In this document: positions 1 to 44,288 of the stretch, piece by piece
Numbering within the stretch: the first letter of the stretch is position 1
Layout: the number at the start of each line of letters is the position of its first letter
Virus record (IMG/VR): IMGVR_UViG_3300045996_000964
Location: 1 to 44,288 of that record
Direction: 5' to 3' (one strand)
DNA length: 44,288 nt
Source: a virus
Made by a program: the position numbers and the translations under genes
Notes under the pieces: model-generated
What the model was told of the DNA's origin: nothing
The model's database searches: none
What the model saw: the letters and a program-made list of their open reading frames with translations, nothing else

Positions 1-124
1 TGGCTCCGGTGGTGCGGCTTCGAGTTCGGCTCCCCCCTGCCCATCAACGGGCACCAGTTCATCCCCTTCGCGAGGCAACACCATGTGCGGACCAGCCGCG
101 ATCCCTCTTGCGACCCTGGCTGTC
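1..124. repeat. Terminal overlap: bases 1-124 are identical to 44165-44288 (circular closure or collapsed terminal redundancy)
   Basis: Direct comparison of the first and last lines of the window shows a 124-nt exact match running to the last base. Confidence 0.95.
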
Positions 125-186
125 ACCACGGTGGCGGCCGGCGCCCAGTACATGGGTCAGCGCCAGGCGGCGCAGGACCAGGCTGA
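1..186 (+). CDS. 3' end of the gp13-like ORF that starts at 43799, read across the circular junction
   Basis: The frame of the 43799 ORF is still open at 44288. Continuing in the duplicated copy, the first in-frame stop is TGA 184-186. Confidence 0.4.
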   Translation, partial: WLRWCGFEFGSPLPINGHQFIPFARQHHVRTSRDPSCDPGCHHGGGRRPVHGSAPGGAGPG

Positions 187-712
187 CTACCAGGCCCAGC
201 AGGTCAAAGAGCGCGACCGGCAGATCCAGGAGAACTACAAGCGCGCCATGGCCTCCTACAACCTCCAGAACGTCGCCGAAGGCGCGCGCATGGAGGAAGT
301 CCGGGCGGCAGCCAGCCAGCAGGCCTTCAACGTCGCCAAGCAGGCGGCCCAGGCCAAGGCAACCGTCGTCACCCGTGCGGCCCATAACGGCGCTGGGGGC
401 AACTCTCTGCTCCAGGTGATCGCCGACCTCATGGGCCAGGCCGGCATCGAGACCAACACCATCCTTGGCAATCTCAAGTCCGAGGAAGGCCAGTCCCGCC
501 GGAACCTCGGCGCCTTCCACGAGGAGCTGAAGAACCGGGTCTCCTCGATCCAGCCCTACACCGCATCGGTGGTCCGTGGCCCCTCCGCCTTTGGGCCGGC
601 ACTGACGATCGGCGGCGCGGCGCTGGGTGCCTACTCCGACTACCGCCGCGACCAGCAGATCAACAAGCTCGTGGCCGACCGTACCGACACCTCCAAGCTG
701 ACCACCTCGTAA
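83..712 (+). CDS. internal virion (core) protein B, T7 gp14-like
   Basis: ATG at 83, 209 aa. It has a hydrophobic N-terminus (MCGPAAIPLATLAVTTVAAGA) followed by a Q/A-rich helical region. It sits between the gp13-like ORF and the gp15/gp16-like giants, as in T7. Confidence 0.55.
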   Translation: MCGPAAIPLATLAVTTVAAGAQYMGQRQAAQDQADYQAQQVKERDRQIQENYKRAMASYNLQNVAEGARMEEVRAAASQQAFNVAKQAAQAKATVVTRAAHNGAGGNSLLQVIADLMGQAGIETNTILGNLKSEEGQSRRNLGAFHEELKNRVSSIQPYTASVVRGPSAFGPALTIGGAALGAYSDYRRDQQINKLVADRTDTSKLTTS

Positions 713-725
713 CAGGAGAAACCCC

Positions 726-2807
726 ATGGCCGAGCAGCGCTCAGCCGCCCGCGTGTTGGATACCTACGCCGCACCGGGAGCCCGGACCTTCGGGCCGACG
801 ATCGGTGGCAACGCCTGGCAGGACCTCGCGGCTGGCCTCGCCGACTTCAACCCGGCTCTCAACCGGTTCCTCAAGCAAGAGCACGACATCAAGGCCTCCG
901 AGGACGAGGCCGCCGGTGCCCAGCTCCAGCAGGAGCAGCGGGTCACCCTCAAGGAGGCCGTCCGCAAGGGCGTGATCCCCGAGGGCGCCAACCCCTACCT
1001 GAAGCTCGGCTACCTCAAGTCCGAGCTGCGCCAGAAGGGCAACGAGTTCCAGACCTTCCTGCTCCAGCAGTGGCAGGAGGATGGAGCCATCCAGGATGCC
1101 GAGGCGGATGCCATCCCGGACTGGGCCGGCAAGAAGACCGCCGACTGGATGAAGACCAACCTCGCCGGCTACGCCCCCGAGCTGGTCCAGCAGGTCTTCG
1201 ACCCGGCAGCCCAGTCCGGCCAGAACCGCCTGATGCAGTACCACATCGGGGAGAGCTTCAAGCGCACCAGCGAGAAGGCCCGCTCCGCTCTGGAGCAGGA
1301 GGTGTCCAGCCTCTTCCCGGTGATCGAGCTGGGCAACCCCATCGAGCTGGCCTCGGCGCTCGCCGCGCAGGGTCACGACCTGGGCAACTTCCAGGACGAG
1401 GCCGAGCTGCGCCGCGGCTACCTGGTCCACTCGATCCAGACCCTGGTCGACGATGCGGTCGCCAACGGCATGTCCGGCTCTGACGCCAACCTGATCGCGG
1501 CCGAGGCGGTCGCCGTCCAGGCCCGCGCCATGCGGGACCTCTCGGTCCTGAACGTGCTCGACGACGTGCGGACCAACAGTGGCCCCCTCTCGGGGATCAC
1601 CAAGGTTCGGCAGCTGCGCGAGGCGGCCGAGGACAACATCGCCTCGCTCAACCAGAGGGACGCCCACTTCGCGGTGTTCATGCGCGAGCAGCAGCAGAAG
1701 CAGCAGGTGGACAACCTGATGCGTGGGGCTTGGAGCAGCCTGGTCCAGGACCACACCGCCGACATCGACGAGGCCCTCATGGCTCTCAGCCAGGTGGACC
1801 CCGGTGCAGCCAGCTCCCTGCTGGCGGCGCAGTCTTCGATGATCCAAGCCCGCACCCGCGTGATCACCGATCACAGGACCGCGGCGACCATGCGTGCGAT
1901 GGTCCACGAGGGCAGCGCCAGCATGCGGGACATCGTCTCGCTGGTCGGCGTGGCCTACGACAGCGACTTCGCGTCCTCGCTCATGGACGACCTCGACCGG
2001 GCTCAGCGGTACTCCGCGGACCTGGCCGACGAGGAGATCCAGGGCATGTCCCGCGACCTTGAGCGGCTCGTGTCCGGCGGCGACCCGATCGCTGGTGGGC
2101 TCGACCCAGCGCTCGCTGAGCTTGGCGTGCAGGCGAAGAACCGCTTCAACTCCGACCTCCTCGACTGGGTCGACGGCTTCGAGCAGAAGGAAGGTCGCAA
2201 GCCCCGGCGCGCGGAGATCCGTGCCGCGGCCGAGGACCTCCAGGCCGGCCTCCTCAAGAACCCCCGCTATAACCAGCAGCGGATCGGGGACGGCGCCACC
2301 TACGAGACCCCGACCGAAGCCAAGGGCGACGTCGCGACCCCCGTTGAGCAGTACCTCCCGCCCGCCATGGCGCTCGAACGTGAGCCGGCCAAGGTGGACT
2401 GGCAGAACCGCCCAATGTGGACCGATGCCGACGCCTTCATGAACTCGGTGCAGCGCTTCGAGACCACCGGCACCGGCCTCCTGAAGAACCTGGTCGACCA
2501 CCTCTCGGTCAGCCCCGACGACCTCATCGCTACCCAGGCCCGCCTCCTTGGCCTGGAGCTGGTCGCCGAGGAGCCCGTGGTGGAGCCGGAGCCAGCCCCT
2601 GCGCCTACGCCAGAGCCTGCCCCCGAGCCCGCCCCTGCGGCAGAGCCCGAGGACGAGGACATCGGCCTTCTCGACCAACTGACCGACCTCCCTGCCGACA
2701 TCGCCGCGGGGATCAACCGCATCCGTGACAGGCTCATCGCCCTCCGTGCTGCTCGCGAGCAGACCGGCCGCCAGGCGAGCGAGCTGGAAAGCAACCTCAC
2801 ACCGTAA
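726..2807 (+). CDS. internal virion (core) protein C, T7 gp15-like
   Basis: AGGAG lies 7 nt upstream of the ATG. The product is 693 aa and the call rests on position within the gp13-16 block. Confidence 0.6.
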   Translation: MAEQRSAARVLDTYAAPGARTFGPTIGGNAWQDLAAGLADFNPALNRFLKQEHDIKASEDEAAGAQLQQEQRVTLKEAVRKGVIPEGANPYLKLGYLKSELRQKGNEFQTFLLQQWQEDGAIQDAEADAIPDWAGKKTADWMKTNLAGYAPELVQQVFDPAAQSGQNRLMQYHIGESFKRTSEKARSALEQEVSSLFPVIELGNPIELASALAAQGHDLGNFQDEAELRRGYLVHSIQTLVDDAVANGMSGSDANLIAAEAVAVQARAMRDLSVLNVLDDVRTNSGPLSGITKVRQLREAAEDNIASLNQRDAHFAVFMREQQQKQQVDNLMRGAWSSLVQDHTADIDEALMALSQVDPGAASSLLAAQSSMIQARTRVITDHRTAATMRAMVHEGSASMRDIVSLVGVAYDSDFASSLMDDLDRAQRYSADLADEEIQGMSRDLERLVSGGDPIAGGLDPALAELGVQAKNRFNSDLLDWVDGFEQKEGRKPRRAEIRAAAEDLQAGLLKNPRYNQQRIGDGATYETPTEAKGDVATPVEQYLPPAMALEREPAKVDWQNRPMWTDADAFMNSVQRFETTGTGLLKNLVDHLSVSPDDLIATQARLLGLELVAEEPVVEPEPAPAPTPEPAPEPAPAAEPEDEDIGLLDQLTDLPADIAAGINRIRDRLIALRAAREQTGRQASELESNLTP

Positions 2808-2816
2808 GGGAACGTG

Positions 2817-5800
2817 ATGACCACTCCCGTGACCCCTGGCGTTCCCACCGAAGGGTCGGCCTCCGGGCCGGCCCGCCGGTACACCTTCCGTCAGAGCGGC
2901 CAGACCGCACCTGTCACCCCGACGCAGCAGGCCACTGCTCCGGCCGCCACCCAGGCCCAGCCTGAGCAACCTTCCGAGCGCGGCTTCCTCACGGACATCG
3001 CGGTGTCCGTCGTTGGTGGTGCCCGTGACGCCGTCCAGGAGACCATCGACTTCACCCATGAAGCTGGTGCCTGGCTCGAAACCCACATCCCCCTCGGCAC
3101 TCTCGGCGGGGGCAACTACCCCGAAGAGAACCCCCTCGTGCTGCCCGGCGCGAGCGAGAGCGAGACCACGGTCGGTCGCGTCTCCCGCGGCCTCACCCAG
3201 GCGCTCGTCGGGTTCGTCGGGGCCGGCAAGTTCCTCAAGGGCGCTCGCGTCCTCCAGGGCGCCGGCAAGGCGGCTGCCATCGCGCGGCCGTTCGCGGCTG
3301 GTGCGCTCGGCGATGCCGTGGCGCTCGACCCCTACGAGGACCGACTGTCCAACCTGGTCCAGTCCAGCGAAATGCTGGCCAACCCGATCACCGAGTACCT
3401 GGCCTCTGATGAAGAGGACAGCGTCGCCGAGGCCCGCCTCAAGAACGCCTTCGAGGGGATCATCCTGGGTGGCGCGGCCGAGGCCGTCTTCCGGGCTGCC
3501 CGGTTCATGAAGGCCTCCCGCAAGGTGGCCGCAGAGCAAGGCCCCGAGGCCGCTGCCAAGTTCGCTGCCGAGCACCTAGACGAGGTTGACGAGGCGGTCG
3601 AGGCGGCTGCCAAGGAGAGCGGTATCCAGCTCGACCTGTTCGACGCTGCCCCGGCGAAGGCCGCAGGCGGTGCCGACGAGGTGGTCGAAGAGGCGGCCGG
3701 TGAGGTCGCTCGTACCAACATGAAGGCGGCCGGCGCAGGCTCTCGCCCGCGGCGTCCGGCGGTTGTTGACGACGAGGCCGTCCGCGCGTCCATGGGCGCC
3801 GTCAAGGCGGGCCTGGTCGACGAAGAGGCCTTTCTCGAGAATGCTGCCCCGAAGCTGTTCAACTTCGACTACATGGACAGCCCGGACGCCGTGAAGGCGA
3901 CTCTCCAGCACACCGCCCGCGTGATCGAGGAGGACGTGCTGAAGGCGACCAAGGGCGTCCAGAGCTTCGAGAAGATCGCTCAGGACGGCTCGCGGTTCAT
4001 CGCCGACAGCCTCGACCTCGGCCTCGAAGAGACCATGGCCATCTTCGCCCGCAAGGCGGAGGGGATGCCGCAGCTCGCCTCCCGCGTGGTGGCCGGGAAG
4101 CGGATCATGCAGTCCCTCGCTCGGGAGATCGACGACCTGTCCAAGCAGGTGGTCGTTGACCCGAACAACGCGGAGACCGCGGCCAAGTTCGTGCAGCGCA
4201 TCCAGCAGCTGGGCGACCTACAGGTCAACCTGAAGGCCATCCAGACGGGCGCAGCTCGTGCCACCGCGGCCGGGCGCATCCGCACGTTCGACAGCGTCAG
4301 CGGCGCGAAGCTCGACACCGCCGAGATCCTCGACCAGCTCAACGCGGCTGGCGGGACCAAGCGGGCTGCCGAGGTTGCCAGGAAGATGCTGGCCGCCGGT
4401 GGCGACCCCAAGGCCCTGGCGCGTCTCGCCCGAGCCACCCGTTGGGGCCGAGCCCTCGACGTCCACACCGAGTACTGGATCAACTCAATCCTGTCCGGCC
4501 CGAAGACCCACCTGATCAACCTGACCTCGAACGCGGTGCAGACGGCGACGATCCCGGCCGAGAAGATGATCGGGGGCATCGAGTACGGCATCCGCAACGG
4601 GGGCTGGACGATCGCCCGTGAGGCCGGGCGCCACTACGTCGGCATCTTCTCCGCACTCAACGACGCGTGGCGGATGGCCGGCAAGGCGTTCAAGCTGGAG
4701 GAGAACATCCTCGACCCTCGGCACATGGTCTACGACGCGCCGACCAAGGCGATCTCCGCCCGCAGCTTCGGCATGAAGGACAGCACCGCCCTGGCCACCG
4801 GGGTGGACTACCTCGGCAAGGTGCTCCGCATCCCCTCGCGGTTCCTCCTGGCTGAGGACGAGTTCTTCAAGCAGATCAACTACCGTGCCACGCTGTACTC
4901 CAAGGCCTACGTCCGCGGCTCCGACCTGGGGCTCAAGGGCAAGCAGCTGGCGACCTACATCGAGGACCAGGTCGACCGTGCCTTCCTGGAGACCGGGGAG
5001 GGGACCGACGCCTGGGCCAAGCGCCTGGCAGAGGAAGCCACCTTCACCCGAGACCTGGAGCAGGGCTTCGGCAAGACCCTTCAGAAGGCGGTGGCCGCTC
5101 ACCCTGGCCTCCGCATCGTGATGCCGTTCATCCGCACGCCGACCAACATCCTCCGGTCGGTGTGGCAGCGTACCCCCGGCGTCAACCGCCTCCAGCGCCA
5201 GTTCATGGAAGACCTCGCGTCCGGCAACGCCGAGCGTGTGGCCATCGCCAGGGGCCGTCAGGCTCTCGGCGGGATGATGTGGGCGACCGCCACCACGTGG
5301 GCGCTCAGCGGCCGGATCACCGGGGCTGGGCCTGCCGACATCAACGAGCGGCAGCGCCTCATGGAGACCGGCTGGCAGCCCTACTCGCTGAAGCTCGGCG
5401 ACAAGTACATCAACATGGGCCGGCTCGACCCCTTCGCGATGATCTTCGGCCTGGCCGCGGACTTCGTCGAGGTGGGCGGGAACACCAGCGCAGAGGAGCT
5501 GGACGAACTCGCGACCGGCATGGCTGTGGCGCTCGCCCACAACCTGGCCAACAAGAGCTACCTCCAGGGCGTGACGCGGTTCATGAACGCCATGACCCAG
5601 CCGGATCGCTTCATGGAGAAGTGGGTGCAGGGACACGCCGGCTCACTCGTGCCGTTCTCGTCTGGCCTCCAGCAGGTGGCCTCGGCGACCCCGTTCGGGG
5701 ACGAGCACATGCGCGAGATCCGGTCGGTGTTCGACGCCATCCGGGCCAAGATCCCCGGCCTCTCGAAGGACCTCCCTCCGAGGCGCTCGTGGGTCACCGG

Positions 5801-6287
5801 CGAGCCGCTCGCCTACGAAGACCTGGTCATGTACCCCGACCGGATCAGCCCGTTCCCCATCACGGACCAGAGCAAGAGCGTGGTGATCAACGAGATCGCC
5901 CGGCTCCAGCACGGGTTCGCGCCACCGGAGCGGAACATCGGCAACGTCGAGCTGACCCCCAAGCAGTACGACCGCCTGATGGAGCTGCACGGCAAGGTCA
6001 AGGTCGGTCGCTACAACCTCATGGACCGGCTCGAAGCCACCATCACCAAGCCGTCCTACGACATCGAGCGGCAGTCCGTCCCTGACGCGCCCGACGAGTT
6101 CACCAGCCACCGGCTGAGGATCGTCAAGCGGGTCATCGAGAGCTACCGCCAGGCTGCCAAGAACCAGCTCATCAAGGAGGACCGGGAACTCCGGGCCGCC
6201 ATCGAACAGGATCGCCGGTCTGCGGCAGACACCCTCCGGGGCAAGCCGCCTGCCGGTGTCCGTAACCTCCTCAACCTCGCCCAGTAA
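2817..6287 (+). CDS. internal virion (core) protein D, T7 gp16-like
   Basis: It is the largest ORF (about 1156 aa) and directly follows the gp15-like gene. AAGGGA precedes ATG 2817, and GTG 2814 is an alternative start. Confidence 0.6.
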   Translation: MTTPVTPGVPTEGSASGPARRYTFRQSGQTAPVTPTQQATAPAATQAQPEQPSERGFLTDIAVSVVGGARDAVQETIDFTHEAGAWLETHIPLGTLGGGNYPEENPLVLPGASESETTVGRVSRGLTQALVGFVGAGKFLKGARVLQGAGKAAAIARPFAAGALGDAVALDPYEDRLSNLVQSSEMLANPITEYLASDEEDSVAEARLKNAFEGIILGGAAEAVFRAARFMKASRKVAAEQGPEAAAKFAAEHLDEVDEAVEAAAKESGIQLDLFDAAPAKAAGGADEVVEEAAGEVARTNMKAAGAGSRPRRPAVVDDEAVRASMGAVKAGLVDEEAFLENAAPKLFNFDYMDSPDAVKATLQHTARVIEEDVLKATKGVQSFEKIAQDGSRFIADSLDLGLEETMAIFARKAEGMPQLASRVVAGKRIMQSLAREIDDLSKQVVVDPNNAETAAKFVQRIQQLGDLQVNLKAIQTGAARATAAGRIRTFDSVSGAKLDTAEILDQLNAAGGTKRAAEVARKMLAAGGDPKALARLARATRWGRALDVHTEYWINSILSGPKTHLINLTSNAVQTATIPAEKMIGGIEYGIRNGGWTIAREAGRHYVGIFSALNDAWRMAGKAFKLEENILDPRHMVYDAPTKAISARSFGMKDSTALATGVDYLGKVLRIPSRFLLAEDEFFKQINYRATLYSKAYVRGSDLGLKGKQLATYIEDQVDRAFLETGEGTDAWAKRLAEEATFTRDLEQGFGKTLQKAVAAHPGLRIVMPFIRTPTNILRSVWQRTPGVNRLQRQFMEDLASGNAERVAIARGRQALGGMMWATATTWALSGRITGAGPADINERQRLMETGWQPYSLKLGDKYINMGRLDPFAMIFGLAADFVEVGGNTSAEELDELATGMAVALAHNLANKSYLQGVTRFMNAMTQPDRFMEKWVQGHAGSLVPFSSGLQQVASATPFGDEHMREIRSVFDAIRAKIPGLSKDLPPRRSWVTGEPLAYEDLVMYPDRISPFPITDQSKSVVINEIARLQHGFAPPERNIGNVELTPKQYDRLMELHGKVKVGRYNLMDRLEATITKPSYDIERQSVPDAPDEFTSHRLRIVKRVIESYRQAAKNQLIKEDRELRAAIEQDRRSAADTLRGKPPAGVRNLLNLAQ

Positions 6288-6293
6288 CCCTGT

Positions 6294-6317
6294 CCGGGGC
6301 TCCTTCGGGGGCCTCGG
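6294..6317 (+). terminator. 10-bp stem-loop with UUCG tetraloop after the gp16-like gene; no U-tract
   Basis: The sequence is ccggggctcc-ttcg-ggggcctcgg, which pairs with two G-U wobbles. It shares the 16-mer ggggctccttcggggg with the hairpin at 33195. Confidence 0.35.
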
Positions 6318-6339
6318 ATCTCACCCCTGAGACACCACC

Positions 6340-6555
6340 ATGGAAGAACACAACCGCGAAATCCTCCTGGCCATCGGTCGGGTGGAAGGGAAGCTGGACG
6401 GCATCCTCGGCGCGCAGCTCCGACACGAGAGCCGGCTCGACAAGCACGACCACCGCCTCGGCATCCTGGAGCGCTGGCAGGCCAGAGTACTGGGCATGGG
6501 TGCAGCTGCGGGCGCCGGCGCGTCGTTCCTGCTCAAGCTGATCGGAGTTCACTGA
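6340..6555 (+). CDS. small tail-anchored membrane protein (coiled-coil N-terminus, C-terminal TM) in the T7 gene 17.5 position
   Basis: 71 aa, with a C-terminal hydrophobic segment (VLGMGAAAGAGASFLLKLIGV). It lies immediately upstream of the small terminase gene. Confidence 0.5.
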   Translation: MEEHNREILLAIGRVEGKLDGILGAQLRHESRLDKHDHRLGILERWQARVLGMGAAAGAGASFLLKLIGVH

Positions 6556-6557
6556 TC

Positions 6558-6848
6558 ATGAGCAAGCGCGCCAGCCAAGACCTGATGGACAAGCTCCACG
6601 CCGTGCTCGCCGAGGACATGCTGGAGCGCGTCACGAAGGGCGAAGAGGTTCTCGTCGGCAAGGGCGAGGACCAGCGCATCGAGCGCGTGAAGTGCTCGGC
6701 CGCGACGCTCAACGTGGTCAGGCAGTTCCTCAAGGACAACCACATCGAGGGCGTCCCGGTCGCGGACAGCCCTCTGGGCAGACTGGTCGACAGCCTGCCG
6801 GACTACGATCCCGAGGAAGAGACCAACGTCGTTCGCCTCGGCAGATAG
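6558..6848 (+). CDS. terminase small subunit (T7 gp18-like)
   Basis: 96 aa and directly upstream of the large terminase. Size and position match T7 gene 18. Confidence 0.55.
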   Translation: MSKRASQDLMDKLHAVLAEDMLERVTKGEEVLVGKGEDQRIERVKCSAATLNVVRQFLKDNHIEGVPVADSPLGRLVDSLPDYDPEEETNVVRLGR

Positions 6849-6962
6849 CCGCTAGGAGCCCGTAGCAGCCCCCCAGCGAGGGCTCCTCTCCGGGACACCA
6901 CCCCCTTACCGGACGCATCGGCCTCGCCTGGCTACCCCAGGCCGCGGGGCGGAGCTGTGCGT

Positions 6963-6976
6963 CCAACCTATCCACC
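6963..6976 (+). promoter_or_regulatory. motif B copy (ccaacctATCCACc), 18 nt upstream of the large terminase ATG
   Basis: Matches the recurrent cTGAwCwATCCACc family in its AACCTATCCACC subtype, which is also seen at 32587 and 26564. Confidence 0.35.
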
Positions 6977-6992
6977 TCGGCAAGGCTTCCAC

Positions 6993-8705
6993 ATGACCAA
7001 GCCCAAGCTGCCAGCGAAGATCCTCAAGCGCTTCGACAACTTCCTCCGGCTCGTGTGGGCTCACCTGAACCTGCCGGCGCCGGATGCCGTCCAGGTCGAC
7101 ATCGCCCACACCCTCCAGCATGGGCCGGATCGGCTGATCATCGAGGCCTTCCGCGGGGTCGGCAAGAGCTACATCACGGGCGCCTTCTGCCTGTGGCAGC
7201 TGCTCAACGATCCCGATCTCCAGATCCTCATCGTCTCGGCCAGCACCGACAAGGCCCGCGACCAGACCACCTTCATGCTCCGGCTCCTCCGGGAGATGCC
7301 CATCCTCCAGCACCTCGCCCCCACGGGTGACATGCGGGCGTCCATGGAGGGCTTCGACGTCCAGGGTGCCACGGTCAAGCAGAGCCCCTCGGTGCGCTCG
7401 AAGGGCATCACCTCGAACATCACGGGGGGCCGCGCCAACATCATCATCCCGGACGACGTCGAGACCCCGGACAACAGCCAGACGCAGACCATGCGGGAGA
7501 AGATCCGCGAGAAGGTCCGCGAGCTGGACAACATCATCAAGCCGGGGCCGGGCCACCGCGTCATCTACCTGGGCACGCCCCAGCTGGAGGACAGCCTCTA
7601 CGAGATCCTGCCCGAGCGCGGCTACCACACCCGTATCTGGCCAATCCGGTTCCCCACGCCGGCAGAGCAGGCCCGCTACGGGACCAAGCTGGCTCCTGGG
7701 GTGACCGCCGCACTGGAGGGCGACCCGAGCCTGGCAGGCACACCGGTCGAGCCCCGCCGGTTCGGCGACCTGATCATCGTGGAGAAGGAAAGCTCCCAGG
7801 GACGATCGGGCTTCCGCCTCCAGTACATGCTCGACACCAGCCTGGCCGACCAGGAGCGGCACCCGCTGAAGCTCTCCGACCTGGTCATCATGGACCTGAA
7901 CCCCGAGCGCGCCCCCGAGAAGGTGGTGTGGGCTTCGGCTCCAGAACTCGTCTGCCAGGAGCTGCCGAACGTCGGCCTCAAGGGGGACAAGTTCTACCGA
8001 CCCATGGCCCTCGACGGGCTTCGCGACCCAGCCGGCAACGTCATCTGGCAGCCCTACGGCGGCGCCGTGATGGCGATCGACCCCTCCGGCCGCGGTCAGG
8101 ACGAGACCTCCTTCGCCATCTCGAAGATGCTCAACAGCCAGATCTTCATCCCGGAGGTTGGCGGCTTCGTCGGTGGCTACGAGATGGCCACCCTGGAGTG
8201 CCTGGCGCAGACCGCCAAGAAGCATCAGGTCAAGAAGGTCATCTACGAGGGCAACTTCGGCGACGGCATGTGGGGCAAGCTGTTCGCCCCGGTGCTCGGC
8301 CGGATCTACCCCTGCACCCTCGAAGAGGTCAAGGCCACCAACCGGGCATTCAAGGAAGCCAGGATCATCGACATCCTGGAGCCCGTCATGAACAACCACC
8401 GCCTGATCATCGACAGGCGCGTCGTCGAGCGGGACTTCGCATCCACCCAGCACCTCCCGCCCGAGAAGGCCCTCAAGTACCAGCTGTTCTACCAGCTCAC
8501 CCGCATCACCAGAGAGCGGGGCTCCCTGGTCCACGACGACCGCCTCGACGCGCTCGCCTGGGCCGTCTGGTACTGGGTCCAGCACATGAGCGCCGACGCC
8601 GAGCGCAGGCTCCAAGAGAGCCGGGATCGGCACCTTCAGGCCGAGATCGACCGGTTCCTCGAACACGCCCTCGGCTCGAACCTCAACCCGCAAACCTGGA
8701 TGTAA
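6993..8705 (+). CDS. terminase large subunit (T7 gp19-like)
   Basis: Contains a Walker A-like FRGVGKSY and a Walker B-like NIIIPDDVE. Length and C-terminal region are typical of T7-type large terminases. The ORF is open from GTG 6957; ATG 6993 is preferred. Confidence 0.93.
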   Translation: MTKPKLPAKILKRFDNFLRLVWAHLNLPAPDAVQVDIAHTLQHGPDRLIIEAFRGVGKSYITGAFCLWQLLNDPDLQILIVSASTDKARDQTTFMLRLLREMPILQHLAPTGDMRASMEGFDVQGATVKQSPSVRSKGITSNITGGRANIIIPDDVETPDNSQTQTMREKIREKVRELDNIIKPGPGHRVIYLGTPQLEDSLYEILPERGYHTRIWPIRFPTPAEQARYGTKLAPGVTAALEGDPSLAGTPVEPRRFGDLIIVEKESSQGRSGFRLQYMLDTSLADQERHPLKLSDLVIMDLNPERAPEKVVWASAPELVCQELPNVGLKGDKFYRPMALDGLRDPAGNVIWQPYGGAVMAIDPSGRGQDETSFAISKMLNSQIFIPEVGGFVGGYEMATLECLAQTAKKHQVKKVIYEGNFGDGMWGKLFAPVLGRIYPCTLEEVKATNRAFKEARIIDILEPVMNNHRLIIDRRVVERDFASTQHLPPEKALKYQLFYQLTRITRERGSLVHDDRLDALAWAVWYWVQHMSADAERRLQESRDRHLQAEIDRFLEHALGSNLNPQTWM

Positions 8706-8709
8706 TCCA

Positions 8710-8883
8710 ATGAACGTTCTCACCACCCTCACCGTGAAGAAGGGCGCCTCGGCCGCCTCGGTCTCGCTGAAGCTGAAGGCGGACGGCTCCTACGAGTTCG
8801 TGGACGCCGATGGCGTGACCGTGACGACCCACTCGAACGAGGCCATGCGCCGGCTGTTCGTAGCGATCAACGCGCTGGTCTAA
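8710..8883 (+). CDS. hypothetical small protein (57 aa)
   Basis: ATG 8710 to TAA 8881-8883 (MNVLTTLTVKKGASAASVSLKLKADGSYEF...). High GC3. It is the last ORF of the late block. Confidence 0.4.
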   Translation: MNVLTTLTVKKGASAASVSLKLKADGSYEFVDADGVTVTTHSNEAMRRLFVAINALV

Positions 8884-8901
8884 GTGCTCTCAACGGCCTT
8901 G

Positions 8902-8934
8902 GGCTCCTCTCCGACCCCCAATCGGGGAGGGGCC
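8902..8934 (+). terminator. 11-bp stem-loop closing the late gene block; no U-tract
   Basis: ggctcctctcc-(11-nt loop)-ggggaggggcc, with two G-U pairs. Confidence 0.35.
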
Positions 8935-8957
8935 TAAGTGCTTGATCTGCCGTGGGT

Positions 8958-8983
8958 GCGAAATACCTTGCCACTCAACCCCC
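8958..8983 (+). promoter_or_regulatory. motif A copy 1: candidate phage RNA polymerase promoter (gcgaaataccttgccactcaaccccc)
   Basis: A 27-nt stretch (8957-8983) is identical to 33224-33250 and matches 23470-23493 with 2 mismatches. The AATAC..ACTCA layout resembles T7-group promoters. Confidence 0.6.
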
Positions 8984-8984
8984 C

Positions 8985-9106
8985 CCCAGGGTCAGCCCCT
9001 ATAGGTCGTAGCTCCGAGGTGGGTAGGTAGAGGGGTGTCCCCCTGATGTACCCCTCGATGTCAGACCCAGGGTCAGGCCTGAGGGGGTACCTGCGAGGGG
9101 GTACCT
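8985..9106. repeat. cluster of short direct repeats
   Basis: cccagggtcag occurs at 8985-8995 and 9066-9076. gagggggtacct occurs in tandem at 9081-9092 and 9095-9106. Confidence 0.6.
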
Positions 9107-9123
9107 CTCGTAGTAGCGTTAGG

Positions 9124-9232
9124 TTTCCTCCCCGCCTCCTCCTCGGTACGTAGTGTGAGCCTTTCAGCTCCCCACCCTCTACTGATCCCCTCCTCAGTCC
9201 TCCCCCTCCTCCTCGGTCCTTCTTCCTCTGTC
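9124..9232 (+). repeat. polypyrimidine (C/T-rich) tract with an imperfect ~20-nt direct repeat
   Basis: cctccccgcctcctcctcggt (9127-9147) is repeated as cctccccctcctcctcggt (9199-9217). The + strand here is almost free of purine runs. Confidence 0.6.
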
Positions 9233-9373
9233 AGCCAAACAGCATCTTGGAAATTCTCTCAACCGCTTCAGCAGCTGCCTTACCAGTGCTCTGTTCGCCG
9301 AATTTCAGTGCGAGGTATTTTAGAGCACGACCCACGAGTTGCATCAACGCCTCTACACGAACCCTCGGGCTAT

Positions 9374-9799
9374 TTAACTGTCGTTGCGCTGCTTCGATTT
9401 CCGCCAGGCGCTGTTCCTTATCTTCCGGTTCTGAAGCTCCATACTCGTTGTTCGATCGGATGCCTCGGCGACGTCCTCCAGGGCCTTGATGACCCGGTCG
9501 TATTGTTCGCTGGACCGGTCTAGCTCGACTACCCGTTCAGCGACCTCCGTAAGGTGTTCAGCTTCCTCCTGACCCGGACCTGCAAGCAGGCCTGCGGGAC
9601 CGCTGGAGCTGGTTGCGTCTTTCATGTATCCCTGGTCTACAAACTCACTACCTGCCATATCGACCCACCCGGCCTGCCGAGGGAGACCGGCTTCTTCGGC
9701 AATATCCTCGAGGTTGTAGTAGTTTCGCCCGTCGCTCTCAGTCTTGCGAGCTAGCGCAACAAGTAAGTCGTCGCGGAACTGCCGGTAACTAGCGGCCAT
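9374..9799 (-). CDS. hypothetical protein (141 aa), reverse-strand accessory gene
   Basis: AGGAGGG lies 5 nt upstream of ATG 9799, with stop TAA at 9374-9376. The composition is natural and charged/helical. Hand-counted GC is lower than the backbone (about 53% on one 60-nt line). Confidence 0.6.
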   Translation of the reverse strand: MAASYRQFRDDLLVALARKTESDGRNYYNLEDIAEEAGLPRQAGWVDMAGSEFVDQGYMKDATSSSGPAGLLAGPGQEEAEHLTEVAERVVELDRSSEQYDRVIKALEDVAEASDRTTSMELQNRKIRNSAWRKSKQRNDS

Positions 9800-10277
9800 G
9801 GGCTTCCCTCCTAGCTCTGTCACCTGGCTCCAACCTCATTGTTGATAGCGCATCGTAAGACCCCATACCTCCTGATCCCCCTCCCCCTGGTCTCCCTCGG
9901 GGGCTCCGCCCCTCCGGTCGCCCAGGGGCACCCCGGATGTTTTGGGTCGCACACCCAACCGGTCATCCGCAAGGGCATCGCCGACCATTTCCCCCCGTGG
10001 GGGCGCCCGCCCGCGTGCCCAAGGAAAACCGCGCCTGCCACCCGCCCGCGCGTGACGAACGCAACACCACACGCAACGCGGCAGGCTGAACCCGCAGAAA
10101 GCCTAGGATTGCGACAGACTAAGGATCTGCCGACATCGCACGTGACCACGCGCCAGCGTCAAGCACGCACGCCAGCACGCGGTAGACCGCACGCGCAATG
10201 CTGGCCAGTCGACCGTTTCATCCCCTGTATCTGTGTTCCGAAGGCTGGCCACCCGACGTTGCCGCCCGATGGCAGAC

Positions 10278-10362
10278 CGCAAGCCCGGCCGCACGCCACC
10301 CGCGCACGCGCACGCGAGGCCAAGCCGCAAGCCCGACCGCCAGCGGAGCGGCAAGCCCGACC
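10278..10362 (+). repeat. three copies of GCAAGCCCG(G/A)CC within 85 bp
   Basis: Copies lie at 10278-10290, 10325-10338 and 10349-10362, inside an A+C-rich, T-poor stretch with no convincing ORF. Confidence 0.55.
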
Positions 10363-10585
10363 ACAAGGGGCCACGATAGGGCTTGACAGGCTGGCCGCGC
10401 CGCGCGCTTGCCCACAAGGGAACGCTAACGAAGCCAGAGAGGCAACCGCGTGTGCACGCAGGCACACGTTGCGCGCGCCCGCGGGTAAATGCGTCGAGGT
10501 TGCGACATGGTGCGACAACGGTCAACCTCAAAGCCGCATAAAGCATGGCCGAAAACAGAAAAATGTCGCGCCATAAAAATAGGTC

Positions 10586-10614
10586 TCGACAAACAATCCA
10601 TCTCGGCATACATT
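10586..10614 (+). promoter_or_regulatory. sigma70-like promoter candidate (TCGACA-N17-TACATT) in the only AT-rich patch of the ORF-poor region
   Basis: The -35 element is at 10586-10591 and the -10 at 10609-10614. A-tracts (ccataaaaatagg) lie just upstream, and the element overlaps a motif-B-like caaacaatccatc. Confidence 0.25.
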
Positions 10615-10980
10615 CCACATCGTCAACATCAAGACGACGCGGTTGACCCGACCGGGAAGACAACCGGGCGGACGGGGCCTTCCCAGAGCTGGCGATGCCA
10701 GCCCGACATGCCCGCAAGGGGTCGCGACGAAGGCCTTGCCAGTGGGCGCCGTGCGATGGCGCTCCGGTGCAGATGAGACGCACGGTCTCAAGCCAGTCTG
10801 TAGGGGCCATCAGGTACCCAGGGCTGGAGGGTTAAAATCCCTTAGACCGTGGCAGCGCTGCCCAGCTTAACCGTAAGTCCGCTGCTAGGGGCGGACTAGG
10901 CCATCGCGAAAGGTGCCATCATGGGCCAAGTAGCGACGTCGGACGAAGGCCATGGGCGCACCGGATAGGCGGGCGCTGAT

Positions 10981-11325
10981 GTGGCGCAACCTAGCAACAG
11001 ACACCCTACGGCAACCCGCAACGCTCGCCAGTTCGGCCGGCCGCAAGGCCTCGCCACAAACGCCAGCTGCGCGGGTTGCCGCAAGGTTGTCTCAATCTGG
11101 TCACCAGTGCCGCCCACACCGGGACGGCGGGCATCGAAGCGCGAGCGCGTCAAGTTCGCCATTGGTGGCCAGATTGAGCCAACCTTTCGGACAACCACCA
11201 TGCTCTGCCCTGAACCAATCCAGCCGCGCCGCTGGCGCAACGTCTGCACCTTCTGGCGCTTCGTTACAAGCCCGACAACTTCGCTGGTCGCGATGTTCGC
11301 CATCGTGGCCATTGCTGCGCTCTGA
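10981..11325 (+). CDS. possible early ORF (GTG start, 114 aa, C-terminal TM segment)
   Basis: GC3 is high, and its TGA (11323-11325) is the TGA of motif B copy 11322, a pattern seen for several real genes. The R/P/T-rich composition and lack of a clear SD keep this doubtful. Confidence 0.2.
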   Translation: MAQPSNRHPTATRNARQFGRPQGLATNASCAGCRKVVSIWSPVPPTPGRRASKRERVKFAIGGQIEPTFRTTTMLCPEPIQPRRWRNVCTFWRFVTSPTTSLVAMFAIVAIAAL

Positions 11326-11335
11326 TCTATCCACA
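11322..11335 (+). promoter_or_regulatory. motif B copy (ctgatctATCCACa)
   Basis: 24 nt upstream of ATG 11358. Confidence 0.4.
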
Positions 11336-11357
11336 AGGTCAACTCTTGGAGTTCGTC

Positions 11358-11501
11358 ATGAATGAGCATCCGGTCGCGACTGCCAACGCCAACGCTCGCG
11401 AGGCGTGGGCCGAAGAAATCCGCCAGCTGGCCATTGTCGAGCTTCGGCAGGCTGAGCGCCGCGCCGCCTTCACTGGTCGCCGCTTGAAGACCACCAACTA
11501 G
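11358..11501 (+). CDS. hypothetical early protein (47 aa)
   Basis: TGGAG SD lies 8 nt upstream. Sequence: MNEHPVATANANAREAWAEEIRQLAIVELRQAERRAAFTGRRLKTTN. Confidence 0.5.
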   Translation: MNEHPVATANANAREAWAEEIRQLAIVELRQAERRAAFTGRRLKTTN

Positions 11502-11513
11502 GAGTGCGCCACC

Positions 11514-11663
11514 ATGGCCACCAACATTCTCTCCACCTATCCAGCCGCTCGCCGCACCAACGTCGCCCGCAACATTCTGGCCTCGGTCTTCAGCTGCCCG
11601 ATCACTTGGGCGCTCGCCTCGGCCGCCATGTGGGCGCCGTTCCTCATGTACTTCGTCAGTTGA
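11514..11663 (+). CDS. hypothetical small membrane protein (49 aa)
   Basis: GGAG lies 9 nt upstream of ATG 11514. A hydrophobic segment is present (ILASVFSCPITWALASAAMWAPFLMYFV). Confidence 0.5.
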   Translation: MATNILSTYPAARRTNVARNILASVFSCPITWALASAAMWAPFLMYFVS

Positions 11664-11717
11664 CCTATCGCCTCGGGCCATCTGCGGGTGGCTCGCACGA
11701 TGGGCCAATTCTGCGTC

Positions 11718-11731
11718 CTGATCAATCCACC
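11718..11731 (+). promoter_or_regulatory. motif B copy (ctgatcaATCCACc)
   Basis: 20 nt upstream of ATG 11750. Confidence 0.4.
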
Positions 11732-11749
11732 CTGTCGAAAGGTGACGCC

Positions 11750-12460
11750 ATGGAACGCTACCCTGGCAAGCTCCTGAACCTGGACGCCAACGCGAAGACC
11801 GTGAAGGGCCAGAAGAAGGGTTTCAAGACCGCCATCCTCTACTTGGCGCCCGTCAAATTGTCGGGCTTCCAGGTCTGCCCGATGGCTAGCAATGGCTGCG
11901 CCGCCGCGTGCCTCAACACTGCCGGCCGGGCTGGCGTCTTCAAGGCGATCGAGAAGGCGCGCATTGCGAAGACGCAGTTCTACTTCAGCAACCGCGAGGC
12001 CTTCATGGCTCAGCTGGTCAGCGAGATTTCGCGCTTCGTCGCCAAGACCCGCCGCGAGGGCTTCGAGCCTGTGGTCCGCCTCAACGGCACGTCGGATATT
12101 CTGTGGGAGCGCGTCACGGTCAACGGCGCGCCCAACATCATGAGCCTGTTTCCTGACGTGACCTTCTACGACTACACCAAGCACATCCCCAGCAAGCGCG
12201 CCAATCTGCCAGCCAACTACAGCCTGACCTACAGCTACTCGGATGATCCGGCCGCGCTGGTCCGCTCCGCCGAGGCTCTGTCGCTGGGCTGGAATGTCGC
12301 CGTGGTGTTCCGCAATGCCCTGCCGCACGACTTCCTGGGCCGCCTCGTGGTCAACGGCGACGAGAGCGATCTGCGCTTCGCAGACGAGCGCGGCGTGGTC
12401 GTCGGGCTCAAGGCCAAGGGCAAGGCCAAGACCGACACTTCAGGCTTCGTCGTCGGCTGA
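11750..12460 (+). CDS. conserved early phage protein with a Cys cluster (CPMASNGCAAAC); possibly GP88-like family
   Basis: 236 aa with a well-formed ORF and high GC3. The family assignment is from memory only. Confidence 0.7.
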   Translation: MERYPGKLLNLDANAKTVKGQKKGFKTAILYLAPVKLSGFQVCPMASNGCAAACLNTAGRAGVFKAIEKARIAKTQFYFSNREAFMAQLVSEISRFVAKTRREGFEPVVRLNGTSDILWERVTVNGAPNIMSLFPDVTFYDYTKHIPSKRANLPANYSLTYSYSDDPAALVRSAEALSLGWNVAVVFRNALPHDFLGRLVVNGDESDLRFADERGVVVGLKAKGKAKTDTSGFVVG

Positions 12461-12470
12461 TCAATCCACC
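12457..12470 (+). promoter_or_regulatory. motif B copy (ctgatcaATCCACc); its TGA is the stop codon of the preceding gene
   Basis: 20 nt upstream of ATG 12489. Confidence 0.4.
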
Positions 12471-12488
12471 TTGTCAGGAGTTGCCAAC

Positions 12489-12773
12489 ATGGACGCCTAC
12501 ACCAACGCCTTCGCCACGCTGATCCGCGAGACCGTGACCGATCGCATCGTGGGCGAGAGCCGCGCCGGCTACCCCTTGGGGACCACCAATCGGTCCTTCG
12601 ACGCGATCACCGCCGAGCTGATCATGGCCAATTGGGATCGCCTCGCCGCCGGCCCCGGCACGATCGGCCAGCTGGTCGACCGTATGTGCGGCGTCGAGAA
12701 GCGCCCGGAGTACCGCCCCGAGGGCGCCCGCACGTGGCGCACCGCCTCGGGCCACCGTCGTGGCCGCCGCTAG
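12489..12773 (+). CDS. hypothetical early protein (94 aa)
   Basis: CAGGAG SD is present; ATG 12489 to TAG 12771-12773. Confidence 0.6.
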   Translation: MDAYTNAFATLIRETVTDRIVGESRAGYPLGTTNRSFDAITAELIMANWDRLAAGPGTIGQLVDRMCGVEKRPEYRPEGARTWRTASGHRRGRR

Positions 12774-12784
12774 GGGAGGATCAC

Positions 12785-12970
12785 ATGCTGTTCCATCCTG
12801 TCGCCTACTACCTGCGCCACGCGGCCGAGGCCTTGGAGCGCGCCATTCGCGAGCGCGCCGCCGGCCGGCCCTGCCACCCGCCGCTGAGCACCGCCGCCGC
12901 CTACCTACGGGTCGCCATCAAGGCCCGCGCCTGGGCGGCCGACGATTGGGCCACCTTCCACCGGTTCTAG
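12785..12970 (+). CDS. hypothetical early protein (61 aa)
   Basis: GGGGAGGA SD lies 5 nt upstream of ATG 12785. Confidence 0.55.
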   Translation: MLFHPVAYYLRHAAEALERAIRERAAGRPCHPPLSTAAAYLRVAIKARAWAADDWATFHRF

Positions 12971-13042
12971 AGCACCGAAGGCCGAGCGCCGCGAGTGAGA
13001 CGCGACGCTTCCCTTTGAGGCTCACCCGCTCAGGAGATCACC

Positions 13043-13237
13043 ATGAGCATCCGCGTCCGCTACCTGCCCACCAATGACGCTTGGTGCGTCGTGGTCGGAG
13101 GCACCGACATCCTGACGCTCGACCGCTTCCAGCGCGGCAAGCGCCTGTTCAGCACCCGCGAGGAACTGGTCGAGGCGCTCGACATCTGCGGGCTCGGCGT
13201 CCGCGACAACGGCACCGTCTACAGCGTGGAGGCCTGA
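13043..13237 (+). CDS. hypothetical early protein (64 aa)
   Basis: CAGGAGA SD lies upstream of ATG 13043. Confidence 0.6.
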   Translation: MSIRVRYLPTNDAWCVVVGGTDILTLDRFQRGKRLFSTREELVEALDICGLGVRDNGTVYSVEA

Positions 13238-13239
13238 GC

Positions 13240-13515
13240 ATGGAAGCCTTCGAGGTTCACATCCTGGTCCGCGAGGGCAACACCGTGGTCTGGCGCCCGG
13301 TCAGGCCGAGCGGCGCGGCCGAGCCCTACCGCTACCGCACCCGCGACTGCGCGAGCTACTGCAACTCGCACCAGTTCGTGCCGCAGGGCTGGTGCATCGT
13401 CGAGGTCGAGGCCGAGCCGAACATGCCCCTCATGTGCCCGCGCCAGCGCCGGCTCGCTGACCCGTCCGTCCGGGACTGGTGGTTCACCCCGCGCACCACA
13501 ACCCCGGAGGCCTGA
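13240..13515 (+). CDS. hypothetical early protein (91 aa)
   Basis: GGAGG lies 9 nt upstream of ATG 13240, and the gene follows the previous stop directly. Confidence 0.6.
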   Translation: MEAFEVHILVREGNTVVWRPVRPSGAAEPYRYRTRDCASYCNSHQFVPQGWCIVEVEAEPNMPLMCPRQRRLADPSVRDWWFTPRTTTPEA

Positions 13516-13517
13516 CC

Positions 13518-13715
13518 TTGGCTGACGTCGCTGTTCACGACCATGGCTCGATCGTGATCCTGGTCCCGCTCACCGATGCCGCTGGCGACTTCTTCGACGA
13601 GCGCCTGCCCGATGATTGCCCGATGTGGGGCGCAGGGTACGCCGTCGAACGCCGCTACGCCGCGGACATCCTGGAGGGGCTCAACGAGGAAGGGCTGGAG
13701 TTCGAGGTCTCATGA
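13518..13715 (+). CDS. hypothetical early protein (65 aa; TTG start, with GTG 13479 as an alternative)
   Basis: GGAGG lies 7 nt upstream of TTG 13518. The protein is acidic. Confidence 0.5.
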   Translation: MADVAVHDHGSIVILVPLTDAAGDFFDERLPDDCPMWGAGYAVERRYAADILEGLNEEGLEFEVS

Positions 13716-13843
13716 ACAAGCGCACCACCTGGCGACGCAACCCGGTCGCTCGTGCGCTGCGGGTAGCCAAGCCGAAGGTGGTCCGCAGCCGCGTCAAGTA
13801 CACCCGCAAAGCCAAGCAGAAGGAGCGCGCCGCATGTCGCTGA
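13712..13843 (+). CDS. very basic 43-aa peptide, possibly ArfA-like (alternative ribosome rescue factor)
   Basis: ATGA overlap with the upstream stop. The sequence MNKRTTWRRNPVARALRVAKPKVVRSRVKYTRKAKQKERAACR contains N-P-V-A-R-A-L ... K-V-V ... Y-T-R-K-A-K, recalling the ArfA pattern NAxxALxxxPLFRxRVxxxKKGKGSYxRKxK. Confidence 0.45.
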   Translation: MNKRTTWRRNPVARALRVAKPKVVRSRVKYTRKAKQKERAACR

Positions 13844-13935
13844 CCATGGAGCTGCACGATCGCTGCCTGATCCACGCCGACAAGATGGAAGGCGAGGGCT
13901 TGATCCGCGCGATCGGGGCGCCCTCGTCCGCGTAA
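13834..13935 (+). CDS. hypothetical peptide (33 aa)
   Basis: AAGGAG lies 8 nt upstream of ATG 13834. It is the last ORF of the early + strand operon. Confidence 0.35.
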   Translation: MSLTMELHDRCLIHADKMEGEGLIRAIGAPSSA

Positions 13936-13950
13936 TAACCCTCGTCCCAT

Positions 13951-14559
13951 TCAGTCCCCCACGTTGAGGATCGTAACTACCCCCGTCATCACGCAATCGT
14001 AGTCGGGGTGGATGTTCATTGCGACCAGCGTACTGCCGCCGTCGACCGTCAGCACCTCTCCGGTCGGCGCGAGGGCGGAACCTCCAAACGCCCCCCCAAG
14101 CTCCGGTCCCGAGTTGGTGATCCCGCCGATCGCCTGCTCGCCCGCGGGCAGGTCGAACAAGTTGAAGCGCGTCGGGTCGATGGCCTGCGTTATAGCCCAG
14201 CCATCTACGTCGCTGCGGATGAGCAACCGCGAGCGCGGCAAGCCCGAAGCGGGTGAGGGAAAGCACCGCGCGACCACTTCAAGCGGGCCATTCTTCCCGA
14301 CCACGATATCGGGATCACCTACTATCATGGCGACGGAGAACGGAGTTTCAAAAGCCGATGCGCCAATCGTCACCTGCTCGCTCCCGCGGGGACATTCCGA
14401 GCGTAGAGGTTCGTCGCCAAGCTGGAGCTGTACAAGCCGACCATTTCGCAGGCAACCGGTCAGTTGGTCTTCAGCCTTTGCGTCATGGCAATAAAAGGTG
14501 ACGGCCGCCAGACAGCAGGAAACAGCTAAGTCTAAGACCCGGCGAGTAGTCATTGCCAT
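13951..14559 (-). CDS. secreted hypothetical protein (202 aa) with Sec-type signal peptide
   Basis: GGGAG lies 5 nt upstream of ATG 14559. The N-terminus MAMTTRRVLDLAVSCCLAAVTFYCHDAKA-EDQ is signal-peptide-like, and the mature part looks beta-rich. Confidence 0.65.
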   Translation of the reverse strand: MAMTTRRVLDLAVSCCLAAVTFYCHDAKAEDQLTGCLRNGRLVQLQLGDEPLRSECPRGSEQVTIGASAFETPFSVAMIVGDPDIVVGKNGPLEVVARCFPSPASGLPRSRLLIRSDVDGWAITQAIDPTRFNLFDLPAGEQAIGGITNSGPELGGAFGGSALAPTGEVLTVDGGSTLVAMNIHPDYDCVMTGVVTILNVGD

Positions 14560-15181
14560 GTGCTCCCAGCTAATGGCCAGACGTTGGTTACAACCGCTCG
14601 TCAGCTTGGCATAAAGTCTAAACTGGGATTCCCCCCGTTTGCGGCTTCCGAAGCCCAATCATTGCATTTTACGCCCCCTGCCGCAAGACTTCATCTCGCC
14701 GATCCCCTACCAGGGCTACAACACGGTGCTCGGCTACATGGCCACGCACTTCCCCGCCGAGCTGGACCTGATGGACCTCTCGCCCGAGGTCACCAATGCG
14801 GGATGGCTGGGCGCTCAATCACCACTGCGCGAGGGTCGGCCGGCCGGTCTACAAGGTCGAGGCCCCGCGGTTCCTCCAGGAGGAGGGCGTCCAGGAGGTA
14901 ACGCCTACCCGAAGGGAGCTGCTGTCGGCGCATCCGAGGCTGAGGCAGCCTGAGAATGTTGCAAGAAGGCCACAACCGTGGCTATTACACAACAGCCCGA
15001 CCGCCACCTATTGGGGCACAACAGGGGCTGACCACATAATGCGCGATGCCTAATAGTTGGGCATTTTGGGGGGTGACGGGGTAAAGTGACGGCATACGGC
15101 CTGGTGGAACAGTTCCCCCTTGCCAACCGGCGAGGGAACCACCACCTTCCCGCAATAAGCTGCACCCCGGAGGTACAGACG

Positions 15182-15526
15182 ATGAAGAACGGCACCATGC
15201 CACTGTGGAAGATGTTCCAGGCGGTCGAGGAGTTCCGCAAGCTGGATCAGGAGCTGCCGACGCAGACCGCGAACACCTTCCTCTACATCACGCTGCATGA
15301 GGGCTGCACGCTGAAGGACATAGCCGAAGCCCTCGGCGTGGCTCAGTCGACGATGTCAAGGAACGTCTCGGCGCTGAGCAAGATGCACCGACTACGAAAG
15401 CCAGGGCTCGACCTGGTGAAGGCTACCGAGGACCCCTACGAGCGGCGGCGGAAGATCGTGACGCTCACGCCCAGGGGCAGGCAACTCAAAGATCGCCTGC
15501 TGGCGATCGCAGCGGATGGGAAGTGA
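15182..15526 (+). CDS. MarR/winged-helix-type transcriptional regulator (114 aa)
   Basis: GGAGG SD is present. An HTH-like segment (CTLKDIAEALGVAQSTMSRNVSAL) is followed by a wing-like DPYERRRKIVTLTPRG, as in MarR-family proteins. Confidence 0.6.
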   Translation: MKNGTMPLWKMFQAVEEFRKLDQELPTQTANTFLYITLHEGCTLKDIAEALGVAQSTMSRNVSALSKMHRLRKPGLDLVKATEDPYERRRKIVTLTPRGRQLKDRLLAIAADGK

Positions 15527-15529
15527 CAG

Positions 15530-15949
15530 ATGTTCACCTGGTACAAGGAGATCCGCAAGCTCGGCGCTGTATTCGCTGAGTTCCCTACTGAACCGGGGCG
15601 GCGGTTCATGGATGCCTACCGTGAGGATGGCGAGCTGTTCCTGTGGGTCGGCCGCTTCCACATGATCTGCTCCAGTGCCCGGCGCATCGCGCGTCAGGGC
15701 ATAAGCATGGCGGCAGCGGTTCTCGGCTTAATGTGGACAGAGACGGGCGCGATCAGCCTCGCTCTGCCCTCCATCCCGAAAGCATCTGCCGCCGCCCTCG
15801 TGGCCATGACCGCCGCGGGCGCGGCCGTCTCCGACGAGAGCCTGACCACCCCAGTACCGGTCGTGGAGAGCGCCACATGGCTGCTGTCGCCAGCCTCCGA
15901 CTTCCCCGTGGTATTCGTGCCCGAGGAGACAGCTTCCTTGTCTCAGTAG
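15530..15949 (+). CDS. hypothetical protein (139 aa) with a hydrophobic central segment
   Basis: The ATG is 4 nt after the regulator stop. It overlaps the integrase start by 73 nt. Confidence 0.4.
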   Translation: MFTWYKEIRKLGAVFAEFPTEPGRRFMDAYREDGELFLWVGRFHMICSSARRIARQGISMAAAVLGLMWTETGAISLALPSIPKASAAALVAMTAAGAAVSDESLTTPVPVVESATWLLSPASDFPVVFVPEETASLSQ

Positions 15950-16899
15950 GAGCGGGGCCAACCCGCCAGACCGCCACCTGTCACTCCCTCGAAGAGGCCC
16001 TCGCGAAGCAGCGGGAGCTGAAGGCTGGCGTGCCTTCGGCCCCCGCCGCCGAGGTCTGGACCCTCCAGCGGGCGTTCGACACCACCTGCCGGGTAGCCTG
16101 GGCTGACACCCGAGGTGAGCAAACCGCCAAGGTCAACGCACAGTCGGCGCTCGACCACTTCGGCCCGGAGACCACGCTCGATCGCATCACGACCGACGCG
16201 CTCGACGAGTACGTGCAGGCTCTCAAGGACGAGGGGCTGGCCAACGGCACCATCAACCGGAAGCTGGCCGCCCTGTCTAAGGTCCTGACCGTGGCCGTCG
16301 ACCGCCGAGGCGTGGCCTTTAAGCCGAAGCTGCCCCGCCTGCGGGAGGGTGTCGGCCGCATCCGATACCTCACGGCCGACGAGGAGCGCACCCTGCTCGG
16401 GCTCCTGACGCAGTGGTCCATGCCGGATCACGTCGATGCCATCACCGTGCTGGTCGACACCGGGCTCCGGGTCGGCGAGCTGTTCCGCCTCACCGTGCGT
16501 GACGTCGACCAGAAGCAGCGCCTGCTCCACGTGTGGGAGAACAAGGCCGACCACCCTCGATCGGTGCCGCTGACCAAGCGGGCCTACGAGGTGATCAAGC
16601 GGCGCATGCACCGCGCTGCCTACGGTGGCCCCAACCTGTTCCCCCACGACCACGACTGGCTGCGGCGCCCGTGGGACCGGGCGAAGGTCACCATGGGGCT
16701 CGGCGAGGACAAGCAGTTCGTGCCGCACGCCCTCCGCCACACCTGCGCCAGCCGCCTGGTCCAGCGCAGCGTGCCTCTCAAGGTGGTCCAGGAATGGATG
16801 GGCCACAAGACGATCCAGGTAACCATGCGCTACGCGCACCTGTCACCGACCAACCTGCTCGCCGCCGTAGAGGCACTTGAGGGCTCCGATGGCGTCTAA
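15877..16899 (+). CDS. int: tyrosine recombinase / phage integrase (340 aa)
   Basis: Catalytic signature DTGLRVGEL (Arg I), HALRHTCASRL (H-x-x-R) and MRYAHL (Tyr). GGAGAG lies upstream of ATG 15877, and the ORF is open from 15643. Confidence 0.9.
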   Translation: MAAVASLRLPRGIRARGDSFLVSVGAGPTRQTATCHSLEEALAKQRELKAGVPSAPAAEVWTLQRAFDTTCRVAWADTRGEQTAKVNAQSALDHFGPETTLDRITTDALDEYVQALKDEGLANGTINRKLAALSKVLTVAVDRRGVAFKPKLPRLREGVGRIRYLTADEERTLLGLLTQWSMPDHVDAITVLVDTGLRVGELFRLTVRDVDQKQRLLHVWENKADHPRSVPLTKRAYEVIKRRMHRAAYGGPNLFPHDHDWLRRPWDRAKVTMGLGEDKQFVPHALRHTCASRLVQRSVPLKVVQEWMGHKTIQVTMRYAHLSPTNLLAAVEALEGSDGV

Positions 16900-16943
16900 G
16901 CGCCGACCCGCGCGCACCGATTGCAGTCCTCACACGCAAGGAC

Positions 16944-17321
16944 CTATCCTTCCAAGAAGGCCTGCACATTCGCACGTACGGACGGCAGATCCCTTGTTTC
17001 GCACTCCCATAGCACCAGGACTGTCCAGCCAGACTCCTCGAGACGCGCCCTGAACAGACCATCTCTCTCAACGTTTCTTGCCAGCTTTTCGCGCCAGTAT
17101 GCGGCATTCGATGCAGGGAGCCTTCCGTCCCTGCAGGCCGGGTTCGGATGCTGGTGCCAGAAGCAGCCGTGAACAAAGATTGCCTTGCGCCTCCCTTGGA
17201 ACACCAGGTCCGGTGTGCCGGGCAGATCGCGCCTGTGTAGGCGATATCGGTACCCCATGTGGTGCACGAGCCGGCGCACAGTGAGTTCAGGCTTGGTGTC
17301 CCGACTCCGGATGGCGCTCAT
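16944..17321 (-). CDS. vsr: very short patch repair endonuclease (Vsr)
   Basis: RSRDTKPE, FVHGCFWHQH, NVERD and VLVLWECE match E. coli Vsr blocks. The upstream in-frame EQRSAN suggests the true start may be a non-ATG codon a few codons upstream. Confidence 0.9.
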   Translation of the reverse strand: MSAIRSRDTKPELTVRRLVHHMGYRYRLHRRDLPGTPDLVFQGRRKAIFVHGCFWHQHPNPACRDGRLPASNAAYWREKLARNVERDGLFRARLEESGWTVLVLWECETRDLPSVRANVQAFLEG

Positions 17322-17439
17322 ATTCGCGCTGCGTTGCTCTGAGGTTACGCGATCCAGACCACTTACCCTTCAACCTGAGCTTGACTCTGCCCCGAAGTGG
17401 TGCATCATGATTCATGCTGATGACGTCCGGAGTACGATC

Positions 17440-18711
17440 ATGAAACCAGCCTCAGCGTCGCTCTGCAAGCGAGAGGAGGTGTGGTCATTTTTCTCAGGAG
17501 CTATGGGCCTCGACCTCGGCCTCGAGCAGGCGGGGATTAGCCCGACGCTTGCTAACGAAATAGACAGCAATTGCCTCGGTACGATCAAGGCAACTCGACC
17601 CGATCTCCAGGTTCTTACAGAAAGCATAAGCGACCTCACCTGCAAAAAATTGCGGCAGGCGCGCCAGTTTTATGATGACGTCTACCTCATAGTTGGAGGT
17701 CCTCCTTGTCAGAGCTTTTGTTCAGGCGGGAAGAGGACATCACTGCGGGATACGCGTGGAAATCTTATCTATGAGTTTCTTCGGCTGATCTCGGAGGTGC
17801 GGCCACGTTTTTTCGTCCTAGAGAATGTTGCAAACCTCACAACCGCAGCCCTACGCCACCGCCCCATCGCCGAGCGGCCAGGCCAGCACTGGAGCTTGAA
17901 GCGGTACGATACGGAATGGCAGGACGGTGACGGAGCCGCACGTCCCCTTGATCCAGACGAACGGTCTGGTTCCGCGATCCGCTGCATTCTTGCGGACGTA
18001 GAGGCGCTCGGGTACCACGTGGTCTTCGGCGTGCTGGATGCCGCAGACTACGGCGCGCCGCAGCACCGCCTCCGTTTTGTGATGCTAGGCTCGCGAGAAT
18101 GGCCCCCGCCGTCCTTGCCCAGACCAACTCATGGTAAGGTAGGTTCTGGACTGGCTCCGTTCCGAACTGTCGGTGAGACGATTATGCACCTTAGGGACAA
18201 CCCTGGACCAGGTTCGGAGTATACGCCCGAGGTCAGGCGCTTTTTCTCGCTCGTGCCTCAGGGAGGGAATTGGCGCTCACTTCCGCGAAATCTACAACCT
18301 GATGCGCTTGGAGGTTCCTGGGCTGCGGGAGGTGGTAAGACAGGGTTCTACCGCCGGCTTGCCTGGGACACACCTGCTCCGACGATCACCGGTCGAGCTA
18401 ACCGGAAAGGTAGCGCCCTCTGCCATCCAGAGTTCGACCGCCCACTTTCTGTTCGGGAATGTGCCGCTCTGCAGGGCTTCCCAGGGGATTGGGAATTCGC
18501 CGGCTCCATGAACCCTCAGTACATGCAGGTTGGCAACGCCGTGCCGGTGGCGCTTGGCAGGGCTATCGGGGCGGCCATCCTACGACATGAAATGGAAGCT
18601 AGCTTACCAGCTGACCGCCGCGGACTGGACGTGAACGTCATGATGGCCACGGCCGTGGGGAGGCTCCGCGCCGCAGCCCGGAACAAGGTTAGCCGGCAGG
18701 CGGTAGCGTAG
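17440..18711 (+). CDS. DNA (cytosine-5)-methyltransferase
   Basis: Motif I FSGAMGLDLG, motif IV GGPPCQSFC, motif VI ENV, motif VIII QHRLRF, motif IX RECAALQGFP, motif X GNAVPV. GGAG lies 8 nt upstream of ATG 17440, and ATG 17407 is an alternative. Confidence 0.95.
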   Translation: MKPASASLCKREEVWSFFSGAMGLDLGLEQAGISPTLANEIDSNCLGTIKATRPDLQVLTESISDLTCKKLRQARQFYDDVYLIVGGPPCQSFCSGGKRTSLRDTRGNLIYEFLRLISEVRPRFFVLENVANLTTAALRHRPIAERPGQHWSLKRYDTEWQDGDGAARPLDPDERSGSAIRCILADVEALGYHVVFGVLDAADYGAPQHRLRFVMLGSREWPPPSLPRPTHGKVGSGLAPFRTVGETIMHLRDNPGPGSEYTPEVRRFFSLVPQGGNWRSLPRNLQPDALGGSWAAGGGKTGFYRRLAWDTPAPTITGRANRKGSALCHPEFDRPLSVRECAALQGFPGDWEFAGSMNPQYMQVGNAVPVALGRAIGAAILRHEMEASLPADRRGLDVNVMMATAVGRLRAAARNKVSRQAVA

Positions 18712-18730
18712 AAGCCTGACCTGAACCCGC

Positions 18731-19921
18731 ATGGTCGAATTCCTGCCGTCCAACCATGCTGTCCAGCGCATCAACCGGGAGGTGCAAGCCAGTCTTGTCC
18801 ACGTACAGCAGAATGCGTTCACGAGAGCGTTCCCGGACGCGCATGCATACTGCACCCGTGTGCTGGAGGACCTCAGGATCGGCATACCGTTGCCAGAAGA
18901 ACTGCGCGACAAGCCCGCGACGGATGTCTCCGATCTGACGTTCGCCGATCTTGAGAAGCTCTGGTCACAGTTAGTCAGGGCCGCAGGAACACAAGAACCC
19001 GGAGCTGGCATGCTCGCAGCCAGCTTAGCGCAACATTCACAGCTGCTGCGTGCATTCGAGGACCCCGCTTCCATGCTCGAATGGACCCTTACGAAGGTAG
19101 CTGGGATCGTAGAGGGTCTCCCGAGAACGGACGCAGACATCGAAGTCGGCTCCAATCCTGGAGATGTCTTGGACCCTTTCATCCTGGCCGCGACGCAAGT
19201 GCTCCTCTACAGCGGGAACTTCGAAGAGGCGATAGGGGGCACCGTTGCCCATAAAGCGCTGATGATGTTAGAGGATATGATGGGCCACCTCCACGAGGAG
19301 GTTTTGGGCCGGATGCGCGGTAATATGAAGGCGCCGGAGCCGCGGGGTGAGAACCAGGAACTTTATGACGCCTTTCTGAACCCCTTTCCAGGGGCGGATA
19401 TCATCCAGCCCCCGTTGCAGGCTGGCGAACCGCTTCGGTTGCATCAGGTGAAAAGCAAGACCGGTACGTTGAACTCCAGCGGTGGAGCGCGTCTGGCGGA
19501 GCAAATGCGGCAACTCCGAATGCGTTACAGCAGCGCGGAGATATATTCACACTCCTTGGTCGGCAGAACATTAAGAGGGCACCGGTCTAAGGGCGGTATG
19601 CTGAGAGTGGAACCTCAACTAATTGTGACCGTGGGCGAGACAGCGTTCCGCATCCTCACAGGAAGTAGCAATGGTGCCGAACTCCTCCTGCGGCTGTACC
19701 AAAACGCGTTTCGGATCGCTGCTGAAAGGTCAGGGTATAACGTGGGAGCCACCGCGGCTTTGATCACCCAGGCCTTCAGAGCGAAGGCAGACGCCGCGGG
19801 CGAGGGCTTCCTGGAACTCATGCTCCACGAGGTCACGCGTGGCGAACCGCGGGACCAAGACAGCCGCACGTACCAGAGCAGGACTAGGAGATTCTCTCGG
19901 GCCCCGCGCAAGCAGACTTGA
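18731..19921 (+). CDS. putative type II restriction endonuclease partner of the methyltransferase (396 aa)
   Basis: It starts 20 nt after the MTase stop on the same strand, in the same lower-GC block. It has a weak PD-(D/E)xK-like GAD-x15-QVK, but no family was recognised by eye. Confidence 0.45.
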   Translation: MVEFLPSNHAVQRINREVQASLVHVQQNAFTRAFPDAHAYCTRVLEDLRIGIPLPEELRDKPATDVSDLTFADLEKLWSQLVRAAGTQEPGAGMLAASLAQHSQLLRAFEDPASMLEWTLTKVAGIVEGLPRTDADIEVGSNPGDVLDPFILAATQVLLYSGNFEEAIGGTVAHKALMMLEDMMGHLHEEVLGRMRGNMKAPEPRGENQELYDAFLNPFPGADIIQPPLQAGEPLRLHQVKSKTGTLNSSGGARLAEQMRQLRMRYSSAEIYSHSLVGRTLRGHRSKGGMLRVEPQLIVTVGETAFRILTGSSNGAELLLRLYQNAFRIAAERSGYNVGATAALITQAFRAKADAAGEGFLELMLHEVTRGEPRDQDSRTYQSRTRRFSRAPRKQT

Positions 19922-19987
19922 TCTGCTGCCCCGCCGTGGCATGTTGCGTTGTTGCGGCGATGTTGCATCCGGGTGCGGATGCTGCGT

Positions 19988-20074
19988 GCCGGGGTGGCGA
20001 AATTGGTAGACGCACTGGACTCAAAATCCAGCGCCCGCAAGGGCTTACGGGTTCGACTCCCGTCCCCGGCACCA
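19988..20074 (+). tRNA. tRNA-Leu(CAA), class II, with encoded CCA
   Basis: Acceptor stem GCCGGGG/CCCCGGC; anticodon stem CTGGA/TCCAG with loop CTCAAAA (anticodon CAA); long variable arm GCCC-GCAA-GGGC; T arm ACGGG-TTCGACT-CCCGT; 3' ACCA. Confidence 0.9.
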
Positions 20075-20212
20075 CCCTCGACAGTCTCAAAATCTATCGC
20101 GCCCAGCTACGCACCTCTCCAACTGATCCCCTAACGTAGGCTTTCTGCCGGCTCCAGCCGGTTCGGACAGCCTTGCCCTGCTCCTATGCACCTTGCCAAC
20201 AGAGTGCATCGG

Positions 20213-20868
20213 TGGATGGACATGTTGCGTAATTTGTTGCGCGTTCCCCTTCCGTTCCAACAGGAGATCGAGATGTCCAACCCGGAAGGCCTGGTTCGTT
20301 GCCACCGACGTGTGTCGCTGCCTGGGCATCTACCTGGGCAGCGATGGAAATGTTCGAACCGAGCGGGTGAGCATCGGCTCGCAGAGGACGAATGCCGGCT
20401 TTGGAAGACCCCCACCGTGAGTGGGGGACTTGATCCCCGCGTTTGGCAGCTCCTACTGGTCTCCCAGAGCGGCCTCTACAAACTGATCATGCGCTCCGAC
20501 AAGCCAGCCGCCCGCCGGTCCAGGACTGGGTCACCCGTGAGGTCCTGCCGGCGATCCGCAAGACCGGCGTCTACATCACCGACGAGGTGCGCGCGCAACA
20601 CCCCGAGGCAGTCGCCGAGTTCGAGGCTCGGCTCGTGGCCAAGCTCCCCGATGCGGACGTCTGGACCAGCCTCAACCGCTTCCTCAAGGCCAAGGGCATC
20701 GAGCTGCCCATGCGCGATTACTGGATGGCGGTAGGCCAGCTCACCGAGCGGACCAAGACCAAGAACGCCAAGCGCTTCGGCCGCCTGAACCACGACACCC
20801 TCCTCTTCAGCGTCGCCGAGCTGGAGGCGGGGCACACCGACGAGCGCGCGTACCCCGAAGCCGCCTGA
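20213..20868 (+). pseudogene. Bro-N / antirepressor-type gene disrupted by frameshifts
   Basis: Bro-N blocks lie in three different frames: WFVATDVCRCLGIY (frame of 20193), LLLVSQSGLYKLIMRSDKPAA (frame of 20186) and QDWVTREVLPAIRKTGVYITDE (frame of 20443). Restoring one T at about 20519 would give KPAARRFQDWVT. Confidence 0.7.
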
Positions 20869-20888
20869 TCCAGGGCCATTCGTGTGCC

Positions 20889-20902
20889 CTGAACTATCCA
20901 CA
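20889..20902 (+). promoter_or_regulatory. motif B copy (ctgaactATCCACa) upstream of the RNA polymerase gene
   Basis: 34 nt upstream of ATG 20935, preceded by the inverted repeat cagggc-N9-gccctg. Confidence 0.4.
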
Positions 20903-20934
20903 TTGCCATCACTTCCACTGTCGTGAGGTTCCCA

Positions 20935-23433
20935 ATGGACGACGCCCTCATGCAACGGCAGGCCGCCCTTGAGGCGGAGATGCAGGGGCTCGGGACTGAG
21001 CAGTTCCGGGCTCGGCTCGCCACCGCGCGAGAGAACCGCGAAGAGAGCACCACGCCCTACGGACTTGACATGGTCAGCCGGGCGATCGAGCCCCTGGCCC
21101 AGTCGATCGAGGCCTTCATCGAGAAGGCCATGACCGGCGGCCGTGGCCGCAGGCACAGCGCCGTCAAGCACCTGTCCCTGATCGACCCGCAGGTGGCCGC
21201 CTTCATCATCATGAAGGTGGTCCTCGACGGCATCACCAAGCCCAACACTCCGGCCTCCAAGGTGGCGATGGCGATCGGCTACCAGCTGGACAACGAGCTG
21301 CACTACCAGGCCTTCGAGCAGCAGCAGCCGAAGCTCTACGGCAAGGTCGCCGAGAGCGTGCGCCGGTCCTCGCACCGGGGCTACCGCGAGAAGGTGATGA
21401 CCTACGCCGCCAACAAGTACGGCACCACGTTCGCCGGCATGTCCCAGCAGGAGAAGCTGCACCTCGGTATGGCCTGCCTGGACATGATGATCGAGACGAC
21501 TGGCTTCGCGGTCATCGAGACCACGCAGCTCAGGAAGGAGTGCAAGGTCCACCTGGTCCCGACCGCGAAGGCTCTGGATTGGATCAACGCGACGGTCTCC
21601 CGGTGCGAGCTGCTCTCCCCCATGCTGTTGCCGATGCTCGTTCCACCTAAGCCCTGGACCAGCCCCAACGAGGGCGGTTACCACACCAACCACGTCCGAC
21701 GTCGCCTGCTCAAGACGTCGAGCGGGCTGAACGCCACCCTCAAGAAGATGGCCGACAACTGGGAGGGCATGGCCACGGTGCGCGAGGCGGTCGAGCGCAT
21801 CGACAGGACCGGCTGGCGCATCCGGCAAGACGTGCTGGAGGTGGCCCGCTGGTACTGGGACGCCGGCATCACGGTCGGCAAGCTCCCGCCTCGGGATGAC
21901 GTGGCTCTCCCTCCCTGTCCGGTCTGCGGCCAGCAGCCCACGGGTGACCACGAGCACCTCCGGGACGAGGAGATCAAGAAGCTCTGGAAGCGGGACGCCG
22001 CTCGCATCCACGGCTACAACGCCAAGCTCAAGTCGAAGCGGCTCCAGGCCGGGAAGATCCTCTGGCTCGCCGACAAGTTCAAGGACGAGCAGGCGATCTA
22101 CTTCCCGCACCAGCTCGACTTCCGCGGGCGGGTGTACCCCATGCCCCTGTTCCTCCAGCCACAGGGGAACGACCTGGCCAAGGGGCTGCTGACCTTCGCC
22201 AAGGGCAAGCTGATCCTCGACGAGGTCGCGGCCGGATGGCTCATGATCCACGGTGCCGGCACCTACGGCTACGATAAGGTGAGCCTGGACGGGCGCATCG
22301 GCTGGGTCGTGGAGAACGAGGCCCGCATCCTCGCCTGCGCCGACGACCCGATCGTGGAGCGGTGGTGGACCGAGGCCGACAAGCCCTGGCAGTTCCTCGC
22401 CTTCTGCAAGGAGTGGGCCAACTTCAAGGACGTCGGCTACGGCTTCGTCTCGACCCTTCCGATCTCCCTGGACGGCAGCTGCAACGGCCTCCAGCACTAC
22501 TCGGCCATGCTGCGAGACCCGAAGGGTGGCAAGGCGGTGAACCTGGTGCCGTCCAACAAGCCGGCCGACATCTACCAGGAGGTGGCCAACGTCACGCTGC
22601 ACAAGCTGCGCCGTATCGTATCCACGCCGGCCACTAATGGCGACGAGGAAGCCGAGCGGGTGCTGGCCCAGCAGTGGCTGGACTTCGGGGTCACCCGTAA
22701 GACGACCAAGCGGCCGGTCATGGTGGTGCCCTACAGCGGCACCCGCCACGCCTGCCGGCAGTACACCCAGGACCACATCGAGGAGGAAGTGGAGGCGCGC
22801 AAGCTGCGAGACCCGAGCTACGTCTCGCCGTGGCCGCTGGGTGAGCTTCTCCAGCCTACCCTGTTCCTGACGCGCCTCGTCTGGACCGCGATCGGGGAGG
22901 TGGTCGTGGCCGCAAGGAAGGCCATGGACTGGCTCAAGAAGGTATCGGCCGCGGTATCCAAGGCCAACCTGCCGATCGAGTGGGTGACCCCCGCGGGGTT
23001 CCCCGTTCACCAGGCCTACTACGACACCAAGTCCAGGAGGGTGTTCACCAGATTGGGCGACAACATCCTCATGCCCCGTCTCCAGGAGTACCTGCCCACC
23101 ATCAACGCGAGGGAGCAGGGTAACGCCTTCCCGCCCAACTTCGTCCACTCCCTCGACGCCGCCGCCCTCCAGCTCTCGGTCTGCTACGCGGCGGACAACG
23201 GGATCGAGGAGTTCGCCATGGTCCACGACAGCTACGGGTGCCCGGCGGCCGACGCTGAGATGCTCGGCCAGTGCCTCCGCCTGGCGTTCGTCGAGATGTA
23301 CCAGGAGAACAACGTGCTGGCTGACCTCAAGGCCAACGTCGAGGCAGCTCTCGGCTCGCCCCTCCCGGAGCCCCCGGCGATGGGCACGCTGGACCTGGAG
23401 CTGATCAAGCAGTCCGACTTCTTTTTCGCCTGA
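20935..23433 (+). CDS. T7-like single-subunit DNA-directed RNA polymerase
   Basis: About 832 aa. It contains the palm motif FAMVHDSYG and a C-terminal ...DFFFA like the T7 RNAP FAFA end. GAGG lies 6 nt upstream of ATG 20935, and the ORF is open from GTG 20923. Confidence 0.97.
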   Translation: MDDALMQRQAALEAEMQGLGTEQFRARLATARENREESTTPYGLDMVSRAIEPLAQSIEAFIEKAMTGGRGRRHSAVKHLSLIDPQVAAFIIMKVVLDGITKPNTPASKVAMAIGYQLDNELHYQAFEQQQPKLYGKVAESVRRSSHRGYREKVMTYAANKYGTTFAGMSQQEKLHLGMACLDMMIETTGFAVIETTQLRKECKVHLVPTAKALDWINATVSRCELLSPMLLPMLVPPKPWTSPNEGGYHTNHVRRRLLKTSSGLNATLKKMADNWEGMATVREAVERIDRTGWRIRQDVLEVARWYWDAGITVGKLPPRDDVALPPCPVCGQQPTGDHEHLRDEEIKKLWKRDAARIHGYNAKLKSKRLQAGKILWLADKFKDEQAIYFPHQLDFRGRVYPMPLFLQPQGNDLAKGLLTFAKGKLILDEVAAGWLMIHGAGTYGYDKVSLDGRIGWVVENEARILACADDPIVERWWTEADKPWQFLAFCKEWANFKDVGYGFVSTLPISLDGSCNGLQHYSAMLRDPKGGKAVNLVPSNKPADIYQEVANVTLHKLRRIVSTPATNGDEEAERVLAQQWLDFGVTRKTTKRPVMVVPYSGTRHACRQYTQDHIEEEVEARKLRDPSYVSPWPLGELLQPTLFLTRLVWTAIGEVVVAARKAMDWLKKVSAAVSKANLPIEWVTPAGFPVHQAYYDTKSRRVFTRLGDNILMPRLQEYLPTINAREQGNAFPPNFVHSLDAAALQLSVCYAADNGIEEFAMVHDSYGCPAADAEMLGQCLRLAFVEMYQENNVLADLKANVEAALGSPLPEPPAMGTLDLELIKQSDFFFA

Positions 23434-23443
23434 TCCATCCATA
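23430..23443 (+). promoter_or_regulatory. motif B variant (ctgatccATCCATa); its TGA is the RNAP stop codon
   Basis: Immediately upstream of motif A copy 2. Confidence 0.3.
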
Positions 23444-23469
23444 TAGTCATCAGATGCCGCGGTGGCAGG

Positions 23470-23493
23470 GCGAATTACCTTGCCACTCAGCCC
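23470..23493 (+). promoter_or_regulatory. motif A copy 2: candidate phage RNA polymerase promoter (gcgaattaccttgccactcagccc)
   Basis: It has two mismatches to the 8958 and 33225 copies. It is the first element after the RNAP gene, the position of the first class II promoter in T7. Confidence 0.55.
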
Positions 23494-23512
23494 ACGCAAA
23501 ACGGAGATCATC

Positions 23513-23770
23513 ATGATCAACCGCGACCGCCTGAACTCGATGCCCCTCGTGACCGCTGGCGAGGCCACGATGGGTGCCCTCGACGGCATCCAGCGGTTCC
23601 CGCGTGAGGCACAGGTCCTCGCGTCGGCCGCCCTCTTCGTCCTGATGTGCGAGCGCTTCGGCCTCGACGTCCAGGACATGATGTCCGCCACCAGCAACCT
23701 GATGAACCACGCCTCGGGCCGCCGGCCGGAGTTCGCCGCCGTGGCCGCGTACATGGCAGGGGAGCTGTGA
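23513..23770 (+). CDS. hypothetical protein (85 aa)
   Basis: GGAG lies 7 nt upstream of ATG 23513. Confidence 0.6.
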   Translation: MINRDRLNSMPLVTAGEATMGALDGIQRFPREAQVLASAALFVLMCERFGLDVQDMMSATSNLMNHASGRRPEFAAVAAYMAGEL

Positions 23771-24108
23771 TGAACAGACGCATCCTCTCCTCCCTGCTGG
23801 CTATCTCCCTGGCCTCACTCGCCACCACCTGCACCGCCTCGGCGCCCGCCTTCGCTCAGGAGGCGGCTCCCACCCCCACCGCCCGCCCGGTGTGCGGCGA
23901 TCGTGCCGAGATCCTCAAGCGGCTCGAACAGCGCCACGACGAGACCCCGCAGGCGATGGGGTTGTCCGCCGATGGCGGCATCCTCGAAGTCCTGGTCTCC
24001 CCCGAGGGCGGCTGGACGATCCTCGTGACCTACCCCAAGCGCCCGACCTGCGTGGTCGCGGTGGGGCAGGCCTGGCAGACCCTCGCCATCGTGGGACAAG
24101 AAGCATGA
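23770..24108 (+). CDS. small secreted/periplasmic protein (112 aa) with signal peptide
   Basis: TGATG overlap with the upstream gene. The N-terminus is MNRRILSSLLAISLASLATTCTASAPAFA-QE and the mature part has two Cys. Confidence 0.6.
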   Translation: MNRRILSSLLAISLASLATTCTASAPAFAQEAAPTPTARPVCGDRAEILKRLEQRHDETPQAMGLSADGGILEVLVSPEGGWTILVTYPKRPTCVVAVGQAWQTLAIVGQEA

Positions 24109-24233
24109 TCGAGCGCCTGATCGACAAGGTCGTGACCCGCCTGATCGCAGGCGAGCCCGTGCCCATCACCTGGATCTTCGACCTCACCCAGGCAGGGGTC
24201 GACTACTCGGAACTCGAAGCGACCTACGGCTGA
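24105..24233 (+). CDS. hypothetical peptide (42 aa)
   Basis: ATGA overlap with the upstream stop. Confidence 0.4.
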   Translation: MIERLIDKVVTRLIAGEPVPITWIFDLTQAGVDYSELEATYG

Positions 24234-24263
24234 GCCGCCAGCCGGCCAGCCCTTCCGCACGCC

Positions 24264-24277
24264 CTGATGTATCCACG
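24264..24277 (+). promoter_or_regulatory. motif B copy (ctgatgtATCCACg)
   Basis: 19 nt upstream of the SSB ATG 24295. Confidence 0.4.
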
Positions 24278-24294
24278 TAAGGAACCATTCCACC

Positions 24295-24987
24295 ATGGCC
24301 GCACCGAAGAAGTCCAAGCCGCGCTACATCTCTTGTGAGGGAGTGGCCGTCTACCCGTGGCTCAACAAGCCCGACACCAAGTTCGTCCCGGCCGGCATGA
24401 CTGCCGAGGAGTGGGGCGGCGTCTTCAAGACCGGCCTGCGGGTGCCGAGCGCCGAGTTCGCCGGGTCGGCCTACCGGGACGGCCTGACCTTCAAGGCCTT
24501 CCTCGACCAGCTCGTCGACCAGTCCTTCGAGGAGGCTCGCACCGAGCACCCGAAGGATAAGAAGCTGATCAAGCGCACCTTCCCCTACAAGGACGAGACC
24601 GACGACGAGGGTGAGGACACAGGCAACGTCCTGATCAACTTCAAGCAGAACGCCCGTATCAAGCGGCGCGACGGCCAGGTGATTGAGGTCAAGATCCCGC
24701 TGTTCAACGCGCGGGGCGAGGCGATCACCGATGCCATCTACGGCGGCTCGATCATCAAGGTCGCCTTCACCGTCCGCAACACTTGGATGGCCAAGGACAA
24801 GGAGGCCGGTATCCGCCTCGACATCGCCGCCGTCCAGATCCTGAAGCTCGTCAAGACCAGCCGTTCGGCGTCCGACTTCGGCTTCGGCAACGAGGCCGGC
24901 TACGAGGACGAGGACGACGACGCGCCTGCGGGCAACGCCTTCGCCGGCAACGGCGGTGGGGACGCTGGCGACGAGGACGAGTTTTGA
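24295..24987 (+). CDS. single-stranded DNA-binding protein (T7 gp2.5-like)
   Basis: 230 aa. The acidic C-terminal tail ends in Phe (GGGDAGDEDEF), as in T7 gp2.5. The gene lies upstream of endonuclease I. Confidence 0.8.
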   Translation: MAAPKKSKPRYISCEGVAVYPWLNKPDTKFVPAGMTAEEWGGVFKTGLRVPSAEFAGSAYRDGLTFKAFLDQLVDQSFEEARTEHPKDKKLIKRTFPYKDETDDEGEDTGNVLINFKQNARIKRRDGQVIEVKIPLFNARGEAITDAIYGGSIIKVAFTVRNTWMAKDKEAGIRLDIAAVQILKLVKTSRSASDFGFGNEAGYEDEDDDAPAGNAFAGNGGGDAGDEDEF

Positions 24988-25436
24988 TGCCCAGCCAGCG
25001 CGCCGTCAGCCTGAAGTACGGGTGGCGCTCTGGCCTGGAGGAACGGGTAGCGAAGGAGCTGGCCTCGCAAGGGGCCGGCTTCTCCTACGAGGAGCTGACC
25101 GGGGAGTACGAGGTCCCACCGCGGCGAGCCCGCTACACGCCGGACTTCGTGCTCCTCAACGGGATCATCGTCGAGACCAAGGGCCGCTGGGTCACCGCCG
25201 ATCGGCAGAAGATCAGGCTGATCCGCACCCAGCACCCCGACCTCGACCTCCGCATGGTCTTCTCCAACTCCCGCACCCGTATCTCCAAGCAGAGCCAGAC
25301 CACCTACGCCGACTTCTGCCGCCACCTCGACATCCCCTTCGCCGACAAGGTGGTCCCCCTCGGGTGGCCCCTCGAACCCAACTGCCCGAAGCGCTGGGCC
25401 GCCATCGAGCGGTTCCGCCAGGAGGGGCGCCACTAA
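24987..25436 (+). CDS. endonuclease I / Holliday junction resolvase (T7 gp3-like)
   Basis: SGLEERVAKEL, YTPDFVLLNGIIVETKG, IRTQHPDLDLRMVFS and FADK align with T7 gp3 blocks. Confidence 0.9.
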   Translation: MPSQRAVSLKYGWRSGLEERVAKELASQGAGFSYEELTGEYEVPPRRARYTPDFVLLNGIIVETKGRWVTADRQKIRLIRTQHPDLDLRMVFSNSRTRISKQSQTTYADFCRHLDIPFADKVVPLGWPLEPNCPKRWAAIERFRQEGRH

Positions 25437-25448
25437 GAAGGGCAAGGC

Positions 25449-26096
25449 ATGAAGACCGTCGACCAGATGATCGACGACATCCTCCGCCGTGAGGGTGGCT
25501 ACGTGAACCACCCCGCCGATCGTGGCGGCCCGACCAACTTTGGCATCACCCACACCACACTCGCCTCCTACCGCGGGCTGGCATCCTGCTCGGCCAATGA
25601 CGTCCGCATGATGACCAAGCAGGAAGCTCGGACGAACTACGCGCAGGACTACTACTTCGCGCCGCGGATCAACCTGCTCCCCACCGAGATCCAGCCGTTC
25701 GTCTTCGACTGCGCCGTCAACCACGGCCCAGCCCGGGCCATCCGGTTCGTCCAGGAGGTCTGCAAACAGCTCGACACCCGATCCCTCGTGGTCGACGGGA
25801 GGTGCGGTCCAGCGACCGCCGGCCGCGTCTGCGAGATCATCGTGAACTTCGGCAACCACCGCGAGCTGCTGCGCGCCCTCGTGGAGCGGCGCCGCCAGTT
25901 CTACCTCGAGCTGATCGCCCGCAAGCCCAGCCAGGAAGCCTTCCGCAAGGGCTGGATGAACCGGCTCGCCGAGTTCGCGGTCGACGATGCTCAGCGCGCC
26001 CTGATCCTCACGGGCCAAGAGCTGCCGGCTCCACCCACCGAGCAGCCCTCCAAGTTGGTGAGCTTCCTGAACCTCCTCAGGGACCTGCTCTCCTAG
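25449..26096 (+). CDS. endolysin, GH108-type N-terminal domain with a peptidoglycan-binding C-terminal domain
   Basis: The N-terminal REGGYVNHPADRGGPTNFGIT is the GH108 signature EGGYxxxxxDxGGxTxxGIT. Confidence 0.75.
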   Translation: MKTVDQMIDDILRREGGYVNHPADRGGPTNFGITHTTLASYRGLASCSANDVRMMTKQEARTNYAQDYYFAPRINLLPTEIQPFVFDCAVNHGPARAIRFVQEVCKQLDTRSLVVDGRCGPATAGRVCEIIVNFGNHRELLRALVERRRQFYLELIARKPSQEAFRKGWMNRLAEFAVDDAQRALILTGQELPAPPTEQPSKLVSFLNLLRDLLS

Positions 26097-26170
26097 CCAT
26101 CCGGCGCGCCTCTTCGGGGGCCGCCACCCTCCGTTCCATCAGCCCTCGACAACCGAGAAAGGTCATCCCC

Positions 26171-26425
26171 ATGACGACCAAGCTGTTCAACGGCGCGACC
26201 CAGCACGACCTGATCCTGAGCCACCTGCGCTCGCGTGACCCGAAGACGGGCGCACGGCGCACCCTCAGCCAGCACGAGGCCCGCGACCTGTACCGCATCG
26301 AGCGGCTGGCCGCCCGCGTCTGCGAGCTGCGCGACCGCAACTACATGATCACCGACGAGCGCAAGCAGGACGTCACCGGCCGGGCCTACACCCGGTACGC
26401 GCTGGCCAGCCACCTCCACGGCTGA
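26171..26425 (+). CDS. small winged-helix DNA-binding protein (84 aa)
   Basis: The pattern LSQHEARDLYRIERLAARVCELRDRNYMI...YTRYAL is typical of a phage/plasmid HTH family. The family name is not verified. Confidence 0.5.
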   Translation: MTTKLFNGATQHDLILSHLRSRDPKTGARRTLSQHEARDLYRIERLAARVCELRDRNYMITDERKQDVTGRAYTRYALASHLHG

Positions 26426-28077
26426 TGACCGAGAGCGAGTTCCTGCACCACGAGCCCTGCCCGAACTGTGGGTCCAGCGACAACCTGGGCCGCTACACCG
26501 ATGGGCACGCGTGGTGCTTCGGCTGCGGCCACCACGAGAAGGGCGAGGGGGTTTCCTCTCGCCCTCACCTATCCACCCATGGAAGGGAGACCCGCGTGTC
26601 GGACCTGATCCCGGCCGGTGAAGTTCGACCCCTCCAGAAGCGGGAGATCAGCCAAGAGACGTGCGCCAAGTTCGGCTACACGGTGGGCACCCTCGGCGGC
26701 AAGACGGTGCAGATCGCGCCGTACTACGACGAGGCCGGCGCCCTGATCGCGCAGCACATCCGGTTCCCCAATAAGGAGTTCGTCTGGCTCGGAAACGCCA
26801 AGGAGGCGGCCATGTTCGGCCAGCACCTCTGGCGCGACGGCGGCCGGCGGGTGATCGTCACCGAGGGGGAGATCGACGCCCTCTCAGTCAGCCAGCTCCA
26901 GTCCAACAAATGGCCGGTCGTCTCGATCGGGTGCGGGGCAGCCAAGCCCGAGCACACAGCGAAGATTACCAAGCACATCGGCCGGCACGTGAAGTGGCTG
27001 GAGAGGTTCGACGAGGTCATCTTCGCGTTCGACATGGACGAGCAGGGCAGGGCCAGCGCCAAGGCGGCTGCCATGTGTCTCTCGCCCGGCAAGGCGAAGA
27101 TCGCCAGCTACCCCCTCCACGACGCCAACGACATGCTGGTCGCTGGGCGCGGTGAGGAGCTGATCAACTGCCTGTGGGGTGCCAAGGAGTTCCGCCCCGA
27201 TGGCCTGCTCAAGATCAGCGACGTCATCGAGCGGGCGCTCACCGCCCCGGAGATGGGCGCGCCGTACCCCTGGCAGCGCCTCACCGACCTGACCTACGGA
27301 CGCCGCCCTGGGCAGCTGATCGCCTGGGGTGCTGGCACGGGTGCCGGCAAGACGGACGTGCTGATGCAGGTGGTCGCCCACATCATGCAGTCCGGTCACG
27401 AGAAGGTCGGGCTGTTCATGTTCGAGAACGCGCCCGAGGAGACCGCCCGCTACGTGGCCGGCAAGATCGACGGCAAGCTCTACAACCACCCAGGCGCCAA
27501 CTGGACGGCGGCCGAGCTGCGCGAGCGGCTGGAGTGGATGAACGCGCAGGACCGGCTGATCATCTACGACAACTGGGGCACGACGGACTGGGACGAGGTC
27601 AAGACCCACATCCGCTACCTGGTCAAGTCGTGGGACTGCACCGCCGTCGTCATCGACCACATCACCGCCTTCTCCGCCCGCTCCGACGACGAGCGGCGGG
27701 AGATCGAGAAGCTCATGGCCGACATGGCGATGCTGGCGCAGGAGCTGCGCATTGTCATCGACGTGGTGAGCCACCTCTCGCGCACCGATGGCAAGCCCCA
27801 CGAGGAAGGCGGGCGGGTGACCATCCGCAACTTCAAGGGCTCCAGCTCGATCGGCTTCTGGTCGCACGTGATTTTCGGCCTGGAGCGCAACCAGCAGGCC
27901 GACGACCCGGAGGAACGGCAGACCGCCACCCTCCGCATCCTGAAGTGCCGCCCTCGTGGCAGCTCCACGGGCAGCGTCCTGTCGATCAAGTACGACCCGA
28001 GCACCGGCCTCTACCAGGAGGTCGTCGACAACCCCTTCGACACCACCAACGACGGCAACGAGGAGAGCCCCTTCTGA
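26425..28077 (+). CDS. primase-helicase (T7 gp4-like)
   Basis: Zn finger CPNCGSSDN...CFGCGHH, TOPRIM VTEGEIDALS, Walker A GAGTGAGKT, and DnaB-family helicase C-terminal blocks. Confidence 0.95.
   Translation: MTESEFLHHEPCPNCGSSDNLGRYTDGHAWCFGCGHHEKGEGVSSRPHLSTHGRETRVSDLIPAGEVRPLQKREISQETCAKFGYTVGTLGGKTVQIAPYYDEAGALIAQHIRFPNKEFVWLGNAKEAAMFGQHLWRDGGRRVIVTEGEIDALSVSQLQSNKWPVVSIGCGAAKPEHTAKITKHIGRHVKWLERFDEVIFAFDMDEQGRASAKAAAMCLSPGKAKIASYPLHDANDMLVAGRGEELINCLWGAKEFRPDGLLKISDVIERALTAPEMGAPYPWQRLTDLTYGRRPGQLIAWGAGTGAGKTDVLMQVVAHIMQSGHEKVGLFMFENAPEETARYVAGKIDGKLYNHPGANWTAAELRERLEWMNAQDRLIIYDNWGTTDWDEVKTHIRYLVKSWDCTAVVIDHITAFSARSDDERREIEKLMADMAMLAQELRIVIDVVSHLSRTDGKPHEEGGRVTIRNFKGSSSIGFWSHVIFGLERNQQADDPEERQTATLRILKCRPRGSSTGSVLSIKYDPSTGLYQEVVDNPFDTTNDGNEESPF
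26564..26577 (+). promoter_or_regulatory. motif B copy (ctcacctATCCACc) inside the primase-helicase gene, ahead of an internal SD + GTG
   Basis: It is followed by GGAAGGGAGA (26581-26590) and the in-frame GTG 26596 (codon 58), just after the Zn-finger domain. Confidence 0.4.
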
Positions 28078-28274
28078 TGCAGCAGCTTCACGTCTACCGC
28101 GTGGTGAGCGGCGAGTGGTCGAGGGAGATCACCGCCGTGAGCCTCGAAGTCGCCCTGGGGTCGGCCGCCATGTGCCGCCCAAAGGTCCCCGGCCAGACCC
28201 GCGCCTCGATCGAGATCGAGTACCTGCGGGACGCCCCCGTCGTCGAACAGCGCCACGCCCGGAGGGTCCTCTGA
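28077..28274 (+). CDS. hypothetical protein (65 aa)
   Basis: TGATG overlap with the helicase stop. Confidence 0.5.
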   Translation: MQQLHVYRVVSGEWSREITAVSLEVALGSAAMCRPKVPGQTRASIEIEYLRDAPVVEQRHARRVL

Positions 28275-28483
28275 TGCAGCAGACCAACGACACCCCGGCC
28301 GAGCAGCCGTGGGTCCTCGCGCTGCGCGAGCAGCTGACCAACGAGTACCTGGTCCTGAAGGCGGTCCTGCCCCAGCTCGACGAGCGCTTCACCAGCCTGG
28401 CCAACCGCGCCCGTGAGGCCGGCCTGATCGAGATCGCCCGGAGCGCCGCGCGCCTCGGCGGCCAGCTGAGCGAGATGGCCTGA
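28274..28483 (+). CDS. hypothetical protein (69 aa)
   Basis: TGATG overlap with the upstream stop. Confidence 0.5.
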   Translation: MQQTNDTPAEQPWVLALREQLTNEYLVLKAVLPQLDERFTSLANRAREAGLIEIARSAARLGGQLSEMA

Positions 28484-28737
28484 TGAAACCGATGACCACC
28501 AAGGAGTTCGAGGAGCTGGAGCCGGATCTGGACGACTGCGAGCCAGCCGACCCAGCCCTCATGAAGGCTCATATCTCGCTGTCCATCGCGATGGCGATCA
28601 CTCAGCACCAACCGCTGGCCGTGTGTGTGGTCCCCTGCCACACCGAGGAGGTCTTCGAGATCATGCAGGAGGCCGTCGAGAACATGGCCACCGAGCTGGA
28701 GTTCGCCGACCGCCTCCAGGTCATCCGCGCGCACTGA
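28483..28737 (+). CDS. hypothetical acidic protein (84 aa)
   Basis: TGATG overlap with the upstream stop. Confidence 0.55.
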   Translation: MKPMTTKEFEELEPDLDDCEPADPALMKAHISLSIAMAITQHQPLAVCVVPCHTEEVFEIMQEAVENMATELEFADRLQVIRAH

Positions 28738-28747
28738 ACAATCCACC
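28734..28747 (+). promoter_or_regulatory. motif B copy (ctgaacaATCCACc); its TGA is the stop codon of the preceding gene
   Basis: 14 nt upstream of the DNA polymerase ATG 28760. Confidence 0.4.
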
Positions 28748-28759
28748 TGAGGATACCAA

Positions 28760-30736
28760 ATGGCCCGGTACGTCTGTGATACCGAGACCGATGGGCTGCT
28801 CCCCACCCTGACCACGATCCACTGCGCCGTTGCGGTGGACATCGACACCGGGGAGTTGCACGACTTCGCCGATCAGCCCGGCTATCGGCCCATCGACGAG
28901 TTCCTGACGCTGACCGCTGATGCCGACATGATCGCGTTCCACAACGCCATCAAGTTCGACGTCCCGGCGATCAAGAAGGTCTACCCCCACTGGTCGCCGA
29001 AGGGCAGGGTGCTGGACACTCTCGTCCTCAGCCGCCTCGTCTACCCCGACATCAAGCGGGCCGACAGCGCGCTCCGCAAGAAGAACCCCGACCAGCTGCC
29101 CGGCTTCCTCGTCGGAGCCCACAGCCTGAAGTCGTGGGGCCACCGCCTCGAAGACCACAAGGGCGACTACAAGGGCGGCTGGGAGACCTGGTCCCCGGCC
29201 ATGCACGAGTACATGGTGCAGGACGCCATGCTCGGCCTCAAGGTGTGGAAGCACCTGGCCGGCCGCAAGCCGTCGCCCGAGGCGGTCGAGATCGAGCACG
29301 CCTTCGCCGAGTACCTGTTCGAGCAGGAGACCTACGGCTACCCGTTCAACGTGGCCATCGCCGAGAAGCTCTACGCTGAGCTGGCCGGCATCAAGGCCCG
29401 GCTGGAGACTGGGCTCCGCACGCTCTACCAGCCCTGGTTCGCCAGCGAAGGGATCATCAAGCCGCCCAAGCCGCGGCGCTACTGGACCTCCTCCGAGGAC
29501 GGCGGGGACACCAGGAAGGTGAAGTCGGAGCACGGCGGCCACTGGGTCGACCGCGGCTACTGGAACCACGTCGAAGGCCCCTACACGCAGATCAAGCTGA
29601 CCGAGTTCAACCCGAGCAGCCGGCACCACATCGCCGATCGCCTGCGGAAGCTCAGGGGGTGGGTGCCGCAGGAGTTCACGAAGGACGGCCACCCCAAGGT
29701 CGACGACGTGGTGATCAGCCAGCTCCCCTACCCGGAGGCGCCGCAGCTCGCGGAATACCTCATGGTGGCGAAGCGGCTGGGCCAGCTCGGCGACGGCAAG
29801 GAAGGCTGGCTGAAGGCGGTCAAGCAGAACGGTCGCATCCACGGCGAGGTCATCTCGATCGGGACGCCGACCCACCGCTGCACCCACCGCAGGCCGAACA
29901 TCACCCAGGTGCCGAAGGTCCAGATCACCAAGGTGGATGGCAAGAAGGTCATCCTCATGGGGATCGAGGGCGGCTTCGGATGGGAATGCCGCAGCCTGTT
30001 CCACGCCCCCGAGGGTTACCTCCAGGTCGGCGCCGACGCCTCCGGCTTGGAGCTGCGGTGCCTCGGCCACTACCTCGCAAGGTACGACGACGGGAAGTTC
30101 ATCAAGGAGCTGCTCGAAGGCGACATCCACCAGGTCAATATGGATGCGCTCCAAGAGCTGAGCCCCAACCGTGACTGCTCCAAGACCGAGATGTACGCCC
30201 TGCTCTACGGGGCGGGCGACAAGAAGCTCGGCACGATCGTGCTGGAGTACTACGCCAGACTGGGCCTGACCCCGCCCGGCACCAACCCACAGAAGCTCGG
30301 CAAGGCCGTCCGCGACCGCCTCGCGAAGGGCCTCGGCATCGGCAAGGCGGACAAGAAGGGCACCCTCATGGGTGACCTGTCGATCGCCCTCCAGGGGCGC
30401 GACTGGCTGAAGGGCATCGACGGCCGCGCCGTCCCGGTGCGCTCGCAGCACAGCGCCCTGAACACCCTGCTCCAGTCGGCAGGCTCGATCGCCTTCAAGA
30501 CGGCCACGGTTCTTCTGCGCCGTGATCTATCCACCCATGGCTTTGTCGTCCCGGTGGATTGGTGGCCGGCCGCTCACGTCCACGACGAAGTACAGCTGAT
30601 CGCCAAGGAGGGCATCGCAAATGAACTTGGAATGCTCGCAGTACAGTCTGTCAGACGAGCAGGAGAACGACTTGGGTTCCGATGCCAACTCGACGGCGAA
30701 TACAAGATCGGCAAGAATTGGGCTGAAACGCACTGA
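28760..30736 (+). CDS. DNA polymerase, family A (T7 gp5-like)
   Basis: Exo motif CDTETDGL; pol motifs GADASGLELR, KTEMYALLYGAG and HVHDEVQ. The C-terminus ...GKNWAETH parallels the T7 ...GPNWAICH. Confidence 0.95.
   Translation: MARYVCDTETDGLLPTLTTIHCAVAVDIDTGELHDFADQPGYRPIDEFLTLTADADMIAFHNAIKFDVPAIKKVYPHWSPKGRVLDTLVLSRLVYPDIKRADSALRKKNPDQLPGFLVGAHSLKSWGHRLEDHKGDYKGGWETWSPAMHEYMVQDAMLGLKVWKHLAGRKPSPEAVEIEHAFAEYLFEQETYGYPFNVAIAEKLYAELAGIKARLETGLRTLYQPWFASEGIIKPPKPRRYWTSSEDGGDTRKVKSEHGGHWVDRGYWNHVEGPYTQIKLTEFNPSSRHHIADRLRKLRGWVPQEFTKDGHPKVDDVVISQLPYPEAPQLAEYLMVAKRLGQLGDGKEGWLKAVKQNGRIHGEVISIGTPTHRCTHRRPNITQVPKVQITKVDGKKVILMGIEGGFGWECRSLFHAPEGYLQVGADASGLELRCLGHYLARYDDGKFIKELLEGDIHQVNMDALQELSPNRDCSKTEMYALLYGAGDKKLGTIVLEYYARLGLTPPGTNPQKLGKAVRDRLAKGLGIGKADKKGTLMGDLSIALQGRDWLKGIDGRAVPVRSQHSALNTLLQSAGSIAFKTATVLLRRDLSTHGFVVPVDWWPAAHVHDEVQLIAKEGIANELGMLAVQSVRRAGERLGFRCQLDGEYKIGKNWAETH
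30522..30535 (+). promoter_or_regulatory. motif B copy (gtgatctATCCACc) inside the 3' part of the DNA polymerase gene
   Basis: 86 nt upstream of ATG 30621, which carries an AAGGAGGG SD. Confidence 0.35.
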
Positions 30737-30944
30737 GCTTGATTTCGAGCCTGTTCTTCACGAGGCCTGGGCGGGCGGCTTCACCACGAAGTCGGACTTC
30801 GCTCGGGCCAACGCCGACGAGATCGCCTGCGCGTCGTCCTCTGGCCTGCTCACGGTGCAAGACACCCGCGACACCTTCGGACGGTCCTGGCGGATTACCC
30901 CCGCCGGGCTCGCCCTCCTCTGGCAACTCAGGAGCCTCGCATGA
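30621..30944 (+). CDS. hypothetical protein (107 aa); the 5' 116 nt overlap the DNA polymerase gene in another frame
   Basis: AAGGAGGG lies 9 nt upstream of ATG 30621. There is no alternative ATG/GTG/TTG in frame after the polymerase stop. The C-terminal 70 aa look protein-like, while the N-terminal part is low complexity. Confidence 0.45.
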   Translation: MNLECSQYSLSDEQENDLGSDANSTANTRSARIGLKRTELDFEPVLHEAWAGGFTTKSDFARANADEIACASSSGLLTVQDTRDTFGRSWRITPAGLALLWQLRSLA

Positions 30945-31195
30945 AGATCACCACCCGCACCAACCAGACCTTCGTCCTCACCCACGAGGACCTGAAGGAC
31001 GCCTTTACCGATTACCTCGTGAAGCTCGGCGAGCCGCTTCCGGCCAACAGCCGGGTGTCCATCACGGCGGAAGAGAACCGCGGCCGGGCGCTCACCATGA
31101 CGGTGGTCATCGAGGGCGACGTCGAGACCAAGGAAGTCGGCCGGAAGGAAACCGGCCCCACTGGCCCGACCCCGCCGAGGGGGCCGCTCGCGTGA
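30941..31195 (+). CDS. hypothetical protein (84 aa)
   Basis: ATGA overlap with the upstream stop; GGAG lies 7 nt upstream. Confidence 0.55.
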   Translation: MKITTRTNQTFVLTHEDLKDAFTDYLVKLGEPLPANSRVSITAEENRGRALTMTVVIEGDVETKEVGRKETGPTGPTPPRGPLA

Positions 31196-31950
31196 CAACA
31201 CTCCTGATCGACGGCGATACAGTCGTCTACAGGTTCGCGTGTGGTGGTCAGAAGTCCTTCGATTGGGGCAACGGTGTGGTGTCGAGCCACACCGACCTCG
31301 GCACCGCGGTCAAGCGGGTCGATGCCTACGTCGAGCTGCTCCAGGAGCGCCTCAATGGTGACCAAGTCATCATGGCGCTCACCGACCCGGAGCACAACTA
31401 CCGCAAGGACATCCTGCCCACCTACAAGGGCCTGCGCCCGTCCGAGAAGCCGCTCATGTGGGCCGACCTCCGCGCCCACGTGCAGTCCACCTACCGGTCA
31501 TTCATCCGCCCGTCCCTCGAAGGCGACGACGTCCTCGGCATCCTGGCCACGCACCCGAAGCTGGTGCCGGGCAAGAAGGTGATCGTCGCGATCGACAAGG
31601 ACATGCGGACGGTTCCGGCCCTCCACCACAACCCCGACAGCAACAAGACGTTCGAGGTCGACGAGCCCACCGCCGACTACTGGCACCTGTTCCAGACCCT
31701 CACCGGCGACGTCGTTGACTGCTACGCCGGCTGCCCTGGCATCGGCCCAGTCAAGGCCGAGCGCATCATCGGCGGCCCGGACTTCATCCGCTCCTGGGGC
31801 GTCGACACCGCCTGGATGGCTGTCGTCGAGACCTTCGAGAGCCGGGGCCTGACTGCCGAGGACGCCCTCGTGCAGGCCCGCGTCGCGCGCATCCTCCGCA
31901 CCACCGACTACGACTTCAAGGCCAAACGCCCGATCCTCTGGCGCCCGTAG
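31192..31950 (+). CDS. 5'-3' exonuclease (T7 gp6-like)
   Basis: LLIDGD, LEGDDVLGILA, VAIDKDMRTVP, YWHLFQTLTGD, and a C-terminus ARILRTTDYDF...ILWRP that closely parallels T7 gp6. The GTG start forms a GTGA overlap. Confidence 0.93.
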   Translation: MTTLLIDGDTVVYRFACGGQKSFDWGNGVVSSHTDLGTAVKRVDAYVELLQERLNGDQVIMALTDPEHNYRKDILPTYKGLRPSEKPLMWADLRAHVQSTYRSFIRPSLEGDDVLGILATHPKLVPGKKVIVAIDKDMRTVPALHHNPDSNKTFEVDEPTADYWHLFQTLTGDVVDCYAGCPGIGPVKAERIIGGPDFIRSWGVDTAWMAVVETFESRGLTAEDALVQARVARILRTTDYDFKAKRPILWRP

Positions 31951-31981
31951 CCGCCACCCCTCCCACATCCTGGAGCTGCTC

Positions 31982-32590
31982 ATGAGCGACACCCTGATGG
32001 TGTCCATGCGGACTGGCGTGCCCACCGTGTGGGTCTCCGCCCTCAAGCGCGCGCAGATGGTCGACGAGAGCGCGGTCCTGGCCGGCGGCGCACTGCGGGA
32101 CCTGAGGCACTTCGTCGAGGTCAAGGACCTGGACATCTTCGTCGGCCCCTACGCGACCAAGGAGCTGCTGGACGCCGCCTTCGGGGTGACCGGCAAGTCG
32201 AAGATCAGCGCCGGCTGCGCCTACAAGCTCGGCATGACCGACGTGCTGGCGGTCTACGAGTACACCCTCATGGGATGCCCCATCATCCAGGTCATCGTCC
32301 TCCGGGAGCCGGTCACCATGAAGTTCGTCCTGGAGCGGATCGATTTCGGCATCTGCCAGATCGGCTTCGATGGCGAGCACATTGTCACCACCTCGGCCTA
32401 CGCCGTCGACCACCAGCGCCAGACCTTCACCCTCACCTTCTGCCCCGACGCGAACCGCTACCAGCGCGCCGTCACGCGCTTCGATCGGCTCTCGCAGAAG
32501 TACCCCGGCTGGCAGCTCGTGCTCCCGCTGGAGTGGGGCCTGCTCATGGAAGACGGGCAGCTCGACCTCGACGCCCTCTCTGCGGCCTGA
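31982..32590 (+). CDS. minimal Pol-beta-superfamily nucleotidyltransferase (CCA-adding/poly(A) polymerase head-domain-like)
   Basis: AGGALRDLRHFVEVKDLDIF fits the GGxVRDxxLxxxxxDxD motif, and ERIDFGICQIG resembles the RRDFTINA motif. 202 aa. Confidence 0.5.
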   Translation: MSDTLMVSMRTGVPTVWVSALKRAQMVDESAVLAGGALRDLRHFVEVKDLDIFVGPYATKELLDAAFGVTGKSKISAGCAYKLGMTDVLAVYEYTLMGCPIIQVIVLREPVTMKFVLERIDFGICQIGFDGEHIVTTSAYAVDHQRQTFTLTFCPDANRYQRAVTRFDRLSQKYPGWQLVLPLEWGLLMEDGQLDLDALSAA

Positions 32591-32601
32591 ACCTATCCAC
32601 C
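32587..32601 (+). promoter_or_regulatory. motif B copy (ctgaacctATCCACc); its TGA is the stop codon of the preceding gene
   Basis: 11 nt upstream of ATG 32611. Confidence 0.4.
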
Positions 32602-32610
32602 GGAGCAACT

Positions 32611-33186
32611 ATGCGCGACATGGATGACATCGAACTCCCGCGCCTGATCGGCCTCTACAGCTCGGAGGCACGGAGCGGGAAGGGCACCGTGGCGAGCGTC
32701 CTCGTGGAGGAGTTCGGCTACGAGCAGCACCAGTTCTCGGCGCCCATCAAGAGCGCCTGGGCTGGTCTCCTGGAGGCGGCTGGCCAGGGGGATCTCCTCA
32801 AGGAAACCCTCGAAGGCGCCCTCAAGGAGTTCCCGCTGCCGAGCCTCGGCGGGCTCAGCTTCCGGGTGTTCGGCGAGCACCTGGGCAACGGCCTGCGCAA
32901 GCGGGTGGGGCCGGACATCTGGCTCTGCATCACCCGCGGCGTCATCGAGAGCGCCCTCAAGCAGGGGCCGGTGGTGGTCTCCGACATGCGCTACCCGAAC
33001 GAGTTCGCCCTGATCAAGACCCTGGGCGGCATCTGCGTCCGGGTCGAGCGGGCGGACGGCTACACGCGGGGCTTCCAGCATCCCAGCGAGGGCCGGCTCA
33101 ACCAATACAGCTTCGACTACTTCCTCCGGGCCAGCTCGGCTGAGGAGTTGGAGCGGCGCACCAGGGAGATGGCGCGCTTCATGTGA
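32611..33186 (+). CDS. P-loop kinase, dNMP-kinase-like (191 aa)
   Basis: P-loop SSEARSGKGT near the N-terminus; VVVSDMRYPNE and HPSEG blocks resemble phage deoxynucleotide monophosphate kinases. Confidence 0.55.
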   Translation: MRDMDDIELPRLIGLYSSEARSGKGTVASVLVEEFGYEQHQFSAPIKSAWAGLLEAAGQGDLLKETLEGALKEFPLPSLGGLSFRVFGEHLGNGLRKRVGPDIWLCITRGVIESALKQGPVVVSDMRYPNEFALIKTLGGICVRVERADGYTRGFQHPSEGRLNQYSFDYFLRASSAEELERRTREMARFM

Positions 33187-33194
33187 CCAACGGC

Positions 33195-33215
33195 GGGGCT
33201 CCTTCGGGGGGCTCC
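33195..33215 (+). terminator. stem-loop (GGGGCUCC-UUCGG-GGGGCUCC, pairing with G-U) between the replication and structural modules
   Basis: It shares the 16-mer ggggctccttcggggg with the hairpin at 6294 and lies 9 nt upstream of motif A copy 3. There is no U-tract. Confidence 0.3.
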
Positions 33216-33224
33216 GCTCTCACT

Positions 33225-33250
33225 GCGAAATACCTTGCCACTCAACCCCC
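33225..33250 (+). promoter_or_regulatory. motif A copy 3: candidate phage RNA polymerase late promoter
   Basis: It is identical to 8958-8983 and heads the structural gene block. Confidence 0.6.
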
Positions 33251-33267
33251 GCACAGGGATCACCTCC

Positions 33268-33465
33268 ATGCAACACGAGCAGGACTTCCCCGCCGTCCCC
33301 GAGGTGCTCCTCAAGGAGCTGGAGCGACGGTTCCCCGATCGCTGCCCGGACCCCAAGCTCACCGATCGAGAGATCTGGATGAAGGTTGGTGCGGTCCAGG
33401 TAGTGCGCTTCCTCCGTCACCAGTTCGATGAACAACACGCGCCCCTTCATGGGGACCTGGAGTAG
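33268..33465 (+). CDS. hypothetical protein (65 aa)
   Basis: ATG 33268 is the first ATG after motif A. The ORF is nominally open from a TTG inside the promoter. Confidence 0.5.
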   Translation: MQHEQDFPAVPEVLLKELERRFPDRCPDPKLTDREIWMKVGAVQVVRFLRHQFDEQHAPLHGDLE

Positions 33466-33470
33466 CGACC

Positions 33471-33707
33471 ATGTGTGCCCCGAAGGTCAAGACCCCCAAG
33501 CCGGCCCCTGCGCCGGTAGCACCACCTCCTCCGCCTCCGCCTCCTCCTCCGCCCCCTGCCGCCTTCGTCGCCCCCACCCAACAGATCAGTCCGGTGATTG
33601 GCGGTCAGAACGATAACCCACGGCAGGGTAGAGGTCGACTGATCATCCCCCTGCGCAGGGCTGGCACCAATAGCTCCGTCGCGGGTGGTCTCCAAATCCC
33701 AAGGTAA
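33471..33707 (+). CDS. small proline-rich protein with a 12-Pro run (78 aa)
   Basis: GGAG lies 8 nt upstream. Sequence begins MCAPKVKTPKPAPAPVAPPPPPPPPPPPPAAF...; the gene lies directly upstream of the portal gene. Confidence 0.55.
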   Translation: MCAPKVKTPKPAPAPVAPPPPPPPPPPPPAAFVAPTQQISPVIGGQNDNPRQGRGRLIIPLRRAGTNSSVAGGLQIPR

Positions 33708-33718
33708 GGTGAACCCCC

Positions 33719-35281
33719 ATGGCTGAGGCCGGTCCTGTCCTCAACGACACCGCCTGCGCGCGGTACATCCAGCTGTCCGGCCTCCGCGATCCCTACCTAA
33801 AGCGTGGCCGGGACATCGCCAAGCTGACCATCCCGAGCCTGCTCCCCGAGAGCGGGCACACCGCCACCTCGAACCTCTACCAGACCTACCAGAGCGTCGG
33901 CGCCCGAGGCGTCAACAACCTCGCCTCGAAGCTGCTGCTGTCGCTCCTGCCGCCCAATAGCCCGTTCTTCCGGCTCGCCGTGGACGACTTCGTCCTGGAG
34001 CAGGCCAAGGAGCAGGGCGGTGACGAGGCGGCGACCGAGATCCAGAAGGGCCTGGCTCGCTACGAGCGCTCCGTCATGGACGACATCGAGACCAAGGCCG
34101 ATCGGGTCGCTCTCGGTGAGGCCATGAAGCACCTGCTGATCCCAGGTAACGTCCTCCTTCACGACGACGAAGAGGTCGGCCTCCGGGTCTTCCACCTCGA
34201 CAGCTTCGTCTGCAAGCGCGATCCCCGCGGAAACGTGGTCGAGATCGTGGTCAAGGAGAGCGTGGCCCCCACAGTCCTCCCCGAGGAGGTCCGCGAGGTG
34301 GCCATGAAGGACGCCCCGCCGAGCACCGATCCCAACTCGACCGTCGACATCTACACCTGGATCAAGAGGGTTCCCCGCCAGTGGACGATCCACCAGGAGG
34401 TCACCTTCGGCGCCATCGTTCCGGGGTCCAACGGCACCTACCCCGTGGACGCCCTGCCGTGGCTCCCCCTGCGCATGGTCCGCATCGCTGGTGAGGACTA
34501 CGGTCGCGGCTACGTCGAGGAGTTCTTCGGCGACCTCCAGTCCCTCGAAGGCCTCTCCAAGGCGATCGTCGAGGGCACGGCTGCCGCAGCCAAGGTGCTG
34601 CTCCTGGTCAACCCCAACGGCACGACAAAGCAGAAGACCCTGGCCGAGGCGCCCAACGGCGCCATCCGCGAGGGCAACGCCGAGGACGTCACCGTCGTCC
34701 AGATGGAGAAGTTCAACGACTTCCGCGTCGCTCTGGAGACCATCGCCCGGATCGAGAACCGGCTGGCGCAGGCCTTCCTGCTCAACAGCTCGATCCAGCG
34801 GGACGCCGAGCGCGTCACCGCCGAAGAGATCCGCCTCATGGCTACGGAACTCGAGACGAGCTTGGGAGGGATCTACTCCATCCTGAGCCAGGAGTTCCAG
34901 CTGCCCTACATCAGGCTGAAACTGAAGCGCACCGCCGGCCGCCCTGGCTGGCCGCGGCTCCCCAAGGGGCTCGTGAAGCCGAAGATCGTCACCGGCCTCG
35001 AAGCCCTCGGGCGCTCGCAGGACCGCAACAAGCTGGTCAACTTCCTGGCCACCCTCGGTCAGGCGATTGGCCCCGAGCAGCTCGCCAAGGTGGTGAAGCT
35101 GAACAACCTGGTCAGCCGCCTGGCGACCATGGACGGCATCGACACCGATGGGCTGATCCGCTCCGACGAGGAGCTGGCCCAAGGTGACCAGCAGACCCAG
35201 CTCCAGGCCCTGATCGAGAAGCTCGGGCCGAAGGCGATGGAACTGATGGGCTCCCAGCAGGCAGCCCCGCAAGTCGCGTGA
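33719..35281 (+). CDS. portal (head-tail connector) protein, T7 gp8-like
   Basis: 520 aa. It sits before the scaffold and capsid genes, and its length and acidic C-terminus are typical of podovirus portals. Confidence 0.88.
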   Translation: MAEAGPVLNDTACARYIQLSGLRDPYLKRGRDIAKLTIPSLLPESGHTATSNLYQTYQSVGARGVNNLASKLLLSLLPPNSPFFRLAVDDFVLEQAKEQGGDEAATEIQKGLARYERSVMDDIETKADRVALGEAMKHLLIPGNVLLHDDEEVGLRVFHLDSFVCKRDPRGNVVEIVVKESVAPTVLPEEVREVAMKDAPPSTDPNSTVDIYTWIKRVPRQWTIHQEVTFGAIVPGSNGTYPVDALPWLPLRMVRIAGEDYGRGYVEEFFGDLQSLEGLSKAIVEGTAAAAKVLLLVNPNGTTKQKTLAEAPNGAIREGNAEDVTVVQMEKFNDFRVALETIARIENRLAQAFLLNSSIQRDAERVTAEEIRLMATELETSLGGIYSILSQEFQLPYIRLKLKRTAGRPGWPRLPKGLVKPKIVTGLEALGRSQDRNKLVNFLATLGQAIGPEQLAKVVKLNNLVSRLATMDGIDTDGLIRSDEELAQGDQQTQLQALIEKLGPKAMELMGSQQAAPQVA

Positions 35282-35282
35282 C

Positions 35283-35295
35283 CCAACCAATCCAG
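35283..35295 (+). promoter_or_regulatory. motif B variant (ccaaccaATCCAg) upstream of the scaffold gene
   Basis: 11 nt upstream of ATG 35306. It is a degenerate copy with ATCCAG instead of ATCCAC. Confidence 0.25.
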
Positions 35296-35305
35296 AGGTG
35301 GATAG

Positions 35306-36094
35306 ATGACCTACGCCAGCGCCACGCTCACGAGCGGGATCACTGGTGCCGACGCTCCGGCTGCGCCCCAGGTAACCCCTGAGGTTCAGCCTGCTGCGGC
35401 CCCCGAGGGTGCTGCCCAGCCGACCGCCCAACCGGGTGCCGAGCTGATCGGCGGCAAGTTCAAGACGACCGACGACCTCCTGGCCGCCTACAAGGCCCTG
35501 GAGAGCAAGCTCGGTGCGCCCAAGCAGGACGCCCCCGTGGTGGCCCCTGAGGATCAGCCCGAGACGCCCGCCGCGGACGCCGCACAGCACGCGGTCACCG
35601 ACGCCGGCCTGAACTTCGACAACCTCGCGGCCGAGTTCCAGGCCGAAGGTGACCTAAAGCCGGAGAGCTACGAGGCGCTGGCCAAGGCCGGCATCCCGAA
35701 GCCGATGGTCAACGCCTACATCGCCGGTCAGAAGGCCCTGGCCGAGCAGCACGCACAGCAGCTCTACGCCGTGGCCGGTGGCCCCGACAGCTTCGCCAAG
35801 ATGACCGAGTGGGCCGGCAAGAACCTCTCCGACGCCGAGATCAACGCCTACAACGATGCCGTCACCAAGGGCTCGATCGACCAGGCCAAGCTCGCCATCA
35901 GCGGGTTGAACGCCCGGTTCGCCGCGGCCGAGGGCATCCGCCCCAACCTGGTCACCGGTCAGACCAACGCCACCCAGGTCGGCTACGCGAGCGTCCAAGA
36001 GATGACGCGCGACATGAGCGACCCCCGCTACATCTCCGGCGACAAGGCCTTCCACGCGATGGTCGATGCCAAGATCCTCAACAAGACCTTCTGA
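35306..36094 (+). CDS. scaffolding protein (T7 gp9-like)
   Basis: 262 aa, A/E/P/Q-rich and acidic, lying directly after the portal gene. Confidence 0.7.
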   Translation: MTYASATLTSGITGADAPAAPQVTPEVQPAAAPEGAAQPTAQPGAELIGGKFKTTDDLLAAYKALESKLGAPKQDAPVVAPEDQPETPAADAAQHAVTDAGLNFDNLAAEFQAEGDLKPESYEALAKAGIPKPMVNAYIAGQKALAEQHAQQLYAVAGGPDSFAKMTEWAGKNLSDAEINAYNDAVTKGSIDQAKLAISGLNARFAAAEGIRPNLVTGQTNATQVGYASVQEMTRDMSDPRYISGDKAFHAMVDAKILNKTF

Positions 36095-36117
36095 GCCCAC
36101 ACCACCAGGAGACAGCC

Positions 36118-36309
36118 ATGGAGCTGATCAACCAGTACGTCTCGACCGAGACCCTCATGGCCGTCCTCGGTGTCGTCATCGCGGCGCAGGCCGTCGCGGT
36201 CGCCATCACCAAGATGACCAAGACCCCGAAGGACGACGAGTACGTCGCGATCTTCTACCGCGTCGTGTTCAAGCTGGCCGGCCTCGTCGGCGCCAAGCCG
36301 AAGGCGTAA
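36118..36309 (+). CDS. holin candidate (63 aa, two hydrophobic segments)
   Basis: CAGGAGA SD is present. It has a TM segment LMAVLGVVIAAQAVAVAI and a second segment VAIFYRVVFKLAGLVGA. It lies directly upstream of the spanin pair. Confidence 0.5.
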   Translation: MELINQYVSTETLMAVLGVVIAAQAVAVAITKMTKTPKDDEYVAIFYRVVFKLAGLVGAKPKA

Positions 36310-36328
36310 CCCACCCGATCCGCATGAA

Positions 36329-36372
36329 GGCTCCCTCCTGGCTCACGCTGGGAGGGGGCCTTTCTGCATTTC
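36329..36372 (+). terminator. intrinsic-terminator-like hairpin (10-bp stem) followed by a T-rich tract
   Basis: ggctccctcc-(12-nt loop)-ggagggggcc, followed by tttctgcatttc. Confidence 0.55.
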
Positions 36373-36384
36373 TGGAGCACCCAA

Positions 36385-36609
36385 ATGGGCATCCTGACCT
36401 TCCTCAAGAGCCTCTTCTCGATCGTCGACCAGGTCCTCTCCCTGGTCCAGGCCGAGCGCCACAAGCAGGCCGGCCGCAACGAGGTCGAGCTGGCGAACGC
36501 CAAAGAGACCCTTGAGCAAGTCCAAGCAGCCAGGGGGATCGAACGTGAAGTGGCTTCCACTGATCTCGATGATCTTGCTCAGCGCATGCGCAAGTTCCAG
36601 CGGGACTAA
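36385..36609 (+). CDS. i-spanin (Rz-like), N-terminal TM plus coiled coil (74 aa)
   Basis: GGAG lies 8 nt upstream. The N-terminus MGILTFLKSLFSIVDQVLSLV is followed by a charged helical region, and the gene overlaps a lipoprotein ORF in another frame. Confidence 0.65.
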   Translation: MGILTFLKSLFSIVDQVLSLVQAERHKQAGRNEVELANAKETLEQVQAARGIEREVASTDLDDLAQRMRKFQRD

Positions 36610-36736
36610 CCCCCCGGCTTCCGCCTGCCTGATCTTCCAACCTCTCACCTGGTCCAGTCGGGACACCGAACAGACCAAGCGCGACATCTTCACCCACAAC
36701 ACCAAGTGGCTCGATCTCTGCGAGCCAGCGGAGTAG
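36545..36736 (+). CDS. o-spanin (Rz1-like) outer-membrane lipoprotein, overlapping the i-spanin gene
   Basis: GGGGGA SD lies before GTG 36545. The signal plus lipobox reads VKWLPLISMILLSAC. The ORF is nominally open from TTG 36512. Confidence 0.65.
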   Translation: MKWLPLISMILLSACASSSGTNPPASACLIFQPLTWSSRDTEQTKRDIFTHNTKWLDLCEPAE

Positions 36737-36742
36737 CCACCC

Positions 36743-37018
36743 ATGATGATCCAAGCCCTCCTCACCGCCGCGGGCGCAACCGCCGACAGCGCGGTCGTCT
36801 ACGTCCAGGAGTTCGCCGTCCGCCCCTACGTGATCGCCCAGGTCGACATCACCGCCACGGCGACCGTGAAGGTCCAGGGCCGCGTCTCTGACCTGTTCGG
36901 TTGGGTCGACCTCTACTCGTTCACCGCCTCCGGCGCCCAGCAGGTGACCGCCATGCCGCAGATGCGGTTCTCGGCGACCATCACCTCGGGGACCGTTGAC
37001 GCCGCCCTCGCAGGGTAA
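36743..37018 (+). CDS. hypothetical protein (91 aa), possibly structural
   Basis: The sequence looks beta-rich and lies directly upstream of the SGNH/LamG protein. Confidence 0.5.
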   Translation: MMIQALLTAAGATADSAVVYVQEFAVRPYVIAQVDITATATVKVQGRVSDLFGWVDLYSFTASGAQQVTAMPQMRFSATITSGTVDAALAG

Positions 37019-37024
37019 CGCACC

Positions 37025-38473
37025 ATGGAGACGCGCCCCCTCGCCCTTCCTCTCGTTCGAGACCTGGTGCTGGGGCTCCTCCGGCAGTTCGGCCAGACGC
37101 TCCCGGCCCTCAACCTGGTCTTCGACGGCAACTCGATCCCGCGTGGCTTCGGGCTCGCCAGCCCCACCACCGAGGCCTACCCGCACCTGGTCTACAACGC
37201 CCTGGTCGCCCTCGGCTGGGATGTGGTGATGACCAAGGTGGCCACCGATGGGATCAAGACCGACGCCCTGGTGACCCGCGCCGCCGCGACAGTAGACGTC
37301 CTCCTGGATGCCGACCGCATCAACATGGTCATCATGCTGGAGGGCACGAACTTCCTCTCCGGTGGTGGCACAGCCGCCCAAGATATCACCAACCTATCCA
37401 ACTACTACACCGCCCGTAAGACCGCTGGCTGGGATCATGTGGTCCTGACCACCATCCCGCCGTGGTCCCCAGGCCTGACCGACAGCTTCAACACCGAGTA
37501 CCCTGTGGTCAACGCCTCACTGCGTGGTGGCGCCCCAACCGGCCGCGAGCTGTTCGACCTCGACGCCGCCCTCACGGCAGACGGCTCGAACCCCGCCACG
37601 CCAACGGCGCACTGGCAGGCCGACAAGATCCACCCCTCGGCCTACGGCGCGCAGGTGATCGCAGCCGCGTGCGTCTCGACCATCCACGCGGTCCTTGGGG
37701 TTGATGAGATCGTCCCGGAGGTCCCAGCTGACGCAGGTGCCCCCGACCTGGGGCACGCCATCAACACCAACCTGGCGTTCTTCGTCGGCTCGCACCCGGC
37801 AGGCTCGTCGCTACTCGGCAAGGAACTGATCAGCAACGCCACCTTCTCCCTCGTAGGCTCCGCAGCCTTCACCGGCGATCACCCCTCGCTGTCCGGCTAC
37901 AAGTGCCTGCGGAACGTCAGCAAGACCGCCGATGCCGCGTACCTCACGGCCGCCCCTGCTGGTCTCACCGGGATCAGCACCGTCTACACCATGTGGGCGG
38001 ACATCCAGATCGACACCGCCCTGGTCGATGGTGAGGCCGCGGCTGTCCTCAGCGCCCCCGTCAACGCTGGCTGGACCTCGACCTACTCGAAGATGATGTG
38101 GGCGAAGTCCAACACGACGCACAAGCAGTTCACCTTCATGCGGAACGTGGGGGTCAATAACGCCAGCGCTGCCAGCGGCGCCGCGAGCTTCCCGACCACG
38201 GGGCGCTACAGGGTCGCTGTCGTCCGTAACGGTACTGCCTACAAGTTCTACCTCAACGGCGCCCAGGCGGGCTCCGACGAGACCGGCGCCTCGACCGCGA
38301 TCGACTGGTCAGGCACCGACCGGGGCATCACCCTCCTCAATCGCCACTTCGGCGCCCCCGGTGAGGGAATGATCGCCCGCCTCCTCGGCCTCCGCGTCTG
38401 GTCGCGTGCTCTCTCCGGCACCGAGATCGGCGACCTCAACACCGACCCGACCCTCGGCACCATCGCCGAGTAG
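37025..38473 (+). CDS. SGNH/GDSL-type esterase fused to a LamG/concanavalin-like domain; candidate tail spike/receptor-modifying enzyme
   Basis: SGNH blocks are FDGNSI (block I), TDGI (II), EGTN (III) and DKIHPS (V, DxxH). The C-terminal part (YRVAVVRNGTAYKFYLNG...LRVWSRALSGTEI) is typical of LamG-like jelly rolls. Confidence 0.65.
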   Translation: METRPLALPLVRDLVLGLLRQFGQTLPALNLVFDGNSIPRGFGLASPTTEAYPHLVYNALVALGWDVVMTKVATDGIKTDALVTRAAATVDVLLDADRINMVIMLEGTNFLSGGGTAAQDITNLSNYYTARKTAGWDHVVLTTIPPWSPGLTDSFNTEYPVVNASLRGGAPTGRELFDLDAALTADGSNPATPTAHWQADKIHPSAYGAQVIAAACVSTIHAVLGVDEIVPEVPADAGAPDLGHAINTNLAFFVGSHPAGSSLLGKELISNATFSLVGSAAFTGDHPSLSGYKCLRNVSKTADAAYLTAAPAGLTGISTVYTMWADIQIDTALVDGEAAAVLSAPVNAGWTSTYSKMMWAKSNTTHKQFTFMRNVGVNNASAASGAASFPTTGRYRVAVVRNGTAYKFYLNGAQAGSDETGASTAIDWSGTDRGITLLNRHFGAPGEGMIARLLGLRVWSRALSGTEIGDLNTDPTLGTIAE

Positions 38474-38731
38474 ACTGTTCCCCCTCAAGGCACACGTGCC
38501 TAGAGACACCTCGGGCTTCGGTTCGTGGTTCTATCGTAAGACCCGACAACGGGCCGCCCAGCCAGGCACGAAGCCGGCATATCGTGTGGGCGATCACCGG
38601 GACCTCCCTGGCGGGAACCCGGTCCCCTTACGGAATTTAACCGGAACTACCCACTGACCGAGCGCCTGATCCTTTCGGTCGAACGCAGCCTCGAGAGCTT
38701 CGCCGCGGTCGGGCCTTTTAGATCAAGGGGG

Positions 38732-39376
38732 TCAAAACCCTCCTTTCAGGTCGGGGGTACCTTCCACCTGGTGGGTCGAACTAAGATCTTTATAATGTCC
38801 GTGCTCATACCCTGGGCATGGATTGCCCTTGCAACTCAGAAGGGCACCACCAGGCAACTCGGCGCAAACACCTTTATCCAAAAACTCTTCGAAATACTCT
38901 GGCTTAATCCCGACTAGCTGCGCATCTCCTTCCACCGACGATTGGCCTTCAAACAGACCACCACCTGGTGTGAAGGTGTATATAGCCAGAGCATCTGGAC
39001 CCGGTGTTACGCCGAGGACGGAATCGTGGCCATTTACTGACATGATTGAACGCACGCCTACGCGACTAGCACAGTACTTGTATCCGCGAGCCAATGGGAG
39101 GCCATAGAAAGACTCCTCTCCACGGATTTCCTTCGTGGGAAGTGCTCTCAAAGCCAAACTAACATATTGCGGGTCGATTCCCATGTATCCAGCAATGGAA
39201 TCAAGAATAACTTCGGCCTCTCGCGTACGAAGATACCAAACAAAACCACGCGCTTCTGTTACAGAATCGAAATGTAGTTGCGAGACGGAAAACAGCCTTG
39301 CCGGATACTCGGCATACGCACTCGAAATCGAAATAAACAACACAGCAGCACTTGCTGCACATGTTTTTAACTTCAT
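38732..39376 (-). CDS. secreted hypothetical protein (214 aa) in a lower-GC insert
   Basis: The signal peptide is MKLKTCAASAAVLFISISSAYA-EY. An AGGAGGGA-type SD is seen on the minus strand (ccaaaggagggattgcattATG). Hand counts give about 50% GC per 60-nt line. Confidence 0.7.
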   Translation of the reverse strand: MKLKTCAASAAVLFISISSAYAEYPARLFSVSQLHFDSVTEARGFVWYLRTREAEVILDSIAGYMGIDPQYVSLALRALPTKEIRGEESFYGLPLARGYKYCASRVGVRSIMSVNGHDSVLGVTPGPDALAIYTFTPGGGLFEGQSSVEGDAQLVGIKPEYFEEFLDKGVCAELPGGALLSCKGNPCPGYEHGHYKDLSSTHQVEGTPDLKGGF

Positions 39377-39707
39377 AATGCAATCCCTCCTTTGGTCGGC
39401 CCGCTTGGGCAGCGAGCGCGGATTTCTTAGCCATGAAATGCGCGAGGGAGTTATATGTCAAGCAAAATCTCCCAAAAGAACACTTAGAGCGTTTCTCTTA
39501 GCCGATTCCTGTGGGCGATGCGCAGTGCCTCTCGTAAGAGGGCTGCCCCCAGCACCAGCTGGGACCGACCCCCACCCACGAAGCAGACACCTTGGCCCGC
39601 TTGGTCCCCCCTGAGGGGGCGACCCTGAGGACACCCCTGCGTGGCGGCGAATGGGGCTGAGCGGTCGGACACACCGTCCAACCCAACAGTCTCACAGGAC
39701 TACTTCA

Positions 39708-40652
39708 ATGGCTCACACCGTTTCGCGTCTCGGCCAGGCGAATGCCACCGGCAACGCTGATGCCCTCTTCCTCGTGAAGTTCGCTGGCGAGGTCCTCACG
39801 GCCTTCCTGCGCAAGACCGTCATGAACAGCCGCCACCTGGTTCGCCAGCTCGGCGGGGGCGCCAAGAGCGCGCAGTTCCCGGCCACCTGGCGTGCCACCG
39901 CTGGCTACGTCCTGCCGGGCTCCGAGGTCGCCCAGAGCGTCCTGAAGCACGGCGAGCGTACCGTTGCGGTCGACTACCCGCTGGTCAGCTCCAACTACAT
40001 CGCTCAGTGGGACGAGCTGGTGAACCACTTCGACGTCCGCAGCATCTACAGCTCGATGCAGGCTGACGCCCTCGCCAATTCGTTCGACACCACCGCCCTG
40101 ATCGTGCTCGGCCTGGCCGCGCGCGGCACCGACCTGTTCGGCAACGACGCCCCGGACGGCTACGCGATCACCAACGCGGCTGCCGGCACCAACGGCGAGA
40201 CCCTGGCCTCGATCGCCTTCCAGATCGCCCAGCGCTTCGACGAGAACGACGTCCCTGCGGACGAGCGCTCGCTGTTCGTGAAGCCGGCCCAGTACTACCT
40301 CCTGGGTCAGACCACGAAGGTCCTCAACAAGGACTGGAACGGCTCCAATGGCGCCTACAACGAGGGCTCGGTCCTCAAGGTCGCCGGCCTGGAGATCGTG
40401 AAGACCAACAACATCACGCAGACGAACGTCGCGTCGAGCCCGTCCGGTGCCAATAACGTGTACCACGGCAACTTCAGCACGACCGTCTGCCTAGCCGGCC
40501 ACAAGTCGGCGATCGGCACCGTCCGCCTGATGGACGTTGCCTCGGAGAAGGCGTGGATCATCGAGAAGCAGGCCACCCTGCTCCTCAGCAAGATGATTGT
40601 CGGCTCCGGCGTGCTGCGCCCCGAGTGCGCGGCTGAGGTCAAGACTGCGTAG
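39708..40652 (+). CDS. major capsid protein (T7 gp10A-like)
   Basis: NADALFLVKFAGEVLTAF, GAKSAQFP, HFDVRS and GVLRPECAAEV align with T7 gp10 blocks. Confidence 0.95.
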   Translation: MAHTVSRLGQANATGNADALFLVKFAGEVLTAFLRKTVMNSRHLVRQLGGGAKSAQFPATWRATAGYVLPGSEVAQSVLKHGERTVAVDYPLVSSNYIAQWDELVNHFDVRSIYSSMQADALANSFDTTALIVLGLAARGTDLFGNDAPDGYAITNAAAGTNGETLASIAFQIAQRFDENDVPADERSLFVKPAQYYLLGQTTKVLNKDWNGSNGAYNEGSVLKVAGLEIVKTNNITQTNVASSPSGANNVYHGNFSTTVCLAGHKSAIGTVRLMDVASEKAWIIEKQATLLLSKMIVGSGVLRPECAAEVKTA

Positions 40653-40694
40653 TTCTACGCCTCCTGACCGACCACCCGAACCCACCGTCACCGG

Positions 40695-40738
40695 CAGGTT
40701 CCCTTCCTGGTTAACCCCAGGGAGGGGCCTGCTTTTTT
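40695..40738 (+). terminator. strong intrinsic terminator after the capsid gene (analogous to T7 T-phi)
   Basis: A long interrupted stem (caggttcccttcctgg / ccagggaggggcctg) is followed by cttttttg. Confidence 0.75.
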
Positions 40739-40759
40739 GCATCTCACCCGAGGCGAGCC

Positions 40760-41386
40760 ATGGCCAACCCCGTCAACACCACCAAGCTTGAGGCGGTGAA
40801 CCGCATGCTGAGCACCATCGGCATCGCCCGTGTGACCAGCATCCCGCAGACCAGCCGCGAAGACGTCTCCGAGGCCATCGCGATCCTCGACGAGGTCACC
40901 CGCGAGGTCCTCAAGGAAGGCTGGGAGTTCAACCAGGACCACGAGTACCCGCTCACCCCGAGCGCCAACACCTTCGCCATCCCAACGAACGCCCTCCAGG
41001 TCACCTTCCCGCGCGCCCTCTACCCGAGCGGCAAGCGCCCCGGCCCCAGGTTCACCACCAGGGAGACCGGCGGTGTGATGAAGGTCTACGACAAGGACGA
41101 GCGCACCTTCACCATCACCCACCTGACCGAGATCAAGGTCGACGTGGTGTGGGGCTTCGAGTTCGAGGACCTCCCCGAGGCGGCCCGTTGGTACATCACG
41201 ATCCGCTCCGCGCGGCAGTACGCCAACGTCATGCTGTCCGGCCAGGAGAGCATCCGCGGCTTCACGGAGCGCGACGAGTTCCAAGCCCGCACGGCCCTGA
41301 AGGAGGCCGAGGGCGAGGTCGCCGACTACTCCGTCTTCGACAACCACACCATGCAGTTCATCCTGAACCGGGAAGGGGGCTTCTAA
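40760..41386 (+). CDS. tail tubular protein A (T7 gp11-like)
   Basis: EAVNRMLSTIGI, KEGWEFN and ARWYITIRSARQYAN parallel the T7 gp11 blocks (AVNDILASIGE, SRGWTFN, RYWIVTKASRQFNN). Confidence 0.88.
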   Translation: MANPVNTTKLEAVNRMLSTIGIARVTSIPQTSREDVSEAIAILDEVTREVLKEGWEFNQDHEYPLTPSANTFAIPTNALQVTFPRALYPSGKRPGPRFTTRETGGVMKVYDKDERTFTITHLTEIKVDVVWGFEFEDLPEAARWYITIRSARQYANVMLSGQESIRGFTERDEFQARTALKEAEGEVADYSVFDNHTMQFILNREGGF

Positions 41387-43788
41387 TGGCACTCCGATCG
41401 GGGTCCATCCCCAATCTCCTGAACGGCGTCTCCGAGCAGCCGCAGTCGCTCCGCCACCCGACGCAGGGTGAGGAGCAGGTGAACATGCTCTCGTCCACCG
41501 TCAAGGGGCTCAGCAAGCGCCCGCCGGCACAGTTCGACAGCAAGCCTGACGTTGTCACTCCTGGCACTGGGTCGTTCCTCCACTTCATCGACCGCGACCC
41601 GACCGAGCGATACGTCCTGGTGATCAAGAGCGATGGCTCGGTCAACGTGTGGGACACGAACGCCCTCGCTTGGAAGACCGTCGCTACCCCGGATGGTATC
41701 GGCTACCTCACGTCGGCCGGCGGTTACGACCCCAAGGACAAGCTCCGCGCGATGACCGTGGGCGACTACACCTTCATCGTCAACAAGCAGGTGTCGGTCG
41801 CAAAGAGCAGCACCCTGTCCACCGACCGGATCTACGGCGGACTGTGCTGGGTCAAGCAGGGCGCCTACAGCTCGATCTACCGGATGCTCAACAGCTCCGG
41901 CTCCGTGCTCGGTTCGTACACCACTGACGCAGCCGACGTGACCACCATCCGCACCTCGAAGATCGCGTCCGAGCTGGCAACGTCGATCGGCAGCCACGCC
42001 AACTTCGACACCGTCTACATCACCGGCTCGAACGCCTTCCAGGTCGACCGGACGGACAACACCGACTTCGACAACTCGGTCGACGACACCATCGGTGGCA
42101 ACGGCCTCGGCTACATCCACAAGACCGTCCAGAACTTCGGCAACCTCCCCAACAAGGCCCTCATGGGGATGATCCTGGAGATCACCGGCGACCCCGGCAC
42201 GAAGTTCGACAACTTCTACGTGAAGTCCACCGGCACCGCCTCCTCGGGCTCCTACGGCGACGCCACCTGGACCGAATGCGTGGCGCCGGCCATCGAGTAC
42301 AAGTTCGATGCGTCGACCATGCCTCACATCCTGGTCCGCGAGAGCGACGGCACGTTCACCTTCAAGCAGGCCACCTGGACCGATCGAAAGGCTGGCAACG
42401 CCACGACCAACCCGTGGCCGAGCTTCACCGGCCGGAAGATCGAGGACGTGTTCTTCTACAGCAACCGCCTGGGCTTCCTCTCCAATGAGAGCGTGATCCT
42501 CTCGGAGCTTGGCAAGCCGTTCAGCTTCTTCCGCAAGACCGTCACCACGAGCCTGGACACCGACCCGATCGACGTGACGGTGACCACCAACAAGGTGGCC
42601 AAGCTGTACCACGCCGTCCCCCACGATGGTGGGCTGATCCTGTTCTCTGACCGGGCGCAGTTCACGATGACCGGCGACCCCCTCACGCCAGCCTCGGCGG
42701 CGCTTCAGGTGGTCACCGAGTACGACTGCAACGTGTCGATGAAGCCGATCTCCTCGGGCTTCGGCATCTTCTTCGCCTTCGAGCGCGGGGCCGATACCGG
42801 CATCCGGGAGTTCACCAAGGACAAGGGTGGCACGGGCTACACCGCCCAGGACATCACCGACTACGTCTCGGGCTACATCGCCAAGGATGCTGTCAAGATG
42901 TCCCACGCCAAGACCGAGGACCTATTCGTCGTACTGACGGATACCGAACCCAAGAAGCTCTACGTCCACTCCTACAAGTGGGCCGACAGGATCGAGGGTC
43001 GGGAGAAGGTCCAAAGCTCGTGGTCGGTGTGGGAGTTCCCCTACAACATCGCCCTGGTCGCGCCGATGGATCACTTCATCCTCGTGGTGTTCGATCGGGG
43101 TTCCACCTCTCGGTACTATATCGCCAAGATCAACCTGAAGGCCGACGCGGCACCATACTCTCAGGACTGGATGCCCCACCTGGACCTGTGGCTGAAAGAT
43201 GACCACAGCCAGATCGCCAAGTCGTACAGCGGCGGCAACACCACCTTCACCCTGCCGTTCGCCTGGAGCGGGACCGGATTGGACGTTGTCGTCATGCGGC
43301 GATCCTTCAACAACCCCGCTGGTGAGATCCTCACGCCTACCTCCCAGAACGGCTCGGCGCAGACGGTCACCTTCAACGGGGTCGACCTGACCGGGGACGA
43401 GTTGTTCTTCGGCCTGCCCTACACCGCCGAGTACGAGTTCACGATGCCCACCATCAAGGAGAAGGGTATCGAAGGCGCAGCCTCGATCCCGCTCACCGAG
43501 GGCGACCTGACGCTGAACTTCTGGGCGATCAACTACGTCGACACCGGTGGGTTCGACGTCGAGGTCACGACCGAGAACGGGGTGACCCGGACCTACTCGT
43601 TCGAGGGGCCGATGATCACCGACCCTGACCGGATCAACAGGCTCAGCTCCGGCACGCTCAAGTTCCCCGTCCGCGGGCGAGCCGATGGTGACCTCACGAT
43701 CAAGATCATCGTCGACCACCCGTTCCCCGCAAACTTCGTCAACGCCGGCTGGGAAGGGAACTTCGTCCTCCGTTCCACCCGCTTCTAG
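41386..43788 (+). CDS. tail tubular protein B (T7 gp12-like)
   Basis: The N-terminus MALRSGSIPNLLNGVSEQPQSLRHPTQGEEQVN...GLSKRPP closely parallels T7 gp12 MALISQSIKNLKGGISQQPDILRYPDQGSRQVN...GLQKRPP. 800 aa, with a TAATG overlap with gp11. Confidence 0.95.
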   Translation: MALRSGSIPNLLNGVSEQPQSLRHPTQGEEQVNMLSSTVKGLSKRPPAQFDSKPDVVTPGTGSFLHFIDRDPTERYVLVIKSDGSVNVWDTNALAWKTVATPDGIGYLTSAGGYDPKDKLRAMTVGDYTFIVNKQVSVAKSSTLSTDRIYGGLCWVKQGAYSSIYRMLNSSGSVLGSYTTDAADVTTIRTSKIASELATSIGSHANFDTVYITGSNAFQVDRTDNTDFDNSVDDTIGGNGLGYIHKTVQNFGNLPNKALMGMILEITGDPGTKFDNFYVKSTGTASSGSYGDATWTECVAPAIEYKFDASTMPHILVRESDGTFTFKQATWTDRKAGNATTNPWPSFTGRKIEDVFFYSNRLGFLSNESVILSELGKPFSFFRKTVTTSLDTDPIDVTVTTNKVAKLYHAVPHDGGLILFSDRAQFTMTGDPLTPASAALQVVTEYDCNVSMKPISSGFGIFFAFERGADTGIREFTKDKGGTGYTAQDITDYVSGYIAKDAVKMSHAKTEDLFVVLTDTEPKKLYVHSYKWADRIEGREKVQSSWSVWEFPYNIALVAPMDHFILVVFDRGSTSRYYIAKINLKADAAPYSQDWMPHLDLWLKDDHSQIAKSYSGGNTTFTLPFAWSGTGLDVVVMRRSFNNPAGEILTPTSQNGSAQTVTFNGVDLTGDELFFGLPYTAEYEFTMPTIKEKGIEGAASIPLTEGDLTLNFWAINYVDTGGFDVEVTTENGVTRTYSFEGPMITDPDRINRLSSGTLKFPVRGRADGDLTIKIIVDHPFPANFVNAGWEGNFVLRSTRF

Positions 43789-43798
43789 GGAGCATCCC

Positions 43799-44288
43799 AT
43801 GGCAGCAGTCCGCCCGTCCATCCTTCCCGACGTGGCGGCCTGCGCCGCGAAGATGCGCCCCGCTGATCAAGCTGAGGTCGGCGCCCTGGGCTACTCACCG
43901 CTCGGGGCGCTGGCCGAAGGCTTCGAGATCTCCGACCCCTGCCTCACGATCGTAGACGAGGCCGGCGAGCCCATCGGCATGTTCGGTGCCGTCCCCTGGC
44001 CTGACCGCGGGGTCGCCAACGTCTGGCTCCTCGCCACCGAAGGGCTCGTGACGGTGGCCAGGCGGCAGTTCATCCGCGAGTGCCGCGCCTGGGTCGACGT
44101 CCTGAACGCCAAGTACCCACTCCTGACCAACCTCGTTCATGCGCGCAACACGGTCCACCTCCGGTGGCTCCGGTGGTGCGGCTTCGAGTTCGGCTCCCCC
44201 CTGCCCATCAACGGGCACCAGTTCATCCCCTTCGCGAGGCAACACCATGTGCGGACCAGCCGCGATCCCTCTTGCGACCCTGGCTGTC
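43799..44288 (+). CDS. internal virion protein A (T7 gp13-position) candidate; the ORF runs off the window end and continues at 125-186
   Basis: GGGAG SD lies 6 nt upstream of ATG 43799. The gene sits between the gp12-like and gp14-like genes. There is no stop before the junction, and about 183 aa are coded if read to TGA 184-186. Confidence 0.5.
   Translation, partial: MAAVRPSILPDVAACAAKMRPADQAEVGALGYSPLGALAEGFEISDPCLTIVDEAGEPIGMFGAVPWPDRGVANVWLLATEGLVTVARRQFIRECRAWVDVLNAKYPLLTNLVHARNTVHLRWLRWCGFEFGSPLPINGHQFIPFARQHHVRTSRDPSCDPGC
44165..44288. repeat. Terminal overlap partner of bases 1-124
   Basis: Exact 124-nt identity with the window start. Confidence 0.95.

Follow-up and report, generated by a model that had tools for sequence, protein, structure and literature searches.

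From the analysis of the window, i.e. the whole stretch of 44,288 nucleotides, we conclude that a temperate T7-like phage of the LUZ100, Pasto and HTVC019P type has its lysogeny module in the region around the integrase gene. The best explanation for the architecture of this module, which we consider likely to be correct, is tRNA-replacement ('tRNA-dependent') lysogeny at a composite attP, which would extend over about 320 bp (roughly 19924-20241) between the integrase and the polymerase genes. An attP core that mimics the anticodon stem-loop of a host tRNA-Leu(CAA) would be recombined by the integrase with the anticodon loop of the host gene itself. The host tRNA gene would thereby be cut in two, with the tRNA rebuilt at neither junction, and the intact phage tRNA-Leu(CAA) would land beside attR and supply the lost host function. 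After integration at the core, the RNA polymerase (RNAP) gene and the host-transcribed early/MarR-int operon would also be separated. Rather than being the integration site, the intact phage tRNA is probably a spare copy for the split host gene.

The window is a circularly permuted complete genome (bases 1-124 equal 44165-44288) and is therefore not an integrated copy. It has a GC content of 66% and a T7-like backbone comprising RNAP, T7-type terminase, primase-helicase, DNA polymerase A, portal, Gp10A capsid, nozzle and SSB. The single-subunit RNAP (20923-23433, + strand) shares about 42% amino acid identity with that of LUZ100 and is 83-86% identical in three IMG/VR contigs (L001-L003), which also encode integrases of 340-341 aa with 86-93% identity to that of the window. 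The first-pass annotation, which proposed that a T7-like phage carries a lysogeny-type module, is supported in this respect, and the regulator, the 139-aa open reading frame (ORF), the integrase with its R..HxxR..Y signature and the tRNA with encoded CCA were all found at or near the positions given there. Its premise that T7-type podoviruses are strictly lytic is outdated, since integrase-bearing MarR T7-like phages have been published (PMC10134795, PMC8776855).

The MarR-like winged-helix regulator (114 aa, 15182-15526, + strand) lies in an ORF that opens at 15086 and ends at 15526, with a likely ATG start at 15182 preceded by GGAGG. It matches PHROG 9665 'transcriptional regulator' (E=3.7e-34), while its matches to Pfam MarR_2 and other HTH models are slightly below threshold, and it shares 52% identity with LUZ100 gp10, a protein annotated as MarR family, and 44% with the regulator of the TARA prophage described below. 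The 139-aa ORF (15530-15949, + strand), which has no match in Pfam, NCBIfam, PADLOC or PHROGs, is conserved in L001-L003 with 56-65% amino acid identity and shares 73 nt with the start of the integrase gene; the TARA prophage lacks it, and MarR abuts int there. The tyrosine integrase (340 aa, 15877-16899, + strand) is encoded in an ORF spanning 15643-16899, with a likely ATG start at 15877 as in the 340-aa homologue P0001. It matches Pfam Phage_integrase (E=1e-28) together with a SAM-like N-domain as well as PHROG 1 (E=1.5e-54), and its translation contains the catalytic residues R (in TGLRVGEL), HxxR (in HALRHT) and Y (in MRYAHL).

The stretch of about 3 kb that separates integrase and tRNA is filled by a cassette of lower GC content, which the first-pass annotation omitted: a Vsr gene, a C5 DNA methyltransferase gene and a 396-aa ORF. 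The content of this cargo slot is different in each relative, and in the window it is probably of alphaproteobacterial origin. The Vsr very-short-patch repair endonuclease (16944-17321, - strand) is identified by Pfam (4.7e-25) and TIGR00632 (134 bits, exceeding its cut-off), and the type II C5 cytosine methyltransferase (17440-18711, + strand) by Pfam DNA_methylase (1.4e-55), TIGR00675 and PADLOC MTase_II (6.6e-91). The methyltransferase ORF opens at 17185 with a likely start at 17407 or 17440, and the sole sigma-70-like match in the region (17381-17408) is located immediately upstream of this gene. The 396-aa ORF (18731-19921, + strand) has no family match in Pfam, NCBIfam, PADLOC or PHROGs; its 527 homologues are all annotated as 'hypothetical' and are mainly alphaproteobacterial, and the Dcm-ORF-Vsr trio is also found on a Mesorhizobium chromosome. 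Its AF2 model (pLDDT 64) has the restriction endonuclease EcoO109I as the best PDB fold match (E=2.6e-3, TM 0.31-0.41). Gene context and this fold match tentatively suggest a putative cognate type II restriction endonuclease.

Integrated relatives reveal where recombination takes place. A marine 75-kb contig, TARA scaffold_26, contains a whole T7-like prophage of 43.7 kb. At its attL, the 5' half of the host tRNA is followed by CTCAAAATCTG and the phage right arm towards RNAP; at its attR, MarR-int is followed by the intact phage tRNA, CTCAAAATCTG and the 3' half of the host tRNA. The rejoined host halves form a perfect tRNA-Leu(CAA) of 87 nt, while ARAGORN detects no tRNA at either junction alone. 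An attL of the same type is present in a Ferrovibrio MAG (146-kb contig), and attR-type junctions are present in an alphaproteobacterial MAG contig of 195 kb and in a Micavibrio MAG. In all five junctions (attR in L007, L015 and L016, attL in L045 and L047), the crossover lies at a separate copy of the anticodon loop and the intact tRNA is untouched. A search for integrated copies, as suggested in the first-pass annotation, yielded these relatives with a split host tRNA-Leu, but none of the window's own lineage (integrase identity >60%) in GTDB genomes, JGI metagenomes or IMG/VR. The mechanism proposed for the window's phage therefore rests on homology to relatives with integrases that are 44-54% identical, from which we infer that it integrates as these relatives do. 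The host tRNA-Leu(CAA) gene, already named as the target in the first-pass annotation, is supported as the likely integration site.

The lack of own-lineage integrated copies in the collections searched would also fit a module that is largely vestigial or permits transient integration only, in a phage that is lytic in practice and in which tRNA and attP persist without stable lysogeny. The window and L001-L003 are all free, phage-length contigs, and no stable lysogens were obtained for LUZ100 (PMC10134795) or cyanophages (PMC8776855). Moreover, a Bro-N/anti-repressor (Ant)-like gene (20292-20868, + strand; Pfam Bro-N, PHROG Ant) is degraded: its N-terminus is missing, and the intact L002 homologue used as tblastn query matched three different reading frames. 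However, these four genomes have integrase, regulator, tRNA and core intact, with a conservation that equals or exceeds the average across the genome. The same module also occurs in more distant relatives, which are found as complete prophages within long bacterial contigs, and restriction-modification cargo beside int would best suit expression from a resident prophage. We therefore regard a vestigial module as unlikely.

The tRNA-replacement reading depends on the anatomy of the proposed attP, which would consist of TGTTGCG-type repeats, tRNA-Leu(CAA), an 11-nt spacer, the core, a non-tRNA right arm and two further TGTTGCG repeats. The anticodon loop CTCAAAA of the tRNA recurs at 20086-20092, 11 nt past the tRNA end, where it is framed by imperfect inverted repeats in the proposed core CGACAGT-CTCAAAA-TCTATCG (20079-20099, + strand). 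In the window, CTCAAAATC occurs at 20020 and 20086 only, compared to 0.15 expected occurrences. A loop copy located 9-13 nt after the tRNA is also present in L001-L003, L007, L013 and L025, and the order of intact tRNA-Leu, 9-13 nt, loop copy and non-tRNA sequence is kept in phages with about 50% identical integrases (L013, L025) and on the phage-derived side of L007 (integrase 49% identical). The core is followed by a non-tRNA right-arm block (20100-20129, + strand, with CTACGCACCTCTCCAACTGATCC at 20107-20129), which hardly varies among the four close relatives, was found in the IMG/VR contigs L001-L003 only, and can be aligned to its right-arm counterpart in the reconstructed TARA attP.

The first-pass annotation had taken the tRNA itself as the obvious attP, in which case a crossover within the tRNA-Leu(CAA) gene would yield two complete hybrid tRNA genes. 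The tRNA indeed lies between int and RNAP, the usual place of attP in T7-like phages, it holds the same CTCAAAATC as the proposed core, and tRNA-Leu is the general attB of T7-like cyanophages and pelagiphages (PMC8776855; 10.1101/410191). Against this, the relatives cross over in the adjacent downstream copy in 5 of 5 junctions, leaving the phage tRNA untouched, and the window has the same copy. In addition, when compared with the anticodon arm of the reconstructed attB, the core agrees at 17 of 19 nt and the anticodon arm of the phage's own tRNA at only 12 of 19; the tRNAs of close relatives diverge by up to 20%, whereas the downstream core block is nearly invariant; and the tRNAs of Pasto and LUZ100 are oriented opposite to the candidate core. 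A crossover within the tRNA is thus improbable.

The arms of the proposed attP carry short repeats at conserved positions. On the + strand, TGTTGCG is present in four copies in 44 kb, all in two pairs flanking tRNA and core. The left (P) arm (19924-19986, + strand) contains TGTTGCG at 19942 and 19950, TGTTGCA at 19961, TGCTGCG at 19980 and TGCTGCC at 19924, and the right (P') arm (20223-20241, + strand) contains TGTTGCG at 20223 and 20235. The left-arm repeats are located at about -144, -136, -125 and -106 from the core, which is kept in L001-L003 and the reconstructed TARA attP as well as, in the form of TGCTGCG, in L013. Those of the right arm (+137 and +149) are kept in L001-L003, whereas TARA and L013 each have a single copy, at +146 and +140, respectively. 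Repeat positions (TGTTGC) to the left and right of the core are thus conserved among phages with integrases that are 49-93% identical, and the repeats would represent integrase arm-type sites. In L001, the RNAP start follows the right-arm repeats after about 40 nt, and it is equally possible that they are regulatory elements, i.e. MarR operators; an operator function is an alternative for the left-arm repeats, too.

The tRNA-Leu(CAA) (19988-20074, + strand) is an intact class II tRNA with encoded CCA according to ARAGORN and Rfam (RF00005, 60.6 bits; threshold 29 bits). Among 11 phage-borne homologues, stem positions are paired to 98.2% with compensatory changes in 16 of the 20 pairs, values reached by none of 500 shuffles, and intact phage tRNAs share no more than 64-66% identity with the displaced host tRNAs. 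From this low identity and the compensatory evolution across phage lineages, we conclude that these tRNAs are long-maintained phage genes and not recent captures, which contradicts the previously suggested capture by imprecise excision. Nor is a full-length tRNA unusual, as had been assumed: it was present in all relatives fetched as well as in LUZ100, Pasto and published pelagiphages, and is thus the rule in this clade. The anticodon carried equals the anticodon targeted in 11 of 11 cases, being CAA in the window, L001-L003, TARA and L015, and TAA in L013, L016, L025 and the candidate cores of Pasto and LUZ100. Phage tRNAs are often ascribed to codon supply or evasion of tRNA-targeting defences (PMC10865867), and the LUZ100 authors proposed imprecise excision (PMC10134795), but a tRNA unrelated to integration, be it a lytic translational helper, an anti-defence decoy or a functionless excision remnant, is very improbable, since UUG, the sole codon read by tRNA-Leu(CAA), accounts for merely 10 of 690 leucine codons (1.4%) in core phage genes, neither codon supply nor chance explains the match of anticodon and core loop, and the low host identity, the compensated cloverleaf and the core spacing of 9-13 nt across deep divergence do not resemble a recent decaying capture.

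Of the dual role previously considered for the tRNA, we thus retain the functional tRNA, which as a host-gene replacement comes close to our preferred explanation, and not the crossover site. The phage tRNA would have to be expressed and needed in the lysogen; the sequence upstream of it yielded no sigma-70-like promoter. Where UUG is also read by tRNA-Leu(UAA), as is established for E. coli leuX, tRNA-Leu(CAA) may be non-essential. For this reason, 'replacement' may improve fitness without being required.

The regulator-integrase-tRNA-Leu layout is not new, but common to LUZ100, Pasto and several pelagiphages. It differs from the integration of the cyanophages P-SSP7 and S-TIP37 and of the P4 type at leuX, with which it shares the order int - attP - RNAP and a tRNA-Leu attB (PMC8776855). 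There, attP contains an exact copy of part of the host tRNA (42-67 bp), the gene is regenerated and no intact phage tRNA is present, whereas the sequence following the core in the window is not a tRNA half and the host gene stays split in the relatives. The T7-like cyanophages integrate without lysogeny (PMC8776855).

tRNA-dependent lysogeny has been demonstrated in mycobacteriophages, e.g. Fionnbharth (Guerrero-Bustamante & Hatfull 2024, PMC10865867). The logic is shared: a tyrosine integrase, an attB within a host tRNA gene, pairs of arm-type sites flanking the core, and a common core of about 10 bp that cannot rebuild the tRNA, whose loss is complemented by a phage tRNA of the same isotype. 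These phages are, however, unrelated siphoviruses of Actinobacteria that use tRNA-Lys and other isotypes, and their tRNA is encoded at a distinct locus, whereas that of the window is embedded in an attP arm; the tRNA requirement was shown genetically there and is proposed here.

Closer parallels are found among HTVC019P-type pelagiphages, which like the window encode a tyrosine integrase upstream of RNAP and a full tRNA-Leu adjoining int. A full-length tRNA-Leu was published for HTVC011P, 025P, 119P and 200P (bioRxiv 10.1101/410191; Zhao et al., Environ Microbiol 2019). Their attP cores, 11-46 bp long, are found in the int-RNAP interval; integration splits the host tRNA mid-gene without rebuilding it, and the phage tRNA is 'likely used instead' (10.1101/410191). 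The pelagiphage attR recovered from metagenomes (integrase, intact tRNA-Leu, tRNA-Leu 3' end, host gene) corresponds to the structure of L007, L015 and L016. Differences include the SAR11 hosts, low GC content and anticodons TAG/TAA of the pelagiphages, compared to 66% GC and CAA in the window, and integration was shown by PCR and sequencing for the pelagiphages, but is inferred here. The MarR-like regulator, the TGTTGCG arms, the fixed tRNA-core spacing of 11-13 nt and the restriction-modification cargo are not described for pelagiphages.

LUZ100, the isolate with the closest RNAP (42%), co-transcribes a MarR-like regulator and an integrase upstream of RNAP, with a full tRNA-Leu adjoining int (PMC10134795), and has a candidate ACAGA-CTTAAAA element between int and RNAP. 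In contrast to the window, its tRNA-Leu(TAA) is located between MarR and int on the opposite strand, and a cargo slot is missing. Its authors explained the tRNA by imprecise excision, left attP undefined and obtained no lysogens (PMC10134795).

The Rhizobium/Agrobacterium phage Pasto (MT708545), for which lysogeny in its host has been reported (Boeckman et al. 2022, Virology 568:86, as cited in PMC10134795), differs from the window in its RNAP (40% identity) and integrase (34%), its tRNA-Leu(TAA), which is inverted relative to the core, its arm repeats (GTGTGCCA instead of TGTTGCG) and its cargo of SPFH and membrane proteins instead of restriction-modification genes. Its gene order is nevertheless near-identical, i.e. 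wHTH regulator, integrase, about 2 kb of cargo, a full tRNA-Leu, a small ORF and RNAP, and it harbours a separate anticodon-loop mimic (GGGGCA-CTTAAAA-TGCTCC) with direct repeats on both sides.

The window is a complete, circularly closed assembly of a T7-like genome with a unit length of about 44,164 bp and a GC content of about 66%, in which bases 1-124 recur exactly at 44165-44288. Since this 124-nt terminal overlap sits in the structural-gene region, away from the expected ends, it reflects circularisation of the assembly and not a true direct terminal repeat. The terminase end lies near 8.7 kb and is followed by the early genes, which places the physical genome ends probably near 8.8-9.2 kb and thus the lysogeny module in its canonical position, as the last part of the early region just ahead of the RNAP gene. 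The T7-like single-subunit RNAP (20923-23433), whose best isolate match is that of Pseudomonas phage LUZ100 (about 42% amino acid identity), is accompanied by a T7-type set of replication and morphogenesis genes comprising terminase, primase-helicase, family A DNA polymerase, portal, Gp10A-like capsid, nozzle and T7 SSB. The motif TGCGAAATACCTTGCCACTCAACCCCC occurs in intergenic positions before the early region (8957-8991) and before the structural genes (33224-33258), with 94% identity between the two copies and a weaker copy at 23469-23503; these repeats are probably promoters of the phage RNAP. A 482-aa ORF in the structural region (37025-38473) combines GDSL-like lipase/acylhydrolase and Laminin_G_3 (concanavalin-like) domains and may encode a tail-associated enzyme that deacetylates or degrades surface polysaccharide.

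The regulator, 139-aa ORF, tyrosine integrase and tRNA-Leu(CAA) that the first-pass annotation had listed are all present, and its observation holds with one omission, the content of the gap between integrase and tRNA. The MarR-like winged-helix regulator (most likely start ATG 15182) lies directly upstream of the integrase gene (int), matches PHROG 9665 (E=3.7e-34) and is 52% identical to LUZ100 gp10 ('MarR family'), while Pfam MarR models match just below the curated cut-off. The tyrosine integrase (Pfam Phage_integrase 1e-28, PHROG 1) most likely starts at ATG 15877, which gives 340 aa as in its closest homologues; its gene precedes that of the RNAP closely, with the same orientation, and its product is 38% identical to the integrase of LUZ100 and 34% to that of Pasto. 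With these two phages the window shares a T7-like genome, int before the RNAP gene and a MarR-like regulator before int. The 139-aa ORF (15530-15949), which contains an Ala-rich hydrophobic stretch and overlaps the integrase start by 73 nt, is kept only in close relatives, at 56-65% identity and thus below its neighbours, is absent from the prophage on TARA scaffold_26, LUZ100 and Pasto, and gave no family match in Pfam, NCBIfam, PADLOC or PHROGs. Between the attachment site and the RNAP gene (20292-20868), a Bro-N/anti-repressor (Ant)-like gene without its N-terminal part is broken up among three reading frames; L002, a relative, has an intact copy (227 aa), L001 has none and L003 has another ORF in its place, and its state in the window is due to pseudogenisation or to sequencing errors.

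The three closest relatives (IMG/VR contigs L001-L003) show synteny with the window (about 80-90% DNA identity), encode integrases 86-93% identical to that of the window and each carry a full tRNA-Leu(CAA) after int. Where more distant members of the integrase family (44-54% identity) occur on T7-like genomes, a tRNA-Leu with the anticodon CAA or TAA likewise accompanies int. Integrases about 50% identical to that of the window were also encountered on non-T7 integrative islands (L004, L005 and L009, the contigs of the integrase homologues P0023 and P0024), on which genes for resolvase, AAA_25 and AlpA are joined by type I R-M or PAPS-reductase genes and no tRNA lies within 10 kb. From this we conclude that the clade is not restricted to T7-like phages or to a layout in which a tRNA is swapped; these long contigs were otherwise uninformative.

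The tRNA-Leu(CAA) of the window (19988-20074; ARAGORN, Rfam 60.6 bits) shares its anticodon-loop string CTCAAAATC with only one other place in the 44 kb. The string occurs exactly twice, at 20020 within the tRNA and at 20086, where 0.15 occurrences would be expected by chance, and the second copy lies 11 nt beyond the tRNA 3' end. This second copy is embedded in CGACAGT-CTCAAAA-TCTATCG (20079-20099), an imperfect inverted repeat with a 7-nt centre, which is perfect in L003 (CGACAG / CTGTCG). An inverted repeat around a short centre is the usual form of a tyrosine-recombinase core. The order of tRNA, 9-13 nt and loop copy recurs in L001-L003, in L013 and L025 as more distant phages, and on the phage-derived side of L007, the attR end of the TARA prophage. 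The arm of the window core agrees at 17/19 nt with the anticodon arm of the alphaproteobacterial tRNA-Leu(CAA) reconstructed as attB, but at only 12/19 nt with that of the phage's own tRNA. Possibly, the anticodon stem of the phage tRNA is kept unlike the core so that the integrase spares this tRNA.

On the + strand of the window, TGTTGCG occurs four times, always in pairs (19942/19950 and 20223/20235), with the variants TGTTGCA at 19961 and TGCTGCG at 19980. Relative to the core, these repeats lie at about -144, -136, -125 and -106 on one side and at +137 and +149 on the other. L001-L003 and the reconstructed TARA attP keep these positions, as does L013 with the TGCTGCG variant; Pasto follows the same repeat logic with GTGTGCCA repeats. 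We infer that they are candidate arm-type sites of the integrase, which would give an attP of about 320 bp whose left arm contains the tRNA gene. Alternatively, the repeats could be operators of the MarR-like regulator, for which the position of the right-hand pair directly upstream of the RNAP gene speaks, and MarR operators have been proposed upstream of RNAP in related phages (PMC10134795). Matches in a promoter scan of the region were not above chance. If the core is the crossover site, the attL of an integrated window phage is predicted to consist of the host tRNA-Leu 5' half ending in CTCAAAA followed by TCTATCGCGCCCAGCTACGCACC, and the attR of GGCACCACCCTCGACAGTCTCAAAA followed by the host tRNA 3' half. 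The expected anticodon arm of the corresponding host tRNA-Leu(CAA) would read CGACAG[A/T]CTCAAAATCT[G/A]T.

The decisive junction evidence comes from the prophage on TARA scaffold_26 (75.5 kb). At its attR end (L007), the MarR gene, int and an intact tRNA-Leu(CAA) are followed by 11 nt and CCGT-CTCAAAATCTG, after which the anticodon-stem-to-CCA half of a different tRNA-Leu(CAA) leads into higher-GC DNA with folE. At the attL end (L045), 43.7 kb away, host genes precede the 5' half of a tRNA-Leu(CAA) (GCCCCTG...ACAGA), CTCAAAATCTG and phage sequence, in which a peptidase gene is followed by a T7-like RNAP gene. Joined together, the two host halves yield a perfect 87-nt tRNA-Leu(CAA) according to ARAGORN, whereas attL and the attR half gave no tRNA call; the common core measures 11 bp. 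The same kind of attL with the same host neighbourhood is found in a Ferrovibrio MAG (L047, 146-kb contig), and attR-type junctions are present in L016 (195-kb alphaproteobacterial MAG contig, anticodon TAA) and L015 (Micavibrio MAG, anticodon CAA), so that an attB inside a host tRNA gene together with a tyrosine integrase is seen in all four cases. Taken together, these junction sequences indicate that the integrase clade cuts the host tRNA-Leu at the anticodon loop without rebuilding it, and that a matching intact phage tRNA ends up beside attR.

The host neighbourhood shared by L045 (2383-4854) and L047 (6118-8328) comprises HNH, COQ7, DsbB and VTT-domain genes, from which we conclude that the TARA host was probably a Ferrovibrio-like alphaproteobacterium. 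The Ferrovibrio prophage has a strong intrinsic terminator (CCCCCGAGA...TCTCGGGGGTTTTTGTTTTT, L047 at about 9780-9830) about 50 nt beyond the attL core, where it separates the phage RNAP gene from the promoter of the host tRNA; the matching place of the window (20148-20166) contains only a short GC hairpin, CCGGCT-CC-AGCCGG. In lysogens, a terminator in this position may keep transcripts that start at the host tRNA promoter from running on into the RNAP gene.

These junctions also bear on the reading of the first-pass annotation, which took the tRNA itself as the obvious attP candidate. An intact tRNA used as crossover site would indeed make the attP one of the tRNA-regenerating type, but in the integrated relatives the crossover lies at the separate loop copy, with the intact phage tRNA beside attR. 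A classical regenerating attP of the P4 or P-SSP7 type was rejected for the window on two grounds: from 20093 onward, 3' of the core, the window has non-tRNA sequence, nearly invariant across four relatives, and neither junction is a tRNA in the integrated relatives. The window attP contains only a 7-9-nt loop copy whose flanks are not tRNA halves, and is, like the 11-bp TARA core, too short to rebuild a tRNA. No 3' tRNA fragment in the manner of an attL/attR duplication was found elsewhere in the window, whose sole large repeat is the terminal overlap.

Several lines of evidence concern the role of the intact tRNA. A comparison of 11 tRNA-Leu genes carried by phages found 98.2% of stem positions paired and compensatory changes in 16 of 20 pairs; none of 500 shuffles attained this, and in slid controls pairing drops to 36-48%. 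The carried anticodon equals that of the core anticodon loop in 11/11 phages and prophages, of which the Pasto and LUZ100 cores are only candidates; in the window, tRNA-Leu(CAA) and the CTCAAAA core accordingly agree in isotype and anticodon. UUG, the sole codon read by tRNA-Leu(CAA), accounts for 10 of 690 leucine codons in the phage core genes, which makes a codon-supply role in lytic growth implausible. The intact phage tRNA is a putative working replacement for the split host gene, and structural conservation together with the lack of a codon-usage need lends indirect support to the view that it would be needed for viable or stable lysogens. The first-pass annotation had considered capture of the tRNA by imprecise excision; identity between the phage tRNAs and the displaced host tRNAs is only 64-66%, which speaks against a recent event of this kind. 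Some relatives show oddities: the tRNA of L013 (5904-5988) has the unusual anticodon loop CCTAAAC, ARAGORN left the isotype of the L025 tRNA (1811-1896) undetermined, and in L029 (about 7110-7150) all that follows an integrase with 40% identity is a 5' half resembling tRNA-Leu(TAA).

The first-pass annotation overlooked that the gap of about 3 kb between int and the tRNA is filled by a lower-GC cassette of three genes. A Vsr endonuclease is encoded on the minus strand at 16944-17321 (Pfam Vsr 4.7e-25; TIGR00632 134 bits, above cut-off), followed by a type II C5 cytosine methyltransferase at about 17440-18711 (Pfam 1.4e-55, TIGR00675, PADLOC MTase_II 6.6e-91) and a 396-aa ORF at 18731-19921. 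Vsr repairs T:G mismatches arising from deamination of 5mC. The 396-aa product, whose family consists of proteins without annotation, mostly from Alphaproteobacteria, had no match in Pfam, NCBIfam, PADLOC, PHROGs or a PDB sequence search; a homologue lies within the same Dcm-ORF-Vsr trio in a Mesorhizobium chromosome, and the only notable, though weak, fold match of its moderate-confidence model (pLDDT 64) is the restriction enzyme EcoO109I (E=2.6e-3). It is a likely candidate for the cognate restriction endonuclease.

The distance between int and tRNA amounts to 0.44 kb in L001, which has no cargo, 3 kb in L002 and 1.9 kb in L003. In L002 the slot (11213-13941) holds a different, HTH-fused Dcm, a 223-aa ORF with a weak REase_II match and Vsr, in L003 (8224-9603) a 459-aa ORF without a family match in Pfam, NCBIfam, PADLOC or PHROGs, and in Pasto SPFH and membrane proteins. 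From this variation in content and length we conclude that the R-M cassette is cargo in a variable slot and not part of the recombination machinery. The presence of two independent Dcm and Vsr cassettes in the same slot suggests repeated acquisition of R-M systems by T7-like phages, and the int-attP gap may be a hot-spot in which different R-M or defence cassettes were gained independently in the window, L002 and L003. The idea that cargo and int form a separate island inserted in a phage tRNA was rejected, since int and tRNA adjoin each other in L001, where the slot is empty, and each relative has a different content there.

Searches by integrase in GTDB genomes, JGI metagenomes and IMG/VR retrieved no integrated copy of the window lineage, nor did a search of IMG/VR with the invariant right-arm block. 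Only three relatives of this lineage were found, all of them free contigs of phage length, and elsewhere no integrase match exceeded 60% identity; more distant clade members do occur as prophages. Against isolated phages, a search for near DNA matches to 14500-24000 gave nothing useful and a distant search with the attP segment gave only generic tRNA-Leu genes at 75-80% identity, and the phage tRNA had no close bacterial match (84% or less) in the plasmid/chromid set. The tRNA-Leu(CAA) anticodon arms of Sphingomonas and Sinorhizobium differ from the window core, whereas the Ferrovibrio/TARA-type arm resembles it. Homologues of the cargo, like the integrated relatives, come from Alphaproteobacteria; by these weak clues, the lineage is probably alphaproteobacterial.

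It is conceivable, and to us slightly less than an even prospect, that a fixed composite attP characterises the whole clade, in which an intact tRNA-Leu forms part of the left arm and stands at a distance of 9-13 nt from a core resembling the anticodon stem-loop of its own isoacceptor. The clade meant here is the large integrase family, for which more than 2,500 homologues were found, many of them on T7-like genomes of Alphaproteobacteria and beyond. If this holds, phages of the clade would always bring a replacement for the gene which they destroy on integration. The junctions in the relatives already indicate that an intact tRNA beside the integrase, which is naturally misread as the attachment site, is probably its companion instead, and they provide a rule by which attP can be located in genomes of this kind, namely a second anticodon-loop copy next to the phage tRNA. 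T7-like phages with a MarR-Int-tRNA module should not be presumed to be strictly lytic, for example in the choice of therapy phages, and the int-attP slot is where phage-carried defence or R-M cargo can be sought.

Integrase-bearing T7-like phages are documented, including a P. putida KT2440 prophage, cyanophages, pelagiphages, Pasto and LUZ100 (PMC10134795; PMC8776855; 10.1101/410191), and to these the window adds a high-GC, probably alphaproteobacterial lineage with temperate machinery. The unreported points are the phage tRNA anticodon stem that may be kept unlike the core and the int-attP gap as a possible cassette hot-spot; none of these findings overturns the current understanding. In the cyanophage/P4 type, attP contains a tRNA portion and the gene is regenerated, a defining feature which the window lacks. 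In pelagiphages, short cores between int and RNAP split the host tRNA mid-gene, the phage tRNA was suggested to be 'used instead', and metagenome fragments with the order 'integrase - intact tRNA-Leu - 3' end of tRNA-Leu - host' were described (10.1101/410191). The natural prophage junctions reported here support this tRNA-replacement model outside SAR11 phages and actinophages. The need for such a tRNA has been proven genetically in mycobacteriophages as 'tRNA-dependent lysogeny', whose authors asked how common it is beyond actinophages (PMC10865867); if the composite attP is indeed clade-wide, this genetically defined lifestyle would extend to Autographiviridae. LUZ100 and Pasto show the same regulator-integrase-tRNA-Leu-RNAP layout as the window, and from this layout and the pelagiphage and mycobacteriophage precedents we conclude that the window belongs to an already known kind.

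Follow-up and report, generated by a model that had tools for sequence, protein, structure and literature searches.

Burkholderia phage KL3 is a P2-like phage that carries a module composed of an EcoRII-C endonuclease, a Vsr and an EcoRII/Dcm methylase (PMC3091744). Mesorhizobium phage vB_MloP_Lo5R7ANS (KM199771), a member of the Autographiviridae, encodes a BglII-family endonuclease (PF09195, 3e-50) and an MT-A70 methylase (5e-30); a full-text literature search on its name found no paper. Its gene order is integrase, complete type II restriction-modification (R-M) pair, tRNA-Leu and RNA polymerase (RNAP). Temperate-featured T7-like phages such as Pseudomonas phage LUZ100 and the integrase-bearing pelagiphages and cyanophages possess a MarR-like regulator, a tyrosine integrase and a tRNA-Leu just upstream of the RNAP (PMC10134795; bioRxiv 10.1101/410191). 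They have no R-M cargo there.

Restriction endonucleases of the Eco47II/SinI/AvaII/EcoO109I clan (PF09553, PF09570, PF14511; PDB 1wte, 1wtd) are proteins of ~230-270 aa. They have a PD-(D/E)XK core, in which a long catalytic helix is followed by PGxD and Q/E-x-K strands, and are partnered by a cytosine-5 methyltransferase. For AvaII and EcoO109I, the active-site layout has been described as a core-helix acid, the PD aspartate and the lysine of (D/E)XK (PMC7337904).

The DNA analyzed here, referred to as the window, is the IMG/VR virus record IMGVR_UViG_3300045996_000964 at its full length of 44,288 nucleotides. It carries a Vsr gene, a cytosine-5 methyltransferase gene and a gene for a 396-aa protein. 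These three genes very probably represent a classical mobile type IIP R-M operon with an accessory Vsr, which a temperate T7-like phage carries as replaceable cargo in the slot between its integrase and a tRNA-Leu. As in KL3, the endonuclease, Vsr and m5C methyltransferase genes form a single module in a temperate phage, which speaks against the rarity of this combination in phages implied by the first-pass annotation. KL3 differs in being a P2-like myovirus, in the family of its endonuclease (EcoRII-C, CCWGG) and in gene order and orientation. Lo5R7ANS has its R-M pair in the same slot, and the earlier statement that T7-type phages lack whole R-M units does not survive this comparison. However, the Lo5R7ANS endonuclease is of the BglII family, its methylase is of the MT-A70 adenine/N4 type, no Vsr is present, and its RNAP is only 39% identical to that of the window.

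Both ends of the window share 124 identical bases (positions 1-124 = 44165-44288; repeat search, 100% identity), and the genome is circularly closed, T7-like and 44,164 bp in length. Because the contig is a closed genome, the cassette is carried by the phage itself. According to the PHROG assignments, the modules of the contig are all phage-type and no host DNA is present. A prophage embedded in host DNA was ruled out by the self-closing contig and its phage-type modules, and the suggestion that the cassette is expressed from a prophage finds no support in this contig.

The identification of a T7-like phage is confirmed by PHROG matches to the RNAP, primase/helicase, DNA polymerase, portal, capsid, tail tube and terminase. 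Judging from the RNAP, the T7-type order of replication and structural genes and an integrase next to a tRNA, the phage is temperate-featured and Autographiviridae-like. The T7-like single-subunit RNAP that marks the phage type (20923..23433, plus strand; PHROG 414, 6e-259) is at most 42% identical to the Autographiviridae RNAPs in GenBank. The lysogeny module includes, ahead of the integrase, a MarR-like regulator of the winged-helix type (15086..15526, plus strand; PHROG 9665, 6e-34, with a weak Pfam MarR_2 match), which is 52% identical to the MarR-family gene region of LUZ100. As first reported, the cassette lies between the tyrosine integrase (15643..16899, plus strand; PF00589, 1e-28) and a tRNA-Leu(CAA) (19988..20074, plus strand; ARAGORN). 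The integrase is 79-90% identical in sibling phages. The tRNA-Leu adjoins the integrase in the siblings (L055-L057) and also in LUZ100, Lo5R7ANS and Pasto, and is presumed to carry attP.

The borders of the cassette were defined by blastn against three sibling phages, whose RNAPs are 83-86% identical to that of the window. Homology stops at 16880-16883 and resumes at 19902-19907, delimiting a variable slot at 16884..19901 with a cassette of 3.0 kb. In the siblings, this slot is empty (~347 bp in L055), holds a PIN-domain gene, or holds a second methyltransferase-Vsr unit that is unrelated to the one in the window. The GC content across 17.0-20.0 kb is 0.58-0.62 in 1-kb windows, versus ~0.65-0.68 in the backbone. 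This dip is milder than that obtained by hand count but in the same direction, and it supports a cassette foreign to the phage backbone. The last ~6 codons of the 396-aa open reading frame come from a backbone ORF, and the frame is kept open across this recombination junction.

With R-M systems of different families and a PIN-domain protein in the integrase/tRNA-Leu interval, it is possible, though doubtful, that the interval is a dedicated swap hot spot for defence cargo and that the 396-aa enzyme, in which two additional helical domains flank a GGNCC-type core, moreover recognizes a new and longer sequence. The contents of the slot show that temperate T7-like phages swap genes for restriction and defence at a single fixed place beside the integrase, and T7-like phages thereby join those known to have defence cargo at fixed sites.

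The 396-aa protein is encoded on the plus strand at 18731..19921 and starts 19 nt after the methyltransferase stop codon, in line with the first-pass description of an ORF just behind that gene. Direct family scans found no Pfam (E <= 0.1), NCBIfam, PADLOC or PHROG match. At the sequence level, the PDB gave nothing but spurious matches, to designed helical repeats and PDCD10, for the protein itself and for two profiles, and no match was obtained by tblastn in GenBank phages or PLSDB plasmids. In IMG/VR, the search for relatives recovered one distant locus (L046). The label of an unrecognized family holds for such direct matches, but structure and profiles place the protein in the Eco47II/EcoO109I clan. 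The AF2 model (pLDDT 81) consists of a PD-(D/E)XK core at approximately residues 147-320 plus N- and C-terminal helical domains. EcoO109I was the sole significant match to this model in Foldseek against the PDB (E 9e-6, probability 1.0, TM 0.61), and nothing significant was found among viral predicted structures. A profile search of 1.84 billion proteins that began with the 396-aa family ended in two true RE_Eco47II members. Alignment of the family profile to these members with hhalign gave a probability of 96-97% (E 2e-11 and 5e-9), and the aligned elements are an HK..LE..G.HEE helix, a PGxD strand and a Q[IV]KSK..NSS strand.

The window protein shows no match to Pfam RE_Eco47II (PF09553; gathering threshold, 25.9 bits) at E <= 0.1. 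Of 29 relatives, only two come as close as E 0.14 with this model, and distant full-length relatives score 19-22 bits. The protein is thus a clan-level homologue of RE_Eco47II and not a Pfam member. Its Eco47II link is transitive and is sub-threshold for the window protein itself. The resemblance to EcoO109I is structural only, with no sequence match to PF14511. One protein (P0374) bridges PF09553 and PF14511, matching each of them.

The predicted active site is composed of E189 on the long core helix, D223 of a PGxD motif and Q239-x-K241, in which glutamine takes the place of the ExK glutamate, and its layout agrees with that of AvaII and EcoO109I. These four residues are invariant in 36 homologues and also in a wider set of 29. 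The GAD-x15-QVK that had been judged weak corresponds to D223, Q239, V and K241, and belongs to this invariant motif. The protein differs from the clan enzymes in its greater length, with helical domains of ~145 residues at the N-terminus and ~75 residues at the C-terminus, and it is only 15% identical to EcoO109I. Nevertheless, the fold, profile and motif evidence identifies it as a predicted conventional PD-(D/E)XK type II restriction endonuclease in a divergent branch of the Eco47II/SinI/AvaII/EcoO109I clan. It had been considered a candidate non-conventional defence or exclusion module, and this evidence points away from that proposal. Its family has more than 527 homologues. Every source annotates these more than 500 proteins as hypothetical; they can now be assigned a function as restriction endonucleases of the Eco47II/EcoO109I clan, and they might yield a new specificity.

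The methyltransferase and the endonuclease are strictly co-inherited as a unit across unrelated hosts. In 41 of the 46 loci of the 396-aa family, the gene immediately upstream, in the same orientation, encodes an orthologous methyltransferase that is 54-76% identical to that of the window. Two of the five exceptions are at contig ends, two are truncated remnants, and one is frame-interrupted with the methyltransferase ~2 kb upstream. The hosts represent at least nine phyla and include Alpha- and Gammaproteobacteria, Planctomycetota, Verrucomicrobiota, Acidobacteriota, Nitrospirota, Bacteroidota, Chloroflexota and Actinomycetota. The methyltransferase stop codon and the endonuclease start codon often overlap by 4 bp in these loci, and the closest methyltransferase orthologues likewise pair with a partner of 395-397 aa.

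The cytosine-5 DNA methyltransferase itself has 423 aa and is encoded at 17440..18711 on the plus strand, within a maximal ORF of 17185..18711. The likely start is ATG 17440, which a GGAG precedes by 8 nt. Its matches to PF00145 (1.4e-55) and TIGR00675 (4.2e-51) both exceed the cutoff, and its translation contains motifs I (FSGAMG), IV (PPCQ), VI (ENV), VIII (QHRLR), IX (RECAALQGFP) and X (GNAVP). The first-pass annotation was correct in placing a minus-strand Vsr divergent from a C5 methyltransferase with all canonical motifs, and its proposal that the three genes form a complete 5mC R-M unit plus Vsr is borne out by Pfam/TIGR matches, fold and motifs.

PADLOC also matches the methyltransferase to DruM (7.6e-76) and DrmMII (1.3e-67). 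These matches, together with the large extra helical domains of the 396-aa protein, could suggest a multi-gene defence of the DISARM or Druantia kind that includes the methyltransferase, or that the 396-aa protein is a new effector linked to methylation and no restriction enzyme. However, PADLOC ranks the plain type II model MTase_II first (6.6e-91), and the core of the 396-aa protein is homologous to the Eco47II/EcoO109I enzymes with a conserved catalytic motif. Neither DrmA/B/C nor DruA-E was found in the 3-kb slot or in the two-gene neighbourhood of the 41 loci. DISARM and Druantia were dropped on the absence of these partner genes, as the slot holds the Vsr, the methyltransferase and the 396-aa gene only. 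This whole explanation is largely refuted and is extremely improbable.

The favoured R-M operon is no new kind of system: its mechanism is that of textbook R-M plus Vsr repair, and the cutting enzyme falls within a known enzyme family, in a branch that had no annotation. The methyltransferase would methylate cytosine at C5 in a short palindrome, and the 396-aa enzyme, as a homodimer, would cut the same site when unmethylated. Vsr would nick the T:G mismatches that arise from 5mC deamination, so that the site is not mutated away. In the lysogen, the unit would restrict unmethylated incoming DNA, such as that of superinfecting phages, and the prophage might also be stabilized by post-segregational killing.

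The cassette could instead act mainly in the lytic cycle. Early transcription would allow the endonuclease to shred the unmethylated host chromosome, resulting in host shut-off and a supply of nucleotides, and progeny DNA would be protected by the methyltransferase from the previous cycle. T7-type phages do degrade host DNA. The methyltransferase and endonuclease genes are co-oriented with the early region and lie between the integrase and the RNAP, upstream of the latter. Moreover, the same model was proposed by the authors who described the KL3 endonuclease/Vsr/Dcm module (PMC3091744). However, a T7-type exonuclease is already encoded by the phage (PHROG assignments), and incoming virion DNA would be safe only if fully methylated in the previous cycle. 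Copies of the phage-type promoter occur at 8960, 23472 and 33227, and none is in or near the cassette. In addition, the empty slot or unrelated cargo in siblings indicates that the cassette is dispensable for lytic growth. A mainly lytic role is unlikely.

The target of the endonuclease most likely contains a GGNCC-type core, cut in the manner of G^GNCC, given the kinship of the enzyme with Eco47II, SinI, AvaII and EcoO109I. The methyltransferase is 42% identical to one linked to an Eco47II-family endonuclease, with only short gaps in the variable region. Homologues sought for specificity carry generic names only, and the PDB matches (DNMT1, M.HaeIII and M.HhaI) cover the catalytic motifs only. 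GGNCC is moderately depleted in the window (285 observed versus 421 expected, ratio 0.68), and with 285 sites remaining there is no self-avoidance beyond that ratio.

This depletion bears on the proposal that only the methyltransferase matters, together with Vsr, by shielding phage DNA from host restriction systems that share its specificity. The endonuclease would then be an inactive or decaying passenger. Orphan methyltransferases are common in phages. In addition, frameshifts or truncations affect at least six homologues of the endonuclease, and four of these damaged copies still have an intact methyltransferase next to them, which fits the usual decay pattern of restriction genes. The window endonuclease, however, is full length, retains all of the family-invariant residues, and has a frame that stayed open across the junction. 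A passenger endonuclease is accordingly improbable, and the complete R-M operon is preferred.

The Vsr very-short-patch-repair T:G mismatch endonuclease (125 aa) is encoded on the minus strand at 16944..17321. It matches Pfam Vsr (PF03852, 4.7e-25), PHROG 13076 (7.9e-47) and TIGR00632 (2.8e-39), the last scoring 134.1 bits where the cutoff is 97.85. The PGTPD and GCFWH motifs, which correspond to the catalytic PD and zinc-binding residues, are kept in the alignment with homologues. The match misses the first 13 profile positions. The conserved N-terminal peptide extends upstream of the ATG, but a TGA closes that frame. Unless a non-canonical start codon is used, the 125-aa Vsr would be without this peptide and is possibly truncated at its N-terminus. 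In the intergenic region that separates the divergent Vsr and methyltransferase genes (17322..17439), a promoter scan found one sigma-70-like site at 17381-17408 (plus strand). This single match does not exceed what chance would give in the region, and its location fits ATG 17440. Vsr is an optional accessory, as only ~7 of the 46 family loci have one. Two of the loci with closely related methyltransferases (L067 and L068) resemble the window in combining the methyltransferase, the 395-397-aa partner and a divergent Vsr.

The first 124 bases of the window (1-124) are identical to its last 124 (44165-44288), so the contig represents a closed genome of 44,164 bp. Unlike a T7-type terminal repeat, this overlap is found between the tail-tube and internal-virion-protein genes, and thus the assembly closes on itself, with 44,164 bp being unique. 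By PHROG assignment, the gene map is of T7 type and circularly permuted. The internal virion proteins and terminase occupy 0.1-8.7 kb and are followed by ~6 kb that is mostly unassigned (8.7-15 kb, from the terminase to a MarR-like gene). After 15 kb, the MarR-like regulator is followed by the integrase, the cassette, the tRNA-Leu, and a gene resembling Ant. Next come the RNAP, SSB, endolysin, primase/helicase, DNA polymerase, exonuclease, portal, capsid, and tail tube, in this order. By the closed genome and the PHROG map, the window contains no host DNA, and the cassette is therefore carried by the phage itself. The RNAP shares no more than 42% identity with those of GenBank Autographiviridae; the nearest are from Pseudomonas phage LUZ100, Roseobacter CRP phages, Rhizobium phage Pasto, and Mesorhizobium phage Lo5R7ANS.

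The cassette, carried by the phage as cargo, is very probably a conventional type IIP restriction-modification operon with an added Vsr gene. The first-pass annotation described a Vsr gene, a cytosine-5 methyltransferase gene, and a 396-aa ORF between an integrase and a tRNA in a stretch of low GC, and this layout holds. The Vsr endonuclease (125 aa; 16944..17321, minus strand) matches its Pfam family at 4.7e-25 and TIGR00632 at 134 bits (cutoff, 98). The methyltransferase (17440..18711, plus strand) matches PF00145 (1.4e-55) and TIGR00675 (4.2e-51), and the 396-aa ORF (18731..19921, plus strand) begins 19 nt past its stop codon. The integrase (15643..16899) and tRNA-Leu(CAA) (19988..20074) flank the block, where GC is 0.58-0.62 versus about 0.66 in the rest of the window. 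The methyltransferase translation has motifs I (FSGAMG), IV (PPCQ), VI (ENV), VIII (QHRLR), IX, and X (GNAVP). Its translation probably starts at ATG 17440, preceded at 8 nt by a GGAG, and alignments with homologues begin near residue 10 of the resulting 423-aa form. The public JGI call (P0121, 402 aa) is too short at this end (17440-17505); it starts at the methionine within motif I, which truncates the SAM-binding motif. The Vsr ORF lacks a conserved N-terminal peptide, GLDRVTSEQRSAN, that is still encoded in the frame upstream of its ATG (17322-17372, minus strand). Between the TGA closing this peptide and the Vsr ATG there is no ATG, GTG, or TTG start; either the gene was truncated recently or a CTG start is used.

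The 396-aa protein has no direct match in Pfam, NCBIfam, PADLOC, PHROGs, or PDB sequences, and its >527 homologues, of about 390 aa, are all annotated as hypothetical. An alignment of 36 homologues is strongly conserved, with E189 ('GHLHEE'), D223 ('PGAD'), and Q239 and K241 ('HQVKSK') among the invariant residues; these four are also invariant in a broader set covering other phyla. When 1.84 billion representative proteins were searched exhaustively with a profile, the family proved compact (136 clusters). Its two weakest members, P0370 (242 aa) and P0374 (253 aa), are true members of Pfam RE_Eco47II (2e-16 and 1e-16); both also match RE_SinI, and P0374 matches RE_EcoO109I. The family profile aligns with these two proteins by hhalign at probabilities of 97% and 96% (E 2e-11 and 5e-9), pairing 'HKALMxLExxMGHLHEEVLG' with 'HKLAMKLENMVGDFHEEYLG', 'PFPGADII' with 'RIPGIDII', and 'HQVKSKTGTLNSSGGxRLAEQ' with 'LQIKSKHNSMNSSSSKKLAEE' of the RE_Eco47II members. 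The GAD-x15-QVK motif, earlier labeled weak, thus marks a genuine clan.

An AlphaFold model built from the 36-homologue alignment (pLDDT 81, pTM 0.77) contains a long helix (164-194), strands at 224-226 and 236-241, a helix, and another strand, and the modeled topology is that of PD-(D/E)XK. The helix bears the acidic residue, the second strand opens with the aspartate, and the third strand contains Q-x-K. Against the PDB, Foldseek returned a sole family, the type II endonuclease EcoO109I (1wte/1wtd; E 9e-6, probability 1.0, TM 0.61 on target), with the next match at E 0.065. Eco47II recognizes GGNCC, SinI and AvaII recognize GGWCC, and EcoO109I recognizes RGGNCCY; all four are partnered by m5C methyltransferases. 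The window protein belongs to none of these Pfam families and differs in having extra helical residues, ~145 N-terminal and ~75 C-terminal. The catalytic residues of AvaII and EcoO109I follow one common arrangement: an acidic residue on the core helix, the aspartate of PD, and the lysine of (D/E)XK (PMC7337904).

Genomic neighborhoods were compared at 46 loci, which came from one IMG/VR contig, two NCBI genomes, and the genomes of 42 GTDB species, one of the loci being represented twice. At 41 loci, the gene directly upstream on the same strand encodes an orthologue (54-76% identity) of the methyltransferase in the window, and the two genes often overlap by 4 bp. The other five comprise two copies interrupted by contig ends, two N-terminally truncated remnants, and a frame-interrupted copy with its methyltransferase 2 kb upstream. 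At least six endonuclease copies have a frameshift or stop codon, and in four of these cases the neighboring methyltransferase is intact. Such loss is the usual route by which restriction genes decay. These neighborhoods and the PADLOC matches led us to reject both a DISARM/Druantia system and the 396-aa protein as a new effector; the cassette is real and coherent, and ordinary in kind. The hosts are Alpha- and Gammaproteobacteria, Planctomycetota, Verrucomicrobiota, Acidobacteriota, Nitrospirota, Bacteroidota, Chloroflexota, and Actinomycetota, a patchy spread typical of mobile restriction-modification units. No member of the family was found among 50,697 GenBank phage records or 72,556 plasmids, and IMG/VR has one distant occurrence. 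Only about 7 of the 46 loci include Vsr. The precise arrangement seen in the window (divergent Vsr, methyltransferase, 395-aa gene) recurs in Chloroflexota contigs that hold the closest methyltransferase orthologues, and the closest endonuclease homologue (72% identical) is on a bacterial chromosome in the order Vsr, methyltransferase, endonuclease. This work provides a functional assignment for a previously unannotated endonuclease family.

Three sibling IMG/VR contigs (L055, L056, and L057; RNAP 83-86% identical) share the flanks of the cassette. Homology stops at 16880-16883 and resumes at 19902-19907, which delimits the cargo to 16884-19901. The slot of L055 has about 347 bp with small ORFs only, and that of L056 (7565-8944) encodes a 459-aa PIN_12-domain protein. 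L057 (5712-8440) carries an HTH-fused m5C methyltransferase (30% identical), a 206-aa ORF that is possibly another endonuclease, and Vsr. The 396-aa ORF ends in ~6 codons of backbone sequence (..PRKQT*; 19902-19921), corresponding to the tail of a small membrane-protein-like ORF in the empty site of L055 (..PREQT*; 9624-9643), so the recombination junction is inside the 3' end of the gene. In Lo5R7ANS, the genes run in the order integrase, BglII-family endonuclease (PF09195, 3e-50), MT-A70 methylase (5e-30), tRNA-Leu, and RNAP; Pasto has an SPFH-domain protein in its own integrase/tRNA-Leu interval; and LUZ100, which also has MarR, tRNA-Leu, and integrase, lacks cargo. These comparisons are new evidence for this interval as a slot for exchangeable cargo in temperate T7-like phages. 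In the P2-like Burkholderia phage KL3, one module comprises an EcoRII-C endonuclease, a methylase of Dcm type, and Vsr (PMC3091744).

In the proposed operon, the methyltransferase gene is first, with the endonuclease gene downstream in the same orientation, and Vsr would repair deamination damage at the methylated site. Judged purely by family kinship, the target would probably be GGNCC-like. One methyltransferase that accompanies a true Eco47II-family endonuclease shares 42% identity with the window methyltransferase, and its variable region aligns with short gaps only; this identity hints at a related specificity. Across the whole window, several 6-bp palindromes are strongly avoided relative to maximal-order Markov expectation: GAGCTC (0 vs 26), CTCGAG (7 vs 35), GGATCC (0 vs 12), CCCGGG (1 vs 15), and GGGCCC (1 vs 11). 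GGNCC is moderately depleted (285 observed, 421 expected). These deficits suggest past exposure to host restriction systems. The unit may serve in lysogen defense, prophage addiction, or lytic breakdown of host DNA.

The 22-mer GAAATACCTTGCCACTCAACCC has three plus-strand copies with 0-2 mismatches (none expected by chance), after the terminase gene (8960-8981), after the RNAP gene (23472-23493), and before the portal gene (33227-33248). These are probably phage-RNAP promoters, and none of the three is in or near the cassette. One sigma-70-like site is upstream of the methyltransferase, no more than expected by chance.

The terminase-MarR region (8700-15000), where GC falls to 0.60 at 9-10 kb, encodes a GP88-family protein (11504-12460; PF17338, 1e-48) and a 235-aa ORF (13951-14658, minus strand) that is conserved in L057 and missing from both L055 and L056. 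A 482-aa ORF (37025-38473) located between the genes for the scaffold and the capsid has a weak lipase-like PHROG match (9e-8) and is followed by the lowest GC of the window (0.53, 38500-39500); both are unusual for a T7-type structural module.
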